DNA of 64,000 nucleotides from a virus, in the IMG/VR virus record IMGVR_UViG_3300044824_000082, positions 4,652 through 68,651 of that record; one strand, 5' to 3'. The notes beneath the pieces are model-generated. The model made no database searches. It was not told the DNA's origin and worked only from the letters and a program-made list of their open reading frames with translations. This document shows, in pieces, positions 1 to 64,000 of this stretch; the first letter of the stretch is position 1; each line of letters starts with the position of its first letter. Made by a program: the position numbers and the translations under genes.

Positions 1-316
1 TGTGCGGCGGGATGAGTGGCGGAAGCAAGGGCGACATTTTCTTCCCTGAAGACAGCGACTGGGAAAAGTGGATAGACGATTCGATAGGGTTCCCGTATGA
101 AGGCAGGTCGGTGTTTACGGAGAAGAACGAATGGCTTGAGTCGACGCAGAAATGTCGCCGTTTCGGGCATCCGGGATGTACGGATGTCGTTCATAATCAA
201 GTGCCCGCCCGCTCGGAAACATCTGGCGTAGTTGAGCCGTCAGAACGCTCGGCTAAGCTCAGTCGGGGCAGCTCCCCGAAAGCCGAATTGCGGGTGGACA
301 CCAAGAGGAAGCGAAA

Positions 317-772
317 GTGAAGAAAATCGGTGTGATAGGGTCGGGTTCCGATAAGTTCACCGACTTCGGGCGTTCGACGGCGCTGCATATCATCGACGAA
401 CTGCTGAAGCCCGGGGTAACAGTGGTTTCGGGCCATTCTCCGGTGGGCGGGGTGGACATTTGGGCCGAGACTATGGCCGAGCAAAAGGGATTACCAGTGG
501 AGATTTTCGTTCCCACGGTGAACAAGTGGCACGGCGGGTACAGGGAAAGGAACATGAAGATTGCCCAGCACTCGGATGAGATTCACGTCATTGTGGCAGA
601 CAAGTATCCGTTGGGGTGGCAGGGAAGAAGGTTTTCGGCATGCTATCACTGTCAGGCGCGGAGCATGCAAGACGCGGTTTCGCATGTAAAGAGCGGTGCT
701 TGCTGGACGGCGTTGAAGGCGATGCGGATGGGGAAGCCGGCCACTTGGTATGTGGTTCGCAATGGTGATTAA
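317..772 (+). CDS. SLOG-superfamily (YspA/DprA-like) nucleotide-binding protein
   Basis: KIGVIGS at the N-terminus and VVSGHSPVGGVDIWAE, then YRERNMKIA and SGACWT, fit the SLOG/Rossmann pattern. Confidence 0.65.
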   Translation: MKKIGVIGSGSDKFTDFGRSTALHIIDELLKPGVTVVSGHSPVGGVDIWAETMAEQKGLPVEIFVPTVNKWHGGYRERNMKIAQHSDEIHVIVADKYPLGWQGRRFSACYHCQARSMQDAVSHVKSGACWTALKAMRMGKPATWYVVRNGD

Positions 773-789
773 ATGAGGAACGATACGTC

Positions 790-1194
790 GTGGACGGCGC
801 TCCGCAGCAAGCCCTGTCCGAATGGATGCGGATTTGTTTCACGGGCGCGGCGGGGCATCAACCGAAACTCGATAGTCAAGCGGCACATGAGGTTGCGATG
901 TCCGAAGAAGGCGTGAGCGAGTGTGGTTGTAAAGGCGGGTTAGAATGCGAATGTCATGGGGTTGATTCGAGCGATTGTAAGTTCGAACAAACTGTGAACG
1001 AGTTGAAGGCTCAGTTGGAAGGTCAGATAGCGGAGACGAAGCACTGGTGGGAAGAGACGCTCCGGCTCCAAAAATATGTGGGCACTTTAGAGAACGATTA
1101 CCGGGAGTTACGAGATTACAACGCCCGCTTGGGAAAAGAACTTAAGCAAGCGCGTGCATCAGGTAGCGATGATTCGGCAAGGAAGGGGGTTTAG
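790..1194 (+). CDS. hypothetical protein, Cys cluster plus coiled coil; true start possibly downstream
   Basis: ORF track; CGC..CEC..C followed by a heptad-rich segment. Confidence 0.45.
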   Translation: MDGAPQQALSEWMRICFTGAAGHQPKLDSQAAHEVAMSEEGVSECGCKGGLECECHGVDSSDCKFEQTVNELKAQLEGQIAETKHWWEETLRLQKYVGTLENDYRELRDYNARLGKELKQARASGSDDSARKGV

Positions 1195-1345
1195 CGTGGA
1201 AGAGTTCAGAAGTGAGGAATTGAGTGCGGCAGAACCGGTGTGTTTTTGCGGGCACAAAGGGTGCTCGGGGCAAGGCGGGTGTCCGTTGGCGGAGTGCTAT
1301 CACCACGAACGGAGAAACCCGCGGCCAATGACGTGAGGTAAATCA

Positions 1346-1558
1346 ATGGGCGACACAAAGGAAGTAGAGAAGTTGAGAATCGAAGACAGCGATGGGCGCG
1401 TTTTGATTGAGGGAATGCAGAGTAGAGACTTTGTGGACATACTCAAGATGTTCCGAGCGATTGTGGACGCGGTGGAGCGCGGGGACCTCGTTCCCGATGC
1501 CCCGGGCATCAACCGGGACTCGCTACACGCTCTGGCACACCGTATTGGATGGGTATAG
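1346..1558 (+). CDS. hypothetical protein
   Basis: GAGGT SD-like site before the ATG; virus-like codon usage. Confidence 0.55.
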   Translation: MGDTKEVEKLRIEDSDGRVLIEGMQSRDFVDILKMFRAIVDAVERGDLVPDAPGINRDSLHALAHRIGWV

Positions 1559-1583
1559 GACTCACAGAAACGGACGTAGAACC

Positions 1584-1925
1584 GTGTCCGGCCCTCCAAC
1601 CCCCATCTCGATACCCACGATTAAGACGTGCGGGTACTGCGGCCACGCCAGCGTGTATCATTTGGGTGAGGATATGGTGGTGGGGAAAGGCCCGTGTGTG
1701 ATAGGGAAGACGCCGGGGCTGATGACGTACCATCCGTGCGATTGTAAGGAGTTTGTCGAGCCCCCGCCCGAAAAGGTGCGGCCGGTGGAGCACTGCGCGG
1801 CGTGCGGGGGAGAGTTGAAACTGATATGGAAAGACAGGGCAGCGCAGTGGGCATGTATCCTTTGCGGGAAACTGTGGCCGGTGGTGATGCTCCCGGTGTG
1901 GCCGCACGACTACGCAACGCGGTAA
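1584..1925 (+). CDS. Zn-finger protein (CxxCGH..H..C..CxC plus a second Zn ribbon)
   Basis: GTG start inside ORF 1407..1925; CGYCGH, CDC, CAAC and CILC motifs. Confidence 0.5.
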   Translation: MSGPPTPISIPTIKTCGYCGHASVYHLGEDMVVGKGPCVIGKTPGLMTYHPCDCKEFVEPPPEKVRPVEHCAACGGELKLIWKDRAAQWACILCGKLWPVVMLPVWPHDYATR

Positions 1926-1949
1926 AGGAAAGTTTAAGTAGGCAGTACG

Positions 1950-2378
1950 ATGGAAGATTCTAAGCAGTATTTTCGAGAAGCGCAACGCCGATGGGCAGCC
2001 GTTCCAGCCAATCATGCGAAGATACTTGCGCGGCTTGCGAAGTGGAGAGCAGAGCACCCGGAAAGAGCAGCCGAAATATCAGCGAATACCAGAAGGAAGT
2101 TGAAACGAGAGGTTCTGGCCCATTACGGGCCGAATGGTGAGGCTCGATGTTCGTGGCCCGGTTGTGAATGGACAGATTTAGAAGCGCTGAGTATAGACCA
2201 TGTTAACGGCGGTGGGAATGAAGAACGAAGGAAACTTGGGCGTAAGGCCGGACAGCATTTTTACTATTGGCTGAAGCAGAATGGTTATCCAGAAGGTTAT
2301 CAGACGCTTTGTATGAATCATCAGTTTGTTAAGCGGGTTGTAGAAAGAGAGTGCAAGCGGAAAGGGGAAAGTTTATAA
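1950..2378 (+). CDS. HNH endonuclease
   Basis: CSWPGC...LSIDHVNGGG...LCMNH; basic N-terminal helix; own TATA-like box. Confidence 0.8.
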   Translation: MEDSKQYFREAQRRWAAVPANHAKILARLAKWRAEHPERAAEISANTRRKLKREVLAHYGPNGEARCSWPGCEWTDLEALSIDHVNGGGNEERRKLGRKAGQHFYYWLKQNGYPEGYQTLCMNHQFVKRVVERECKRKGESL

Positions 2379-2401
2379 CCACGGGAGGGGATGTCAATAC
2401 G

Positions 2402-3559
2402 ATGGATTGGAACCTGTTTGACGAGACATTCTCAAAGTTCGGGTTGCTCAAGGTCTTGCGGGACGGCAACGGTTTCGAGTGGCGCGTCTATGGCGTGCAT
2501 AACTTTGAACGCCCGCTGTTCGTAGGAAAGGCGGGGCAGTTCGAGGAAGCCCGTAAACAGGGCGAGGACAAGTTGTACAAGGATTTGAAGCAGATTTTCT
2601 GGATTCTCAGTCAGATGTCTGAGAAGGAACGTAAAGAAGGCGAGCCCGTAGATGCGGAAATCATCGAGCGGGCGATTCGGGAAATCAACGCGGGGCGGAA
2701 GTCACAGGCGATTGTGTATCTGCGGGAAATCATCAATCGGGAGAAGGCCGAGGGCGAGCCCGACGACGTGCGGCAGTTGGAACTGGCGTTGGCATTGTTG
2801 ATGTCGGAGCCACCCGATTTGGGCAAGTCGGAAGTGCCGCAGCCACCGATAGAGCGGCCTGAGATGAAGTCGGGCGAGACGGATTGGCAACGTGAGAACA
2901 ATATCAAAAGGACGCACCCGCCGTCAGGATTGCCCCGGTACGTCTGTACGATTTGTAGTATGCCGGTTGACTTTACCGATGAAGGCGGATTGATTCCGCA
3001 TAATCATGCGACGAAGGCGGTTCGTTTCATGCGAGCGCTTTCGGGAGTCAAGAAGGGCACGACGTACGAGCCCTGTCCAACGTGTTCCAGCGGCCATCTC
3101 GGGTTGAAGGGCGGGAAGCCTCGGGATTTGAAGTGTCCGGATTGTGGCGGGACGGGGCAGAAGGTTACGCAGAAGGCGGGACAGATTTTCACTTGTGATG
3201 AGTGCGGTGCGGAGTTCAATTCGCTTCCGGGATTGAAGGTTCACATGACGGACCATTTCGGGGAGAAGTCGTTGGAAGACGATTTTGGTGCAGATAGTCA
3301 GGGGCACGAATATTACGACGGTGACAAGCATTTGTATCATTGCAAGCTTTGTGGTTGTCACGAAGATTCTCCGAACGCGACAAACCCGTGCAGGAACGCT
3401 AAGAAGGCGGTTGAGAAGGACGCTTGTGCGGTGTGTGGTAAACCGGCCACGCGAGAGGAAGAAGACGGCACTCGGGTGTGCAGTAAGTGTTTCAAGCAAC
3501 GCAACGGCCAGACGAAGGGAGTTCGGGTAGTTCGGGCGTTGGTAGGCAAGAAAAGGTAG
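2402..3559 (+). CDS. multi-Zn-finger protein, putative head-associated polyprotein
   Basis: ATG 2402 follows a TTTATAA box; several CxxC and C2H2 modules separated by K-S/K-A/K-G; two RAL(S/V)G..KK motifs shared with the portal and protease. Confidence 0.65.
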   Translation: MDWNLFDETFSKFGLLKVLRDGNGFEWRVYGVHNFERPLFVGKAGQFEEARKQGEDKLYKDLKQIFWILSQMSEKERKEGEPVDAEIIERAIREINAGRKSQAIVYLREIINREKAEGEPDDVRQLELALALLMSEPPDLGKSEVPQPPIERPEMKSGETDWQRENNIKRTHPPSGLPRYVCTICSMPVDFTDEGGLIPHNHATKAVRFMRALSGVKKGTTYEPCPTCSSGHLGLKGGKPRDLKCPDCGGTGQKVTQKAGQIFTCDECGAEFNSLPGLKVHMTDHFGEKSLEDDFGADSQGHEYYDGDKHLYHCKLCGCHEDSPNATNPCRNAKKAVEKDACAVCGKPATREEEDGTRVCSKCFKQRNGQTKGVRVVRALVGKKR

Positions 3560-3565
3560 GCGGGC

Positions 3566-3688
3566 ATGGCGTTCAAGCGGTTTCAGTGTGAGTTGTGCAA
3601 GCGTCGGTTCAGAACGCCGCGCGGGTTGAAGGTTCACAAGAAGATGATTCACGAAGCCGAAGTGATAGTGGAGTTCGTGCCAGTATGA
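3566..3688 (+). CDS. small C2H2 zinc-finger protein (40 aa; not in ORF track)
   Basis: MAFKRFQCELCKRRFRTPRGLKVHKKMIH, translated by hand. Confidence 0.65.
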   Translation: MAFKRFQCELCKRRFRTPRGLKVHKKMIHEAEVIVEFVPV

Positions 3689-3703
3689 CGAGGGGGGGTT
3701 GAT

Positions 3704-4096
3704 TTGCCGAGTCGTGAAGAGCGTGGGGCCTACGGTTTCGGGCGGAAGGTTCGGAATTGGGAAAAGTACAACCCGTTGGGACATCGGGTGACGCCGTTTC
3801 CCGAAGAGAAGGTATGTGGGATATGCGAGTCACGGTGTGACGTGGTGTTCCCGGTGGCACCGAAGTTGTGCGGACGGTGCGCCATGCACGCGATTGGCCG
3901 TTCGGATGTGATGAACAAGTGGAAGTTCGGCCCGCCCGACTTGACGGGGTATCACTGCGATAACTGCGGGCAGTTGACGTACCGCCCATTGCAGGTGAAC
4001 ACGCGTATTTGTAACAAGTGCACGGTGCGGCTCGGGCAGCAAGTGGTAAGGAACCAGATAGCCTTGAAGTACGGCGCCCGGCGGGTGTTTGGTTGA
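3704..4096 (+). CDS. Cys-rich Zn-finger protein
   Basis: four CxxC pairs; GAGGGGG SD-like site before the TTG. Confidence 0.6.
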   Translation: MPSREERGAYGFGRKVRNWEKYNPLGHRVTPFPEEKVCGICESRCDVVFPVAPKLCGRCAMHAIGRSDVMNKWKFGPPDLTGYHCDNCGQLTYRPLQVNTRICNKCTVRLGQQVVRNQIALKYGARRVFG

Positions 4097-4138
4097 GGTA
4101 GCAAGATTTAAATAGGGCGTGATAGCTTAGAGTCTATC

Positions 4139-4588
4139 ATGCCGACAGGAACGGGAGTGGGACAAGTTGTTCCGCAGAGTGGTTTTGGAACGCCAAACTC
4201 GAACACGGGACAGACGACTGGAATGTTGACGACAGATTTTTACGACAACCGGCGCGTGTCAGCGGTTGATGCTAACCCGATTGTCTTGATGGTGCTTCCC
4301 AGCACCGCTTACACCGTGTGGGACGTTTCGATGTCATGGCACGGGAACTGTGCAGCGGTGAGCACGGTAACGGCGGGAACGTACGTTATGTCATGGACAG
4401 CTTTGGGCGGGGCTCAGAGCGCGACGGTTACGGTAGCGGCAATGGCAGGAGCGACGAACAAGAATGCGTCCTTGCAGTTTTCGATTATGCCGGACCCGTC
4501 GAGCACTGTGACGGTTCAGTTTGCGGGCAGTTCGTTCACGGGAACGGCCACGTACGCGTTTTCGACTACGGTTTCGCGGACGCTCTGA
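4139..4588 (+). CDS. putative virion structural protein, Thr/Ser/Gly-rich beta fold
   Basis: TTTAAATA box upstream; the RRVSAVDANPI segment resembles RATVTAVDATPI in the 12643 fibre C-terminus. Confidence 0.6.
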   Translation: MPTGTGVGQVVPQSGFGTPNSNTGQTTGMLTTDFYDNRRVSAVDANPIVLMVLPSTAYTVWDVSMSWHGNCAAVSTVTAGTYVMSWTALGGAQSATVTVAAMAGATNKNASLQFSIMPDPSSTVTVQFAGSSFTGTATYAFSTTVSRTL

Positions 4589-4589
4589 G

Positions 4590-4603
4590 AAAGGTTTAAG
4601 TAG
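4590..4603 (+). promoter_or_regulatory. archaeal BRE+TATA promoter AAAGGTTTAAGTAG (representative)
   Basis: near-identical copies at ~12606, 24135, 31755, 32381, 45513 and 47712, each followed by ATG at similar spacing. Confidence 0.8.
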
Positions 4604-4625
4604 AGGCGAGGAGTTAATATCAAGC

Positions 4626-4724
4626 ATGGCAAACGAAGGTCAAGGATATGTGGCGGCACCGGGGTTCGGGAATCCCGTTTCGTACTTGGGGCCAGCGGCG
4701 ACAGTGACGTTTGTTCCGGATTAA
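4626..4724 (+). CDS. 32-aa peptide MANEGQGYVAAPGFGNPVSY...
   Basis: strong AAAGGTTTAAGTAG promoter at leaderless spacing; GFG-x-P motif also in the N-terminus of 4139. Confidence 0.45.
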   Translation: MANEGQGYVAAPGFGNPVSYLGPAATVTFVPD

Positions 4725-4734
4725 GGAGGGAAAC

Positions 4735-5319
4735 ATGGAAGAGGAAGGAAAGGTAATCGAAGCGCTGCCACAAGAGGCGTTGAAGGGCGGACTGGGCGGT
4801 GTCAAGGTTTTGGTGATTGGCCGCGACGCCGACGGAACTGAAACGGGGCGGTATCAGAGCGATGCCGACTTGATTACCCAACAGTGGGTGCAGTTCTTGT
4901 ACACGAATTTCTTTTACACAACGGCGGGCTTGAACGTCGTCACGATTACGGGTGCGACAGTCACAGGAACAACGTTCGGTGTGTTCGGGACGTTGTCGGC
5001 ATTGACGATTGCGGCAGGAATCGGAACGAACGCAGCGCAGGTTAACGACAACAAGCTTCAGACAATCTCAGGTACGTTGGCAGGAACGTGCCCGGGAACT
5101 ATCAGTGCGTGGGCGGGACAGTCGGGTGTGACGGGTTCGTTCACCATTACGGGAACGATTACGAACACCTCGGGCAGCACGATTAACTACAGCGAAATCG
5201 GGTTGATGGCTAACGACAAGAGCGCGAACACGTATCTGTTGACGCACGATGTGTTCACTGCGGTTCCGGTGAGTTACACGGGAACGCTGACGATTACTTA
5301 CACAATAACCAACAGTTGA
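4735..5319 (+). CDS. putative tail/baseplate structural protein
   Basis: AGGAGG SD; IAAGIGTNAAQVNDNKL...YSEIGL...LLTHDVF resembles 20015..20443 and phage tail proteins. Confidence 0.55.
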   Translation: MEEEGKVIEALPQEALKGGLGGVKVLVIGRDADGTETGRYQSDADLITQQWVQFLYTNFFYTTAGLNVVTITGATVTGTTFGVFGTLSALTIAAGIGTNAAQVNDNKLQTISGTLAGTCPGTISAWAGQSGVTGSFTITGTITNTSGSTINYSEIGLMANDKSANTYLLTHDVFTAVPVSYTGTLTITYTITNS

Positions 5320-5349
5320 GCAGCCTGAAAATTGGGCCGGATTGCCGCT

Positions 5350-5568
5350 ATGTCAAGTGAGAAGCGAGCGGCGTACATGCGTTCTTACTGGAAAGAACAC
5401 CGGGCGGAAGCTAACGCAGCGTGGCGGCGGTGGCGCGACAAGAACCCCGCTCGGGCGAGGAAAAAGGCACGACAGTATTATTTGGCGCGGAAACAGATAC
5501 ACAAGCGGGTAAAGGTTCGGACGTCGTTTTCTACGAGCTTCAAATTGCGGGTGGGGAAGCGGCGATAG
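5350..5568 (+). pseudogene. basic helical N-terminus of an HNH-type endonuclease with no nuclease domain (probable remnant)
   Basis: YMRSYWKEHR..WRRWRDKNP resembles the N-termini of the 1950 and 60085 HNH proteins; no HNH core. Confidence 0.4.
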
Positions 5569-5649
5569 TTATTTGGTAAGGCGGGCCAACGTTGAAATAG
5601 TCAGCCCGGCGTAAGCTTAAATAGATGACGCTTGCGTGTGAGGTAATCT

Positions 5650-8514
5650 ATGCCGTCTAATGACGGCACGGCGGTAGTTCGCGGTACGGGGGTAGCCACA
5701 CTATCGGCGGCGATTACAACAGCGGCTGGCCCCGACTTCTTGTTTGTTGGCGCGGTAACGACGTTGCTAAGCGGCACCGTCACGTCGATTTCTTCGGTTC
5801 CGTCATTAACGTGGACAAAAGCGGCGGGGGTAGTCACCGGAACCACGGCGGCAACGTACGTTGATACCGAACTCTGGTGGTCGTCGCAGAAGGCAGCGGG
5901 AGCCGCAACCGTTACAGTAGTGTTCTCGGGAGCGGGAAGCTGCACGGCGATGATATGGGCCGTTAACGGGGGCGGGAACAGTTCGAATCCGTTTGACCCC
6001 GGCGCTTCGGCCCTCGTAACAGCGGCAGGAACCGGCACGGCAGTTACGGCCACAGTGACATCAACGAACCCAAGTGCGATGTTTATTGGGGTGGTTGGAG
6101 TCAACGGTGCGGACACGTTAACTGCCAAGACGGGGTTTTCAACCACAGTCGCAGCGTTCAGTACTATCCCAGCAGGGTTCGTTGAGTGGAATAACAGTGC
6201 AACGATTCGCTCGGCCTTTGCGGTAACAGCAACGGTTTCGTCTTCGGCTCAGTGGGGTATCATTGCGGCGGTGCTTCTGGGCACTCGTGGCGGCAGCGGA
6301 AAGTTGGCCGGCGCGGCTTCGGTAGTTAACAGTCATCAGGCAGTGACGGGTGCCGGCACGTTCCATAGTTCAGTTTCGGTAGTAGCGAACGCGAAAGGGA
6401 CGGGGGCGGGAACAGAGCACGGAGCGGGAACCGTTCAGACGCTTGTGCAAAAACTGAACGGCGCGGGAACGCTTGCCGGGACGCACGCGCTACTTACGTC
6501 TCAGCGTGGAACCGGCGCGGGCACGTTCCATACTACGGTATTGGTAGTTGCCAACGCATCTCACGCGGGTGCAGGCACGTTGGCCGGAACGCACTCACTG
6601 ATAACCAGTCAGACTGGAAAGGGTGCGGGCACACTGGCAGGTACGCACAGTTTGACGAATGCCCATCAAGCAAAGAGCGGGACGGGGATACTTGCTGGTA
6701 CGCATAGTCTAACGAATTCGCATCAGGCGGAAAGTGGTGCGGGTACATTGGCGGGTACTCATTCGTTGGTTTCGTCCCAAAAAGAAACGGGAGAAGGGCA
6801 ATTCGCCGGCACACATAGTTTGTTGTCCAGTCAGAAAGAGACTGGTGCGGGTACGGAGGCAGGGACACATTCGTTACTGGTTTCGCAAAAGAAGTCGGGA
6901 GGAGGACAGTTCGCGGGGACGCACTCGGCGCTCACGTCTCAGAAAGGGGTTGGTGCGGGACAACTTGCGGGTACGCACACGTTGTTAACCAATCAAAAAG
7001 AGGCCGGTGAGGGGCAGTTCGCCGGGACTCATACGCTTAAGACAAGCCAAGTTGAGGCTGGCGAAGGACAGTTTGCTGGAACCCACGCGCTCAAGACAAG
7101 TCAGGTGGAGAAAGGAGCGGGTACGTTTGCTGGCACGCATGCGTATCTCGCGTCTCAGAAAGAGACAGGCGAGGGGCAGTTTGCGGGTACTCACAGTTTG
7201 GTTAACAGTAAGCAGGCGGTAACGGGTGCGGGTACGCTGCATTCTTCGGTAGCGGTGGTTGTCAGTGAAAAGGGAACTGGGGAGGGGCAGTTCGCCGGGA
7301 CTCATACGCTTAAGACAAGCCAAGTTGAGGCTGGCGAAGGCCAGCTTGCCGGAACCCACACGTCCAAGACCAGTCAGGTTGAAGCCGGAGAAGGAAGGTT
7401 TGCAGGCACCCATACGATAAGCACCTCGCAAGTCGAGGCGGGTGAGGGACGGTTCGCCGGCACCCACACCACCATCGTATCGGGGAAGGCAACGGGAACG
7501 GGGACGTTGCACGGTGCGGGTGTTGCTTCGGGAGCGAGTGCAGGTGTTGCGACAGGTGCCGGAACCCTGCACGGTGCGGTTACAAGTAAGGTAGCGAGTG
7601 GTAAGGCGTCAGGCGCGGGGACAGAGCACGGTGCGGCAACGACAGCGGCTTCGCATCAGGCTGAAGCGGGAGAAGGTCAGTTTGCCGGGACCCATACCAC
7701 CGTGTTCAGTCAGGCGGCGAAAGGCACAGGCACGTTCCACGGTTCGGTGGCGGTGGTCGCGTCTGGTAAGGGGGTAGGAGCCGGAACCGAACATGGCGCT
7801 GCGACAATCGTAAGCCACCAGTCGAAGGCGGGAACGGGTACAGAAGCCGGCGCGGTTACAGGTGCGATTGCCAGCGGAAAAGGGACTGGGGCCGGAACAG
7901 AGCATGGCAGTGTCACGGCGGTGGCGAACGGGAAAGGTATCGGGACTGGAACCGAGCACAGCACCGTTGGTGTAGTGGCGAATGGCAAGGGGTCCGGTGC
8001 GGGGGCTTTGTACAGTTCGGTAACTGTAAAGGCAAACGGATTGGGCGCTGGAACCGGGGCGGAGCGCGGCTCGGTTGCGGTAGTAAGCCATCAGTCCAAG
8101 AGCGGCGCAGGAAGCGAACAGGGCGCGGGAACGGTTGTAAGTCATCAGTCGAAGCCGGGTTCCGGAACCGAACACGCGGCAGTCACGGCGATAGCAAGTG
8201 GAAAAGCGGCGGGAGAGGGACGTTTCGCCGGGGCGTCACAGTTCAGTGAAGCGGCGGTTGCCAGTGGAGAAGGGAGGTTCTCGACAGCCGTTTACGCGAG
8301 CCAGTATCCGCCTGTGCCAGTCAAGGGAACCTGTGGGTTCGGTTCGGCGGTGCTGGTCACGTCTATGAGTCCGACTGGGCGGGAAGTGCTCGGGGTAGTG
8401 AAGGAATCGGGAGGAGTCAGTTCTGTGGGGCAAGAGGTGTCGCCGGGAGTGTTCCAGTTCTTCATTAACGGGAAACCGTACGCGTATTATCACAACGTAC
8501 AGGGGTTGCCATGA
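5650..8514 (+). CDS. long repeat-containing fibre/adhesin-like virion protein (954 aa)
   Basis: many ~18-aa GxG(Q/T)(F/L)AGTH..SQ repeats; beta-rich N-domain; shared C-terminal domain. Confidence 0.75.
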   Translation: MPSNDGTAVVRGTGVATLSAAITTAAGPDFLFVGAVTTLLSGTVTSISSVPSLTWTKAAGVVTGTTAATYVDTELWWSSQKAAGAATVTVVFSGAGSCTAMIWAVNGGGNSSNPFDPGASALVTAAGTGTAVTATVTSTNPSAMFIGVVGVNGADTLTAKTGFSTTVAAFSTIPAGFVEWNNSATIRSAFAVTATVSSSAQWGIIAAVLLGTRGGSGKLAGAASVVNSHQAVTGAGTFHSSVSVVANAKGTGAGTEHGAGTVQTLVQKLNGAGTLAGTHALLTSQRGTGAGTFHTTVLVVANASHAGAGTLAGTHSLITSQTGKGAGTLAGTHSLTNAHQAKSGTGILAGTHSLTNSHQAESGAGTLAGTHSLVSSQKETGEGQFAGTHSLLSSQKETGAGTEAGTHSLLVSQKKSGGGQFAGTHSALTSQKGVGAGQLAGTHTLLTNQKEAGEGQFAGTHTLKTSQVEAGEGQFAGTHALKTSQVEKGAGTFAGTHAYLASQKETGEGQFAGTHSLVNSKQAVTGAGTLHSSVAVVVSEKGTGEGQFAGTHTLKTSQVEAGEGQLAGTHTSKTSQVEAGEGRFAGTHTISTSQVEAGEGRFAGTHTTIVSGKATGTGTLHGAGVASGASAGVATGAGTLHGAVTSKVASGKASGAGTEHGAATTAASHQAEAGEGQFAGTHTTVFSQAAKGTGTFHGSVAVVASGKGVGAGTEHGAATIVSHQSKAGTGTEAGAVTGAIASGKGTGAGTEHGSVTAVANGKGIGTGTEHSTVGVVANGKGSGAGALYSSVTVKANGLGAGTGAERGSVAVVSHQSKSGAGSEQGAGTVVSHQSKPGSGTEHAAVTAIASGKAAGEGRFAGASQFSEAAVASGEGRFSTAVYASQYPPVPVKGTCGFGSAVLVTSMSPTGREVLGVVKESGGVSSVGQEVSPGVFQFFINGKPYAYYHNVQGLP
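7009..7340 (+). repeat. exact 59-bp direct repeat (7009-7067 and 7282-7340) inside the repeat protein
   Basis: GAGGGGCAGTTCGCCGGGACTCATACGCTTAAGACAAGCCAAGTTGAGGCTGGCGAAGG occurs twice, in frame. Confidence 0.85.
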
Positions 8515-8575
8515 GGAGAGTGCGGAAGGTTGAAATAAGCGGCACCCGTTATTTAAGTGTGTCGGGAGGTAGCGC

Positions 8576-10159
8576 ATGACGGTAGGGTTGGACGGCACGG
8601 TAATCGCACAAGCTAAGGCGGCGACTATCAAAGCCGCGCTGACGACTACGCAGGCGAACGATGTTATCATCTTTGTCGGAGTCTCGGCGGCAACGACAAC
8701 GATTACAGCGGTTGTTGCAACGGGATTGACTTTTACCCAGCGTTCGTCATCTTCGGTTGCAGCCGCGATGACAATGTCGGAGTGGTACGCGGTAGCCACC
8801 GGCGCGTTCAGTAACACGATTACTGCTACGTTTAGCGCGTCTGGAACTGTTTCGATTATCGCGTTTGGTGTTTCGGGCGCGAATACCACGGCGCTGTTCG
8901 ATTCGAATGCGGCCCTGCCGAACTGGGCATCAGTCACGGCGGCTTCGATTACGGGCACAATTTCAACGTCGTTCCCGAATGATTTTGTTTTTCAGGTAGT
9001 TGGAAACCAGGTTACTGAAGCAACAGCCACGGTGCCGGCGGGTTTCTCGACTATTGAAGTCAGCGCGGGGACAATGGGGCCGCAGGGTGCCTATGAGATT
9101 CCTTCGACAACGCTGAGTGTCAGTACTGCCAAGTGGAAGTTCCCGACGTCGCGCGGGCTGATGATTCTGTCGGACGCGTTGCAGCCGCTTACCCAGCCGA
9201 AAGGTGGGGCAGGAACAGAAGCGGGGACGCACACGCTTTTGACTTCGCAGGCAGAAACCGGCGCAGGGCAGTTGGCCGGTACACATTCTTTGGCTTCGAA
9301 TTTGAATAAGGCCGGTGCGGGGCAGCTTGCGGGAACTCATGGATTGGTTTCCAGTCAGGTAGAGAGCGGAGAGGGACAGCTTGCGGGTACTCACACGCTG
9401 AAATCCAGTCAGGTTGAAACGGGCGAGGGTTCGTTAGCGGGGACGCATAGTTTGGTTTCGTCGCAAAAGAAATCCGGCGGAGGAAGTCTTGCTGGGACTC
9501 ATAGTGCCATTGCGGGAAACCCTGTCAGCGGAGAGGGCAGACTCGCAGGTACGCACACTTTGTTAACGTCCCAGAAGGAAACTGGTGCGGGGGCACTTGT
9601 CGGAACGCACGGGTTAGTGTCAAGTCAAAAAGAGGGTGGTGCGGGAAGTCTTGCGGGAACTCACGTTCTCAAAGTGAGTCAAGTCGAGGCAGGCACAGGT
9701 AGTTTGGCGGGGACACACAGTTTGTTGTCCAGCCAAAATGAGACTGGCGAAGGGCGATTTGCTGGTACTCACGGCGCTGTTGCTTCGGGGAAAACGATTG
9801 GTGAAGGCCAGTTGGCGGGAAGCGGTACCGCGGCAAGCATTTCAAAGGTCGCAGGAGCAGGAACGTTCCACGCTACCGCGAAGGAGGTAGCCAGTCAGCG
9901 CGTGGTTGGAAGCGGGGCGCTCACAGGAACGTATCAGATTGTAAAGCCCGTAGTGGGGAGGGGCGGGTTCGGGTGTAAGGTTACGCTGTTCGCGTTTGCG
10001 GGAGCTTCGCAGGTACCGTATGCAGCGCGTCAGGAGTCAGGAGGGGTTACGGAACCAACGCTGGACATTTCGGGAGGAATCTACGCGTTCAACGTGAACG
10101 TGTTGACGAATCCGATTACGGGCGGATTGCCGCCGCCAGATGGAGGGAATGCTAAATGA
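8576..10159 (+). CDS. paralogous repeat-containing virion protein (527 aa)
   Basis: same architecture as 5650 with fewer G(Q/S)LAGTH repeats. Confidence 0.75.
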   Translation: MTVGLDGTVIAQAKAATIKAALTTTQANDVIIFVGVSAATTTITAVVATGLTFTQRSSSSVAAAMTMSEWYAVATGAFSNTITATFSASGTVSIIAFGVSGANTTALFDSNAALPNWASVTAASITGTISTSFPNDFVFQVVGNQVTEATATVPAGFSTIEVSAGTMGPQGAYEIPSTTLSVSTAKWKFPTSRGLMILSDALQPLTQPKGGAGTEAGTHTLLTSQAETGAGQLAGTHSLASNLNKAGAGQLAGTHGLVSSQVESGEGQLAGTHTLKSSQVETGEGSLAGTHSLVSSQKKSGGGSLAGTHSAIAGNPVSGEGRLAGTHTLLTSQKETGAGALVGTHGLVSSQKEGGAGSLAGTHVLKVSQVEAGTGSLAGTHSLLSSQNETGEGRFAGTHGAVASGKTIGEGQLAGSGTAASISKVAGAGTFHATAKEVASQRVVGSGALTGTYQIVKPVVGRGGFGCKVTLFAFAGASQVPYAARQESGGVTEPTLDISGGIYAFNVNVLTNPITGGLPPPDGGNAK

Positions 10160-10341
10160 GCAGTACGAAAGGTTCGGGGAAATTTGGGACAACGGTGACG
10201 GTGTATGTAACTGGGCCTAACAGCGGGGACATTCCTATGTATGCCATCCAAGAGACGGCGGGAAAGACAGTTGTGGGGTTAGAGGTTTCGCCGGGGATTT
10301 ACATATTCAGCGGAGGGTACTACAGCGCGTTCACAGCGTAG
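10156..10341 (+). CDS. stand-alone copy of the C-terminal domain of the two upstream repeat proteins
   Basis: KGSGKFG..QETAG..GLEVSPGIYIF versus KGTCGFG..KESGG..GQEVSPGVFQF; ATGA overlap. Confidence 0.6.
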   Translation: MSSTKGSGKFGTTVTVYVTGPNSGDIPMYAIQETAGKTVVGLEVSPGIYIFSGGYYSAFTA

Positions 10342-10381
10342 AAAGGTTTATGAAGGCGGCGGGAGATTGTTGAGGTGAGAT

Positions 10382-12598
10382 ATGGCGGCGAGTACTCTAA
10401 CGATTAAGGACAGTCTCGGTGGCACGACCACAGCGTTCGAGGCGAGTGTGCCGGTTCAGTTGGAAGTCGTGAACACGATTCCGGATTCTTGGCTTGCCGG
10501 CCCATTGGTTGCGACGATTGTGGCGGGCGCGGGAATCGGTGCGACGTCTCCGAGCAGTGTCGGGGCGGCTACGATTGCGAACGCGGGGGTTATTTCGCTC
10601 AATGGGTTGACGGGGACGCCAAGTGTGGTTGGCGGGACGGGAGCCACTATCACGGTGGCGGGGGCAACGATTACGGTTACTCCGAGCGGGGTGCCCAATT
10701 CGGCATTGCTCGGGCCAGAAGTTACAGCAGTTGTAGCGGGCAGTGGGATTTCGGTGGTTTCGGCGGGAACGGTTGGGGCGGCCACAGTAAGTGTCAGTTC
10801 GGCTCCGTGGAATCAAATCAGTTCGCCGTCTAAGCCGGTGTATACTTTGTCACCGAACGGGGGCCACGGTGGAGATGGAGGGGATTTCGGGCCGAATTCA
10901 TTGGGGCAAGGGCTGTCGACACTGACTCCGGTGGGTAGTGTCAGCACGACGGGTGGATTTCAAGAAGCGATGGATTACCTGAAGTCGCTTGGGGGAGGAA
11001 ATATCGTTCAGACAGGTCCGGTTACGGGCACCGGACAGTTCATGTTCAGGTCGGGTGTCAGTTTTGACTGTCAGGGGTATTTGATGACGTGTACGACGGC
11101 CATGCCGACGCCGTTCATGACGGACGCAAACGCGACGATGCAGAACACGCGTATCAACGCGTATGTGAGTTGCGGGACGAACAGTCCGTTAGATGTGGTG
11201 ATTAACCCATTGGGTGGGACAACGATTGGGACGGTTTCGCCGTGGACATCGCCCACGAACACAAATCCGTACTATCAAGTTTACATGGTGGCAACTGCGA
11301 CATTGTTGGGGACGTGCACAGCGATTACAGCCCCCGATGGACTGGCGAGCCCGATGTACGATGGAGTCTGTCACTACGGTATCTTCCCGGTTGCGCCGGG
11401 GCAGAACATCAAAGTCACGTTTAAGGGCTACCCGCCTCCGATTAGTATTTTGAGCGGAGTGATTGCCAGCGGGCGTGCGGACGCGCAAACGGTAACGACA
11501 GTTCAGGCGTCGGCCTTGCAGAATGAGTATCGTTGGCGGTTCACGTCTTCAAATGCGGGGAACGGGTTTCTCGGATGTTCTTGGTATGTTCCGGGCGGCA
11601 CGGTAACGAATGTCACTGGTGGAGACAATAACTCGTGTAACCAGACGCGGCTCATTGCTTGTGATGGTGCGACAGGGCCGTATGGGGTTCGGTTCTTGGG
11701 CGCGGGGAAGTCGAACTCGAACGCGTTCATTGACCAAGTGGTTGAGAATATCGTGTTGCCCGACATTGGCGGCGGTGTCAATACGTCAGGGACGGTGACG
11801 TGCACGGGGGTTGATTTCGGGTTTCACGTTGACCATGTGAAGGTGTTGTGGGCTGCGTTGACAGGAGACGCCGGCGCGGTGACGGGCTCATCACTGGTGA
11901 TGTTCAACGACGGGGTGTTCGGGGCCCGAAACGTTGACCAGAAAGTTAGTATCTGCGGTATCGAAGACGGGATTTTTGTTTGGAACGGTACGAACACGTA
12001 CTATTACGTGGTGGACCTCGGTAATTGCGGGGAGAACGCGTCGCACTGTTACATGACGAAGTTTCCGGGCGCCGGACAGGCAACGCCAGTCAATGTGGTT
12101 CCCCCAGTCGGGCTGGCTATTCCGTCGTATTTTGACGGATATGACAATATGGATGGGGTGCTTTGGCGGAGGGGGCAGCCGTTCAATGTCATGATGGGAA
12201 GCGGGGGGTTCTTTACTTCGGGGATGGGGGCGCTGAACGTTGCGGGGTGGGATGTCAATGGGGCGAGCAGTGGCGCGCCCCCGGTAAATTATTCGGGTTC
12301 GGGGTACGGGCCGAACTTGATTTACACTTGTCCTCTCACGCAGAACAAGGGACTGTCCATGATATTTGCGGTGATGGAACTTACCGGAGCGGGTTCGGGA
12401 ACCGCGACGTACACGATTACGTATTACAGTCTCGGCGGCGTCAAAACGCAGGTGCTTTCAAGTTCTGTGGCGGGGGAGACGAATGGAAATTGGCTTACGT
12501 GGCAGGCGAACTCGGGGACGGTAACAGTTCAGTTTGCGAACGCGGCAACCCCGTGGACGGCGTATCTGGCATGTTTCGTGGTGCCTGTCGTGGATTAG
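10382..12598 (+). CDS. tail fibre/spike-like protein
   Basis: V(I/T)SLNGLTG and AGxGI repeats, DFGPN..GFQEA module, beta-helix-like body. Confidence 0.7.
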   Translation: MAASTLTIKDSLGGTTTAFEASVPVQLEVVNTIPDSWLAGPLVATIVAGAGIGATSPSSVGAATIANAGVISLNGLTGTPSVVGGTGATITVAGATITVTPSGVPNSALLGPEVTAVVAGSGISVVSAGTVGAATVSVSSAPWNQISSPSKPVYTLSPNGGHGGDGGDFGPNSLGQGLSTLTPVGSVSTTGGFQEAMDYLKSLGGGNIVQTGPVTGTGQFMFRSGVSFDCQGYLMTCTTAMPTPFMTDANATMQNTRINAYVSCGTNSPLDVVINPLGGTTIGTVSPWTSPTNTNPYYQVYMVATATLLGTCTAITAPDGLASPMYDGVCHYGIFPVAPGQNIKVTFKGYPPPISILSGVIASGRADAQTVTTVQASALQNEYRWRFTSSNAGNGFLGCSWYVPGGTVTNVTGGDNNSCNQTRLIACDGATGPYGVRFLGAGKSNSNAFIDQVVENIVLPDIGGGVNTSGTVTCTGVDFGFHVDHVKVLWAALTGDAGAVTGSSLVMFNDGVFGARNVDQKVSICGIEDGIFVWNGTNTYYYVVDLGNCGENASHCYMTKFPGAGQATPVNVVPPVGLAIPSYFDGYDNMDGVLWRRGQPFNVMMGSGGFFTSGMGALNVAGWDVNGASSGAPPVNYSGSGYGPNLIYTCPLTQNKGLSMIFAVMELTGAGSGTATYTITYYSLGGVKTQVLSSSVAGETNGNWLTWQANSGTVTVQFANAATPWTAYLACFVVPVVD

Positions 12599-12642
12599 GG
12601 AAATGAAAGGTTTAAGTATGTGGGAAGGGAATTGGAGGTACA

Positions 12643-14448
12643 ATGACTTACTTGCCAGTTGAAACGACAGCGGGGATAGTGAGCCCCGGTGCGGACTCCC
12701 CGTGGTCGGGGGTTATAGGTAATGCGGAACTGACAGTTTCTGCGGTGGGTACGTCAACGGCGGGGGTTGTTTATCCAAATAACGGGTGCGATTACGGGCC
12801 CGATACTCCGAACACAACGACAAGCGGCTTCAACGAAGCGATGCTGGCGGCGCAGGCCATTGGTGGGTACGGATATACGAGTGGAGGGGCGAGGGTAGTT
12901 CTGGAAGGCAATATCACGGGCACGGGACAGTTCATTTTCAGAAGTGGGGTGGACTTTGATTGTTTGGGGAACATTATGACGTGTACCACAGCAATGCCTA
13001 CACCGTTCATCACGGACCCGGTGTACGGAATGTATGGTGAGAACATTCGGGCGCGAGTCAGCCCGGGCACAGTGAACTCGTGTATAGACACAGTTATCAA
13101 CCCGCTGGGCGGAACGCTTCTCGGCACTGTTTCGCCGTATGTTTATGTGAACTCGTCAGGGTATTACACGATTCTTCTTGTGGGGGGCGCGACAACTAAC
13201 GCGATTCTGTTTCAAGGCACGCTTGTTTCTGGGTTCGCCGATGGGGTGTTCATCGTGCCTAACGGTGGTTCGGTTACGGTTGGGTTCAGCGGCACCGTGC
13301 AGCCAACGATTGCGGTTCTGTCTGGGGTAATGACGACTCTTGCTGGCGGCGAGGTGCAATACAGTGGGGGAACGTATTGGCGGGATGTCACGGTGTACGA
13401 TTTGAGTGTTGTTTACGGGAATGCGGGGAATGCATTTCTCATTACGGGTGGTTATCAGCCGGTATCGAATACTGGTGGTAACGGTTCGTTTAATCAGGAA
13501 TCCATTTACAAGCGATTGGTGTGCGAGTTCGGCGCGGGGTTGAATACCGTGCGTATCATCGGTTCGGGTGCGCCGAACCACATGTCGGCGGTGAACAGCA
13601 AAATTGAATACATTGAAGACACGCATATCGGGAGGGGTGGGTGCGTTGGGTACGGGTTGAACTTTGCAGGGCACACAGACCACTGGGTAGTGGATTACGG
13701 TTGGCTTCAGACGGACAGCACGGCGGCAGCGGGGAGTTCGTTGTACGTTTTCAACGACGGGGTTTACTTTTCGAGCACGGTAAACCTGACGAATGTAACG
13801 CACATTCGGTGCCGTAACGTCATTGCCGTTACCACGAATACGACGGACTACGCCATCACTTTCAACGCATGCGGGCAGAACGAAGGAGAAGGCTGGTGCG
13901 AGGTAGAACAGTTCGATGCGGGCGCTGCGACGGTTCCAGTATCCGTGACGTGGAGTGGGGGTTCGACTTGGGGCAAAGCGTATTGTACTGGTTCGAACAC
14001 GCGCTATTGGACAACGAATGTCGGGCTCATAACTCAGGTGGCGCCAGCGTTTGTGGCGCAGTCGGACATGGCCGCAAATCTGGGCAGCGTATTCGGTGGG
14101 CAAGCATACTTTTTCGCGGACACGCGGGCAACTGTCACAGCCGTTGACGCGACTCCGATTACGATATTTCTGAACCCGAATCAGTACAGAGCGGAACTTG
14201 TGTTTCTCACTGTTGACATGAACCTGTACGGTGCCGGGACGGGCGCAGCAACTTACGTGGTAACGTATGTCACGAATAACAATACGTCAGTGCCCGTGGT
14301 GGTTTCCGGAAGCGCTGTTGGGGATTACAGTATCGGCCCAATGCCGGTTTGGATAGCGAAGAACAGCACGATTACGGGGCAGATAACAGCGGTGGGTTCG
14401 CCAGCGTGGAACATTGCAATAGGGTGTGTGGTGGTGCCAGTGATATGA
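12643..14448 (+). CDS. tail fibre/spike-like protein, paralogue of 10382
   Basis: NNGCDYGPDT..GFNEA; near-identical block TGTGQFxFRSGVxFDCxGxxMTCTTAMPTPF. Confidence 0.7.
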   Translation: MTYLPVETTAGIVSPGADSPWSGVIGNAELTVSAVGTSTAGVVYPNNGCDYGPDTPNTTTSGFNEAMLAAQAIGGYGYTSGGARVVLEGNITGTGQFIFRSGVDFDCLGNIMTCTTAMPTPFITDPVYGMYGENIRARVSPGTVNSCIDTVINPLGGTLLGTVSPYVYVNSSGYYTILLVGGATTNAILFQGTLVSGFADGVFIVPNGGSVTVGFSGTVQPTIAVLSGVMTTLAGGEVQYSGGTYWRDVTVYDLSVVYGNAGNAFLITGGYQPVSNTGGNGSFNQESIYKRLVCEFGAGLNTVRIIGSGAPNHMSAVNSKIEYIEDTHIGRGGCVGYGLNFAGHTDHWVVDYGWLQTDSTAAAGSSLYVFNDGVYFSSTVNLTNVTHIRCRNVIAVTTNTTDYAITFNACGQNEGEGWCEVEQFDAGAATVPVSVTWSGGSTWGKAYCTGSNTRYWTTNVGLITQVAPAFVAQSDMAANLGSVFGGQAYFFADTRATVTAVDATPITIFLNPNQYRAELVFLTVDMNLYGAGTGAATYVVTYVTNNNTSVPVVVSGSAVGDYSIGPMPVWIAKNSTITGQITAVGSPAWNIAIGCVVVPVI

Positions 14449-16106
14449 CGCTAACGGTTGAAGAGGTCCAGTACAGCATTCCGGTAACTTGGACGAAAGG
14501 GACAGTGTCAACGACATTTAGTACGAACCCGTTGATACCGTGGAGTGTCATTTCGGGGAACATGGCTGTTTCGGTTTCTCCGATTGGAACCGCTACGGCG
14601 GGAGTCACGATACTAAATAATGGGTGTGATTACGGGCCGGATACGGCTGTGAGTGGAACGCAAACGGTTACATGCGGGATTCAAGAGGCTGTTAGCTCTG
14701 CGCAGCAGGTTCAGTTATTGCCCGGAACATTCACGGTTTCTACGATGATTGCGCTCCCGGCGACAATTAAGTTGGTGGGGGCCGCGGGCGGCGGAATTTC
14801 GAATGCGGCCGTTTCGATAATCAAAGCCGCTTCGGGCTGGCCCGGCGGGGACATAATTGGCATTCAGGGCGGAACGGCAACGTCTGTTTACGCGCTTCAG
14901 ATTCAAGATTTGTTGATTCACGGAAATTCGCAGACGAGCACGGGTTACGGAATCAATCTGACGCAAGCGGAAACTTCGCGCTATTTCTTGGTTAAGAACG
15001 TCACGTTCACGGCTCTTACCGCGTTTAAGGGCGAGATTTGCGCGGACGGGTGTGAGGATGGGGCAATAGAGAACTGCTTTTCGAATACCAATGAAGGCGG
15101 GGTGTATTGGCACACGAATGGTGGGACTTGGAGAATGTCGAATAGTAAGTTCGCCTCGGCCCACATTTGGGGCCAGTCGATGTACATTTCGGGCACTACA
15201 TTCGGGTTTGGGGGGGTAACGATTGAGCCTTCGTCAGCGAGCGGTTCGTATAGTGCCACGACAAGTGGGCGGGCGGTATTTTCGGGTTGTTACCAGAACG
15301 GGGTGACGGCGGGGACGTTGAATATCTTCATGTACAGCGACCCGCAGAGCACAGGCAAGGCGTGCACGATTGTGGACGTCGGTGGGTGGTGGAACTATCA
15401 GGCGGGGGAGAACACGCCGGGGTACGTTGCGGGAACAGCGTTGTCAGTGATTTCGATAGGGACGCGATTTTCCTTGCCCGGTGCTTACGGTACATTGTTA
15501 CCTATTCCGTTGCATACGGCGGCCGGAGGAGCGGCGTATGTGGTTGGGGCGGATTTCAGCGGAAGCGGAACGAGTCAGACGTTGGCGCAGTTGTTGACGA
15601 ACTCGACGGCTAATATCCCTAATGTTTCGAACGGCCCATCGAATCAGTTGGGAGTTATGCCAAGCATCAGTTCAATACCGTCTCCGACTCCGGCGGGAAT
15701 CACGTCTACTTCGGCATTTGTGATGTTGGGGTTGGGGCAGTTGGCAACCATTGCGGTTCCCGAATTTACGCCGAAGTTGACGGGGAAGGTCAAGGTTATC
15801 GTGACGGGCAAGGCGGGGAACAACGCGGCGAGTGATGGGTACGCTCTCAAGGGAATGTATGGAACAGTTGCAGGAAGCCCATCAGGGTTGACTCCGCCAG
15901 CCAATGGTGATGCCGTGGTGGGGACAAGTTTCACGAACCAGATTGGTTACACGACGGGAAATGCGCTACCACCGTTTTCGTGCTGTGGGGTAGCCACGCT
16001 CACAGTCGGAACGACATACTGGTTCGATTTGGCGGTTGAGGCCACGACAGGTGGAACGGTGACGGTTTCGAATACATGCGTTATCATCGAAGAACTGGCG
16101 GCATAG
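14445..16106 (+). CDS. tail spike-like protein with pectate-lyase-like beta-helix
   Basis: ATGA overlap start; NNGCDYGPDT..GIQEA, then LLPGTFTVS..IKLVGA typical of beta-helix entry. Confidence 0.7.
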   Translation: MTLTVEEVQYSIPVTWTKGTVSTTFSTNPLIPWSVISGNMAVSVSPIGTATAGVTILNNGCDYGPDTAVSGTQTVTCGIQEAVSSAQQVQLLPGTFTVSTMIALPATIKLVGAAGGGISNAAVSIIKAASGWPGGDIIGIQGGTATSVYALQIQDLLIHGNSQTSTGYGINLTQAETSRYFLVKNVTFTALTAFKGEICADGCEDGAIENCFSNTNEGGVYWHTNGGTWRMSNSKFASAHIWGQSMYISGTTFGFGGVTIEPSSASGSYSATTSGRAVFSGCYQNGVTAGTLNIFMYSDPQSTGKACTIVDVGGWWNYQAGENTPGYVAGTALSVISIGTRFSLPGAYGTLLPIPLHTAAGGAAYVVGADFSGSGTSQTLAQLLTNSTANIPNVSNGPSNQLGVMPSISSIPSPTPAGITSTSAFVMLGLGQLATIAVPEFTPKLTGKVKVIVTGKAGNNAASDGYALKGMYGTVAGSPSGLTPPANGDAVVGTSFTNQIGYTTGNALPPFSCCGVATLTVGTTYWFDLAVEATTGGTVTVSNTCVIIEELAA

Positions 16107-16145
16107 GGAACCCTTTTATAGTCCAGAAACGATGGAGGAAGTGGT

Positions 16146-18404
16146 ATGGCGGACGTGCAAGTGAGGCCGTTTACGTTAGCTAAAGTGATGCCGGACCAAG
16201 TTCCAGAGGTAGCGCCGGCGCCGCCCGGACTGTTTGAGCGAGTGATGAAGGCGATTCGGCGAGAACCGATGGACAGGCCCATAGATAGGCCGTACAGCGT
16301 GGACCCTATCCCGCTGGAAACGTACATTGCAATGGCGGGCAATTTGGAAAAGACGCCCGTAACCGAGTTCAGTCTCAAGTTCTTGCGGGACATGACGTAC
16401 AACAGCGACTTGCTCGCGCTGATTGTCCGTACCAAGACGAATGAAACGTTCCGTGGCGGGGTAAGTATCGAGGAGCGGTTCAAGAGCAAGTGTAAGACGT
16501 GCGGGCGGGAGTTCGAGGAAGAGAAGATTATTTGTCCGTTCGACCAAGGCGAGATGGCGCACCCCGATTACAACCAGTGGAAGATTCTGAACGCTTTCCT
16601 GAAGATTATGAACCGATGGGACGAGTCGGTGATGGCGGTGATGCGGGAGGTGGACACCGATGTTCACGTTTGTGATAACGGTTGGGTTTTCTTGGACAGG
16701 GATTACTGGTTTGGGGACGATGGGAAGATTACGAATGAGGAGGTAAAAAGCATCATCCGTTTCGACCCGAACATGATGCGGCTTATCATGAGTCGGTACG
16801 GAATGGGGACGAGCGAGACAGGCGCGTATTCGTATTTCTGTGTCGAACACCGAAACAAGGTTACGGAGTTCGCCGAGAAGAGTGAGGAGCATAAGTGCCA
16901 GTGCGGCAAGGTGATGATACCGGCCTGGTATTGTGCGCTTACCCGCGCAGAGCGGTACTACTATGGGCCCCGTGAGATATACCACGTCAAGATGTACTCG
17001 AACGCGCAGGGCTACGGCGTCCCGCCTCTCATGTCTTGTTACATGAAGGTGAACGCCTTGCTCCGCATGGACAAGTTCATTTTGGATGCGTATTCGCTTC
17101 AGCGGGCTCCGCAGGAACTACTGATTTTGCGGGGTAAGCGGGACAGTATCCACCACGCGTGGGAATGGTTGATGCAGAAGGCTCGCGAGAACCCGAACAT
17201 GGTGTACCCGTTGGTTATTGAGGGCGATGGCGGGGGTGACAGCGGCAGGCGGATAGTCGAGCACGAAACGTTCTCTCTCAAGCCGATAGAGTGGGAATGG
17301 AGCCAGATGCGGGACGAATACCGCCGCGTGGTTAGTGCGGTGTACGGTGTCCAGCCTTTGTTTTCGGGCGGTGCAGGTGACACGGGCGGGGGGCTGGCGA
17401 ATGAGGGACTGCAAATCGCTGTCACGGCGTTGGCTATCAAGCAGGAACAGCACACTTGGAACACGTTTTTGGAGTTCGTCAGCGACCAGTTGGGATGCCC
17501 GGATTACAAGTTCAAGCTGGAACCGAACGAGCAGGAAGACGAGCTTCGGGACTTGGAAGTGGAGCGGAAGCGTATCGACATGGCCGTGATTATGGCCCAG
17601 TTGGGTTACGATGTGGAACTGCACGAAGACGCGAAGGGACGGATGGAGTTCAAGTTCAAGGAGAAGCCACCTGCGCCAGTTGGGGCGCCGGGGCCCGAGG
17701 GACTGATTCCGCAGGAAGACGTTTCCACGGACACGGCGAAGGACTACTTAGAGTCCGATTCGATGAGTCCTGAGCAGAACCGTGACGAACGGTGGGACGA
17801 GGAACGGCGAAGGGCGGCAGGCCCGGCACAGGTAGGCGAGGCGGTAAGTGTCGGCATGGGGTTGGGCGAACTCCAATTTGACGATGATATGGAAGTAGTG
17901 AAGGTGTGCGAGGCGTGCGGTGGAGAGGCAGAGGCGCCGGACTTGTCTAATATGGAAAAGAGCTATTCGCAAGACAGGGAGCGCACCATGCGGATGATAG
18001 CAGGCGGGGACCCGCATTGTGATGTAGAAGGGTGCGGGGCGCCGCAAAATCGGTTGATGATTGCGCACCACAAGCCGGACGAGTTTGCGGGGTACGCTTC
18101 GCGTTCGGGCGGGGCGAACTACGCGCGGTGGATGGTGTACGTGCGGGAGCATCCCAGCAATTATCACCTGCTTTGTCCCGAGCATCACTCGCAGGCAGAC
18201 CAGCGAAAGGTGCCCGGCCCGGAAGTGCACCGAAAGGACGTTCAGTTGTTGAGGGCGTTGGCAGGGGCGGAGAAGGCAAACTATAAGAGCAAGCCGATTA
18301 AGAGCAAGAAGAACCCGCGCGGGGACGAGAACATCCCGATAGAGACGGTTCAGGGTTCCCAGAACATGAACATCCTCGAAGCCCGCCCGGGAAGCCCCGG
18401 TTAA
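16146..18404 (+). CDS. portal protein with Zn-ribbon inserts and a C-terminal HNH-like extension
   Basis: REIYHVKMYS..GYGVPP, RRVVSAVYGVQP..G and FKFK are portal-like; located before a MuF-like gene. Confidence 0.75.
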   Translation: MADVQVRPFTLAKVMPDQVPEVAPAPPGLFERVMKAIRREPMDRPIDRPYSVDPIPLETYIAMAGNLEKTPVTEFSLKFLRDMTYNSDLLALIVRTKTNETFRGGVSIEERFKSKCKTCGREFEEEKIICPFDQGEMAHPDYNQWKILNAFLKIMNRWDESVMAVMREVDTDVHVCDNGWVFLDRDYWFGDDGKITNEEVKSIIRFDPNMMRLIMSRYGMGTSETGAYSYFCVEHRNKVTEFAEKSEEHKCQCGKVMIPAWYCALTRAERYYYGPREIYHVKMYSNAQGYGVPPLMSCYMKVNALLRMDKFILDAYSLQRAPQELLILRGKRDSIHHAWEWLMQKARENPNMVYPLVIEGDGGGDSGRRIVEHETFSLKPIEWEWSQMRDEYRRVVSAVYGVQPLFSGGAGDTGGGLANEGLQIAVTALAIKQEQHTWNTFLEFVSDQLGCPDYKFKLEPNEQEDELRDLEVERKRIDMAVIMAQLGYDVELHEDAKGRMEFKFKEKPPAPVGAPGPEGLIPQEDVSTDTAKDYLESDSMSPEQNRDERWDEERRRAAGPAQVGEAVSVGMGLGELQFDDDMEVVKVCEACGGEAEAPDLSNMEKSYSQDRERTMRMIAGGDPHCDVEGCGAPQNRLMIAHHKPDEFAGYASRSGGANYARWMVYVREHPSNYHLLCPEHHSQADQRKVPGPEVHRKDVQLLRALAGAEKANYKSKPIKSKKNPRGDENIPIETVQGSQNMNILEARPGSPG

Positions 18405-18406
18405 AC

Positions 18407-19339
18407 ATGCCAGAAACCCATCAGAAACCCACGAGGAACGCTCCGGGCTCGGAACCCCCTATCCTGACACCTTTTACGAAGGGGGCACAGGGGATAAAGC
18501 CCGATGTCTCCCCGCAATGGAGGGCCCGACGGGAGGGGTACGCCCGAATGGACAGCCGGTACAAGTTACGGCGGGTTCGAGACAGCACGAACCGCAGCGG
18601 GATGCCTAATGTTACGGGTATCCGAGGCAAGTACACGAAACCGTATTTGGGGAAGGCCACCACGTTCCCGAAGAGCAACGTGGCGCAAAGGTTCGCCGAG
18701 CGGATTCGGGCGGACATGCCCAAGTTCCGGACCACGGAGTTCCCGATGCAGGCTCCGTACATCGCGGAGCGATTTGCGACGGAGTTGGAGCGCAGCACGA
18801 TTGACAGTATTTCGGAGGAGATGGACAAGGCGCTGGCGATAATCCGAAGTCGGGCCGAGAAGCAGTTGGGCGAGGCGATAGAGGTGACTCGGGCGGAGCA
18901 AGACTACTTGCGGGCGTTGAAGGGGTACGTCATCAAGCAGGTTCAGAACAGCGCTTTGAAGTGGCGGGCGGATTTGGTGTCGTCACTGCCCACGTTAAAG
19001 CCGGGGGAGGTGTGGCATCACTTGGTAGATAAGGAGTTCGAAGTGAAGAACGATGCTACGGCGGCGGCGCGTTCATTGATTGGGGGCGTGTATAACAGTT
19101 ACATGGCATGGTTGATTACCCGCAAGACGGCGGGGGTGTTCAAGTGGGTGAACCCGATGGACAAGCGGACGAGTGCTATCTGCCGGAAGATTGTCGCGCG
19201 AACGCACGGTGGGGTAAGTCTCGACCAATTGAAGATGATTGTGCGGGAAGAGGCCGACAAGGGGTGGTACAAGGCCCGAAGCCCGTTGCTGCCGCATCCG
19301 CAATGCCGTTCCACGTTCGTATTGGTGAGGAAGTTGTGA
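18407..19339 (+). CDS. MuF/SPP1 gp7-like minor head morphogenesis protein
   Basis: FKWVNPMDKRTSAICR...PHPQCRS C-terminal motif; directly after the portal. Confidence 0.75.
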   Translation: MPETHQKPTRNAPGSEPPILTPFTKGAQGIKPDVSPQWRARREGYARMDSRYKLRRVRDSTNRSGMPNVTGIRGKYTKPYLGKATTFPKSNVAQRFAERIRADMPKFRTTEFPMQAPYIAERFATELERSTIDSISEEMDKALAIIRSRAEKQLGEAIEVTRAEQDYLRALKGYVIKQVQNSALKWRADLVSSLPTLKPGEVWHHLVDKEFEVKNDATAAARSLIGGVYNSYMAWLITRKTAGVFKWVNPMDKRTSAICRKIVARTHGGVSLDQLKMIVREEADKGWYKARSPLLPHPQCRSTFVLVRKL

Positions 19340-19373
19340 AAGCCTTAAATAGCCCTTTGGGCATGAGTAATTG

Positions 19374-19595
19374 ATGGACGAGGCGGCCATCCCGGTTGCT
19401 ATCGAATATGACGTGAAGGGAGGGCGGGTAGTCTTGTCCGAGATGGAAGAGTCAGTAGTCAAGATTCTGAAAAAAAAGTTGGAGGCCATGAAGAAGGTGA
19501 CATTACAGGTGCACGAAGAGGGGTTCATAGTCAGCCCGAACGGGGTGTATTTCACGGCTGACGACCCGGCGGAACACCGTATCGGTGTGGCGTAG
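19374..19595 (+). CDS. hypothetical protein
   Basis: CTTAAATA box at leaderless spacing. Confidence 0.55.
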   Translation: MDEAAIPVAIEYDVKGGRVVLSEMEESVVKILKKKLEAMKKVTLQVHEEGFIVSPNGVYFTADDPAEHRIGVA

Positions 19596-20018
19596 ATGAC
19601 AGACGAGGTGTTGAGGCTCACTTGGAAAGACGTTCAGAAGGCGGTAAACAGCATAGCGGAGGAAGCAAAGGCGTACAAGTGGGACACCGTGGTGGCTGTC
19701 ATGCGGGGTGGGATGGTTCCCGCGCGTATGCTCGCGGCAAAATTGGGTGTGACGAATATCGTGGTGTGGAACGGAAAGCACGGCACGTTGGGCGTGGCAG
19801 AAGGGCACACGTTGGTAGTAGATGACATTGCCGATTCGGGGCACACGATGGCGCGGGCGAAGTTCGCGTTCGGGGCGCCGATGGCGGTGCTGGTGGACAA
19901 GACCAAGAAGGCCGATTATGCCGGGATGGTAGTGCCCGACAAGCGTTGGGTAATTTTCCCTTGGGAGGGCGTGGCGGACAAGGTGAACGAGCGGCAGATG
20001 ATGGAGGAGCAAGCATGA
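19596..20018 (+). CDS. type I (purine-type) phosphoribosyltransferase
   Basis: LTWKDV, VAVMRGGMVPA, PRPP motif LVVDDIADSGHT, C-terminal WVIFPWE. Confidence 0.9.
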   Translation: MTDEVLRLTWKDVQKAVNSIAEEAKAYKWDTVVAVMRGGMVPARMLAAKLGVTNIVVWNGKHGTLGVAEGHTLVVDDIADSGHTMARAKFAFGAPMAVLVDKTKKADYAGMVVPDKRWVIFPWEGVADKVNERQMMEEQA

Positions 20019-20443
20019 CGAAGGCAACGGTTAAGGTTCTGGTGATTCGGAACGGAAAGGTTGTTCAGACAGAAGAGAAGTTGAACGTGACGACATCGGC
20101 AGGAATGGGGGCGTTGGCGTCATTGTTTATCGGTAATTCGAGTTACTCTTGGAAGTATATTGCCATTGGAACGGGTTCGCAAGCGGCGGTTCCCAGTGTT
20201 TCTACATTGGTGGCCGAATACGGACGTTCTTTGGCGTCGTGTTCGCTCGGCACCACGACGTACACGAACGACACGGCAACGATTACGGCGGGATGGTTGT
20301 TCAGTTCGTCATATACGATTCAGGAAGCGGGGTTGATGAGCGCGAATTCGGGCGGGACGATGTTCGGGTACATCACGTTCGGCCCGTATAATGTTGTCAG
20401 CGGGGATTACGTTTCGGTGGCGTGGACAGAGCAAATGGTATAA
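20015..20443 (+). CDS. putative tail/baseplate structural protein
   Basis: NVTTSAG..YIAIGTG..STLVAEYGR..IQEAGL pattern; ATGA overlap. Confidence 0.6.
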   Translation: MTKATVKVLVIRNGKVVQTEEKLNVTTSAGMGALASLFIGNSSYSWKYIAIGTGSQAAVPSVSTLVAEYGRSLASCSLGTTTYTNDTATITAGWLFSSSYTIQEAGLMSANSGGTMFGYITFGPYNVVSGDYVSVAWTEQMV

Positions 20444-20452
20444 GGGTGAGCA

Positions 20453-22840
20453 ATGGGGGCCGTAACAGTCACAGTAACCGTAGGTGGAATCCTTGACTCG
20501 GGATTCACACAAAGTTGGTTTTGTTCCGGGCCCAGTGGTACGGGCACAGTTACTTGGGCATTTCAGTGTGTTCAGCAAGGTGGCGGTACAATCGGGCCTT
20601 CTACGTACACCGCCGTAAATGCCAATACTCATACGTTTTACACAAATTGTACCCCCGGTATTTGGGGTGCCAACGTTGGCATGTCCGACACGAATGGACA
20701 GTACGGTAACGGTAATGCCAGCGCCACCATCGGTACGGGGTATCAAGTCGTCCAGAATGACACGGTTACAGTAACAAACGTAGGAACCACGGCGTCGTTC
20801 CTTATTATACCGACGGTGAACGAGATTGGGAATGTCAAGACGACTGACGCGATACAGATTTATCACGAAGGTCAGAAGATGCCGGGGTTCGACATTCAGA
20901 CAAGTCGCGGTATTAGTACGGCTGGCAGTCTTCAGTTCAAGACGCCAGCTACTTTTGGGGCTTCGATTAACTTGTATGATAGGATAGAGTTTGGGTATCG
21001 GGGGCACGAATCGTTTTACGGGTGGGCGTATTCGATTGACAAGAGCAGCGAGTACATTTATCAGATTACGGCTTACGATGGTGGGTATGGGATGGCGATG
21101 TTCGCCGGCCTCACGCAAGGTGTTATCTCGCGGGCGGGAGCAACGATGAGCGTGAGCGGGTTGTTGGGTAACTACGCGTTACAGGTGGTTGGTTTAGGGG
21201 CATCGAAATCAGACAAGTTGGGAGTCAACGTCGTACAGAGCGAACTCCCAGTCGTTTTCGGGTGGAACTTTTCTGGCGGACAGGTGTTGCAGAAGATTGA
21301 GGCGGTGGCGTTGGGGTTCGGTTACGTTTCGTACACGGACTATCTCAGCAATATGACGCTCTCGAACTATCAGATAGAAGCGGTGTACCCGTATGGTAGC
21401 GGTACGGTTGTCAGCACTACGCCGGTAGGAACGGTGTTGTTGCGGGAAAACACGGACGGATTCGTAGTTCAGTCCAAGAAGTTTAACCCCAGTGAGAAGT
21501 ATGGGTTCTGGCAAATGAACGGGTTGGAAGCCAGCGGGGCCACGCTTTCTGCGACAGTGGGAGTCACGCAGCCGCAGCGGACGATGGGTACGAACTGGTT
21601 ATTGGTTCAAGCGTCAGACGCGACATTGCTGGGAACCATCGCGAATACGTATTACGACGTCTTCGAGAACGGGGTTTGGACGGTTACGGCGTGGTCGAAG
21701 CGTTGGTTTGACACAAGCGGGGTAGATGTCGGAGGCAGTATCGCTTCGTACATCGGAGACGACAGGTATCTCATTATGTCATCGCCTTCGTTGGGGATAG
21801 CCGTAATGGATATGTCGGAAGGAGGGGTGATGTTTTTGACGGGCGGCGCGGTGAGTGCGACCTACGTTCGCAATTCTGAGAGCCCGCAAATCTGTGCTAT
21901 TCAAGGTAGTCGGATTTCGGAGGTTGGTGGGTTCTTAATCGGCGCCCCGGGAGTCCTTGGTACGATTGGAACGGCAGGGACGTTGGCGGGGCAGAGTATG
22001 GATTATGATGGTTTGGACACTTTGTACACGGCCACCCCAAGCGGGACAGTGTACGCGACGAACTGGTACAATGGGATAAGTTCGGTGGTGGCTACGATTG
22101 GTAGTTCGATTACTACGATACTGGCGCCTGCGCCCGGGGTAGCCTACGTGGGCACCCCGAGTGGGGTGGTTCGAGTGGGTGGCGGAACGATTGATGGAAC
22201 GAGCGGGTATCACGCGTATCGGATGTTCTACGATTCCACGAGCAATTTGGTGTACATTTGCGCGGGCACGAGCGGGGTAGTGTCCTTCTTGCTGGGGGCA
22301 ACCAGTACGTCGGGGACGCTCACGGTTAGTTATGCCGTTCCCGAGGGAGTGTTCATAGGCTGTGCCTTGCAAGATGGAAGTGGTGGAATCGTTTTGGGCG
22401 GGACGGTTAGTATAGCGACTTACACTACGCAGGTGATAAGTACGGTTACAGTTGGTTCTGGTACGGTAATTTGTGACATGGTGTACGACACTGCGTATTC
22501 GCAGTTGGCGGTATTGGCGCCGGTAAGTTCTGCGAATAGCACGTACGTCATGTTTTTGAACCCTACAGCATTGGGCACGCCCATCCGTACTGCGGTGTTT
22601 TCTGGTGTTGCGGACCAAAGAATGCGAGTAATCGACACGGTGATTTCGCGGCAGAACCTTTACACGTTACAGTTTGCGGACGGGACAACGTTGTACAACT
22701 GTATCGTGGCAACGGTTCAGGTTACGCAGATGGGGACGACAGTGACGTTTACGAGTGGGCAAGTGAGTGCGGGAGCGTTTGCGGGGCCGACGGACCCAAC
22801 GCAGCTTTCGCTGTGGAATGTCGTTACGACGATGACGTAG
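20453..22840 (+). CDS. putative tail-tip/baseplate hub protein with beta-propeller-like C-region
   Basis: YDRIEFGY..FYGW..ITAYD hub-like segment; beta-rich composition. Confidence 0.55.
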   Translation: MGAVTVTVTVGGILDSGFTQSWFCSGPSGTGTVTWAFQCVQQGGGTIGPSTYTAVNANTHTFYTNCTPGIWGANVGMSDTNGQYGNGNASATIGTGYQVVQNDTVTVTNVGTTASFLIIPTVNEIGNVKTTDAIQIYHEGQKMPGFDIQTSRGISTAGSLQFKTPATFGASINLYDRIEFGYRGHESFYGWAYSIDKSSEYIYQITAYDGGYGMAMFAGLTQGVISRAGATMSVSGLLGNYALQVVGLGASKSDKLGVNVVQSELPVVFGWNFSGGQVLQKIEAVALGFGYVSYTDYLSNMTLSNYQIEAVYPYGSGTVVSTTPVGTVLLRENTDGFVVQSKKFNPSEKYGFWQMNGLEASGATLSATVGVTQPQRTMGTNWLLVQASDATLLGTIANTYYDVFENGVWTVTAWSKRWFDTSGVDVGGSIASYIGDDRYLIMSSPSLGIAVMDMSEGGVMFLTGGAVSATYVRNSESPQICAIQGSRISEVGGFLIGAPGVLGTIGTAGTLAGQSMDYDGLDTLYTATPSGTVYATNWYNGISSVVATIGSSITTILAPAPGVAYVGTPSGVVRVGGGTIDGTSGYHAYRMFYDSTSNLVYICAGTSGVVSFLLGATSTSGTLTVSYAVPEGVFIGCALQDGSGGIVLGGTVSIATYTTQVISTVTVGSGTVICDMVYDTAYSQLAVLAPVSSANSTYVMFLNPTALGTPIRTAVFSGVADQRMRVIDTVISRQNLYTLQFADGTTLYNCIVATVQVTQMGTTVTFTSGQVSAGAFAGPTDPTQLSLWNVVTTMT

Positions 22841-22898
22841 GAAGGAAAGTATGAACACAAACCAAGATTTTAAATACCATGTTCTTCCTATTAATACC

Positions 22899-23504
22899 AT
22901 GCCATCTGGAATCTATCAGCGTACGCCGGAGCAGTTAGAAAGACTTCGAGAAGCGGGACGAAAGTTGGGTTCGGTTCAGGGCCCGAAGAATGCTAAGTCT
23001 GGCAGATTTCAGTCTGTTGAGTGGAAAGAGCGGGCGGCTCGACAGGGGCGAAAGAACGTTGAATCCGGGCTTTTGGAGCGGATTAGTCTGCCGTCACGGT
23101 TCAAGAAAGGCGAGATAAGAACGACAGCGCAGCGTGAGGCGAGTGCACGGGGCGGTGTGAAGACGATGCTCAAGATTCGCGGGCGTCAGGGGCCCAATGA
23201 AGAAGAGAAGCGGCTTCGTGCAGAATTGGATAAGTTGGGGATTGAGTTTAAACCGGAAGTGTATTTGGGTGATGGTATGGGAATTGCAGATGTGGTAGTT
23301 GGGAAGGTTGTGGGTGAGTTGGACGGCGGCGGGCATTGGGTAAATTTCGCGCGCAAGAAAGGGGTTACTGACGAAGAATATCGTTGCGGAATCGCGGCCA
23401 AAGACGCGAGACATGACAAGCGCAGGAGGCATAATGGTTACGTCGTGATTCGGGATTCGGACCCGATTCGATTGGCGAACAGGATTAAGGAGGTAGTACA
23501 ATGA
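22899..23504 (+). CDS. PD-(D/E)xK (Vsr/DUF559-like) homing-type endonuclease
   Basis: MPSGIYQRTPE N-terminus, basic repeats, ADVV..ELDGGGHW..KDARHD; own TTTTAAATA box; paralogue of 39264. Confidence 0.75.
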   Translation: MPSGIYQRTPEQLERLREAGRKLGSVQGPKNAKSGRFQSVEWKERAARQGRKNVESGLLERISLPSRFKKGEIRTTAQREASARGGVKTMLKIRGRQGPNEEEKRLRAELDKLGIEFKPEVYLGDGMGIADVVVGKVVGELDGGGHWVNFARKKGVTDEEYRCGIAAKDARHDKRRRHNGYVVIRDSDPIRLANRIKEVVQ

Positions 23505-24127
23505 ATACCAAAGTTGGGACCAACTGGCGAGGGTTTACGGTGGGGCACAGGATTTCGGGCCACGAGAAGTGCGGGCGCATGCACGGCCATAACCTTCGGG
23601 TGCGGGTAGAGGTAGAAGGAGACATTGACGCCAAGACGGGAATGGTGGTGGATTTCGGGGTGCTGAGCATGGACTTGGCAGAGATTGTCGAGCCGTGGGA
23701 CCACAAGTTCCTCGCGCCAAAGGATTCTGCGAGGTTGGGATGGTGGTACGGGGCGCAGTGGCTTGAGAAAGAAGCAGCATGCAGTACGGTTCTGCCATCG
23801 CGGGCGTACTTGATTGACTGGGGGTACGTGTTGCCGGCAGAAGACGTGGTGTTGTTGAACCTGTCTGTCATCTCGTCCGAGAATCTGGCGCACTGGATTC
23901 TGTGGCAGTTGATTACGAAGCCGTGGGCGATGGGCAAGCTGGTTCGGGTTCAGGTAAGCGAGAATGGCGAGAACATCGCGGAGGCAAGTCATTTTGTTCA
24001 GAAATACAGCAGCACGTCAAGTTGGACGTACACTGGACAGGGGCAGAATTGGTATGTTGGCCTCAATGCGAACAACGCGGCTGCGCCAGCGGGGAACTGG
24101 GTTCCGACATGGATTTACCCCCCGTGA
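23501..24127 (+). CDS. queD: 6-carboxy-5,6,7,8-tetrahydropterin synthase (PTPS/QueD)
   Basis: GHRI..KCGRMHGHN, GMVVDFG, WDHKFL, SSENLA, VSE motifs. Confidence 0.9.
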   Translation: MNTKVGTNWRGFTVGHRISGHEKCGRMHGHNLRVRVEVEGDIDAKTGMVVDFGVLSMDLAEIVEPWDHKFLAPKDSARLGWWYGAQWLEKEAACSTVLPSRAYLIDWGYVLPAEDVVLLNLSVISSENLAHWILWQLITKPWAMGKLVRVQVSENGENIAEASHFVQKYSSTSSWTYTGQGQNWYVGLNANNAAAPAGNWVPTWIYPP

Positions 24128-24170
24128 GGATGAACAGGTTTAAGTACGCGAACGGGTAATTGTTGTATCA

Positions 24171-27100
24171 ATGGCGGGCACGTTAACGTTCAAGGATAGT
24201 TTGGGAGGTTCAGTCGCAGCCTTCGAGAACGGAAGCGTTCCGGTGTCGATGGCCGTGCAAGGGACGGTTGTCGCTTCGTTGACAAGCCCGAACGACACGT
24301 TGACTTTCGGCGGCGGCGTGGGCGGGAGCATCACGGCGGACTTGAACCTCGCTAACCCGAATACGTGGACGGGCGCACAGACATTCAGTGGAGGAATTGG
24401 TGGCTCGTTCGCGGTGAATCCGGGCGGAACGGTTACGGCGGGAGTCTGGGCGGGAAGCAAGATTCCGAATTCCGAGTTGTCGGGGCCGTCCGTTACGACC
24501 ATTGCAGCGGGAACCGGAATTGGGGTTGCTTCCGGAGGCGGGGTTGGGCCGGCTACGATTTCAAATGCCGGTGTCGTGACGGTAAACGGTTTGACTGGGG
24601 CACCAGTGATTGCTGGCGGTGTTGGAGCAACCATTACTGCGGGCGGCGGAACGATAACGGTGGCGTTCACCGGCACGTCGGGGGTTGCTTCGGTAAATGG
24701 AGTGACAGGAAACCCGGTGATTGCTGGCGGGACGGGGGCTACGGTTACGGTGTCCGGTTCAACGATTACAGTCACTCCGACGGCAGTTCCTAACACAGCG
24801 TTGGCGGGGCCGTTGGTGAATGAGATTGTTGCGGGTTCGGGCATTACTATTGCGCCGTCCGGGGGAACCGGAACGGCAACGATTAGCGTGAGCAACTTTG
24901 TGTGGAAGGGGGCTCTTGGGGTGCCATTTGTTACGGTTTCGGCGGTGGGGACATCGACATCAACGTTGATTACAGTAATGAACAATGGCTGTAATTACGG
25001 GCCCGACACGCCGTTAACGGCAACGTGCGGGTTGCAAGAAGCGGAAAACACCGGGCTATCGTATTATGTGACAGCGGGAACGTACAATCTTGGAACCTCG
25101 CTTGTCGTCATCAATTCGAACAAGCAGATTTTCTGTGACCCCGGGGCGGTAATCAACGTGGCTTCGGGCGTGACGTTCCCAACGAAGGACGGTTGGAACG
25201 GAAGCACGGATTGGACGCAGATGGTAGTGTTTGCGAACTGTTCTAATGTGGATTGGTACGGTGGGATGTTGCAGAACCGGAACACAACGAATAACAGTAT
25301 CAGTGGATTTGTATTTGCGGGAAACACGTCAAATATCACTGTTTACAGCGACACAGTTCAGGGCATGACACGGTGGGCGCACTGGATTACTGGGTATGCG
25401 GCGATTGGCACGATTACGGCGGACGGCAACGTGTCGAACATTTCGATTATCTGCCCGACGGTGGTGAACTGTGGAAATACCACGACTCCCGACGGAGGAT
25501 TTCTCAAGACAGATTTGAACGCGACGACGGGAAGCATCTCCGGAATTTTCGTTCTTAACCCGCAGGGAACCGGGTTGAATTGTATGGGAATTGACTTTGA
25601 AAATGACGAGAGCAGCCCCGGGCTTTTGTCCAACGTTCGAATCATTGGCGGGAATCTGACGGCATCGAGCACGGTTTCAGCAGCGGGAGTAGGGTTGTTT
25701 GTCGAGGCGCAGCATGGTCTTCAGAGCGTTTCTGATATTGTCTTTAGGGACGTGAAGGTGAACGGGTTCACGGCGGGCTCGTATCTGTACACGGACAACC
25801 AGCGGGTAACGTACGACAATGTCACGTTCAACAGCCCGTTGAATGGAACGATTGGAGTGTTCATTTTGCCGGATAATGCCAGCACACTTTCGGTTCAGAA
25901 TCATTTCCAGATTCTCAATACGAAGGTTTTGGGATTCACAACGGCATACGAAGTCGACATGGTTCCGGGCTCGTCTGGAGTTGGTGTCAACGATGTCACG
26001 TTTGTGAACTGTGTCGCAGACGACAACGGCGCAGGAAGGATGACAGCGGGGCTTAAGCTTGTCAATGGCACCTCGAAGTGGATTAACACGCTTCACGCGG
26101 TGAACTGTAATTTCTCGCAGGTTGCGGCGGGCGGAACGGTTCTGGTTGAGAGTGGTTACAATTCGTCATACGCGACAGATGTGATTTTCGACGATTGTAC
26201 GGGAATCCCAAGCACGTTTTCGGGCGGGGTATCTCAGATTGTCGCGGGAACGGGTGTCTCGTTGAGTCCGGTGGGGGGAACCGGGACGGTAACAGTTTCG
26301 GTTACGGGGTTCTTGCCAGTTGGGGGCGCGGTTACATCGCTCAATGGGTTGCAAGGTTCTCTAACTGCAATCGGTGGAACCGGGGCCACGGTTACGACAG
26401 CGGGTTCGACAGTTATAGTTACGCCCACGGCGGTGCCTAACTCGGCGCTTGCGGGGCCGCTTGTGGCGGAAATCGTGGCGGGAACCGGCATCACGCTTTC
26501 TCCGGTAGGTGGAACGGGGACTGTAACAATTAATGCTTCGGGAACGCTTAGCGCAAGTTGGAATGTAGTGGGGGGAAGGCCGTTCTATACGTTCTCGCCA
26601 TCGACTACGGCGGACGGTTCGGACTTCATTGCGGGCTCGGATTTGATGAACAGTTTTGCGTCGTGTGTGGCGACATTGTGTTCGACTGTGACAGTGGGAG
26701 CCACGCTTTACATGAAGCCCGGAACGTACACGTTGAACGGGCCATTGTTTGTTACGGGGACATCCGAGCAACAGCCGTTACTTGTCATCGCAGACCCGGA
26801 AGCGAACTTTGTGATTGCGTCATCGCCTCCGGGGTGGGGTATTCAGTGTGGTTCGGGCACGCGGCGTCCGCATCTTATCTTTGCCAGCGCGTCTTATGTC
26901 GAGTGGCGGGGCGGGAAGTTCACGAGTTCGGTGGCCCGTGCGTCGCAGATTGGATACTTGGGCGGAATTCATATCGCGGGGGCGGTTGACCATCTTACGA
27001 TTCGTGACACGCATATTGGAGAAGCGGTAAACGGACTGTCGAACTTTGCGATTCACGCGACGGGCGGGTATGTGAATGGGTCCGGGTTGCCCACGGGGAT

Positions 27101-29555
27101 TTCAACGATTAACGCGCCGAGCACGGGATACTCGAACATCTTTTTGTACGACAATCGGTATAACTATTGTGGAGGAACGGGAACCGCCCTTACAGGAGAT
27201 GGTGGGGGAGAAGGCTGGCACAATGACAATAATTGGGGGAGCCTGAACGGGACGATTGCGCCACCGTGTGGCCCCGTGTTCTCGAAGAACTCGGTGGGCG
27301 TAAATATGCCGTGGTATGGTTTGGACGTTGCCAGTGGCACAACGATGGTGGGGCTGGTTTCGAGTATCTATGTTGATGGGATGTCTATTACTTTGAACCC
27401 CACCGTGGCGGGCACGTTAGCCATCGCATTGCAGTTGGAAGCGGGTCCGTATTTCTCAGGGGGTTCGCCTCCGATGTGTAACAACGTCAGCATTACGAAC
27501 TCGTATTTCTCGGGCGGGTGGAAGAACAGTATCGGTTATAACTGGGAGACAATCACTATCGAAAACACGACGTTTGCCAATGCGAATAACACCGGGCTCT
27601 TTGTGACTTGCGGGACAGGATTGCTTCAGAATGTTCAGTTGATTGGTGTACGGTGTTTGAACAATAACCAGAAGCTAAGTGGGGCGGGGGCGTTCAACGC
27701 AGGGCTGACGATTGGGGCCGTCAACGCAACCGACACGGGAACGTGTAACGGGGTGACAGTCATCGGCGGAGACTTTTCGGATTATCAGGCAACCCCGACC
27801 CAGAAGTACGGGATTTGTCCGTACAATGGTTCGACAATGAGTGTTCCTGCGGTGGTGGAGAACATCACGATTCTGTCGGGGTACACCGCGATTGGGAATA
27901 CCTCGGCAGCGGTTTATTCGGGCTCGAAGGCACCCGTTTATTCAAGTGGAGCCACCTCGCCAGTGGCGGCGGGTGTGGGAATCGCAGTTTCGACTGTCAC
28001 GGGCACGTTAACAGTTTCGGCGAGCAACGTGCCGTGGGACGTCGGGATTGGTAAGATAGGGTATTCGGTGTCGCCGGCTGGAACATCGACGGCGGGGATT
28101 ACAGTTCCGAATAACGGCGCAGACTTTGGACCCGACACGACATTGGGTTCGACGGTTCCGGGTGTTACAGGTACGCCGTACACGGCAACGAACGGAATCA
28201 ATGAAGCGGGCGCGGCGGCTCAGATTGCGAAGATGCCGAGCAACGTTTACATTTACGGCGGCCCCAATACGACAATTACGGTAACGTCTCAAGTCGTGTT
28301 TAAGAATGGTGTGAGTTACATTGGTGACGGAGTTCAGTTGTGTGCCGGTGGAGGGCTTTTGAACCCGTTCACGACAGACACCACGGCAGTGTACTTTAGA
28401 GGGAGGGTTCAGGGATTGGTGTTGAACGGCAATAACTACACGGGTACGACAGTGTTTACGATTGTGAACGCACAACGTTCGGTGTTCGAGTCGGTAGTAG
28501 TCGAAGGAGCCAACGCGACGCTGACAGCGGTTTCAGTGTCGAGCAGCCCGACAACGTACGCGAATCTGAACGCTTGGCCGCAGGTGGTTAACGTTTACGG
28601 CGGGACGGTTACGGGCATCACTCTTGGAACGGTTGCGTTGGGCGATACGGCGGGAGCATTCTGGGTGCCTTCGTTGGGTAGCATCACGGTGTCGTGGAGC
28701 GGCAAACCGTTGATATGGGCGTCGAACGGAATCGGGTGGTTCCTCACGTCGGGAACGAACGGCGCGACATCGCCGTGGGCAGGGAACTATAACTGTGGCG
28801 GTAACAATTTCATTGAGTGCACGGCGGAGACGTGCTCGGTTGGGTGGATTCAGTATGGGTTAACGTCTTCTACGCACGTCACTGACAACCACATCCACGA
28901 GTTGTACGTTCACGCGGCGAATATCCTCGGGATGGGATTTGTCTATGCCAGCGACACGAACACGTATGATAGGCTGGAAATGTCGTTGAGCAGTTCGGCC
29001 AATGGTACGGTGGGTGTCAATGGAACCGGCGCGGTGATGGTGGCGCTCAATATGTTGAACCCGACAGTCGAGGAGTACATCTACGCGAACCATATCTATC
29101 TCTGTTCGTTGGATACGTCGTACCCCGCGCAGCAAATCGGGTTCCAAGTCGGGTACAACTCGACGGATGCCAACGTCTGTGATAATTTCATGGGTGTGGG
29201 AAGCCTAACGGCGGTGGTGGTGCCGGAATCGAACGGTAGTAGATTCTATTGTTACGATTTCCATGAAGGACAGAAGATGGCTTACTGGGGCACGGGGAAT
29301 TACTATACGTGGTACACGGAGAGTGTCAGCGGGACAACGACAGCGTATTACTATACGAACTTGCCGGCGTTTGCGAAACTGGCGAACGTTACGGGGGGCA
29401 CGGGACTAACGGGAATCACAATGAACATCGGCACTGGGGCAGCGATTCCACTTGGTGGGACGACGGGGACGTACTTGTTACCTCCGGGTGCCACGTTGAA
29501 CTTTACGGGCGCCACGGGCAAGCCCACAGTTCAGACGCTTTTGCTGGGGCCGTAA
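24171..29555 (+). CDS. very long multi-module tail fibre/adhesin (1794 aa)
   Basis: N-terminus shared with 10382 (TLTxKDSLGG..AFE); repeated IVAGxG(I/V) linkers; NNGCNYGPDT and NNGADFGPDT modules; beta-helix segments. Confidence 0.75.
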   Translation: MAGTLTFKDSLGGSVAAFENGSVPVSMAVQGTVVASLTSPNDTLTFGGGVGGSITADLNLANPNTWTGAQTFSGGIGGSFAVNPGGTVTAGVWAGSKIPNSELSGPSVTTIAAGTGIGVASGGGVGPATISNAGVVTVNGLTGAPVIAGGVGATITAGGGTITVAFTGTSGVASVNGVTGNPVIAGGTGATVTVSGSTITVTPTAVPNTALAGPLVNEIVAGSGITIAPSGGTGTATISVSNFVWKGALGVPFVTVSAVGTSTSTLITVMNNGCNYGPDTPLTATCGLQEAENTGLSYYVTAGTYNLGTSLVVINSNKQIFCDPGAVINVASGVTFPTKDGWNGSTDWTQMVVFANCSNVDWYGGMLQNRNTTNNSISGFVFAGNTSNITVYSDTVQGMTRWAHWITGYAAIGTITADGNVSNISIICPTVVNCGNTTTPDGGFLKTDLNATTGSISGIFVLNPQGTGLNCMGIDFENDESSPGLLSNVRIIGGNLTASSTVSAAGVGLFVEAQHGLQSVSDIVFRDVKVNGFTAGSYLYTDNQRVTYDNVTFNSPLNGTIGVFILPDNASTLSVQNHFQILNTKVLGFTTAYEVDMVPGSSGVGVNDVTFVNCVADDNGAGRMTAGLKLVNGTSKWINTLHAVNCNFSQVAAGGTVLVESGYNSSYATDVIFDDCTGIPSTFSGGVSQIVAGTGVSLSPVGGTGTVTVSVTGFLPVGGAVTSLNGLQGSLTAIGGTGATVTTAGSTVIVTPTAVPNSALAGPLVAEIVAGTGITLSPVGGTGTVTINASGTLSASWNVVGGRPFYTFSPSTTADGSDFIAGSDLMNSFASCVATLCSTVTVGATLYMKPGTYTLNGPLFVTGTSEQQPLLVIADPEANFVIASSPPGWGIQCGSGTRRPHLIFASASYVEWRGGKFTSSVARASQIGYLGGIHIAGAVDHLTIRDTHIGEAVNGLSNFAIHATGGYVNGSGLPTGISTINAPSTGYSNIFLYDNRYNYCGGTGTALTGDGGGEGWHNDNNWGSLNGTIAPPCGPVFSKNSVGVNMPWYGLDVASGTTMVGLVSSIYVDGMSITLNPTVAGTLAIALQLEAGPYFSGGSPPMCNNVSITNSYFSGGWKNSIGYNWETITIENTTFANANNTGLFVTCGTGLLQNVQLIGVRCLNNNQKLSGAGAFNAGLTIGAVNATDTGTCNGVTVIGGDFSDYQATPTQKYGICPYNGSTMSVPAVVENITILSGYTAIGNTSAAVYSGSKAPVYSSGATSPVAAGVGIAVSTVTGTLTVSASNVPWDVGIGKIGYSVSPAGTSTAGITVPNNGADFGPDTTLGSTVPGVTGTPYTATNGINEAGAAAQIAKMPSNVYIYGGPNTTITVTSQVVFKNGVSYIGDGVQLCAGGGLLNPFTTDTTAVYFRGRVQGLVLNGNNYTGTTVFTIVNAQRSVFESVVVEGANATLTAVSVSSSPTTYANLNAWPQVVNVYGGTVTGITLGTVALGDTAGAFWVPSLGSITVSWSGKPLIWASNGIGWFLTSGTNGATSPWAGNYNCGGNNFIECTAETCSVGWIQYGLTSSTHVTDNHIHELYVHAANILGMGFVYASDTNTYDRLEMSLSSSANGTVGVNGTGAVMVALNMLNPTVEEYIYANHIYLCSLDTSYPAQQIGFQVGYNSTDANVCDNFMGVGSLTAVVVPESNGSRFYCYDFHEGQKMAYWGTGNYYTWYTESVSGTTTAYYYTNLPAFAKLANVTGGTGLTGITMNIGTGAAIPLGGTTGTYLLPPGATLNFTGATGKPTVQTLLLGP

Positions 29556-29567
29556 TGCGGAGTTGAA

Positions 29568-30635
29568 ATGTCGGGAAGTGCTGGTGACGTAACAGCGGGT
29601 GGGGCCGGCGTCCAAGCGGGCGGCGAACCTCTCACAGCGGCGCAGGAGACGAACTTTCTCGGCCCTGACAAGTTGGTGGGGTTGAGAATCTTATCGGCAA
29701 CCAGTCTGCGGGTGCTCTATTGGGAAAATGTGAAGAGTCTGGACGTTCAGCGAATGGCAAACTCGATTGTGGTGAGCATCGAGGAAGAGAAGCAGGAGGC
29801 CATTGGACTTGGGCGGGAGAGTTTCAAGGACGTGGACGTGCGGGCGGTGTTGTACATGCTGGAACAGGACCCGCTGGGGATTTCGGACGAGAACGCGTTC
29901 GAGGGTTACTTGCAGGTGATTCACGATGCGTTGACTCAGTACAGTCCGTACAGTGGCCTGTCCAGAGACACGGTTGGCGGGAACAACGTTGTCTGGGTGA
30001 AAATCGTGAACGAAAGGCGTGCCGAGGATGTGCGTGGAATCATCCTGTATGAGATTTCTTTTCAAGTGCGGATTTATGTGGGGCCCGGAACGGTGACGCC
30101 ATACGGGCAGAACGTGGTGCCACCTGTCATCACGACAGGCAATACGATTGTGACGGTGCCGGGTCCGGGAATCGTGATGGCGTCGTTGCTGATGATGGGG
30201 AGTCTGATGCAGGTGATGGCGCAGTTCCTCGCGGGATTACCGGCAGGCACGGTGAGCGCGTGGAACATCGTTCCGTTCGTCACTACGAAGTCGGTTGATT
30301 TGCAACGAGCAGGAAACACCGTTGCTATTGGAGCGCCCACGGGTTCGGGGCGTATCATCGGACTGGGATTGGGGCAGATGGGTTCGGGTTCGTACAGTCA
30401 GCAGCAAGTCACGGAATACACGTTCAAGTTGACGTTGTGGACGATTTCCGAGCAAGACATCGTAGCGGCAACGGATTGGATTACGGCGAACTCGCTGTTG
30501 TATTTCTTGAATCTGCCGTATGACGGAGGGCAAGTGGTAATGTCAAAGATGACGAGTTTCGGGCAGAAACAGAAAGAGCGTGGTGTCTGGTGGCGCACGT
30601 TGGATTTGATGCTTGAGGTGGTGATTGGGGTTTGA
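29568..30635 (+). CDS. putative tail completion/terminator-like protein with an internal duplication
   Basis: KSLDVQRMANSIVV..IGLG is repeated as KSVDLQRAGNTVAI..IGLG. Confidence 0.5.
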   Translation: MSGSAGDVTAGGAGVQAGGEPLTAAQETNFLGPDKLVGLRILSATSLRVLYWENVKSLDVQRMANSIVVSIEEEKQEAIGLGRESFKDVDVRAVLYMLEQDPLGISDENAFEGYLQVIHDALTQYSPYSGLSRDTVGGNNVVWVKIVNERRAEDVRGIILYEISFQVRIYVGPGTVTPYGQNVVPPVITTGNTIVTVPGPGIVMASLLMMGSLMQVMAQFLAGLPAGTVSAWNIVPFVTTKSVDLQRAGNTVAIGAPTGSGRIIGLGLGQMGSGSYSQQQVTEYTFKLTLWTISEQDIVAATDWITANSLLYFLNLPYDGGQVVMSKMTSFGQKQKERGVWWRTLDLMLEVVIGV

Positions 30636-30780
30636 GCGGGCGAAGGGGTGGGAGTAAGATTCGGCGCAATCGCGAAGACAAACAGGCACGGCGAGAAGAG
30701 TGGATACTGCGTCAGAGTCGGGAACGGAAACACGGAAAGCGGGGTAAAGGTTATATAGAAAGCGGGCAGTTTGGTAAGCG

Positions 30781-31347
30781 ATGACAAACGGAACACTTTC
30801 GGCCACGGTTCACGCGCAAGGTGCGCTCGTAAAGCCCCTTTTGGTTGATAAGGTAACGGGGGCCATCCCTGCGCTTCGTTGGCAACCGGACGAGGTGCTG
30901 TATCGTGTTTTCGATGTGAGTGCCGGAGCCTTGCGTATGATGTCGGTGCCAGCGGGGACAGGTGTAACGTCTGTGATTTGGCAGACGAACGAGGTTCTCA
31001 GTGCGGCGTATGACAACGTGAACAAGAAGCTACAGGTGAACGTAGTCGCGGCGAGTACTTTCGCGGCAACGTTGCTTCAGCCGAATGAGATTTGGCGGAA
31101 CGTTTTTGACCCTTCGACGGGAGTGCTCCGAGTGGCGAAAGTTAGTACGGGGGGAGGCCCGGTTGCGGGGCGGAAGTGGCAGGTGGACGAAGTGTTGAGT
31201 GGTTCTTATGACCCGGGGGCGAACGCTTTGCGGGTAGTCAGTGTCGGTGCGGGAAGCGGCCCGACAACGCAAATCCGGCAGCCGAACGAGGTTTTGAGTC
31301 TGTGCTACGACCCGAAGGCACACGCTATCCAAGAGACGGGGGTTTGA
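30781..31347 (+). CDS. five-repeat protein, Q(P/T/V)(D/N)E(V/I)...(F/Y)D
   Basis: five ~31-aa repeats visible; promoter GGTTATATA upstream. Confidence 0.7.
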   Translation: MTNGTLSATVHAQGALVKPLLVDKVTGAIPALRWQPDEVLYRVFDVSAGALRMMSVPAGTGVTSVIWQTNEVLSAAYDNVNKKLQVNVVAASTFAATLLQPNEIWRNVFDPSTGVLRVAKVSTGGGPVAGRKWQVDEVLSGSYDPGANALRVVSVGAGSGPTTQIRQPNEVLSLCYDPKAHAIQETGV

Positions 31348-31348
31348 A

Positions 31349-31753
31349 ATGCCGAACAACGACGACACGGTGAGCAAGTGCCGTCTTAAGTTGGCAACGC
31401 AAGAGGCGGTTACGGCGCTCAATGAGAAGGTTGAGATTTACAACCGGAACCTGCGGGAGACGATAGAGAAGAACGAGGAAGTTCGTAAGAACGAGTTTGC
31501 GAAATCCGATGCAACTTTGGATGTCAGGCTCGAAAGCATGAACCAGTTTCGGCACCAGATAGAACAAGAACGTTCGACTTTCATTACCCGCGACCAGCAC
31601 GACATTTTGCGGAGCGAGCTGATGCTCGAAATCAAGCCGCTCCAAATCGCGGCAGCCAACCGAGCCGGGGTAGCACAGGGCAGGGATTGGACATTGTACG
31701 TTTTGTTCGGGATACTTTCGTTTGTGGCAGTCGCTGGCCTGTTTATCCATTGA
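31349..31753 (+). CDS. coiled-coil protein with a C-terminal membrane anchor
   Basis: heptad-rich body; terminal WTLYVLFGILSFVAVAGLFIH. Confidence 0.65.
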   Translation: MPNNDDTVSKCRLKLATQEAVTALNEKVEIYNRNLRETIEKNEEVRKNEFAKSDATLDVRLESMNQFRHQIEQERSTFITRDQHDILRSELMLEIKPLQIAAANRAGVAQGRDWTLYVLFGILSFVAVAGLFIH

Positions 31754-31790
31754 GAAAGGTTTAAGTAGGCAGGAATAGGTAGATGTCTCG

Positions 31791-31859
31791 ATGACTGATA
31801 CGTATCGAGACTTGGTAATTACGGACGACAAGAATCGTCATCAAGTCTATTATACTTAG
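31791..31859 (+). pseudogene. orphaned 5' stub of the prohead protease gene
   Basis: encodes MTDTYRDLVITDDKNR, identical to the first 16 aa at 32416, then stops; keeps an AAAGGTTTAAGTAGGCAGG promoter. Confidence 0.9.
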
Positions 31860-31893
31860 ATACTATATACACCCCGATAACACTTAATTATCC

Positions 31894-32382
31894 ATGCCAC
31901 CCTTCAAAGATTTAACCGGACAGCGATTCGGCAGACTGGTAGTTGTTAGGTTTGTGGGAAGAGAACGATACAAAGGCGCACTTTGGAATTGTAAGTGCGA
32001 TTGTGGGAAAGAAAAAGTCGTTCGTGGTGGAAGTTTGGGGTTGGGAAAAACGAAATCGTGCGGGTGTTTGCAACGAGAGAATGGGGCCACTGTTGGGCAT
32101 TCTCGTTGGAAAGGCGGGAAGACATCGGACGGGTATGTTCAGATACAGCGGGATGGCAAGCATTTGTTGGAACATCGGATTGTTATGGAGCGGTATCTCG
32201 GGCGGAAACTTTTGGAGGGGGAGAACGTCCATCACAAGAACGGGATTCGAAACGACAACCGAATTGAGAATCTGGAACTGTGGTCAACGTGGCAACCGAC
32301 AGGACAACGAGTCGAAGACAAAACCGAATGGGCAATCAGGTGGCTGAAGCAGTACAAACCCGAAGTGATGAGGGGGCCGTAA
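31894..32382 (+). CDS. HNH homing endonuclease
   Basis: DLTGQRFGRL..WNCKCDCG..KSCGC; EHRIVME..VHHKNGIRNDNRIENLELW. Confidence 0.92.
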   Translation: MPPFKDLTGQRFGRLVVVRFVGRERYKGALWNCKCDCGKEKVVRGGSLGLGKTKSCGCLQRENGATVGHSRWKGGKTSDGYVQIQRDGKHLLEHRIVMERYLGRKLLEGENVHHKNGIRNDNRIENLELWSTWQPTGQRVEDKTEWAIRWLKQYKPEVMRGP

Positions 32383-32415
32383 GGTTTAAGTAGGCAGGGA
32401 GAGGTAAAGGGTTTG

Positions 32416-35277
32416 ATGACGGACACTTACCGAGATTTGGTCATAACAGACGATAAAAATCGTTTGGTTGCAGGGTTCGCCAACGTTGCTGTTCTGGACA
32501 GGCAAGGGGACATCGTTCCGACAGACGCAATGGCGAAGGCCATGCTGGAATACATGAAGCGGGGCGGGGTGGTTCTTTTGGGCCACGCCAACAAGCCGGT
32601 GGGCAAGGTAGTCCAGTGGAGCATCCAGAAGCCCGAAGGTAGCGATGCCGATGGAATCCATATCATTGCAGCCATTGACACGGGCACCGAGCCCGGAGAC
32701 GAAGCGTGGAAGAAGCTCGGGAACAAGACGATTACGGGGTTTAGTATTGGTGGTTCGGCCAAGGAAAGCGAGAACGTGCGAGACAAGGCGGCGGTAGGTG
32801 GAGTCGCGCGGGAGCTTAAGGGCGTGGAACTCCATGAGATTAGTCTGGTGGAGATTCCCGCAAATCAGTTGGCAACGGTGTCGGACATCAGCGTGGCGAA
32901 GAGTTGTGATAACGGGACGTGTAAGATGGAGAAGGAAGTTCATCGTGGCCCATTTGCTGCGAAGGAAGAGGCTGACAAAACGGCCCAGAAGTTGAAGCAG
33001 GAAGGCTGGGCAGTTTATCGTATTGTTCAGGACGCGGATGGATGGTACATTGATTTCGGTTCTAAAGAGAACCCCGCGAACGAAACCGGGCGGGAGGAAA
33101 TGCATCCCAAGACAAAACAGCCAGTTTTGATGGCGCAGAAGACTCTTGAAGACGTGAAGGCGATGGGGTTGGATTGGGAGTCTTCGAAGGAAGAGGCGGA
33201 AAAGGCGGCGCAGGAAATGAAGGCGGAAGGGTTCAAGGTTTACGAAATCGTTCCCGATGGGGACGAGTGGCGGATTGACTACGGGCGGGAGGAGAATCCA
33301 GCGCGTAAGACGGTAGATGAAAAGACAAAGTATCCAGACCCATACATTCCCGGGCAAACGATTGATTCGGCGGAGATTCATCGGAGGGCCGAGGAGCTTA
33401 AGCGGCGTGGGGAAGAGAAGGCCGAGGGAGCCCCCGAAGACCCCACGGTGAAGGCCGAAGGTCCGATAGCGTTGGAGCAAGACCCGAACTACGACCAGAC
33501 GAAGTACGGGGTTCAGTCGATGGGGAAGGACGCCGTGGAAAAGGGCGGCAACGAGCAGGTTCGGCGTAAGGTTGGATTCGAGATTGCGGGGGCGAGAGTT
33601 CGTTCGGTGTCCCCAGACGGTTCGCGTGGGACTTGGCACCGCATGACGGACAGCGAGCGGGGCTTGAATCGTTTGTATGGTGCGGGAGAGTTGTCAGCGG
33701 CAACGAACATCCCGAGCGGGTTCCAGCCGGCGCAACCGATTCCGAAGAAGTCAGTGGAGGAGAAGGATGCGGTATCCACGGGCGAAGCGGGGGTAGAGAA
33801 CGCGCGGTTCAGTCCTCCGCAGAAGCCCGAAGACATTGAGAAGCCGTTCAAGTCGCGGGCGCAACAGCGGTGGATGTTCTGGGCGGACCCGAAGATGGCG
33901 CGAGAGTGGGCGCACAAGACGCCGAACATTCGAAGTTTGCCTGAGCGTGCCAGCAAGAAGGATGTCATTGATGGAGACGAGGCACGTCCAGTCGGGGCAG
34001 AGGACGGAAGCAATCTGGTTCCCGAGGCGGATAACAAGAGCCATCCTGTAACGGGCGAAGAGGCGTTCACGGAGAGGGCGGAAGGTCCGCAGGGTGACAA
34101 GTACGGTGAGTTCGGTGAGAAGAGCGTCGAGAAGCTCAACCCCACAGACCAAGAGGCCGGCGATGGGACGTGTACGTGGTGCAAGGTGAAGACGAAGGTT
34201 CACGAAGACCCGCGTTCGGGCAAGCCGATTTGCGAGGCGTGCGCGGCGGAGTTACCGAACAAGGCGATGCAGCCCGAGCAGTTGAAGCCGGGCTATCAGG
34301 AGGGAAAGGAGTCTTCGACAGGCAAGCCCGTGATGCACGAACAGAAGGGCGAGTTCGAGTGCGAGACGTGCGGGAAGAAGCCGATGTCGTTCGAGGAGTG
34401 CGTGGCGCACGAGAAGACGTGCAAGGAGATGCCTCCCGACAGTTGTGACGAGTGCGGCAAGAAGGGAACGACTCGGCGCGGGTTGTGCGAGCAGTGCGAG
34501 GCCGACGCGGTGAACGAGGCGCGAGCCAAGAAGGGGCTCACGTTTAACAAGGCGGGCAAGTGTCGTGGGTGCGGATGTGCCGGGCACGAACTCGTTGACG
34601 GGCGGTATTGTCAGTCGTGCTACGAAGAGTTGCAGTATTTGATGGCCGAAGCCCGTGAAGAGTTCGGGCAGAAGAAGGCATTGCAACAGCGGACAGGGGT
34701 GCCGAGCACGATTCAGGTGGCGGGTGGAACGGCCACGTACGTTGGGACAGAGGTAGAAGACAAGAACGGGCGATGGGACGACAGCTACAAGACGAGCGAT
34801 GGGTACTGGGTGATTCATCACGGCTCGGTGCACGACGTCTATCAGAAGTCGGTAGAGAAGGAGCCGCGTGATGCCACGGACGATGCGAATGTCGGGCCGA
34901 CTGGATTGGCGGCGGAGCCAGCGTTACAGTCGTCTTTGGATGCGAAGAAGGAGGGTTCAGGGACTCCTGCGAAGGGTTCGGGTGGTAGAACTATCCCAGC
35001 TTCGGGCGGGCGAACGGTGAAGCCAAGCGGCGGGCGCACCACGAAGTTGTTGATGGCGTTGGCGGGCGTGCGGAAAGAAGAGAAGTCGGTGAGCAAGGAG
35101 TTGCGGTTGGTTCGGGCGTTGGCGGGAGTGGAGCTTGAGAAGTCCGGTGCGATGTGTAAGCGGTGCGGTTCAAGTCGTCGGCGGCTGTACAAGCGGAAGA
35201 AGGGAATGCTCTGCGGAAAGTGTGTCAAGGCCATCCGAACCCGTGCGTTAAAGCAACTGGCGGGTATCAAGAAGTAG
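32416..35277 (+). CDS. HK97-type prohead protease with a long modular C-terminal extension
   Basis: VAGFANVAVLDRQGDIV, LLGH..PVGK, ITGFSIGG, LHEISLVEIPAN. Confidence 0.88.
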   Translation: MTDTYRDLVITDDKNRLVAGFANVAVLDRQGDIVPTDAMAKAMLEYMKRGGVVLLGHANKPVGKVVQWSIQKPEGSDADGIHIIAAIDTGTEPGDEAWKKLGNKTITGFSIGGSAKESENVRDKAAVGGVARELKGVELHEISLVEIPANQLATVSDISVAKSCDNGTCKMEKEVHRGPFAAKEEADKTAQKLKQEGWAVYRIVQDADGWYIDFGSKENPANETGREEMHPKTKQPVLMAQKTLEDVKAMGLDWESSKEEAEKAAQEMKAEGFKVYEIVPDGDEWRIDYGREENPARKTVDEKTKYPDPYIPGQTIDSAEIHRRAEELKRRGEEKAEGAPEDPTVKAEGPIALEQDPNYDQTKYGVQSMGKDAVEKGGNEQVRRKVGFEIAGARVRSVSPDGSRGTWHRMTDSERGLNRLYGAGELSAATNIPSGFQPAQPIPKKSVEEKDAVSTGEAGVENARFSPPQKPEDIEKPFKSRAQQRWMFWADPKMAREWAHKTPNIRSLPERASKKDVIDGDEARPVGAEDGSNLVPEADNKSHPVTGEEAFTERAEGPQGDKYGEFGEKSVEKLNPTDQEAGDGTCTWCKVKTKVHEDPRSGKPICEACAAELPNKAMQPEQLKPGYQEGKESSTGKPVMHEQKGEFECETCGKKPMSFEECVAHEKTCKEMPPDSCDECGKKGTTRRGLCEQCEADAVNEARAKKGLTFNKAGKCRGCGCAGHELVDGRYCQSCYEELQYLMAEAREEFGQKKALQQRTGVPSTIQVAGGTATYVGTEVEDKNGRWDDSYKTSDGYWVIHHGSVHDVYQKSVEKEPRDATDDANVGPTGLAAEPALQSSLDAKKEGSGTPAKGSGGRTIPASGGRTVKPSGGRTTKLLMALAGVRKEEKSVSKELRLVRALAGVELEKSGAMCKRCGSSRRRLYKRKKGMLCGKCVKAIRTRALKQLAGIKK

Positions 35278-35315
35278 AACGGGCCTTTAAATAGGACGCA
35301 AACCCATATATTTAC

Positions 35316-35696
35316 GTGGAATCGAAATTGGTTCAGCGCGGTAGAAAGGGTTCATCGAAATTCCGAGATTTCCGGTTGACTCAAAGGCGCAGAGGAGTGA
35401 GAAAGAGTCAGCGTGAGTATTTCTTGAAGTCGAAGTACGGTTTGACTATTGCGGCATGGGAAGCTCTTTTCGAAGGGCAGGGAAGGGCCTGTGCAATTTG
35501 TTGTTCAAAATCTGCACGCGGTAAAGCGGGTGTGGGTTGGTGTACGGACCATGACCACGAAACAGGTGAGGTGCGTGGAATCATCTGTCAACCTTGTAAT
35601 TTGTTGGTTGGTTGGATTGAGAAAAGTGCCTGTCCCGAAGAAATTGCGGTAAGGGTGATGAAATATTTAAATCAGGCAAGGTTGCGGAAGGTATAA
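35316..35696 (+). CDS. endonuclease VII-like HNH nuclease
   Basis: KYGLT..QGRACAIC..DHDHETGEVRGIICQPCN. Confidence 0.9.
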   Translation: MESKLVQRGRKGSSKFRDFRLTQRRRGVRKSQREYFLKSKYGLTIAAWEALFEGQGRACAICCSKSARGKAGVGWCTDHDHETGEVRGIICQPCNLLVGWIEKSACPEEIAVRVMKYLNQARLRKV

Positions 35697-35699
35697 ATA
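35689..35699 (+). promoter_or_regulatory. TATA promoter of the scaffold-capsid operon
   Basis: AGGTATAAATA; ATG at 35723. Confidence 0.7.
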
Positions 35700-35722
35700 C
35701 CCCGAGTAGCATAGGATTTGGC

Positions 35723-36310
35723 ATGCCGAAGGCAGTTCGTAAGGACCCGGACCCGGCCGTTGTGCCAAAGCCGGTGGACGAGGAAGAGAAGAGTGAGCCT
35801 ATTAAGCCGCTCGCAGAGGAAGAGAAAGAGAACAAGGAGCCTCCGGGGCCACAGGAGCCAGTCATGGAGAAGGAACCGGACCCGGCGCCGAAGGAAGACG
35901 AGGAGTTCGAGGATGCGTTGAAGATGCTCGGTGAGCGCTTCGACAGGATGGAGAAGGCCATCACCTCGCTCGGTGAGGTTCTGAAAGCGAACTACACAAG
36001 CAAGCCGAAGCCGATGGACGCGGATTACCCGACGCCCCCGTTGGATGGCCCGAAGAGCGATGGGCTACAGGCTCCGAAGATTGACCAGGAAATCAACCCG
36101 GCGGCGAAGCCGTTCGGAAAGGGCAAGCCAGCGAGCGAGGAAGTTCGCAAGGCGGCACTTGCGGGAGCCGCGGACGGAAGCCGTGAGACGAAGCCACCGG
36201 TGGCGACAACGGAGGATTTGAGGGCAATGAGGTTGGCAATTTTGAAGGGCGAAACGAGCATTGCGAAAGAGAACGCCAAACTTGCACAGCGCAAGTATGG
36301 AGGTAACTAA
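35723..36310 (+). CDS. putative capsid scaffolding protein
   Basis: acidic/Pro-rich with coiled coil; lies between protease and capsid gene; TATAAATA promoter. Confidence 0.6.
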   Translation: MPKAVRKDPDPAVVPKPVDEEEKSEPIKPLAEEEKENKEPPGPQEPVMEKEPDPAPKEDEEFEDALKMLGERFDRMEKAITSLGEVLKANYTSKPKPMDADYPTPPLDGPKSDGLQAPKIDQEINPAAKPFGKGKPASEEVRKAALAGAADGSRETKPPVATTEDLRAMRLAILKGETSIAKENAKLAQRKYGGN

Positions 36311-36311
36311 G

Positions 36312-37550
36312 ATGGCGCGGCAGTTGACCTTCCAAGACTTGATGCAGATGTACGACAGCGGCGGACTCGCCCCTATCATGGGAGCCGAGGACTCGTTCTT
36401 CGCTAAGAGCATCTCGGGAGCTATCAGTGCGACGGGCGGTGGAACGGGTGTGTGGAACCCTATCTACGGTGCGCAGTGCTGGTACCAGTTGAACACAGAA
36501 GCGAACCTCTTTGGGTTGCTTCCGAAGTTGACTTGGGACAAGAGCGGATTCCGTACGATTGCCTCGTTTACGCGTGCGGCTACCTTGATGGCGATTACGG
36601 AAACGGGCAGCTTGCCTACCCCGACAACGCCGACGATTAACACCGTCAAGTTGGTTCCGAAGATTGCGGTGAACACGTTTGCAACGAGCCAGATTGTTGA
36701 GCAGTTGGCGAAGTTGTCGCAGGACGACATTTTCGCGAACCTCGACACGATTCGGTTGTACTACGCGACTGAGCACGTCAAGCTGTTGAACCAGATGTTG
36801 AACAGCCTTGTCGTGGGAACCACGATTGCGACGAGCAACCAGTACAGCACCACGATTCCGACGTTCGAGAGCTTGGACCGTATCGTGTGCAGCTACACGG
36901 AGGGTAACACCGTAACGGGACTTGCGACAACGAACGCGACGTTGCAGGCTATCATCAACCCGTACAACGGTGCAGTCAACCGTTGCGCTGGTGGAACGAC
37001 GGGATGGGACTCGCAGGTTATCAGCCCTTCGGGGACGATTAACGTTGCGGCGAGTTTGACGGACAGTGCGATTCGAAGCATTATCCAGAACACTCGTACG
37101 GCGGGCGGGTACAACAACGTGTTCCTGACGGGATACAATACCTATGCCGAAATGCAGGGATTGTACCTAAGCAACTGGCGCACAGTGACTTGGGGCGAGT
37201 TGCGTGTTGACACGGGCTTGAACGGGATTAAGGCGGCAGAGGGGCTGGACGTGGGAATGAAGGTTGCCTCAGCCTACGGTATCCCGGTAATCAGCGCGGT
37301 TGATACGGCACAGTCGCAGGGAACGGGAGTCGGAGTGGCGAATATCTACTTGCTCGACACCACGGACACGGAAGGCTACGGTGACGCGCGGTACGGAGTT
37401 CAGGTGTTGAACCCGACGAACTACCTTGAGACGAGCGCTCGGGACTTCATCCTGTTGGGTGCCCTTGCCTACGAGGCGATGTACATGACGATAGGCGAAC
37501 AGGCGTGTCGGTTCTTCGCTGCGCAGGGTAAGATTCGGGACATTAATTGA
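36312..37550 (+). CDS. major capsid protein (HK97 fold)
   Basis: position and size (412 aa); WNPIYGAQCWYQLNTEANLFGLLPK..WDKSGFR and QGKIRD C-terminus resemble archaeal tailed-virus capsids; strong codon bias. Confidence 0.85.
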   Translation: MARQLTFQDLMQMYDSGGLAPIMGAEDSFFAKSISGAISATGGGTGVWNPIYGAQCWYQLNTEANLFGLLPKLTWDKSGFRTIASFTRAATLMAITETGSLPTPTTPTINTVKLVPKIAVNTFATSQIVEQLAKLSQDDIFANLDTIRLYYATEHVKLLNQMLNSLVVGTTIATSNQYSTTIPTFESLDRIVCSYTEGNTVTGLATTNATLQAIINPYNGAVNRCAGGTTGWDSQVISPSGTINVAASLTDSAIRSIIQNTRTAGGYNNVFLTGYNTYAEMQGLYLSNWRTVTWGELRVDTGLNGIKAAEGLDVGMKVASAYGIPVISAVDTAQSQGTGVGVANIYLLDTTDTEGYGDARYGVQVLNPTNYLETSARDFILLGALAYEAMYMTIGEQACRFFAAQGKIRDIN

Positions 37551-37636
37551 TGGGATAACCTCTCCTCAGTAATGCCAAACCCCTTCCACTAACCTATTCA
37601 CTAAACTTATATACTAAGAGAACCATACCTTTCTAC

Positions 37637-38383
37637 ATGGTATTCGAAGTAATCGACACCCCCGAAAAGGCATGGTTGTTAGGTTGGATTGCAACTGACG
37701 GGAACGTTGACAGGTATCAAGTCAGGATTATCCTGAAAGATGGCGACAGTGAACGTTACGTTTGTGACGAGTTCGTAAAGGTGGCCGGCGGCAAAGTGTT
37801 CTTGCGCGAAAAGACAAATGGGAAAGTAGAGCATTACAAGACGGTTACGTGGGAATTGAACGGGGTTGAAGAGTGTGAGAATCTCGTCAAACTTGGGATT
37901 GGCCCAAAGAAGTCATTGGTATTGGGTAAAGTGGCTGTTCCAGAACAGCTCCTTTGGCACTTCGTTCGTGGAGTGTTTGAGGGCGATGGTAGCGTTTGGC
38001 TGACAACGCAAACGGGGCGCGGCAGGCCGCAAATCTCGATTACAAGCGGCAGTAAAGTGTTCGCAGAATGGGTAGCCGAGATTACGGGCGGGAAGTTGTA
38101 TCCGAAGGAGAAGCCCCGGCGGAACACGTCGTACAGCATCGAGTTCGGCAACCGCGAGGTAATCGAGGCGTTTTACAAGCGGGCCTACGCAGACGCGGGT
38201 GAGTTCGTTCTTTTGCGAAAGAAGCAGAAGATTGAAGAGGGGCTCGGAGCATATTTCAGTTCTGAAGAGCGCGGTGAAATTGGACGGCAGAACGCAGTTC
38301 CGTGGGTAGAACAGTTCACGAAGAAGCACGGCATGAGTCCGATTGAGTGGAATCTGAAGAAAGGGGCGGGCCAATCACCTTAA
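37637..38383 (+). CDS. two-motif LAGLIDADG homing endonuclease
   Basis: AWLLGWIATDG and FVRGVFEGDGS; KKSL; LLRKKQK. Confidence 0.9.
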   Translation: MVFEVIDTPEKAWLLGWIATDGNVDRYQVRIILKDGDSERYVCDEFVKVAGGKVFLREKTNGKVEHYKTVTWELNGVEECENLVKLGIGPKKSLVLGKVAVPEQLLWHFVRGVFEGDGSVWLTTQTGRGRPQISITSGSKVFAEWVAEITGGKLYPKEKPRRNTSYSIEFGNREVIEAFYKRAYADAGEFVLLRKKQKIEEGLGAYFSSEERGEIGRQNAVPWVEQFTKKHGMSPIEWNLKKGAGQSP

Positions 38384-38408
38384 ATACACCCGAATCTTAC
38401 CCCAAATC

Positions 38409-38652
38409 ACGGAGGGATGGGGAGGGTAACAGCTACACAGCGCTGTGGAGTAACACCGCAGAACGGGAAAGGACCCGGTGCGGCCCGTGTGTTCGGGCTT
38501 ACCCCGGGAGAAACTGCTCTGTGCCACGGTGTATGTCCGGGGGTAGTGCCCGGCCTCCTCTACCTTTACGAACAAACTGGGAGTATGATGGCGTGTCGTG
38601 GTTGCTTGATTCACCCTAAGCGCGGCTATATGTAGTCGCCTGCGGGTTGTTT
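38409..38652 (+). ncRNA. putative structured non-coding RNA
   Basis: TATA-like CTTAAATA at ~38379 with no ATG at the usual spacing; several helices foldable by eye; no convincing ORF. Confidence 0.4.
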
Positions 38653-38656
38653 AACT

Positions 38657-38917
38657 ATGACATGGACAGATGTGGCCGAACATGAAGAGCGACTGAAGGC
38701 GATTGAGACGGTTTTGAAGAATGAGTTGGAAGCTTTGAAAGCGGACTTGGCAAAGGAGAAGGCGAAGTTGGAAGCAGAAAAGCTCTTGCCAAACGTGAAG
38801 CCGGCAGTACCAGTACCGGAAGTCAAGGCCGAGGTGACGGAGACAAAGGCAATGGGTAACTCCGTCCAGATTGCCGAGGCGAAGGCAGGCGAGAAGGCAG
38901 AGAACGAGGGGAAGTAG
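38657..38917 (+). CDS. small coiled-coil protein
   Basis: ORF track; E/K heptads. Confidence 0.6.
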   Translation: MTWTDVAEHEERLKAIETVLKNELEALKADLAKEKAKLEAEKLLPNVKPAVPVPEVKAEVTETKAMGNSVQIAEAKAGEKAENEGK

Positions 38918-38929
38918 AGGCAGTAAAAG

Positions 38930-39100
38930 ATGGGGCTGACGTTGGACATCATCCTGATTGTCGTTGGTCTTGTTTTGTGGCTGGTGTCAGGCCAGTTCAA
39001 GCCGGCGGAACTTTCGCTGGGCGTGAAGATTCTCGGCGTGGTGTTGTTTGTCATTGGTGTGATTTTGCTTCTCGTGATGTTAGCCGGCGTAGGTGGATAG
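38930..39100 (+). CDS. 56-aa two-TM membrane protein, holin-like (not in ORF track)
   Basis: MGLTLDIILIVVGLVLWLVSGQFKPAELSLGVKILGVVLFVIGVILLLVMLAGVGG; GAGG SD. Confidence 0.6.
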   Translation: MGLTLDIILIVVGLVLWLVSGQFKPAELSLGVKILGVVLFVIGVILLLVMLAGVGG

Positions 39101-39146
39101 CGGGCTCACACTTTAAATACTCTGTAGTCTTACCCTAATCACGACC

Positions 39147-39224
39147 ATGAACGCGGACGAGCTAAGAGTGGCGCTGGAAAGCCTTCGCGCCGAACGCGGC
39201 GATGGGACAGTTCTTGTCTCGTAG
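39147..39224 (+). pseudogene. orphaned 5' stub of the release factor gene
   Basis: MNADELRVALESLRAERGDGTVLVS* matches 15/25 aa of the aRF1 N-terminus at 39861; has its own TTTAAATA promoter. Confidence 0.85.
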
Positions 39225-39263
39225 CTCCAAGAATTTAAATACGCGGTTAACCCTAAATCTCCC

Positions 39264-39857
39264 ATGCCAAAGGGAGTTTACGTTCGTTCACCAGAATACT
39301 TGGCAGCTTTGAATGAAGCATTTCGCAAGCGCAGCTTGAATCCAGAGTGGCAAGAACAGCATAGGAAACAAGTAGACGCATTGAACGCCTCGCCAGAACA
39401 TCGCGAACATCTTAGAAGGATTCACGCCGACCCGGCCATACGAGAGAAGATGGGTGGGCGTGGGAAGGTGGGAGGGGCTATTGTTGGACGGAGAAACGTT
39501 GAGACGGGATTTTTGGACAAGATTCGGCCTCAAGCTGTAGTAGCGTCCAGAAGGGGATTGAAACCCACAGAGCCAGAAAAGATTGTCAGAGACAAGCTGG
39601 GCGCATCGTGGCGGTACACGGGTGATAACTCGTTCGCTATCGTTACCAAGCGGCATACAAGGTATCCAGATTTTGTCAACGAAAAGGAGCGTAAGTGTAT
39701 TGAAGTCTTTGGTAATTACTGGCACAGTAGAAAGTGGTTTCCAGAACGTGAAGCACCAGAGGACAAGATAGCCGAATACGCGGAAGTTGGTTGGCAGTGC
39801 GAAGTCGTTTGGGAGAAGGACGTTAAGAAATGGCTTCCAGCAAACTGTTCGGAATGA
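39264..39857 (+). CDS. PD-(D/E)xK (Vsr-like) homing-type endonuclease
   Basis: MPKGVYVRSPE; PTEPE..YPDF..IEVFGNYWH..VVWE; paralogue of 22899. Confidence 0.8.
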   Translation: MPKGVYVRSPEYLAALNEAFRKRSLNPEWQEQHRKQVDALNASPEHREHLRRIHADPAIREKMGGRGKVGGAIVGRRNVETGFLDKIRPQAVVASRRGLKPTEPEKIVRDKLGASWRYTGDNSFAIVTKRHTRYPDFVNEKERKCIEVFGNYWHSRKWFPEREAPEDKIAEYAEVGWQCEVVWEKDVKKWLPANCSE

Positions 39858-39860
39858 ACC

Positions 39861-40874
39861 ATGCAAACAGACGAGTTGAGAAAGATAGTAGAGGTGCTGC
39901 GCGGTATGGAAGGAGACGGCACTACGTTAGTGTCGTACCTTGTAATGCCGAAGCGTTCCATAGCCGACGCCCGTGCCCGATTGGCGCGGGAAGTCGTAGA
40001 AGCCGAGAACATCAAGCTTCACAGCACACGACACGCTGTCGTAGCCTCGCTAACCAAGGCCCTGACAGCGGCCCGAGGCATGTCAGAAACCCCCGAGAAC
40101 GGTGTCGCGCTTTACGCCTCACCCACGGATACATGGCTCATCGAGCCACCCGAACCGATTCAGGCGAACGTGTATCGGTGCGGGAGCGAGTTCGTCTTGG
40201 AGCCGTTGGAGGCGATGCTGGCCTCGAAGGAGGTGTTCGCGTTGATAGTGATAGACAGGCAGGAGGCCACGTTGGGTTGGTTGCGGGGCAGTGCCATCGA
40301 AGAGGTGGCCTATTTCGAGTCCCGCGTGATGGGCAAGCACGATGCGGGCGGGCAATCGCAGCACCGCTTCGAGCGGCAAATAGAGCATCAGGCACACGAG
40401 TTCTTTGTGAAGGTGGCGGAGGCGGCAACGCAGGCTTTCGTGGACAAGAAGCTCACAGCCGTGGCAGTGGGAGGCCCGGGAGCCACGAAGGAGTTCTTTG
40501 TGAAGGAAGGGTATCTGGACTACAGACTGCAAGAAAAGGTGCTCCCTGCGTTTAATGTGGGGTACACGAACGAGGCGGGTTTGCGGGAACTGGCGCTAAA
40601 AGTAGAGGCACATCTGCCTGCGTTGGTGAGCGCCAAAGAGCGGGTGCTCCTGCAAGGGTTCTTTGCGGCGATTCGGGACGGCCGTGCAGCGTACGGCAAG
40701 GAACAGATTGCCCGGGCGATTGCGGAAGGGCGGGTAGAGAGTTTGATTCTGTCGCACGGGGTTCCGGTGCCAGCGGGATACAGTGGAGAGGTTCAGCGAG
40801 TCGGAGAGGCCGGGGACGAGGCGGCGGCGTTCAAGAAAGGCTTCGGTGGAATCGGCGCTTTGTTACGGTACTAA
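39861..40874 (+). CDS. prf1: archaeal-type class-1 peptide chain release factor (aRF1/eRF1)
   Basis: GTT (GTS loop), NIKL, PENG, YRCGSEF (YxCxxxF), KHDAGGQSQHRFER (GGQ), GGPG, FGGIGALLRY. Confidence 0.95.
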   Translation: MQTDELRKIVEVLRGMEGDGTTLVSYLVMPKRSIADARARLAREVVEAENIKLHSTRHAVVASLTKALTAARGMSETPENGVALYASPTDTWLIEPPEPIQANVYRCGSEFVLEPLEAMLASKEVFALIVIDRQEATLGWLRGSAIEEVAYFESRVMGKHDAGGQSQHRFERQIEHQAHEFFVKVAEAATQAFVDKKLTAVAVGGPGATKEFFVKEGYLDYRLQEKVLPAFNVGYTNEAGLRELALKVEAHLPALVSAKERVLLQGFFAAIRDGRAAYGKEQIARAIAEGRVESLILSHGVPVPAGYSGEVQRVGEAGDEAAAFKKGFGGIGALLRY

Positions 40875-40912
40875 GCAAAAGCCTTTTAAACTCCGTGGTC
40901 AATCCACCGGCG

Positions 40913-41677
40913 ATGAAGGTGTATCACGCACTTATCGCGTACATGCCGGCGCGGCACGAAACGGCGGAGAACGTAACGAGGGAAGCGGTAGCGGGAGCCG
41001 TAGCGTTGGGCTATCCGTTGGTGATTTGGCACGCGGGAAACAAGCCGACGCCCGGGCCACTGTGTTCTGAAATTCATCCGATTCTGGACCCCGGCGAGGG
41101 GCACGGTGAGATAGTGGACTACGAGAACGGAAATCTGAGCGATAACTGGTTGAAGGCGTGGGACGACTTGTTCTTGGCGGGCGCGGATTGGGTGCTGTGG
41201 ACGAGCAACGACGTCGTGTGGACGAAGGAAGCGCGGGCGGACTTGGACAAGATTGCCGAGGAAGGAAACCACATGACGGTGTACGAGCAGGCGCCGTTCA
41301 TTTGGAGCATGTTCCACAGAGAGTTGTGGGAGAAGGTGCGGGAGCACTGGGACGTGGTATGGGAGCCCAGTATGAACGACGACTCGAATTTCCTGGCAAC
41401 GGTGTTGTGGCAGGGTGGAGCCATCGACTACAATCCGTTGCGGCACCAAGTAAGGCACATCGGGCGGTTGGTGGAAACAACGTACTGTTCCACGGGCAAG
41501 CCCAAGCAGGAAAAGGACGCAGCCATCTATTCGAACAATACGAAGTTCAAGCAACGCTGGGGAATTTCGCCGTATGAGTGGCCTGTTCCCGGCCGCGTAG
41601 AAAGGCGCGAACCGCTGGACGTTCCGCCTCCGCCGCCCCCGGCCAAGCGGGTAAGTCATTTGGTGGGGCAACCATAA
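40913..41677 (+). CDS. putative GT-A fold glycosyltransferase
   Basis: NLSDNW..ADWVLWTSNDVVW, MFHRELWEKV, DDSNF, KFKQRWG resemble GT2 motifs. Confidence 0.5.
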   Translation: MKVYHALIAYMPARHETAENVTREAVAGAVALGYPLVIWHAGNKPTPGPLCSEIHPILDPGEGHGEIVDYENGNLSDNWLKAWDDLFLAGADWVLWTSNDVVWTKEARADLDKIAEEGNHMTVYEQAPFIWSMFHRELWEKVREHWDVVWEPSMNDDSNFLATVLWQGGAIDYNPLRHQVRHIGRLVETTYCSTGKPKQEKDAAIYSNNTKFKQRWGISPYEWPVPGRVERREPLDVPPPPPPAKRVSHLVGQP

Positions 41678-41710
41678 ACTTAAAATAGGCTCGAATACTT
41701 AGGGGAAGCG

Positions 41711-41929
41711 ATGAGTCATTGGGATGCCAAGCGTGACGTGATTGTACTCGATACGAGTTGCTTGGCGGATGGGTGCGAAAAGCCCATTGTGCACACGGCG
41801 GACACGCAGCCGGATTTGTGGTGCCAGGACCACTTGAATCACTTTCGAGAGAAGGCAAAGTGGTTGTCGGGGGCACGGGAGTACTACGAGAAGATGAAGC
41901 CGAAAGAGACGATGAAGGACTTGCGATGA
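41711..41929 (+). CDS. small Zn-binding protein
   Basis: CLADGC..WCQDH; CTTAAAATA box upstream. Confidence 0.55.
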   Translation: MSHWDAKRDVIVLDTSCLADGCEKPIVHTADTQPDLWCQDHLNHFREKAKWLSGAREYYEKMKPKETMKDLR

Positions 41930-42133
41930 TGGCGGCGAGAGGGGGCTCACCATGAAACGATGTAATAGTCGTTTAGGTGAGTCGAATGAGCGGAGCGAAC
42001 AGGCATCGGCGGGTTTGGTGCGAAGAGAAGCGGCGACTGGTTAAGTACCGAGTAGGAAAGCCACACGGAAAGGATGGGAAAATCAATGTCCCGAACTCCT
42101 GTCGGCGGGGGCACAAGACAAAGCAAGTGTAAA

Positions 42134-42216
42134 GGCCCGGTGGGTCAGTCAGGAACGCCGCCGCGCTCAAGACGCGGTGTAGTAGTACAGCGCCGGTTCA
42201 AATCCGGCCCGGGCCA
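42134..42216 (+). tRNA. tRNA-Leu(CAA)
   Basis: cloverleaf; CCGCG-CT CAA GA-CGCGG; long variable arm; GTTCAAATC. Confidence 0.9.
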
Positions 42217-42330
42217 CTGTCGTATGGTATTGAACAGTGGGGTGCCCGAGCCAGTGTGCCAGCAGAGTGCATATCGTGAGTGGTATGACAGGGATAATGC
42301 AAGGATGGAGCGGAGGTATGGGCGATATAC

Positions 42331-42406
42331 GGGCCTGTAGTGGCAAATTTGGAAGAACGCCTGTTTCGCAAACAGGGGGTTCCGGGTTCGAATCCCGGCG
42401 GGTCCA
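42331..42406 (+). tRNA. tRNA-Ala(CGC)
   Basis: CCTGT-TT CGC AA-ACAGG; G3.U70. Confidence 0.93.
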
Positions 42407-42550
42407 TTCATTGGTGAAGGAAATGGGCGAAATCGTGCGGAATTGGAATCCAGAAAACAAGTCGTACGATGAGATGGCTCCGTGGGAGAAGGTGGAGAAC
42501 AACGTTTGGGCGGCTCGGTATGAACGGTTGTGTTTGAGGTTGATAGATGC

Positions 42551-42623
42551 GGGCTCGTAGTGGCAATGGAAGAACACTTCGTTGGCATCGAGGAGGTTGC
42601 GAGTTCGATTCTCGCCGGGTCCA
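42551..42623 (+). tRNA. tRNA-Ala(GGC)
   Basis: CTTCG-TT GGC AT-CGAGG; G3.U70. Confidence 0.92.
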
Positions 42624-42624
42624 T

Positions 42625-42697
42625 GACAGGGAAGCGCTCCGGGATGTGTTCGGGGTTCATACCCCCGAGGTTGGAGGTTCGACTCCTCCCTCTGTCA
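42625..42697 (+). tRNA. tRNA-Met(CAT), initiator-like anticodon stem
   Basis: CGGGG-TT CAT AC-CCCCG with consecutive G-C pairs; A8/U14. Confidence 0.85.
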
Positions 42698-42775
42698 TTT
42701 CATGGTTCACCCGCGATGAAGACGCCCCGATGTACACGGGTGCGGTGCGTGACTTTGTGGAACGGGTGGGCACAT

Positions 42776-42849
42776 GCTCCATTGGGGTAAATTGGGAAGC
42801 CTCGCAGGTTCTCGCCCTGTGGATGTGGGTTCGAATCCCGCATGGAGCA
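42776..42849 (+). tRNA. tRNA-Glu(CTC)
   Basis: GCAGG-TT CTC GC-CCTGT; acceptor GCTCCAT/ATGGAGC. Confidence 0.92.
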
Positions 42850-42853
42850 CCTT

Positions 42854-42926
42854 GCCCGCGCAGTCCGTACGGAACGGATTCTGCCCTGTCACGGCGGAGG
42901 AGTGGGTTCAATTCCCACCGTGGGCG
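42854..42926 (+). tRNA. tRNA-Asp(GTC)
   Basis: CTGCC-CT GTC AC-GGCGG; C8/G14; G73. Confidence 0.9.
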
Positions 42927-42931
42927 TCCGT

Positions 42932-43006
42932 GGGTTCGTGGCGCAAATAGGATAGCGCAAGGGCCTCTTAAGCCCGAGGTTGTGGGTTCAAGTCCCACCG
43001 AGCCCG
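42932..43006 (+). tRNA. tRNA-Lys(CTT)
   Basis: AGGGC-CT CTT AA-GCCCG. Confidence 0.92.
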
Positions 43007-43008
43007 TT

Positions 43009-43083
43009 GGGCTTGTGACTCAGCTTGGACACAGTGCCGCCCCGCGAAGGCGGAAGTCGAGGGTTCAAATCCCTCCAAGCCCG
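43009..43083 (+). tRNA. tRNA-Arg(GCG), C33
   Basis: CCGCC-CC GCG AA-GGCGG. Confidence 0.88.
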
Positions 43084-43084
43084 T

Positions 43085-43158
43085 GCGCTCGTAGCTTAAA
43101 CGGAGAGAGTGCCCGCCTCCTAAGCGGGGCGATACGAGTTCGATTCTCGTCGAGCGCG
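43085..43158 (+). tRNA. tRNA-Arg(CCT)
   Basis: CCCGC-CT CCT AA-GCGGG. Confidence 0.92.
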
Positions 43159-43159
43159 T

Positions 43160-43236
43160 GCACCTGTCGCCTAACTCGGATATGGCGCCACGCTTCGAAC
43201 GTGGAACGATTGCGGGTTCGAATCCCGTCAGGTGCG
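43160..43236 (+). tRNA. tRNA-Arg(TCG)
   Basis: CCACG-CT TCG AA-CGTGG. Confidence 0.92.
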
Positions 43237-43241
43237 TGTAT

Positions 43242-43323
43242 GGCGGAGTGGCTCAGTGTTGACGGCGCGGGCCTTAGAAGTCCGTACGAGGAAACAACGC
43301 AGGTTCAAATCCTGCCTCCGCTA
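43242..43323 (+). tRNA. tRNA-Leu(TAG)
   Basis: CGGGC-CT TAG AA-GTCCG; extended variable region. Confidence 0.85.
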
Positions 43324-43324
43324 C

Positions 43325-43396
43325 AGCCCGATAGTGTAGTGGCGCGCATGGGAACCCTACAAGTTCTCGGTGGGAGTTCAATTCTCTCTCGGGCTA
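43325..43396 (+). tRNA. tRNA-Val(TAC), C33
   Basis: GGAAC-CC TAC AA-GTTCT; acceptor AGCCCGA/TCGGGCT. Confidence 0.82.
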
Positions 43397-43398
43397 TT

Positions 43399-43471
43399 CC
43401 TCACGTAGTTCAATCGGTAGAACACCGGCCCGTAGAGCCGGGTGTTGCTGGTTCAAATCCGGCCGTGGGGA
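43399..43471 (+). tRNA. tRNA-Tyr(GTA), C33
   Basis: CCGGC-CC GTA GA-GCCGG; C1-G72 and short variable loop (archaeal/eukaryal Tyr identity). Confidence 0.9.
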
Positions 43472-43472
43472 C

Positions 43473-43543
43473 GCGTCCATCAGTCAGTGGTAGGCTCCCG
43501 CATCGCCAGTGCGGTGACTCGGGTTCGATTCCCGGTGGGCGCA
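43473..43543 (+). tRNA. tRNA-Gly(GCC), C33
   Basis: CCGCA-TC GCC AG-TGCGG; GCG acceptor start; A73. Confidence 0.9.
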
Positions 43544-43544
43544 T

Positions 43545-43712
43545 ATGAACGAGGAAGAGAGAACGAAATTAGAAGAGGAGTTCCCGATTGTAGACTGTAA
43601 AGGGTGCGGGCATTGTACATGTGCCCATGAACACAGTACAGGAAAATGTCATCTGGTTTGGTGGGACATGAAAGACATGTTAAGGTGTGACTGTCAGGAA
43701 TTCGTTCTATGA
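43545..43712 (+). CDS. small Zn-finger protein inside the tRNA array (not in ORF track)
   Basis: MNEEERTKLEEEFPIVDCKGCGHCTCAHEH..KC..CDCQEFVL; same module as 1584. Confidence 0.55.
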   Translation: MNEEERTKLEEEFPIVDCKGCGHCTCAHEHSTGKCHLVWWDMKDMLRCDCQEFVL

Positions 43713-43715
43713 AGC

Positions 43716-43787
43716 GCGTCCAAGGTGTTGACAGTGACATATCGGGCCTCCAACCCGAAGTACGGGGCGCACGTCCCCGTGGGCGCA
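43716..43787 (+). tRNA. tRNA-Gly(TCC), C33, non-canonical T-loop
   Basis: TCGGG-CC TCC AA-CCCGA; T-arm CGGGG-CGCACGT-CCCCG. Confidence 0.8.
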
Positions 43788-43790
43788 TAT

Positions 43791-43865
43791 GCCACCGTAG
43801 CGAAGTCCAGACATCGCGCCCGCCTCGTAAGCGGGAGTTCGCCGGAGCGAAGCCGGCCGGTGGCT
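43791..43865 (+). tRNA. tRNA-Thr(CGT), non-canonical T-loop
   Basis: CCCGC-CT CGT AA-GCGGG; T-loop AGCGAAG; U73. Confidence 0.85.
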
Positions 43866-43869
43866 TTAT

Positions 43870-43955
43870 GGACGGGTGGCCCAATCAGGAAAGGCGTCCG
43901 CCTCGAAAGCGGATTCTCAGCGATGAGAGTGGGGGTTCAAATCCCCTCCCGTCCG
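43870..43955 (+). tRNA. tRNA-Ser(CGA)
   Basis: TCCGC-CT CGA AA-GCGGA; long variable arm; G73. Confidence 0.92.
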
Positions 43956-43958
43956 TTC

Positions 43959-44030
43959 GCCGGCTTAGCCTAACAGGAGGGCGCCACCCTGAAGAGGTGG
44001 AGATTGGCGGTGCAAGTCCGCCAGCCGGCA
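43959..44030 (+). tRNA. tRNA-Phe(GAA)
   Basis: CCACC-CT GAA GA-GGTGG; T-loop TGCAAGT. Confidence 0.88.
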
Positions 44031-44032
44031 TT

Positions 44033-44105
44033 GGGCGTGGAGCTAATCAGCAGAAGCGCGTGTCTGATACACACGAAGTAGGAGGGGCGGCACCTCCCGC
44101 GCCCA
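44033..44105 (+). tRNA. tRNA-Ile(GAT), non-canonical T-loop
   Basis: CGTGT-CT GAT AC-ACACG; T-loop GGCGGCA; G8. Confidence 0.82.
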
Positions 44106-44108
44106 TGT

Positions 44109-44180
44109 GCCGAGGTAGCTCAGTAGCAGAGCACTCGACTGTTAATCGAGTACGCGAAGGTGCAAGTCCTTCTCTCGGCG
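44109..44180 (+). tRNA. tRNA-Asn(GTT)
   Basis: CTCGA-CT GTT AA-TCGAG; T-loop TGCAAGT; G73. Confidence 0.9.
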
Positions 44181-44181
44181 T

Positions 44182-44267
44182 GGAGGGATGGCCCAGTTGG
44201 CTACGGCGCGGGTTTGCTAAGCCCGTTTCGCGGAAGCGATTCGCCGGTTCGAATCCGGCTCCCTCCG
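44182..44267 (+). tRNA. tRNA-Ser(GCT)
   Basis: CGGGT-TT GCT AA-GCCCG; long variable arm. Confidence 0.92.
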
Positions 44268-44268
44268 T

Positions 44269-44339
44269 GTCGTCCGGGCAGGACAGCCATGCGGGGGCCC
44301 GCAGAGCCTCAGAACCCGGTGCAACTCCGGGGGACGACT
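44269..44339 (+). tRNA. tRNA-Cys(GCA), C33
   Basis: GGGGC-CC GCA GA-GCCTC; U73; T-loop TGCAACT; G8. Confidence 0.82.
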
Positions 44340-44530
44340 TGTGCCCAAAGTGCGGACACGTTCATTCGTTCTTGTCAGGGAAGTGTAACACTGTCTTGGA
44401 TAGATGGTTTGAGTGTGGGTGTCAAGGATGACGACGGACACGATAGTGACGGTAGTGGTGATTGGGATTCTTGCGGCGTGGATTACGTTCGTGATTCGTT
44501 ACTGGTCTAAGTTCATGGAGTGGTTGGAAT

Positions 44531-44905
44531 ATGAAGCTCCCGATTAAGGAACACAAAAGCAAGCACCCTGCGAGTGATGTCAAGACGGCGTCACTGATGG
44601 CCTTCGTGGTGCGGCGGGGGAAGGTAGTGACGGTGGGTTACAATCGAAGGGTGTTTCCGAACGGAGAGGCGTTCTCCCAGCACGCGGAGGAAGCGGCGCT
44701 CAAGAAGGCGGGAAGTCGGGCGAAGGGAGCCACGCTGTACGTGCTTCGGTTCAAGAAGGACGGTAGCCGTGGGATGGCGCGTCCCTGTGGACGGTGCCAC
44801 GACACGTTGAATCGGGCGGGAATCGTGCGGGTGTTCTTTTCGCTGGACAACGTGGACAGGTGGGGAAAGTTGATATGGCAGAACGCACAATGGATAGAGG
44901 TATAG
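44531..44905 (+). CDS. Zn-dependent cytidine/dCMP/tRNA deaminase-superfamily protein inside the tRNA array
   Basis: GYN, HAEEAAL (HxE), ATLYV, ARPCGRC (PCxxC); stop codon overlaps tRNA-Gln. Confidence 0.9.
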   Translation: MKLPIKEHKSKHPASDVKTASLMAFVVRRGKVVTVGYNRRVFPNGEAFSQHAEEAALKKAGSRAKGATLYVLRFKKDGSRGMARPCGRCHDTLNRAGIVRVFFSLDNVDRWGKLIWQNAQWIEV

Positions 44906-44977
44906 CGCCGTGGAGTAGCTGGACAAGCCCACCCGGCTCTGACCCGGGAGACAGAGGTTCGAATCCTCTCGGCGCTA
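44904..44977 (+). tRNA. tRNA-Gln(CTG)
   Basis: CCCGG-CT CTG AC-CCGGG; A1-U72 (archaeal Gln identity). Confidence 0.92.
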
Positions 44978-44984
44978 TCCTTAC

Positions 44985-45059
44985 GGGCGTGTCGTCTAAT
45001 CTGGTTCAGGATAGCTGGCCCCAGACCAGCAGATGTCGGTTCAAATCCGGCCTCGCCCA
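44985..45059 (+). tRNA. tRNA-Trp(CCA), C33
   Basis: GCTGG-CC CCA GA-CCAGC; one acceptor mismatch. Confidence 0.82.
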
Positions 45060-45061
45060 TC

Positions 45062-45136
45062 GGGCGTGTCGCCTATTGGGATGGCACCTGTCTTATAAGC
45101 TGGACAAAGGAGCGAGTTCGATTCTCGTCACGCCCA
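45062..45136 (+). tRNA. tRNA-Ile(TAT)
   Basis: CCTGT-CT TAT AA-GCTGG (one U.U mismatch); acceptor GGGCGTG as in Ile(GAT); 8-nt variable region. Confidence 0.75.
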
Positions 45137-45140
45137 TTGT

Positions 45141-45213
45141 GGGGCTGTGGTGTAACTTGGAAGCATCCGGCGCTCGGAACGCCGAGGTACAGGTTCAAAT
45201 CCTGACAGTCCCA
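45141..45213 (+). tRNA. tRNA-Pro(CGG)
   Basis: CGGCG-CT CGG AA-CGCCG; GGGGC acceptor start. Confidence 0.9.
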
Positions 45214-45547
45214 TTATGAGCGAACTGAAGTGGAGGACGTGTCAGAAGTGCGGCGAGGAACACGTCTTTTCCAGTGAATTGAGATGCGTGAGTTGTCGAG
45301 CGGCGCCCTTGCTCAAGCGGCTCAAGGAACTCGGGTGGGAGAACGGTGTGATTTACGTGGACGGGCTTCCGGTTGGGAAGAAGGCTTAAATAGAAGTGGA
45401 GATGTGATGAGGAGAATGAGTGTGTGTCCGGTTTGCGCGAGGCCAAGTCAAGAGAAAGTTCTGAGCGAGCCTGCAATGGTGCAGCTTTCTTGTGGTCATG
45501 TAGTGCACGAAGGAAAGGTTAAGTAGTCGTGCGGTGATTTGAAAAGC

Positions 45548-46363
45548 ATGGTGGGGAAGTTTAGGCTCGGCAAGAAGGTTCCACGACACGACCCTCGGAC
45601 GTTAAGGTTTGCGAAGTACACGGCGGCACTGGCGGCGCCTCCGGCGCAGGAATATTGGTACAAGGCGGTGCCTTCGTTTGGGATGGACGGTAACGACACG
45701 TACGGCGATTGTACCATTGCGGGCGCGGCGCACCTGATGGAGAATTGGAGTTACAATGAGACGCCACCGAGCCCGGTGGTTCTCTCAACCAACGATTGTG
45801 TGAACGATTACTTGGCATTGACGGGCGGGGCCGACAATGGGTTGGACCTCTTGACAGTGTTGCAAGCGTGGCAAGGCAACGGACTGGCATACGGGACGAG
45901 TGGTAGTCAGTCGTGCTTGCAGAAGTTCTTTCACTGTAAGGTGAGTGGGACGGGGGACGACAAGATTATGGCATACGCGGCGCTCAAGGCGGGCAACGCG
46001 CTTGAGGCACAGCAAGCGGTATGGTTGTTTGGTGGGGCGTACATCGGGTTGGAGTTGCCCGACTTTGCGGTGACGGGAGACATGCTGGCAACCCCGTGGG
46101 TGGTTCCTCCGGGCGGGGCGGTAGGTAACGCGGCGCCGAACCCGAACAATGGGCATTGTGTTTGTATCGTGGGATACGATGCGGCTCAGTTGTATGTAGC
46201 GACTTGGGGAACCGTGAAGACAATGGGATACGATTTCCTGTTGGCGTACAGCGATGAGGGCTACGGGATAATCTCGCCTGACTGGATGGGGACGAGCAAT
46301 ATGGCTCCTTCGGGATTTGATTTGTCGCAGTTGCAAGCGGACCTTGCGGTGGTGACGGGGTAA
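45548..46363 (+). CDS. papain-like (clan CA) cysteine peptidase
   Basis: GNDTYGDCTIAGAAH, NGHCVCIVGYD, VATWG; AAAGGTTAAGTAG promoter. Confidence 0.8.
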   Translation: MVGKFRLGKKVPRHDPRTLRFAKYTAALAAPPAQEYWYKAVPSFGMDGNDTYGDCTIAGAAHLMENWSYNETPPSPVVLSTNDCVNDYLALTGGADNGLDLLTVLQAWQGNGLAYGTSGSQSCLQKFFHCKVSGTGDDKIMAYAALKAGNALEAQQAVWLFGGAYIGLELPDFAVTGDMLATPWVVPPGGAVGNAAPNPNNGHCVCIVGYDAAQLYVATWGTVKTMGYDFLLAYSDEGYGIISPDWMGTSNMAPSGFDLSQLQADLAVVTG

Positions 46364-46626
46364 TGGTGCCTTGTACGGACTGTCCGTGTCACGATGGGAC
46401 AGAGTTTACGGCGTGTTTCTGTCCGTGTTGTTGTGCGGTTGAGCCAGTGGCGGGGGTGACAGGGTAAATGCCGTGGGCAACTCCCGAACAAATTGACAGT
46501 GCCGTTAAGCGGGTGGAGGCACTTGAAGCAAGAGTGGCCGAGGTTGAGAGTGACGTGCGGAGAATGGCAGATGTGTGTCGGAAGATAGTCGAAACCTTTA
46601 AGAAGGCTAAGGGCAATCAGTAAGCA

Positions 46627-47307
46627 ATGACATCGTATTTCCAAGGTGGTATCAGCTACACGCAGTCGGCCGAGGTTCTGGGCTACCTCAAGATTGTGAA
46701 CGCCCAGACGACAGACATCAACCTGCTCGACAATACGCTAATCCCGATGGTGTGTAACGAAATTGACGTGCTGGCGGGGACGTCGTGGGGGAGTGTTAAC
46801 GTTACGGATTCACTGTCGATTGGGCGGTACACGTTGTACGGAATGTACGTAGTTGGAGCGCCGGTGTACATGAAGTATTACCCGATTATCCCGTACATCC
46901 CGGGCCAGCAAACGATGCAGTCCTTCAAGGTGTGGAACGGGAACGTCTATCAGGAGTGGGCGGGGGTGATGATGGAGTCGCGGTTCGGGCAGTACTGGGT
47001 GGACCCGATGGACGCGATTGTGTTTGTCATGGGTTGGTACTGGTATTTGGGACTTGAAATCCAGACGACTTACAGTTACGGTTACAATACGTCCGGGACG
47101 GTTTACTTGGACGGGCAAGTGCACCGGCTGGCGATGCTCAAGTCGGCACAAATGTTTCTGTCGAGCGAGCGTTACACAGCGTTGGTGACGGAAGGGATTG
47201 GCGGAATCGAGATGAAGATGCAGTGGGACTATTTGAATACGGAGATTCGGCGGCTCGAAGACGCCGTCAAGGGATGGAGCCCGATTAACACTGGCCTCAT
47301 CGCGTAA
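46627..47307 (+). CDS. putative head-tail adaptor/connector
   Basis: YTQSAEV..NEIDVLAGTSW..TTYSYGY..VHRLAM pattern; first gene of the tail block. Confidence 0.6.
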   Translation: MTSYFQGGISYTQSAEVLGYLKIVNAQTTDINLLDNTLIPMVCNEIDVLAGTSWGSVNVTDSLSIGRYTLYGMYVVGAPVYMKYYPIIPYIPGQQTMQSFKVWNGNVYQEWAGVMMESRFGQYWVDPMDAIVFVMGWYWYLGLEIQTTYSYGYNTSGTVYLDGQVHRLAMLKSAQMFLSSERYTALVTEGIGGIEMKMQWDYLNTEIRRLEDAVKGWSPINTGLIA

Positions 47308-47308
47308 G

Positions 47309-47704
47309 ATGGCAGACTATCCCGGCTGGCTCAGTGGTGAGAAAGCCAAACTGGAAGCGGAGGTTCGGCGCCGGCAGTTGGGGCGGGTAGCCGAGCACTT
47401 GCGGCGCGAGATTCAGAGAATGGACCTTGACGACACGGGACGGTTGATGCGTTCGATTCGAGTGGACGAGAGAGCGGGTACGGTGACGATGGACGCTCCG
47501 TATTCAAAGTTCGTGAACGATGGAAGACGGCCGGGAAGGGCGCCCCCTTACGAGCAAATCCACAGGTGGGTAGGGCACAAGTTGGGCATTACGCAGCCGA
47601 AAAGGTCACGGAACGTGACGTGGGCCATCATGATGAAGATTAAGAAGAAGGGAATCCCCGGGACGTGGATTCTTGAGAGGGCGTGGAAGCGGGCACTCCG
47701 ATGA
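47309..47704 (+). CDS. HK97 gp10-like neck/tail completion protein
   Basis: DTGRLMRSI..APYSKFVNDGRRPG..PP..WV..K..KKGIPG. Confidence 0.75.
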   Translation: MADYPGWLSGEKAKLEAEVRRRQLGRVAEHLRREIQRMDLDDTGRLMRSIRVDERAGTVTMDAPYSKFVNDGRRPGRAPPYEQIHRWVGHKLGITQPKRSRNVTWAIMMKIKKKGIPGTWILERAWKRALR

Positions 47705-47711
47705 TAGCCAA

Positions 47712-47726
47712 GAAAGGTTTAAGTAG
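47712..47726 (+). promoter_or_regulatory. BRE+TATA promoter of the tail tube gene
   Basis: GAAAGGTTTAAGTAG; ATG at 47748. Confidence 0.75.
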
Positions 47727-47747
47727 TCCGAAGACGATGGAGAGGCA

Positions 47748-48668
47748 ATGACAGTCACGGCAATCTATTCGAGTGCGGGTTTCACTTGGGACTTGGCTAC
47801 GGAGACGAGCTTTGCGTCGGGTACGGTAGGGGCGTGGCCGGGAGATTTGGGAGTGCTGGGACTGGGTGCAAACTTTACCAGCTACGAACTGGACAACGCT
47901 TGGCTGGAAGCTTATTCGCTCGGGTTGCGCCAGCCGCAGGCGTATTACACGCAGGGACTTTCGGCACAGACGAACCTCGAATTCTTGCTTTGCAACGATG
48001 GGTGGAACTTTTGGAACCTCGTCCTGCCGAATCTGGGTAGTACAACCGCTGCGACTTACGCGGTGAGCACGGTGCTGGGGAGCACAGTTAACCCCGTGAC
48101 AGCGCAGATTAGTCTCGGGACGCCGCAGGGGCAAAAGTTTGTTTTGGGCGGCATCATCTTTACGCAAGCCAAAGTCACGGTTCCGAACGCAGATGCGATT
48201 AAGGTAACGTTGTCGGGGCTGGGCACCACGTTTTCCAGCACGACGGGTTCGGTTGCCCCGGGGACGATTCCGACTCAGTTGTTGACTTGGAAAGACGTGA
48301 CAATCCAAGCGGGCACAGGCGTTGGTTCGATTGCGGCATCGTTCGTTCAGAACTTGGACTTTACAGTTACCACGGGCGCGAAGCAGTACTATGTGATTGG
48401 CTCGCCGTACTACCAGGCGTGGTTGCCGTTGGAACAGTACGTCGAAGTTAACGTTACGGCGTTCCATCAGGACGCGAATATGGAGTACTTGTTCGATTAC
48501 TTGGCGGCCACGCAGAACGTAGGCGGGACGGTTGTGGTGAATATCGGGACGCACACTGCAACGTTTGCTGGCTGTTATGTGAAGAAGGGAGTCATGTCCG
48601 GGCTTAACGGCGCAAAGGAAGTCATGGACGCGTTGACCTTCCGGGCGCTCAATCTAACCATCGTTTAA
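47748..48668 (+). CDS. major tail tube protein (putative)
   Basis: ETSFAS, YSLGLRQP, YYVIGS motifs; size; precedes chaperone and tape measure genes. Confidence 0.7.
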   Translation: MTVTAIYSSAGFTWDLATETSFASGTVGAWPGDLGVLGLGANFTSYELDNAWLEAYSLGLRQPQAYYTQGLSAQTNLEFLLCNDGWNFWNLVLPNLGSTTAATYAVSTVLGSTVNPVTAQISLGTPQGQKFVLGGIIFTQAKVTVPNADAIKVTLSGLGTTFSSTTGSVAPGTIPTQLLTWKDVTIQAGTGVGSIAASFVQNLDFTVTTGAKQYYVIGSPYYQAWLPLEQYVEVNVTAFHQDANMEYLFDYLAATQNVGGTVVVNIGTHTATFAGCYVKKGVMSGLNGAKEVMDALTFRALNLTIV

Positions 48669-48806
48669 GCATCAGAACCCATGTATCAGCATGTCGGAAA
48701 CGGCCTTAGAACTGTTCCACGCATTACACTCCATATCCCGACACCCTGTCCCAAACGCAAACGGTAAATAGGGGCGGGGTATCGGGGGTAGAGGAAGGAA
48801 GCAAGT

Positions 48807-49109
48807 ATGGCAGAACAGGAAGTAGAGTATGAGATAGACGGAAAGATGGTGAAGTTTCACCTTCGGCGAGTGAAGTTCGGTGAGTGGCAAAAGGTGATGC
48901 AGAACACGGGCAGTGGAAACGTGGAAATGCTCGGGAACATCACGAAGGGCAAGATTGACACCACGCGCCTCATGGACGACTTGATGAAGCTGTCCGTGAC
49001 GGGGGACAGGGATTTCCATGACTTGTCTATCGGAGACGGAATGGACTTGCAGAACAAGGTTCTCGACTTGAATGGTATGGGTGAGAAGAAGTCCTTTCGA
49101 GTTGAATGA
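48807..49109 (+). CDS. tail assembly chaperone (gpG-like)
   Basis: between tube and tape measure genes; ends in TCC TTT CGA. Confidence 0.7.
   Translation: MAEQEVEYEIDGKMVKFHLRRVKFGEWQKVMQNTGSGNVEMLGNITKGKIDTTRLMDDLMKLSVTGDRDFHDLSIGDGMDLQNKVLDLNGMGEKKSFRVE
49092..49100 (+). other. putative +1 ribosomal frameshift site TCC_TTT_CGA
   Basis: in frame at the end of the chaperone ORF; +1 slip (TTT to TTC) joins the downstream ORF. Confidence 0.7.
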
Positions 49110-49284
49110 AATAGACAAACGCATCTTCGAAGCCGATTTCGTCTTCGCCCGCAACTTTAATATATCACGGGCGGACTTGTTAGATATGTCTTACGTAGAG
49201 GCGATGTACTGGTTGGAGTTGCTGAAGCGTGAGAACCTAGAAACCAATGCGAGGATGGAAGCGGCCAGCAGGACAAGAGTTTAA
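49096..49284 (+). CDS. +1 frame extension of the tail chaperone (gpGT-like)
   Basis: overlapping +1 frame FELNEIDKRIFEADF..LLDMSYVEAMYWLELL, typical of gpT segments. Confidence 0.65.
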   Translation, partial: FELNEIDKRIFEADFVFARNFNISRADLLDMSYVEAMYWLELLKRENLETNARMEAASRTRV

Positions 49285-49318
49285 CGCACGAACCGCATTT
49301 AGCGGGTGGGGAGAGTAA

Positions 49319-50542
49319 ATGCCCGACGATACCGACGAGTTCAAAGTCAAAGTCAGTGTTGAAGGGCTGGATAAGATAGGGGAGCAGATTGCCGCCCAAG
49401 TGCAAAAGGCAATCGCTATGATTCGGACGCCCGGCATGCAAGTCACGGGCTTGGTTGGCGGAGCCGAAGGAAAGGGGAAAGACGAGGCGCTGACGAGGCT
49501 CGGTGCGGTTGTCAGTCATTTAACGACGGTGGTAGGCGGTTTGGCAAACGCAAGCTTGTCCGGGGCCGTCCAAGGGCTTGCCGGTGGCGAGGGCATCATG
49601 CGCGAAGGTGGGCCAATGATGGGTGTCTTGGGATTGATTGCGGGGATACTGGAAGGGCTGGCTCCGATTAAGGCCATCATGTCGGTGATTCAGGCAATTC
49701 TATCGTTGATATTCATGCCGTTGGCGATGGTGCTAATGGCGATTCTCATGCCATTTTTGATGCCGATTCTGATGTTGTTGGGGAAGCTACCGTGGGCCGC
49801 AATCTTCGCAGCGATTATGCTCATTGAGAAAGGCATAACGTGGGGACTGAATGAGATTGCGGCGGGCATCACTTGGTTTGTGGGTTGGCTGCCCGGAGCC
49901 ATTGGCGCGGTTATTTCGTTCTTTCAAGGGGTGGCGGGCGATGTGATGGGAATACTCAGTACCATTTGGGGCGATTTACAAGTGGCGGCGGGTGCCATTG
50001 TCTCGGCATGGAACTGGCTTACGGGCGTAGCGGGGGCCGTGTTCAACGACATTCGTACCGCGATAATGGGAGTCTGGGATTTCATGGGCCAGATTTACAC
50101 TGTTTGGAGTGGCATATTTGCGGACGTGTTCAATGACATTCGTGCGGCATTATTGGGCGCGTGGGGGGTGTTGACAACGCTTTGGAACTGGTTCGATACA
50201 GTGATTGGGGACATTTGGAAAGGGATTGGAGACGGCATCAATATGATTCGAACGATTCTGAACGACATCGCCGGCGCGCTCAAAGCGGTTGGAAATGCGG
50301 TAAATCCCTCGAACTGGGGTAGTGAACTCGCCGGAATGTTCCAGACAGGGGGCATCGTGCCCAAGACGGGGTTGGCGTTGGTGCACGCGGGAGAAATGAT
50401 TATCCCGTCAGGAGGCGGGGCGCCTTCGATTAATGTGACGGTGACGGGGAACACAATAAGTTCTGCGATGGACTTGAACAATATCGCAAATCAGGTGGCG
50501 CAGCAGATTGCGAACAACGCCCGAAGGTTGAGAACATGGTAG
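49319..50542 (+). CDS. tape measure protein (short, 407 aa)
   Basis: aromatic-periodic helical repeats; FQTGGIVPKTGLALVHAGEMIIP; INVTVTGN. Confidence 0.85.
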   Translation: MPDDTDEFKVKVSVEGLDKIGEQIAAQVQKAIAMIRTPGMQVTGLVGGAEGKGKDEALTRLGAVVSHLTTVVGGLANASLSGAVQGLAGGEGIMREGGPMMGVLGLIAGILEGLAPIKAIMSVIQAILSLIFMPLAMVLMAILMPFLMPILMLLGKLPWAAIFAAIMLIEKGITWGLNEIAAGITWFVGWLPGAIGAVISFFQGVAGDVMGILSTIWGDLQVAAGAIVSAWNWLTGVAGAVFNDIRTAIMGVWDFMGQIYTVWSGIFADVFNDIRAALLGAWGVLTTLWNWFDTVIGDIWKGIGDGINMIRTILNDIAGALKAVGNAVNPSNWGSELAGMFQTGGIVPKTGLALVHAGEMIIPSGGGAPSINVTVTGNTISSAMDLNNIANQVAQQIANNARRLRTW

Positions 50543-50554
50543 GAGGAAGGTAGT

Positions 50555-50992
50555 ATGTATCTGGTTGATTTGTCGAACAACAGTACGATTTACGTTTTCC
50601 CGTTGACAGCATCGCTGGCGTACAATATCACGGTTTCAATGACGCCGATGCCGATACCATTGCAGAACTTTCCTTTGCTTTTGAATTTTGGCGGCGCATC
50701 GCCGACGATTACGATTGATTGGGTGATTACAGGTGGACCCGGCGGAGCGCCGAATAACTATCAGAACAATTACACAGGAACGGCGCAAGGCGATTACATT
50801 CAGCTTACGCAGAACATTGGTTGGGGTTCGAGTACGTCGGGGTATGAATTGTGGCTGCCCGAAGTGAGTACGAATCCTATGTCACCGTTAGGGGTTAACT
50901 GTTTCCTCACGCAGCTTTCGGTAACGTACCCGGCGGGGCAAGTCAATGCGTACACTTGCTCGGCAACCTTTGCGCTCGGAACGGTTGTCTGA
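50555..50992 (+). CDS. putative distal tail protein
   Basis: directly after the tape measure gene; PIP..LNFGGASPTITIDW. Confidence 0.55.
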   Translation: MYLVDLSNNSTIYVFPLTASLAYNITVSMTPMPIPLQNFPLLLNFGGASPTITIDWVITGGPGGAPNNYQNNYTGTAQGDYIQLTQNIGWGSSTSGYELWLPEVSTNPMSPLGVNCFLTQLSVTYPAGQVNAYTCSATFALGTVV

Positions 50993-51041
50993 GGGCGAGG
51001 AAAAAGCTATTTAAAGGCGTGAATCCTATGGGGTATCGGAC

Positions 51042-51386
51042 ATGAGCGAAAAAGAGCAACAGTGGTGCTTCGTCTATGCGAACAGGTTGAAAACCGAACG
51101 TGACGCCTTTGAGAAAATCACGCGGGGTTACGGTAGTGTCAGGCGGGAGTACATCGTGAACTCCCCGTCAGTGCGTGTGGAAGACATTACAGACGAGAAC
51201 GTACGACAGCGGTTGGAAGCGATTGAGAAGTCGTTGAAGCCGGAAGAAAGCATCAAGGTGGTGCTGGCGGGTTTCTCTCCGTTAGTGGCGTTGTTGTACG
51301 ACGTGGCAAAGGACATGGGGCATACCGCAGTCTATTTCTTTAAGGACGATAGGACGCAGGACTACGTTGAGATTGTCGCGTTCTGA
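51042..51386 (+). CDS. hypothetical protein
   Basis: TATTTAAA box; ORF track. Confidence 0.6.
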   Translation: MSEKEQQWCFVYANRLKTERDAFEKITRGYGSVRREYIVNSPSVRVEDITDENVRQRLEAIEKSLKPEESIKVVLAGFSPLVALLYDVAKDMGHTAVYFFKDDRTQDYVEIVAF

Positions 51387-51391
51387 AAAAG

Positions 51392-51751
51392 ATGAGGAAA
51401 AGCGAAACGGCCATTTCAAAGCATAGAAAGTATATCTTGAGACGTTACTACGAAGGTTGGGATAGGCTTGCGTTCGCATTTGGTGGAGAATGCCAAAGTG
51501 GAGTTTCTGGATGCGGCAACACCGGCGATTTACGAATGTTGAAATGGTGTCACATCAAACCGACTCCGATTTTGTTACGTCGGTACGGTGACGGCCAACG
51601 TCCAGCAGCAAGCAACACGCTTAAAGACGTAGAAGAGAATCCAGATTGCTATATGCTTCTCTGTGCAAACTGTGATATTTTGGTGTCGGGCGGGCACAAT
51701 GGACGGCCGTGGCTAACCCGACTAAAGACCTTTATACCCCTGAATACTTGA
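51392..51751 (+). CDS. HNH-like endonuclease
   Basis: FGGECQ..GC..CHIKPT..YMLLCANCD. Confidence 0.65.
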   Translation: MRKSETAISKHRKYILRRYYEGWDRLAFAFGGECQSGVSGCGNTGDLRMLKWCHIKPTPILLRRYGDGQRPAASNTLKDVEENPDCYMLLCANCDILVSGGHNGRPWLTRLKTFIPLNT

Positions 51752-51764
51752 TAGGTCAAGAGAC

Positions 51765-52106
51765 ATGACGGCGAAACAAGTGAGCTTCGCGGACATCGCG
51801 GGGCCAAAAGAAGAGGGCGGCGAAGGCGGCAGCATCAAGGAACGAACGATAACGGTGGACGAGGTTTTGAACCAGCCGCTCACCGTTACGAAGGTAGAGG
51901 TGGTGGCGGGGTATCAGAACGAAGACCTGTTGCTCATCTACACAAAAGAGAACCCGAAGCCGATTCGGAGTGGGAGCAAGGTGTTGCTCAAGCAGGCAGG
52001 GGACAAGATTAAGAAGCACACCGATGCGGGCGTAGAAGTCAAGACAGGTATCAAGCGCGAGCGGTCTCAGAAGGACAAGAGTAAGTCGTACTACACGTTC
52101 GTCTAA
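51765..52106 (+). CDS. hypothetical protein, possibly an OB-fold ssDNA-binding protein
   Basis: first gene of the replication block; RSGSKVLLKQ..KSYYTF. Confidence 0.5.
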   Translation: MTAKQVSFADIAGPKEEGGEGGSIKERTITVDEVLNQPLTVTKVEVVAGYQNEDLLLIYTKENPKPIRSGSKVLLKQAGDKIKKHTDAGVEVKTGIKRERSQKDKSKSYYTFV

Positions 52107-52115
52107 GGTGGACGT

Positions 52116-52271
52116 GTGCGTTCGTACCTTGTAGAAGGAAAAACGGGCACTCACGTCGTCTTGGATGATGGGGAGACGATGGTATGTTCGTGCGCGGGGT
52201 TTCAGCATCGGCATCATTGCTCGCACATCGATGGTATTCAAGCGAAGCGCGAGACGCGGAAAAAGCGATGA
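52116..52271 (+). CDS. SWIM zinc-finger protein (51 aa; not in ORF track)
   Basis: MRSYLVEGKTGTHVV..MVCSCAGFQHRHHCSHI (CxC..CxH); AGGTGG SD. Confidence 0.7.
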   Translation: MRSYLVEGKTGTHVVLDDGETMVCSCAGFQHRHHCSHIDGIQAKRETRKKR

Positions 52272-52591
52272 AGTGCCGCAACTGTAAGAAGGAAATGACG
52301 TTTGTGCAGAACATAGAGAAGCTCACCGAGATATTGCTACCCACGCCCGAAGAGCGCGCGGCGGCAATGGAACGTCAGGTAATCTTGTGCGAGCATTGTG
52401 AGCAGCCGTATGGGTACACCAAGAAAAGGAAGAAGCTGGCGTTGGTGGCGCTGACGCCCAAGTGGCTGTCCAAGCAACCCGAGCCGATTCAGAAGAGTAT
52501 GGCGCAGGCGATTTCGGAAGCGAAGAAGGGATTGGAGTTAGTTCGATTGAACGAATACTGGACGAAAAGGATGGAGTCGATTAAAGTATGA
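52268..52591 (+). CDS. Zn-ribbon protein
   Basis: ATGA overlap; CRNC and CEHC. Confidence 0.6.
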   Translation: MKCRNCKKEMTFVQNIEKLTEILLPTPEERAAAMERQVILCEHCEQPYGYTKKRKKLALVALTPKWLSKQPEPIQKSMAQAISEAKKGLELVRLNEYWTKRMESIKV

Positions 52592-53454
52592 AGACGGAAT
52601 TGTTGGCGGGAACGTTCGGAGAGTTCCAGCCGCAGAACGTGTATGCGTTGTACGGGGTGCCGAACGTGGGCAAGACACTGATGGTAATGACAGAGGTGGC
52701 TTCGCTGGCGTCGCAGGGTATCCGAACGCTTTGGATAGACACGGAAGGCGGGTTGAACTTTGACGGCGGGGCGGGTATCTGGGGCGCGTGGAAAGAGAAG
52801 TTGGAGAAACGATTCGGGCTCAAGGACTTGAACGAGTTCGTGGAATACAAGCGCGTTACTGGCTACGAAGAGTTGATGAAGTATCTCGGCCAAGTTGTCG
52901 AGATAGAGTTCGGCGAGGGCAAGATGGGGATTCTCCGTAAGGGAAAGACACGGCGCGGAGAGGAGACAGTGTACGATAGTTTCGGGCGCAAGCGAGGTAA
53001 TTGTGTCATCGTTCTGGATAGCTTGTCCAACGTCTTCCGGGTGGAGTTCGGGAGCACGTTACAGAACTTTCCCAGTCGTGGAGATGCCACCGGGCTTTTG
53101 ACTCACGCGATGAACCTTCTCATGGAGAAAGTAAACGCGCCGCTAATCACGACAAACCACGCCAGCCTCAACCCGAGTAACCCGTGGCAATTCGCGCAGA
53201 TGCGGGGTGGGAGTATGGTGGCCTATTGGAGCAAGAACGTGGCTTACTTGGAGAAGCCCAAGAAGCGGGCGTTGGACACGTACCGGAAGGTATGGGCGTT
53301 TAGGTCGCCGTTGTATAAGGAATTGGGGCACAATGAGTGGATGAGGATTGACAACGACAAAGCGTTCGTTAACAGTTCTGAAGAAGAGGTACAAGCGGCT
53401 ATTGAAGCGGCGGCGACTGCGAAGCGAGACAAAGAAGAAGCGGCAGAAGAATGA
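52588..53454 (+). CDS. RadB/RecA-family ATPase
   Basis: Walker A GVPNVGKT, WIDTEGG, Walker B IVLDSL, TNH, RGG. Confidence 0.85.
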   Translation: MKTELLAGTFGEFQPQNVYALYGVPNVGKTLMVMTEVASLASQGIRTLWIDTEGGLNFDGGAGIWGAWKEKLEKRFGLKDLNEFVEYKRVTGYEELMKYLGQVVEIEFGEGKMGILRKGKTRRGEETVYDSFGRKRGNCVIVLDSLSNVFRVEFGSTLQNFPSRGDATGLLTHAMNLLMEKVNAPLITTNHASLNPSNPWQFAQMRGGSMVAYWSKNVAYLEKPKKRALDTYRKVWAFRSPLYKELGHNEWMRIDNDKAFVNSSEEEVQAAIEAAATAKRDKEEAAEE

Positions 53455-54374
53455 TTAGCGAAGCGGAGTTTGGTATCTGGACACGCGGGCGGGTCCATGA
53501 CGTGCGCGAGTTCGGACTGAAGCGCAAGACGGCTCCGGGGTATGTGGGGTTGTCTCAGTTGTGGACTGGCGTGGACGAGTATGCGGCCATCTTTTCCCGC
53601 GAGCAAATCGAGAAGGGAGAGTTCGATACGATTTTCGTGGAAGTGGATGCCCACAAGCCCGGTGAGGACTGGAATACGAAGTTACAGCAAGTGCTGGCTC
53701 GAACGGAGGAACCTTCGCGGCGGTACGAGTCGGGACGTGGAGCGCACTTGTATTGGGACTTGGACGAACCGATAAAGGGAGTCGGACGTTACAAGCAGGT
53801 AGTCGCAGCGCTGGTGAGGAAGTGGGGTATCGGTGAGTTTATTGACATGCACGTAGTGGGAGACGTGCGGCGGGTGGCCCGGCTTCCCATGAGCAAGAAC
53901 AGTAAGGGCGGGGAGATGATTCGGATAAACTCGTTTATCAGCGGGCCGAGGAAGCTTTATCTGGTAATCGGGGAGGCAAAGGACGGCCCAGAACAGCATT
54001 TCGGGCCTGCTCCCGAGGCCAAACGGTTGTACAGCGAAGGCGAGTATCCGCCGTGCGTGCGGGCGGGTATCAAACAGATTCAGCAGACGGGGGAGCTTGA
54101 CCATGCCCAGCGGTTGCACACGTTCAGTTTCCTCGTGATGAACGATGAGACGCAGAAGGCATACGAGATTCTCAAGCGGTATGCGGGGGACTTTGACCCT
54201 GTCATCAGTGGGTATCAGTTGGGGAGGATGGCGGAGAAGGGGCATTTCCCTTATAAGTGTGCCAACGTGCCGAAAGACTTATGCCCATACACGAACCAGA
54301 AGGAGTGTATGTTCTGGCCGTGGGTTAACGTGCATCGGAACAGGCTTTTGGAGGCATCGAAACATGCTCGGTAA
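53451..54374 (+). CDS. archaeo-eukaryotic primase, catalytic domain fused to a PriL/PriX-like Cys-containing domain
   Basis: FVEVDAH, SGRGAHLY, ID..VVGDVRRVARLP; YPPCV..H..R..YKC..C..C. Confidence 0.85.
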   Translation: MISEAEFGIWTRGRVHDVREFGLKRKTAPGYVGLSQLWTGVDEYAAIFSREQIEKGEFDTIFVEVDAHKPGEDWNTKLQQVLARTEEPSRRYESGRGAHLYWDLDEPIKGVGRYKQVVAALVRKWGIGEFIDMHVVGDVRRVARLPMSKNSKGGEMIRINSFISGPRKLYLVIGEAKDGPEQHFGPAPEAKRLYSEGEYPPCVRAGIKQIQQTGELDHAQRLHTFSFLVMNDETQKAYEILKRYAGDFDPVISGYQLGRMAEKGHFPYKCANVPKDLCPYTNQKECMFWPWVNVHRNRLLEASKHAR

Positions 54375-54448
54375 ATGGGCCAGAAACGGCCGTAGAACCC
54401 TCCCGGGCTTACTAACCGCATCTGGCTCCAACGCCCGAATGGGATAGA

Positions 54449-54571
54449 TTGGGTGGGAAACACTTGTATCGTAAGTTGAAAAAGGAAGGGTATCCGAAAC
54501 TCCCATTGTTGACAGAATGTATGAACTGTAACGTGAAGCGAGATAATTGGGGACGCGGCTTTGACGTTTAA
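54449..54571 (+). pseudogene. C-terminal remnant of an HNH endonuclease
   Basis: LGGKHLYRKLKKEGYPKLPLLTECMNCNVKR resembles GQHFYYWLKQNGYPEGYQTLCMNHQFVKR of 1950; N-part missing. Confidence 0.6.
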
Positions 54572-56507
54572 GTGGGTAACAGCCGGTTATGCCGGCGGTG
54601 GTGAATTGTGGGGGATGAGTCCCGACGGCACCGTGGAGACGGCGCAGATTGGGGACGACGTGGAGTGGCCGTATTTCTACTCCGACATCGAGATGCACGG
54701 TAGTGGGGTAGTCGAGACGGAGTTGGAGTCGATTCGGGTGTTGCGGCTCAATGAGATAGCCGACAAGCGGATGTGGAAGATTTCAATGGATTCGCCTCAG
54801 TTGACTAAGGGACTGCGGGGTAAGGCCAAGTTCACGGCGGAAGACGACATCGTGTATTTGGACAGGAGACTGGGTGCGGACGGTGAGGTGGAATGGGTGC
54901 CGCCCAAGCGAGTCTCGTATATGGACCTTGAAAGTGACAGGAAGACGGGAAAGCCCGTGTTGTTCGGTTCGTTGGTGGGAGATAAATACGAACCGTTCAA
55001 GACGGCACAGGATTACTTTCAAGCAATGGAGGACGACAAGGTAGCCCTTTCGACAGCGTGGAACGGGGACAAGTACGATTTCCGTTTGCTCGACAGGGAA
55101 GGCGGGAGCGAGCATTGGAATCGAATGGCGCATTCCGATTGTATGGAACTTTATGCGAAGTTCGGTGACAAGCACGCGCGGCGCGGGTTGGACATAGTAG
55201 CCCGGCGGGAGAAGGTTGGGAAGAAACTGGACCCAGACGTGGACGGACTCGAAGCGTATAACGAGAACGACTGCCGCATCATGCAGAAGATTGTCGAGAA
55301 GGGAGACTTGATTGGGACGGAATACGCGCTGGGGCACCTGACGGGTATCATGCCCACACCGATGAACCTACGGGCCATTGCCCTGTACGAGAACTACTTG
55401 ATGCGGAATCGGGATAAGTACAACTTGTGGTTGGAGGGTGGCAAGGGATTCCGTGCGAAGGAAGAGAGGATTCAAGGCGCGATGATTTTGTACGGTAATC
55501 CCGGGATTTACGATGGTGCAGACGTGCTGGACTACACGAGCTTGTATCCCAGTGTCGTCATGTATAACGAGTATCACGGCAAGGGAGAGACTGTCTGGGG
55601 AGTCACACAGCAGTTGGTTCGGGAATGGGTGCGGCTCAAGGAAGAGAGTGGTAAGGCCAAGAAGAAAACACAGCGCGAGGCGTACAAGGTGCTGGCGAAT
55701 GGCAGCGGTTACGGTATCTTCATGTCCAGCGGCTTCCGGTATGGGGTGCGGGACATTGCGGCGTTCATTACGGCAACCGCGCGGGCGAAGCTCTTGGAGT
55801 TGCGCGGCATTACGGAGAAGATGGGATTCGTCCCGTTGATGAGCGACACGGATAGTTGTGTGGTTCAGATACCGAAGGCGAAGGCGGCGGCGTTGCTCAA
55901 GACGGTGAACAAGCGGGTGGCTCCGTACAGTGTGAAGGAGGAGTACTACCTGAAGCGGTTCATCCTGTTCGGGGGCATCGAAGGCAAGGCTGTCAAGAAG
56001 CGCTACGCGGGCCTTACCGAAGACGACATGCTGGTGGTAAAGGGCCTTGAAATGGTACGCAACGATTGGAGCCCGTGGGCCCGGGAGATGCAAGAACGGT
56101 TGCTCATGGTGATGTTGAAGGCGCCATACGACCAAGTAGCACAGGTATTGAAGGCGGCGGTAGAGGTGGAGAAGGAAGCCTTCTTCGGTGGCAAGGTGCC
56201 GGTGGATGATGTGGCCATCACAAAGAGTATCGACCTCGAAAGGGAATACAAAGTGAAGACTCAGCACTTGAAAGCCTACGAGCAGTTGGAAGACAAGGGC
56301 GAGGGTGCTATTGGATTCGTTACGTACTGGGTGGACGCGAAGGGCAAGACAATCGTTCGGAAGGGAGAGACGGACGAGGAGCTTCGAGCCAAGCTCGATT
56401 GGAAGGCCATCTGGCGGAAGCAGGCAGAGCCGATAATCACGCGGTTGAAGTCGTGCTTCCAGATGCCAGTACGGACGTTGGAGTTGTACTTGACGGGGGA
56501 GCCGTGA
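54561..56507 (+). CDS. polB: family B DNA polymerase with 3'-5' exonuclease
   Basis: ExoI DLE, ExoII WNGDKYDF, ExoIII YNENDC; DYTSLYPS, KVLANGSGYG, SDTDS, KKRY, KGLE. Confidence 0.95.
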   Translation: MTFKWVTAGYAGGGELWGMSPDGTVETAQIGDDVEWPYFYSDIEMHGSGVVETELESIRVLRLNEIADKRMWKISMDSPQLTKGLRGKAKFTAEDDIVYLDRRLGADGEVEWVPPKRVSYMDLESDRKTGKPVLFGSLVGDKYEPFKTAQDYFQAMEDDKVALSTAWNGDKYDFRLLDREGGSEHWNRMAHSDCMELYAKFGDKHARRGLDIVARREKVGKKLDPDVDGLEAYNENDCRIMQKIVEKGDLIGTEYALGHLTGIMPTPMNLRAIALYENYLMRNRDKYNLWLEGGKGFRAKEERIQGAMILYGNPGIYDGADVLDYTSLYPSVVMYNEYHGKGETVWGVTQQLVREWVRLKEESGKAKKKTQREAYKVLANGSGYGIFMSSGFRYGVRDIAAFITATARAKLLELRGITEKMGFVPLMSDTDSCVVQIPKAKAAALLKTVNKRVAPYSVKEEYYLKRFILFGGIEGKAVKKRYAGLTEDDMLVVKGLEMVRNDWSPWAREMQERLLMVMLKAPYDQVAQVLKAAVEVEKEAFFGGKVPVDDVAITKSIDLEREYKVKTQHLKAYEQLEDKGEGAIGFVTYWVDAKGKTIVRKGETDEELRAKLDWKAIWRKQAEPIITRLKSCFQMPVRTLELYLTGEP

Positions 56508-56785
56508 GCGAAGAGGAAGTAAAGTTACCGAAACGATGCCCGTGTTGCGGCGGCGAGTGGGACGGAGGGTTCGGGCGGTTGCGGATGGAAGTTCGAGGGT
56601 TCTGGCCCCAGTCACAGCGGCCCATCGGTATTTATGGAAGGGAGGATGCCGACACGGTAATGTGCCGCAAGTGTTTCAATTTGTATGATAGGGCAGTTCA
56701 AGCGCTCCGCGATGCCAATTTTCATTGGCTCGGAGCGGGTATGGAAGACGAAAGAAAAAGGAAGGCGGGCGATAAAGTTATTTAA
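56504..56785 (+). CDS. Zn-finger protein
   Basis: GTGA overlap; CPCC and CRKC. Confidence 0.5.
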   Translation: MSEEEVKLPKRCPCCGGEWDGGFGRLRMEVRGFWPQSQRPIGIYGREDADTVMCRKCFNLYDRAVQALRDANFHWLGAGMEDERKRKAGDKVI

Positions 56786-56808
56786 ACTCCTGTGGGGGTA
56801 TAGGGACA

Positions 56809-57015
56809 ATGGAAGAAACAAACGAGGGACAAGTAATCGGGGGCGGTGGGGGCACGACAGTGAAATTGACGCCTGGTATCGAATGGGATGGTATTGTCGA
56901 AGACATCGGGCTTACGGGTGTCACGATTCGTCCGATTGACGAACACAAGATTTGGGCAACGAAGGAGATGTTCCCATTGCGGGCGAGGGTTCACGTCAAG
57001 GTGGAAAAGCTATGA
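56809..57015 (+). CDS. hypothetical small beta protein
   Basis: TATTTAAA box at leaderless spacing. Confidence 0.55.
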   Translation: MEETNEGQVIGGGGGTTVKLTPGIEWDGIVEDIGLTGVTIRPIDEHKIWATKEMFPLRARVHVKVEKL

Positions 57016-57215
57016 GTGAAGAGGAAACAGCACCCGAGCCGGTGCAGGTGTGGCTGGCGGATTGTCCGTCTTGCAAGCACAAGATTGTGGTTATCGCTTA
57101 CGCAACGACGAGTACAGGGTGGCTTAACAGTTCGCAGCGAATCACCAAGTTCGGGCTGGCGGAAGTTCCAGCGGAGAAGAAAAAGGAGTCGTTGGAGCAT
57201 CAGGCATTGCACTGA
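57012..57215 (+). CDS. small CxxC protein
   Basis: ATGA overlap; CPSC. Confidence 0.45.
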   Translation: MSEEETAPEPVQVWLADCPSCKHKIVVIAYATTSTGWLNSSQRITKFGLAEVPAEKKKESLEHQALH

Positions 57216-57340
57216 GGAGAAGGCATGTGCGAAGTGAGTAGGATTGAAGTTACAGTGCCGGAGACGGGAGACACCGTGGTATTTCAAGAAGTCGATGATG
57301 AAGGCGTCGTGCGAATCTGGGTGAATAAGAAGGAGTAGAA

Positions 57341-58006
57341 ATGGAACCAGTAATCGAGCAATGGGGACGGGAGAACTATCCCCGTTTGATGGAAAACGAA
57401 AAGTTAATAGAGGCGCTGTACAAACGCAAGGTCTTAAATAAGCCGACGTTGGTGAGTCAGATAATGGCCTATCCGTTGAAGAAGGTAGTGAATCTCGTCC
57501 CGGACGAGGCAGCGAGTGTGATTGTCACCAAGGTGGAGAGTACCGTGACAGAACGTTCGGTGTGTAAGGTGTGTAACCGCAGCAATAAGAACTGTGCGAA
57601 GGCGCAGCAAGAAGGTAGCAAGCACACGTTCGAGGCCACGCCGTTTTACGTGGTGAACATGCTGGCGGGCGATGAAACCGGGATGCAGAAGTTCCAGCGG
57701 CTCGGTACCGACAGGGATTCGGTGGACGCCATCGAGCATGGCGAGGTGTTCGTGTTGACGGGCTCGCTCAAGAAGTCCACGAACGAGCGGTGGGGAGACG
57801 AGTTCGACATCCGCAGCTTTGCGGTGCTTTCAACTGAGCAGAAGGAAGCGTGGGACTCTTTGGACGATTACAATAGCATCCACGGCGGCGAGGGCGGGCT
57901 TTCCGAGGACGAGTTCAATAAGTTCGTGGACGGTAAGCAAGAGTTAATGGCACCGATTTTCGAGCGGGTGTACGTCTCGCATCTGGACGGACGAGTTCGA
58001 TTCTGA
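57341..58006 (+). CDS. putative OB-fold (RPA-like) protein with Zn ribbon
   Basis: CKVC..C; MLAGDETG..VFVLTG resembles the OB-fold D-x-T-G motif. Confidence 0.55.
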   Translation: MEPVIEQWGRENYPRLMENEKLIEALYKRKVLNKPTLVSQIMAYPLKKVVNLVPDEAASVIVTKVESTVTERSVCKVCNRSNKNCAKAQQEGSKHTFEATPFYVVNMLAGDETGMQKFQRLGTDRDSVDAIEHGEVFVLTGSLKKSTNERWGDEFDIRSFAVLSTEQKEAWDSLDDYNSIHGGEGGLSEDEFNKFVDGKQELMAPIFERVYVSHLDGRVRF

Positions 58007-58014
58007 GGTGGAAA

Positions 58015-58281
58015 ATGATTAGCGAAGTGATGGCATTGGTAATAGCAAATTGGGTGTTCTTTGTCGGTGGCATCGCGTTTACGGTAGCATTGATTCCGTC
58101 ATTGCTCAAGAAGGAAACGTCCATACCAGTGTTCTCTTCGAGCATGACGGCGGGGTTCCTGTGGGCGTACGCGGTAGTGGACGGGCTACTGGGACTGTGG
58201 GAAGCGTTGGCGGCGGGGGCTTCGACAGCGTTGATTTGGACGTTGTTGTTGATGTTCCGCCGTCCTAAGCGGGTGAAGTAA
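58015..58281 (+). CDS. three-TM membrane protein, PQ-loop/SemiSWEET-like
   Basis: three hydrophobic helices; ALIPSLLKKETSI; GFLWAYA. Confidence 0.5.
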   Translation: MISEVMALVIANWVFFVGGIAFTVALIPSLLKKETSIPVFSSSMTAGFLWAYAVVDGLLGLWEALAAGASTALIWTLLLMFRRPKRVK

Positions 58282-59048
58282 TGACGGCGAAAGGAGATGA
58301 ATCGGAAGTGACGTTGGAGATGGAGATAGAGCAACTGTTGGAAGCCGGTATACGGCGGCAGGGGCAGCAGGAAGGAGCCGGGCGCGAGAAGGGGTTCCAT
58401 ATCAGCGGGTTGAGCTATGACTGCCAGCGGAACATCCAGTACTCTCAGGTGGAGGAACAAGAAGAAACCCGCAACCTCGAACCGCCAGACGAGGAATTCG
58501 ATGACGGGACGTATCGGATGTGGATTGGGACGATGCTGCATATCACGCCCCTGACACCCAAGCACGAGTGGGGAGTGTACAAGGTGTACGACGTGAACGG
58601 CAAGAAGGTGCGAGTTCACGGGCACATTGACGAGATTTACGTTCGGGCGGACGGTTCTGAAGTGGTGGTGGACAAGAAGTTTGTGGCATCGGTTCCCCGC
58701 GAGCCGAACGAGCATCACAAGCGACAGGTGAGTTACTACGCGGGGTTGCTCAGCGAAACAGGTGCGAAGGTGAACACGGGAGCGATTCTGTATTTCGCGC
58801 CGGTTGTGAACAAGTTCGAGGGGAAGGAGAGGATTCGGGTGTTTACGTTCCCGATTGATACGAAGGCGGCGCTGGCCGAGATGGAACACAAAGTGCGGAC
58901 GATTCAAGAAGCCATTGACGGCGGGACGGTACTGCCGAGGAATCCGCACTGGTTGTGCCTGTTCTGTAAGTTCCGGAAGCCTTGTATTGAAGTTGACGGC
59001 CCGATTACGGTGCGGGCATACGGGAAAACCCAAACACTGACGGAGTGA
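58281..59048 (+). CDS. Cas4-like PD-(D/E)xK exonuclease with Fe-S cysteines
   Basis: HISGLSYDCQR, GTMLH, GHIDE..VVDKK, QVSYY, CLFCKFRKPC. Confidence 0.85.
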   Translation: MTAKGDESEVTLEMEIEQLLEAGIRRQGQQEGAGREKGFHISGLSYDCQRNIQYSQVEEQEETRNLEPPDEEFDDGTYRMWIGTMLHITPLTPKHEWGVYKVYDVNGKKVRVHGHIDEIYVRADGSEVVVDKKFVASVPREPNEHHKRQVSYYAGLLSETGAKVNTGAILYFAPVVNKFEGKERIRVFTFPIDTKAALAEMEHKVRTIQEAIDGGTVLPRNPHWLCLFCKFRKPCIEVDGPITVRAYGKTQTLTE

Positions 59049-59211
59049 AGATGGGAGAAAGTGTAAAGGACCACATGCATAGTTTGAAGCCGCTTTACTT
59101 GGCGCGACTGTACACGTCGGCGGACGATAGACAGTGGGGGCTTGCGATGTTTTTCTGCGAGGACTACGACTGTGAGTATGAAGAGCTTGCTATCGGGGAG
59201 TTTCAAGAAGC

Positions 59212-59928
59212 ATGACGTTGATTATTGACAGTCGGGAACCGCGTCACTTGATAGACGCGCTGTTGGAGCAGGTTCCGGGCTCGCGGATTCAGACGTTGCC
59301 GTACGGTGATTACATTATCGAGGGTTCGAACCAGCGTTTCATTATCGAGCGCAAGACGGTTCGGGACTTGTTCGCCAGTATGAACGACAACCGAATCTGG
59401 GACCAGTTCAAGGGTATCGAGCGGTTCGAGGGCTACAAGCGGCTCTTACTGGTGGAGGGAAGATTCTGGGATGCTTGGAAGTGGGACAAGTCTTTGACAA
59501 TGGCGCGGTACACCGGGTTGAAAGTCAGCGTGCTGTACGGTTGGGAGAACATGTCGCACGTTTCGACAGAGAATCAGGACGAGACGGTGGACTTTATCAA
59601 GCGACTTGCCAAGAAGGTTGGCAACGCGGAAGAAGAAACGTTTACCCGCAGTCTCGGGTTCACCAAAATCAATCGCACCGAGGACGAGAAGTCGATAGAC
59701 GGTGTTCGCTGGCCGGACGGCGTTGGCGAAGCAAAGGCGGCGGAGTTGTTGGAGCGGTTCAAGACGGTGGAAAAGATAGCGCGAGCTTCCGTGAAGGAAC
59801 TCACGTATGTTTTGGGTGAGAAGGACGCTGTTGAAGTCTTCGAAGCCTTCCGCCATAAGTACGGGAGCAAAAAGAAGAAGGTCAAGAAGGAGGTGGCGGA
59901 TGGGGCTGAAGCAAGCGAAGGGAAATAG
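59212..59928 (+). CDS. ERCC4/XPF-family nuclease with HhH
   Basis: IIDSRE, GDYII, IERKT..DL, LLVEG, GVGEAKA. Confidence 0.92.
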   Translation: MTLIIDSREPRHLIDALLEQVPGSRIQTLPYGDYIIEGSNQRFIIERKTVRDLFASMNDNRIWDQFKGIERFEGYKRLLLVEGRFWDAWKWDKSLTMARYTGLKVSVLYGWENMSHVSTENQDETVDFIKRLAKKVGNAEEETFTRSLGFTKINRTEDEKSIDGVRWPDGVGEAKAAELLERFKTVEKIARASVKELTYVLGEKDAVEVFEAFRHKYGSKKKKVKKEVADGAEASEGK

Positions 59929-60088
59929 CTATATATGGGCGGGCGTTTGGAAGGAGAAGCGCGGTTGGGCGTGGAAGATAGAGGACAGGAACCGATGGAA
60001 GACGTGGGGCGGCAGCGGGTTCCAGTCAAGAGACGCGGCGAAAGAAAACATGGATGAAGTCTTGAGGGGGTTGAAAGTCGAACTATGA
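59900..60088 (+). CDS. hypothetical Trp-rich small protein
   Basis: GGAGGTG SD; ORF track. Confidence 0.5.
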   Translation: MGLKQAKGNSYIWAGVWKEKRGWAWKIEDRNRWKTWGGSGFQSRDAAKENMDEVLRGLKVEL

Positions 60089-60453
60089 CAAGCAATGTGG
60101 AAGCGGTGCACAAGTATCGTAGCAAGCACCGCGATTACGTGCGGCAGAGCCAGCGTGAGTATATCGAAAAGAATCGAGAAGAGCTTTGGCAACGCCGACG
60201 AGAAGTTAAGTACGAAGCATTGATGATGTTAGGCGGAAAGTGCACAGGGTTTGAACGTCCATGCGGAATCACCGACATAGATGTTCTTGAAATAGACCAC
60301 GTCATCCCAGTAAATGGAAAGAGAACCGATGCGAGGGGAACATCGTTTCATCGAAAGATTAGAGCAGGCAAGGTTCCTCTTGACAATTTGCAGATTCTGT
60401 GTGCAAACTGTCACAGTCGAAAGACAATAGCGGAAAGAAGGAAAGAAGCATGA
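60085..60453 (+). CDS. HNH endonuclease
   Basis: LGGKC..C..LEIDHVIP..NLQILCANCHSRKT. Confidence 0.88.
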   Translation: MTSNVEAVHKYRSKHRDYVRQSQREYIEKNREELWQRRREVKYEALMMLGGKCTGFERPCGITDIDVLEIDHVIPVNGKRTDARGTSFHRKIRAGKVPLDNLQILCANCHSRKTIAERRKEA

Positions 60454-60638
60454 GCGAGAAGCAGATAATAGCGGAAGGCGATGTGAGCATGGTGAGCGTG
60501 AAAGGAATGAGCGTGAGCGGGGCAACGCTCGGAGCCGGAGAACTGGTTAAAATCGGGTTCCGGTTCAAGGAGCCGAGTCCCATCAACGACTGGCCGTTGG
60601 GTCAAAAGGTGCGAATCACGGTGGAGACGGTAGAATGA
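60450..60638 (+). CDS. hypothetical small protein
   Basis: ATGA overlaps at both ends. Confidence 0.5.
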   Translation: MSEKQIIAEGDVSMVSVKGMSVSGATLGAGELVKIGFRFKEPSPINDWPLGQKVRITVETVE

Positions 60639-60835
60639 CGTACAAGTTGGTGAAAATCCTTGTGAACGGGGACAGCGGTACGGCGGGGTTGCCCGGAGGC
60701 AATTTTTCTGTGACGGCGATTGGGCGGTTCGGTGACAAGATTAAGTTGTGGACGGGCGATTACCGTCTTAGGCCCGGAGAGAAGCTGGCAATCATCAAGC
60801 CGCTTGTACAGTCGAAGCATGAGGTGGTAGAATGA
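60635..60835 (+). CDS. hypothetical small protein
   Basis: ATGA overlaps; GGAG SD. Confidence 0.5.
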   Translation: MTYKLVKILVNGDSGTAGLPGGNFSVTAIGRFGDKIKLWTGDYRLRPGEKLAIIKPLVQSKHEVVE

Positions 60836-60971
60836 CGCTCGGGGTGGGAAACGTTCTGGCAAAGGTGAACGAGGACGGAACGCCGGTTACGGGCGAGGTT
60901 GCGCGAAAGTTCAAGGTGACTTGGATAAGCGGATACGGCTCTCCTGTATTGGTGATGTTGGAGCAAGTAGA

Positions 60972-61178
60972 ATGAAAGAGCACAACCAACGGTGGAAGCG
61001 GTTGAAACGGGGGCGGTTCGGGCGAATGTCGGTTCTCTTTTGTAAGCGGGAGTTTGGCAATAAGTTTTGGCAGGTGGAGTATTGGTATCTGGATGGCATG
61101 CACCGCAGTATCGGGTTCGGCCCGATGGGAATGGCGTTGAACTCGCAACGCAGTTTCTTGCGGGGAGGTAAGCCGTGA
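60972..61178 (+). CDS. hypothetical basic protein
   Basis: overlap chain with neighbours. Confidence 0.4.
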   Translation: MKEHNQRWKRLKRGRFGRMSVLFCKREFGNKFWQVEYWYLDGMHRSIGFGPMGMALNSQRSFLRGGKP

Positions 61179-62449
61179 AGTTGATGCTCATGTCGGACAG
61201 CCCGTCGATGAACACGGGCTACGGGCAGACGGCGATGTACATGTTGAACGAACTGGACATGCTGGGGTGGGAAGTAGCTGCAATTGGCTTCGGCCACGCG
61301 GGGGCTCCGGTGCGGTTCGAGGGACTGGAAATCTGGCCGGCGGCAAGTCAGTTCATGCTGGCAAAGTCGCTGGCGAAGTTCAAGCCCGACATCTTGCTGC
61401 ACATGCGGGATAACTGGGTGTTCATTCCGAAGTACAATCAGGCGCCGTACTCGTTGATTCCGATGGCCCACGCGAACAAGATACATATGATTAACTTTAC
61501 GCCGGTTCAGTGTACGCCACTGCCGCCCGAGTTCATCGAGTCGATTAACACGCAGGCGGACTACACGTACATTACGAACCAGACGGGTGTGGATTCGATT
61601 ATCAAGCAGGGCACAGAAATGAACATGGACTTGAAGAACAAGGTGGGGTTGATGTACAACGGCATTGACTTCGGCAAGTTCAGAACTTTGAAAGTTCAGC
61701 GGAACTCTTCGAACCTGCCAAAAGACAAGAAGATGGTGACGTTCGTGGGCGCGAACATGGACTACCGTAAGCAGATTCCGGTGGCGATGTTGGCGTTCAG
61801 GAAGTACCTATCGCCGGGATGGACGATTGACAATCCCACAGAGCAGACACGAGACGATGCGTTCATGTATCTGCACACGAATCCGTTCGGCGGGTTCGAC
61901 ATTCCCTTGTTTATCAACCTGCTCAAGTTGGAGAAAAGCGTCTTCTTGAAGAGCAGTGAGGGAGTCAAGCTGGCAACGTGGGACTTGACGCCGCAAGAGA
62001 TGGCAGTGATGTTCAACCTCAGTGACGCGTATCTTACGTGCACGTCGGCGGAGGGGTTCAACCAGCCGCTTTTGGAAGCGATAGCATGTGGGTTGCCGTG
62101 TGCGGTAACGGACACTCCGATTCACCGCGAGTTGTTTACTCAGTTCGGGGGCAGGGTGCGGTTCATCAAGTCGCACCAGACGCTCCCGACAGTGTGGGCC
62201 TTCGAGCATAACTGCGACCCGGACGATGGGGCGGAGAAGTTGAGGGAGGCGTTGGACTACGGAAAGAAGGAAATCAATATGAACGATTTCCCGCAGTTCA
62301 GCTACCGGCGCATCATGAAGAAGTTCGCGGAAGAGGCGGAGAAGCTGGTGGAGATTCCGTTCCCGGACCCGGAAGAAGAGAAGAAGAAGCTCATGGAACT
62401 CCAGAAGAAGCAAGAGGAAGCGTTGCAGGCAGTTCGAAGTCAGCAGTGA
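61175..62449 (+). CDS. GT-B (GT4-like) glycosyltransferase
   Basis: SDSPSMNTGYG, YNGID, FVGANMDYRK, SAEGFNQPLLEAIACGLP. Confidence 0.9.
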   Translation: MKLMLMSDSPSMNTGYGQTAMYMLNELDMLGWEVAAIGFGHAGAPVRFEGLEIWPAASQFMLAKSLAKFKPDILLHMRDNWVFIPKYNQAPYSLIPMAHANKIHMINFTPVQCTPLPPEFIESINTQADYTYITNQTGVDSIIKQGTEMNMDLKNKVGLMYNGIDFGKFRTLKVQRNSSNLPKDKKMVTFVGANMDYRKQIPVAMLAFRKYLSPGWTIDNPTEQTRDDAFMYLHTNPFGGFDIPLFINLLKLEKSVFLKSSEGVKLATWDLTPQEMAVMFNLSDAYLTCTSAEGFNQPLLEAIACGLPCAVTDTPIHRELFTQFGGRVRFIKSHQTLPTVWAFEHNCDPDDGAEKLREALDYGKKEINMNDFPQFSYRRIMKKFAEEAEKLVEIPFPDPEEEKKKLMELQKKQEEALQAVRSQQ

Positions 62450-62463
62450 GAACGGGGTGTAAA

Positions 62464-62769
62464 ATGGAACGAATCGCGTTGGGCGAGCAATTCAGTACGT
62501 TGCCGAGGGCGCCGAAAGAAGAGCCGAAGCAAGAGACAGTTGTTCCGAGTGGCGAGGCGCTGATAGATGCTTCTGGTGTGGGGGTTGTTATTGCCGGCAA
62601 CTTGCAAGTCAATGGCTCGCATAATATGTTCCGTGACATTGTGGTAACTGGGTGCGGCGCATCTTCTACGGTTAAGTTAGACATCCCGACAGATTGGTAC
62701 GTAGAGATTTCGAACGGGCTTTTCAGCAAAGACGGGTTCGGTTTTATGTTGAACGCGCAGAGGGTGTAG
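62464..62769 (+). CDS. hypothetical protein
   Basis: GGGGTG SD; N-terminus shared with the next ORF. Confidence 0.55.
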   Translation: MERIALGEQFSTLPRAPKEEPKQETVVPSGEALIDASGVGVVIAGNLQVNGSHNMFRDIVVTGCGASSTVKLDIPTDWYVEISNGLFSKDGFGFMLNAQRV

Positions 62770-62770
62770 C

Positions 62771-63085
62771 ATGCAGCGAATAGCGTTGGGCGAGACGTTC
62801 AGTGGATTGAAGAAAGACTTCGTGGTGGATGAAGTCTCGGTGCCAGAAATGCCTGTTATCACGAACCATTACGAACAGTACCCTTCGTCGGGAATCGTCA
62901 CCCCGTGGGTTATCCCGCCCGAAAGCGGGGTAGAGTTCGGGCCGAGTGCGGTGGCCGCCATGCCGCCCCCGCCGGTACGCTTGCCGTGGGCGGTAACGGA
63001 CGTTAAATCAGTCGTTGAGGGTATCCTTAAAGGACGGCTCAAGGCCAGCGAGGTGCCCAAAAGCATTCGGGAGGGGCCCGTATGA
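62771..63085 (+). CDS. hypothetical Pro-rich protein
   Basis: GAGGGTG SD; MQRIALGETFS N-terminus. Confidence 0.55.
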   Translation: MQRIALGETFSGLKKDFVVDEVSVPEMPVITNHYEQYPSSGIVTPWVIPPESGVEFGPSAVAAMPPPPVRLPWAVTDVKSVVEGILKGRLKASEVPKSIREGPV

Positions 63086-63678
63086 ATGGGCATAGGATTA
63101 GCGGAAACGGCCCTAGAAACGATTCTGGCGTGGCACCCCCTATCGGGACACCCCCTTCCGAACCGAGCATCCTAACGCGTAGTGGGCAGACGTTCTATTA
63201 CGAGCGCCCCGATGATTTCGAGTATTCGTTGGCGGACATCGGCTACGCGCTCGGAAATCTTTGCCGGTATGCCGGGCACACCGGGTGGTGGTCCGTGGCG
63301 CAGCACAGTTTGTTGGTGGCATGGTTGGCGGAACCGAAAGACAAGCTTCGGGCGTTGTTGCACGATGCTTCGGAGGCGTTCTTGGTGGACGTTCCCGGGC
63401 CGCTTAAGCGAATGGAATGCATGGCGGGGTATCGGGAGCTTGAGAGTAAGGTTATGCGGGCGATTCATCGGCAGTTCGGCATCCCCGAAGACGTAGAAGC
63501 GGAGAAGCGGGTGAAGCAAGCGGACATTCTGGCGTATGAGATGGAGTCCAAGTATCTCGGGCGGGGCAACGGGTACAGTGAGTTGTCGCTCGTCATCCCG
63601 GAAGAGATTAGGCGGATGAACCGGGCGGAGTCTCAGTACGAGTTCGAACGGATGGCAATTTGGTTGATGAGTCAATGA
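63082..63678 (+). CDS. HD-domain hydrolase (YfbR/YfdR-like 5'-deoxynucleotidase family)
   Basis: CRYAGHT..SVAQHS, LLHDASEAFLVDVPGPLK, VKQAD..E. Confidence 0.88.
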   Translation: MNGHRISGNGPRNDSGVAPPIGTPPSEPSILTRSGQTFYYERPDDFEYSLADIGYALGNLCRYAGHTGWWSVAQHSLLVAWLAEPKDKLRALLHDASEAFLVDVPGPLKRMECMAGYRELESKVMRAIHRQFGIPEDVEAEKRVKQADILAYEMESKYLGRGNGYSELSLVIPEEIRRMNRAESQYEFERMAIWLMSQ

Positions 63679-64000
63679 CGTGGAGCAAGGCCAGTAGGGC
63701 ATGGTATTACAGAAACCAAGAAAAAGTGCGGCAGCAGCGGGCGCAATATCGGTTACAAGCAATGGAAATTCTCGGGGGAATTAAGTGCAGTTGGCCTAAC
63801 GGTTGTAATTGCGCAAATATTGATTTGCTTGAGATAGACCATGTTAAAGGTGGTGGAGACAAAGAGAGACGGTATAATGGGTTGCATGGTGGATGGGTTT
63901 TGGCCCGTGAAGTTGCGCAGGGAAGGTATCCAAAGGAGAAGCAAGCAAATTTGCGGGTTCTTTGCACGATGCATAATTGGCTTGCGCATGTAGAACGAAA
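63675..64000 (+). CDS. HNH endonuclease (runs off the window end)
   Basis: LGGIKCSWPNGC..LEIDHVKGGG..NLRVLCTMHN, translated by hand; same family as 1950 and 60085. Confidence 0.8.
   Translation, partial: MTWSKASRAWYYRNQEKVRQQRAQYRLQAMEILGGIKCSWPNGCNCANIDLLEIDHVKGGGDKERRYNGLHGGWVLAREVAQGRYPKEKQANLRVLCTMHNWLAHVER

What the first reader, a model, noticed from the sequence alone, without database searches (positions are those of the whole stretch)
49092..49284. +1 frameshift motif UCC_UUU_CGA in the tail chaperone, with both relevant tRNAs virus-encoded
Seen: the chaperone ORF ends AAG TCC TTT CGA GTT GAA TGA, and the +1 frame continues TTC GAG TTG AAT GAA for about 60 codons up to the tape measure gene. 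Known: G/GT chaperones normally use -1 shifts; UUU_CG +1 sites are known from influenza PA-X and, as I recall, proposed for some haloarchaeal tailed viruses. The virus encodes tRNA-Phe(GAA) with an altered T-loop and tRNA-Arg(TCG), which read the P- and A-site codons. Inference: viral tRNAs could tune the G:GT ratio.
Basis: partly seen in the sequence, partly recalled or inferred. Interest (0 to 1): 0.55.

Follow-up and report, generated by a model that had tools for sequence, protein, structure and literature searches.

The report
Plus-one frameshift in archaeal tail chaperone
A tailed virus of peat archaea very probably makes the long form of its tail-assembly helper protein when a few ribosomes slip one base forward at UCC_UUU_CGA, a signal already predicted (never demonstrated) for salt-loving archaeal viruses, so this is a well-supported new example and the proposed link to the virus's own tRNAs is not supported.

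Summary
A 100-codon ORF (48807-49109) lies between the tail-tube gene and the tape-measure gene and ends AAG TCC TTT CGA GTT GAA TGA. The +1 frame is open from 49072 to 49284, so the two frames overlap by only 35 nt.

Evidence for a +1 slip at UUU_CGA:
- The same CC_TTT_CGA_G stands in a relative with 51% protein identity, inside otherwise unalignable sequence.
- That relative has no start codon in the second frame from 25 codons before to 32 codons after the site.
- Phe97 is one of only three invariant columns in 12 homologues. It lies in a variable, low-confidence tail and is always followed by R, Q, P or L.
- Two other metagenome assemblies carry the identical site, so it is not an assembly error.

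A distant member of the same protein family reaches its second ORF through a classical A_AAA_AAA -1 site.

The mechanism is not new. HSTV-2 carries the identical AAG_TCC_TTT_CG and is annotated with a joined CDS. A 2020 paper already proposed TTT-CGC as a +1 site in HF1-group haloviruses.

The tRNA idea is not supported. The virus encodes 22 tRNAs for 18 amino acids, and HSTV-2 has the motif with only tRNA-Gln. The altered T-loop is shared by 3 of the 22 tRNAs.

The parts
47309..47704 (+). tail completion / HK97 gp10-like protein (131 aa)
   Evidence: Pfam HK97-gp10_like E=6.4e-4 (21.1 bits, just under the 21.4 cut-off); phrog_5 tail completion 3.9e-5
47748..48668 (+). tail tube protein (306 aa)
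   Evidence: Pfam Phage_tube_2 E=1.9e-6, 28.1 bits over the 27 cut-off; 47% identical to the L001 counterpart
48807..49109 (+). G: tail assembly chaperone, short form (100 aa)
   Evidence: Lies between the tube and tape-measure genes. No Pfam or PHROG hit. AF2 model pLDDT 75.3. In BFVD, 18 of the 50 listed rows are named tail-assembly or tape-measure chaperone; best hit E=5e-5. In PDB, 3klu prob 0.96 E=0.13 and the HK97 chaperone 2ob9 at rank 2, E=1.
49092..49101 (+). proposed +1 shift site UCC_UUU_CGA_G (E, P and A-site codons plus the first base after)
   Evidence: Sequence. CC_TTT_CGA_G is identical in L001 and L003. F97 is invariant in 12 homologues. AAG_TCC_TTT_CG is identical in HSTV-2, where the CDS is annotated as joined.
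49096..49284 (+). T: +1-frame extension (62 codons plus stop); the G-T product is predicted to be 97 + 61 = 158 aa
   Evidence: Frames. The T body is 54-58% identical in L001 and P0005, with ARNxxISRADLLDM conserved. P0017 lies beside P0003.
49319..50542 (+). tape measure protein (407 aa)
   Evidence: phrog_58 9.2e-8, phrog_305 2.6e-7 and other tape-measure families; 45% identical to the L001 counterpart
43159..43237 (+). tRNA-Arg(UCG), reads the 0-frame A-site codon CGA (context only; link to the shift not supported)
43959..44030 (+). tRNA-Phe(GAA), T-loop TGCAAGT; reads the P-site codon (context only; link not supported)
42776..42851 (+). tRNA-Glu(CUC), reads the +1-frame A-site codon GAG (context only; noted here, untested)
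   Evidence: GAG follows the site in both the window and L001

Best explanation
The two ORFs are the G and T parts of a lambda-type tail assembly chaperone.

Shown:
- The gene order is tail completion, tail tube, G, T, tape measure.
- G has a chaperone-like predicted fold.
- T is a conserved coding region in the +1 frame.
- The site CC_UUU_CGA_G is conserved.

Inferred:
- Most ribosomes read G to its UGA stop and release the 100-aa chaperone.
- A minority pause with tRNA-Phe(GAA) on UUU in the P site, where the third position is a G:U wobble, while the A-site codon CGA waits for its tRNA.
- The tRNA-Phe re-pairs one base forward on UUC, a full Watson-Crick match. GAG is then read, and translation continues for 61 more residues to give a 158-aa G-T fusion with the junction ...KKSF|ELNEIDK...
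- By analogy with lambda gpG/gpGT (established knowledge, via Atkins 2016), the G part binds the tape measure and the T part recruits the tube protein.

The efficiency and any stimulator are unknown. No RNA structure near the site stands out.
For: 1. Synteny and identity of the neighbours. G has a chaperone-like fold.

2. The overlap window is only 35 nt, and UUU_CGA is the only re-pairing site in it.

3. L001 and L003 (G 51% identical) carry ACC TTT CGA GAG. The 9-10 identical bases are flanked by unalignable sequence.

4. In L001 and L003 the +1 frame has no ATG, GTG or TTG from -25 to +32 codons around the site. The conserved first half of T therefore cannot be reached by ordinary initiation or coupling.

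5. In 12 homologues only G25, L73 and F97 are invariant. F97 lies in a tail that is otherwise variable and has low pLDDT (block 91-100 mean 51). It is followed by R (6), Q (4), P (1) or L (1), all of which can be encoded by a codon starting with C.

6. P0005, a T homologue called from an upstream ATG, reads ..PPFV.. in the +1 frame. That is compatible with xCC_TTT_CGT (inference).

7. L004, whose G is homologous by hhalign (prob 96.5%, E=9e-10), has GCA AAA AAA GAG. This is the -1 heptamer A_AAA_AAA, with the downstream ORF in the -1 frame running into the tape-measure gene. So a recoded second ORF is a feature of the family even where the direction differs.

8. Five of 5 hafunavirus records looked at have TTT_CGC 2-7 codons before the G stop, with T in the +1/-2 frame (HSTV-2, plus 4 taken from the 47 matching records). 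HSTV-2 shares AAG_TCC_TTT_CG and is annotated as a joined CDS whose length fits +1.

9. Dyall-Smith et al. 2020 (PMC7230728, passages) proposed exactly this TTT-CGn +1 motif for the HF1 group.

10. The site sequence is confirmed by two further assemblies.
Against: - No protein or ribosome data exist for this virus or, according to a 2021 review, for any +1 frameshift in Archaea (PMC8211752, passages).
- In the window itself an ATG (49072, -8 codons), a GTG (-5) and a TTG (49102, +2, used by the record's own gene call P0004) stand in the T frame. A crude Shine-Dalgarno probe does not separate them from real starts.
- CGA is not rare in the virus's own genes (5.7 per 1000, 13% of Arg codons). 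The virus supplies the tRNA that reads it, which should lower pausing. The host's codon usage is unknown.
- Avoidance of in-frame TTT_CGN elsewhere is not reproducible. In the window 1 of 16 F-R(CGN) pairs uses TTT (binomial P=0.01). In the relative's 46.5 kb contig 3 of 11 do (P=0.65).
- DNA of relatives was obtained for only two lineages with the +1 layout. The rest of the conservation argument is at protein level.
- No significant RNA structure lies near the site (z about 0). The one shared hairpin lies about 50 nt downstream and shows no covariation.
Confidence: 0.8

Rival explanations
1. T is made on its own by independent or coupled initiation at ATG 49072, GTG 49081 or TTG 49102. The last overlaps the G stop as TTGAATGA. 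No fusion protein is made.
For: These start codons exist in the window and in L002. The record's own gene call starts at TTG 49102 (P0004). P0005 was called from an ATG at the equivalent -9 position. AAGGT lies 11 nt upstream of ATG 49072.
Against: - L001 and L003 have ACG at that place and no start codon from -25 to +32 codons, yet they conserve the whole T body.
- Gene callers chose three different starts in three relatives: P0004, P0005 and P0017, the last from an internal Met.
- The +1 ATG is a by-product of the 0-frame Asn-Gly codons AAT GGT, read directly from the sequence.
- The rival does not explain the invariant Phe or the conserved CC_TTT_CGA_G.
Confidence: 0.1
2. The shift is -2 and not +1. 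It leads to the same frame, and GenBank records of many hafunaviruses are labelled this way.
For: +1 and -2 lead to the same frame.
Against: Moving back two bases puts tRNA-Phe on CCU and tRNA-Arg on UUC, so no re-pairing is possible (read from the sequence). Moving forward one base gives a perfect UUC match. Within the 35-nt overlap no sequence supports -2 re-pairing. The HSTV-2 joined CDS length (832 nt) fits a skipped base. Dyall-Smith 2020 argues for +1.
Confidence: 0.04
3. The virus-encoded tRNA-Phe(GAA, G55 T-loop) and tRNA-Arg(UCG) are there to set or time the G:GT ratio.
For: Both tRNAs exist, and so does tRNA-Glu(CUC) for the +1-frame A-site codon GAG. The tRNA cluster lies on the same strand between the head and tail modules, 3.6 kb upstream of G. 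A-site tRNA supply is a known determinant of +1 shifting (Ty1-type; established knowledge).
Against: - 22 tRNAs cover 18 amino acids, so the co-occurrence is expected.
- The anticodons track the virus's favoured codons generally: TTG, AAG, ACG, TCG, CAG, CCG, GAG.
- HSTV-2 has the same motif and only tRNA-Gln.
- The relative's fragment has only tRNA-Pro.
- The G55 T-loop is shared with tRNA-Asn, and tRNA-Thr is altered in a similar way.
Confidence: 0.1
4. The frame break is a sequencing or assembly error in a single G-T gene.
For: The break lies at a short T run.
Against: - The sequence is identical in L002 (a JGI contig that differs from the window at other positions) and in a contig of run X5.
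- Three close homologues and six more distant ones all stop 1-6 codons after the Phe.
- L001 and L003 have the same two-frame layout.
- No in-frame fused homologue turned up among the 11 profile hits or in the near-length searches.
Confidence: 0.01

Closest known systems
Tail chaperone pair of HSTV-2 and the HF1-group haloarchaeal myoviruses (Hafunaviridae), with a predicted +1 frameshift at TTT-CGC (Dyall-Smith et al. 2020, PMC7230728; HSTV-2 '+1 very likely' in Atkins et al. 2016, PMC5009743)
   Same: - Two ORFs lie between the tube and tape-measure genes, and the second is in the +1 frame.
- An in-frame UUU_CGN lies a few codons before the first stop.
- HSTV-2 shares the 11 nt AAG_TCC_TTT_CG.
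- The host domain is Archaea.
- There is no conventional slippery heptamer, and no experimental proof in either case.
   Different: - G and T show no detectable sequence similarity to HSTV-2 (hhalign prob 0.5% and 2.2%).
- Here there is a tube protein without a recognised sheath (siphovirus-like layout), against myoviruses there.
- Peat metagenomes against hypersaline hosts.
- The A-site codon is CGA followed by GAG, against CGC followed by AGA.
- UUU is not rare in this virus (11.5 per 1000). The 2020 paper stresses rare UUU and AGA in Halorubrum.
Influenza A PA-X +1 frameshift cassette UCC_UUU_CGU, and the amalgavirus UUU_CGN motif
   Same: The nine bases UCC_UUU_CGN are identical in form. 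The P-site tRNA-Phe slips from UUU to UUC while a CGN codon waits in the A site. Source: review passages and search listing only.
   Different: Eukaryotic ribosomes and RNA viruses, with unrelated products. In influenza the CGU rarity and the UCC contribution were measured; nothing was measured here.
Phage lambda gpG/gpGT and the conserved tail-chaperone frameshift of long-tailed dsDNA phages (Xu, Hendrix and Duda 2004; seen only as cited)
   Same: Gene position, sizes, the two-form logic and a chaperone-like fold.
   Different: Lambda and most phages use a -1 slip on an X_XXY_YYZ heptamer. This clade uses +1. Its distant relative L004 keeps a classical A_AAA_AAA -1 site.

Membership tests
G/GT-type frameshifted tail assembly chaperone (Xu et al. 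2004 type) | Two short overlapping ORFs directly between the major tail (tube) gene and the tape-measure gene | tested here: met
   Tube 47748-48668, G 48807-49109, T to 49284, tape measure from 49319. Same order in L001.
G/GT-type frameshifted tail assembly chaperone (Xu et al. 2004 type) | The second ORF has no conserved start of its own and is conserved as protein | tested here: met
   L001 and L003 have no start from -25 to +32 codons. T is 54-58% identical across three lineages. The window itself does have ATG, GTG and TTG nearby.
G/GT-type frameshifted tail assembly chaperone (Xu et al. 2004 type) | A conserved shift-prone sequence in the overlap | tested here: met
   CC_TTT_CGA_G in 2 of 2 lineages with DNA and the +1 layout (window and L002; L001 and L003). 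F invariant in 12 of 12 proteins.
G/GT-type frameshifted tail assembly chaperone (Xu et al. 2004 type) | The first ORF has the chaperone fold or family | tested here: inconclusive
   No Pfam or PHROG hit. In BFVD only 1 row has E<=0.001, and it is an uncharacterised archaeal virus protein; 18 of the 50 listed rows are named chaperones, at E from 1e-3 to 0.13. In PDB, 3klu E=0.13 and the HK97 chaperone 2ob9 E=1.
G/GT-type frameshifted tail assembly chaperone (Xu et al. 2004 type) | The fusion protein is actually made, at a low ratio to G | not testable with these tools
   No RNA run holds the stretch, and no proteome data are at hand.
UUU_CGN +1 frameshift sites (PA-X, amalgaviruses, predicted in Hafunaviridae) | In-frame UUU followed by CGN, with the continuing ORF in the +1 frame | tested here: met
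UUU_CGN +1 frameshift sites (PA-X, amalgaviruses, predicted in Hafunaviridae) | The motif is conserved against a diverged background | tested here: met
UUU_CGN +1 frameshift sites (PA-X, amalgaviruses, predicted in Hafunaviridae) | The A-site codon is slowly decoded (rare codon or scarce tRNA) in the host | not testable with these tools
   The host is unknown. In viral genes CGA is 5.7 per 1000 and not the rarest Arg codon (AGA is 2.7), and the virus encodes tRNA-Arg(UCG).
UUU_CGN +1 frameshift sites (PA-X, amalgaviruses, predicted in Hafunaviridae) | The motif is avoided in-frame elsewhere in the genome, as expected if it is shift-prone | tested here: inconclusive
   Window: 1 found against 6.6 expected; 1 of 16 F-R(CGN) pairs uses TTT, P=0.01; TTTCG by codon phase 1/49/30. 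Relative G001: 3 of 11, P=0.65.

The most novel reading that the evidence does not exclude
UUU_CGN is a general +1 shift signal of archaeal and eukaryotic-type ribosomes. Sequence-unrelated tail-chaperone families of archaeal viruses have recruited it independently: halophile myoviruses, this peat clade, and methanogen viruses according to unchecked notes of this scan. In this virus the late-module tRNA cluster, with tRNA-Arg(UCG) for the 0-frame A site, tRNA-Glu(CUC) for the +1-frame A site and a tRNA-Phe with a G55 T-loop, actively sets or times the G:GT ratio. That would be the first case of a virus tuning its own programmed frameshift with its own tRNAs.
Probability: 0.1. Interest if true: 0.65.

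Novelty: new member of a known kind. Interest (0 to 1): 0.33.

Why it matters
According to a 2021 review, programmed +1 frameshifting has never been demonstrated in Archaea. The only printed proposals I found for archaeal tail chaperones concern haloviruses.

This case adds four things:
- The same UCC_UUU_CGN signal occurs in a chaperone family with no detectable similarity to the halovirus one.
- It occurs in a non-halophilic habitat.
- The Phe codon is kept invariant across a family whose distant member uses a classical -1 heptamer instead.
- This strengthens the view that the signal acts on archaeal ribosomes in general.

It also gives annotators a concrete rule: join G and T at UUU_CGN, rather than calling T from arbitrary starts as three pipelines did here.

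It does not open a new experimental route, because the virus is uncultivated. The cultivable HF1 and HF2 viruses are the better test bed.

Tried and rejected
- No similarity of the region or the tube protein to the 50,697 phage records.
- Single-protein and close-alignment scans of viral, genome and metagenome collections found nothing. Only broader sub-alignments gave L001-L004. The tape-measure alignment found only the L001 contig again.
- RNA stimulator: folds up- and downstream of the site are no better than shuffles (z from -0.3 to +0.7). The one shared 8-bp hairpin about 50 nt downstream lies in conserved coding sequence and shows no covariation.
- No RNA holder is listed among the sequencing runs.
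- A frameshift at the stop codon (prfB-like) is rejected. GAA_UGA and CAC_UGA offer no re-pairing, and the stop's distance from the Phe varies.
- Transcriptional slippage is rejected. No long homopolymer lies in the 35-nt window.
- Genome-wide avoidance of TTT_CGN was not reproduced in the relative. The zero counts of GAT_CGN and GGT_CGN come from general GATC and GGTC avoidance.
- Homology of G or T to HSTV-2 was not detected.
- Similarity of T to the L004 -1-frame ORF is not significant, although MAFFT aligns them.
- The Shine-Dalgarno probe is not discriminating.
- Host identification failed. The atlas taxa for the aRF1 homologue are mixed archaeal phyla.
- Sencilo 2013 and Pietila 2013 are not held, so I did not see what they wrote about the HSTV-2 site.

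Full report
**What is there**

The window is the last 64,000 bases of a 68,651-bp single-contig virus record with 55% G+C. Several proteins mark it as a tailed virus of an archaeon:
- An aRF1 homologue (TIGR03676, 308 bits against a cut-off of 234.7).
- RadB-like, Hef/XPF-like and PriL-like proteins.
- A family B DNA polymerase.
- HK97-type head genes (portal, prohead protease, major head protein).

Parts of the region are held by 8 peat metagenome runs from 8 studies. One of them may be the source of the record.

The gene order around the finding is:

| Coordinates | Feature | Support |
|---|---|---|
| 47309-47704 | HK97 gp10-like tail completion protein | Pfam just under cut-off; phrog_5 |
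| 47748-48668 | Tail tube protein | Phage_tube_2, over the cut-off |
| 48807-49109 | G, 100 codons | position, fold |
| 49072-49284 | Second ORF, +1 frame | conserved as protein |
| 49319-50542 | Tape measure protein | several PHROG tape-measure families |

G ends AAG TCC(49092) TTT(49095) CGA(49098) GTT GAA TGA. The +1 frame is closed by TGA at 49069-71 and open to TAA at 49282-84. Any frame change must therefore occur in the 35 nt from 49072 to 49106.

Within that stretch only UUU_C allows a P-site tRNA to re-pair. tRNA-Phe(GAA) moves from UUU, where the third position is a G:U wobble, to UUC. The predicted fusion is 97 + 61 = 158 residues with the junction ...KKSF|ELNEIDK.

The site is not an assembly artefact:
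- A JGI contig (L002), which differs from the window at other positions, has the identical site.
- A contig of run X5 covers 49019-49169 with no difference and no indel.

**Is G a tail chaperone?**

Pfam and PHROGs give nothing for G or T. An AlphaFold2 model built on 12 homologues has mean pLDDT 75.3, and the last ten residues average 51.

Against BFVD, the best match is an uncharacterised protein of an uncultured archaeal virus (E=5e-5, TM 0.67). Of the 50 listed rows, 18 are named tail-assembly or tape-measure chaperones, including HHTV-2, HCTV-1, ChaoS9 and Mu FS-gp41. Only one row carries another functional name.

Against the PDB, the best match is 3klu (YqbN; prob 0.96, E=0.13), and the HK97 chaperone 2ob9 is at rank 2 with E=1.

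The fold evidence is suggestive, not strong. Gene position and the two-frame layout carry most of the assignment.

**Conservation**

The word-index search found only two close homologues of G (67-69% identical). A profile search of 1.84 billion representatives gave 11 hits, 9 of them short proteins of the same size.

In the 12-sequence alignment only three columns are invariant: G25, L73 and F97. F97 sits in the otherwise variable C-terminal tail. The tails read:
- SFRVE
- PFRAPQ
- PFRSE
- NFRTESK
- TFREEAH
- NFRGADGQG
- SFQ (three sequences)
- FFQ
- SFPKA
- GFL

The residue after the Phe is always R, Q, P or L, all of which can be encoded by a codon starting with C. That is what a conserved UUU_C would produce. 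It is not what a disordered tail would be expected to keep for structural reasons.

DNA was recovered for one further +1-layout lineage. It comprises L001 (an IMG/VR contig of 46.5 kb) and the near-identical JGI contig L003, with G 51% identical to the window's. There G ends ACC TTT CGA GAG GAA GCT CAC TGA. The 9-10 bases CC_TTT_CGA_G are identical to the window and are flanked by unalignable sequence.

T is conserved as protein:
- It is 54-58% identical across the window, L001 and P0005.
- The block ARNxxISRADLLDM is kept.
- P0017 lies beside P0003.

**No own start for T**

In L001 and L003 the +1 frame has no ATG, GTG or TTG from 25 codons before to 32 codons after the site. The window's +1-frame ATG at 49072 is a by-product of the 0-frame Asn-Gly codons AAT GGT. 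L001 has AAC GGG there, giving ACG.

Gene callers picked three different starts in three relatives:
- TTG at +2 codons in the window's own record (P0004).
- ATG at -9 codons in P0005.
- An internal Met in P0017.

This is the pattern of an ORF without a real start.

**A relative that shifts the other way**

L004 (IMG/VR) encodes a G-like protein homologous to the family (hhalign prob 96.5%, E=9e-10). It contains GCA AAA AAA GAG, the classical -1 heptamer A_AAA_AAA. The downstream ORF is in the -1 frame and overlaps the start of the tape-measure gene.

The similarity of that ORF to T is not significant, so I count it only as the positional counterpart. The family therefore keeps a recoded second ORF while the direction of the shift differs.

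**Already known**

I fetched the HSTV-2 record. Its chaperone is annotated as a joined CDS of 832 nt, which fits one skipped base. Its G ends GCG AAG TCC TTT CGC AGA GAC GGG GGC GGC GAG TAG. These are the same 11 bases, AAG_TCC_TTT_CG, as in the window.

The query matched 47 hafunavirus records. I fetched four more: HF1, HRTV-14, Hardygib1 and HJTV-1. All four end AAG TTT CGC AGA TAG with the second ORF in the +1/-2 frame, so 5 of 5 sampled carry the motif.

What the papers say:
- Dyall-Smith et al. 2020 (PMC7230728, passages) describe the TTT-CGC motif within a perfectly conserved 15-bp region. They link it to the TTT-CGn +1 motif of eukaryotic viruses and say experiments are needed.
- Atkins et al. 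2016 (PMC5009743, passages) call the HSTV-2 case 'very likely +1'. They give UCC_UUU_CGU as the minimal influenza cassette and note that UUU_Ynn is +1-prone in bacteria.
- A 2021 review (PMC8211752, passages) states that only -1 frameshifting has been demonstrated in Archaea.

G and T of this virus show no detectable similarity to those of HSTV-2. The shared signal is therefore either convergent or older than any recognisable sequence similarity.

Unchecked notes of this scan list further archaeal-virus chaperones with UUU_CGN. I treat these as leads only.

**The tRNA idea**

The tRNAs are real. The Phe T-loop is indeed TGCAAGT, with G at the place of U55. Several points count against a specific link to the frameshift:
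- tRNA-Asn has the same loop and tRNA-Thr has AGCGAAG, so 3 of 22 are altered.
- The 22 tRNAs cover 18 of 20 amino acids. Their anticodons follow the virus's preferred codons, and CGG is its commonest Arg codon.
- HSTV-2 has the identical motif and only tRNA-Gln annotated.
- The relative's 46.5 kb fragment has only tRNA-Pro, though CheckV rates it only 36% complete.
- A virus-supplied tRNA-Arg(UCG) would be expected to shorten the A-site pause and so lower shifting, not raise it.

The +1-frame A-site codon is GAG in both lineages, and the virus encodes tRNA-Glu(CUC).

None of this amounts to evidence for tuning.

**Tests that gave mixed or negative results**

In-frame TTT_CGN:
- In 49 crude genes of the window it is scarce: 1 found against 6.6 expected.
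- Only 1 of 16 Phe-Arg(CGN) pairs uses TTT, against 35% TTT overall (binomial P=0.01).
- ATT_, GTT_ and CTT_CGN are enriched.
- TTTCG occurs 49 and 30 times in the other two codon phases.
- In the relative's contig the same test gives 3 of 11 (P=0.65). I therefore do not count avoidance as support.

The zero counts of GAT_CGN and GGT_CGN reflect a complete absence of GATC (0 against about 231 expected) and a depletion of GGTC.

No RNA structure near the site differs from shuffled controls.

**Verdict**

A +1 programmed frameshift at UCC_UUU_CGA that produces a G-T chaperone is the best explanation (confidence about 0.8). It is a new member of a kind already predicted in print for haloarchaeal viruses, found here in an unrelated chaperone family and another habitat. 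The tRNA-tuning addition is unsupported (about 0.1).

Noticed in passing
window 39861-40874 (+): The virus encodes an aRF1 homologue (TIGR03676, 308 bits, over the cut-off; profile positions 3-313 of 403). GGQ is present, NIKL stands in place of NIKS, and a YxCxxxF-like YRCGSEF is present. It lies just upstream of the tRNA cluster, between the head and tail modules. Its role (enforcing or changing stop-codon reading?) is unknown.
   Followed up: partly
whole genome (G000) and relative G001: GATC occurs 0 times against about 231 expected. CTAG occurs 2 times against about 52. GGTC occurs 48 times against about 239, with a strand asymmetry (GACC 95 of 178). The relative's 46.5 kb contig also has 0 GATC and 1 CTAG. 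This looks like restriction-site avoidance or a DNA-modification footprint.
   Followed up: partly
window 43791-43865, 43959-44030, 44108-44181: Three of the 22 viral tRNAs lack the canonical TTC of the T-loop: Phe(gaa) and Asn(gtt) have TGCAAGT, and Thr(cgt) has AGCGAAG. The other 19 have TTCRA.
   Followed up: partly
window 44531-44905 (+): A cytidine/deoxycytidylate-deaminase-family ORF (Pfam dCMP_cyt_deam_1, 9.5e-11) lies inside the tRNA cluster. It could be a nucleotide or a tRNA deaminase.
   Followed up: no
window 23501-24127 (+): A QueD/6-pyruvoyl-tetrahydropterin synthase homologue (PF01242, 1.4e-22) suggests 7-deazaguanine-type modification chemistry.
   Followed up: no
window 31894-32382, 35316-35696, 37637-38383: HNH, endonuclease VII and LAGLIDADG ORFs are scattered through the head module. 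A 954-aa ORF (32413-35277) starts with a prohead protease domain.
   Followed up: no
window 24171-29555 (+): A 1794-aa ORF has no Pfam, PHROG or NCBIfam hit. Several other large ORFs (5650-8514, 10382-12598, 20453-22840) are equally blank.
   Followed up: no
L004 3270-3276: A distant member of the same chaperone family has a textbook A_AAA_AAA -1 slippery heptamer. The second ORF is in the -1 frame and overlaps the tape-measure start.
   Followed up: partly
L008, L010 (MZ334492, MZ334509): GenBank notes call the hafunavirus chaperone event a '-2 frameshift', while the sequence (AAG TTT CGC AGA TAG) fits a +1 slip at UUU_C. Annotation is inconsistent between records.
   Followed up: partly
window 43709-44431, 44794-45219 (+): Long 'ORFs' across the tRNA cluster are artefacts of the G+C-rich tRNA genes and not genes.
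   Followed up: no
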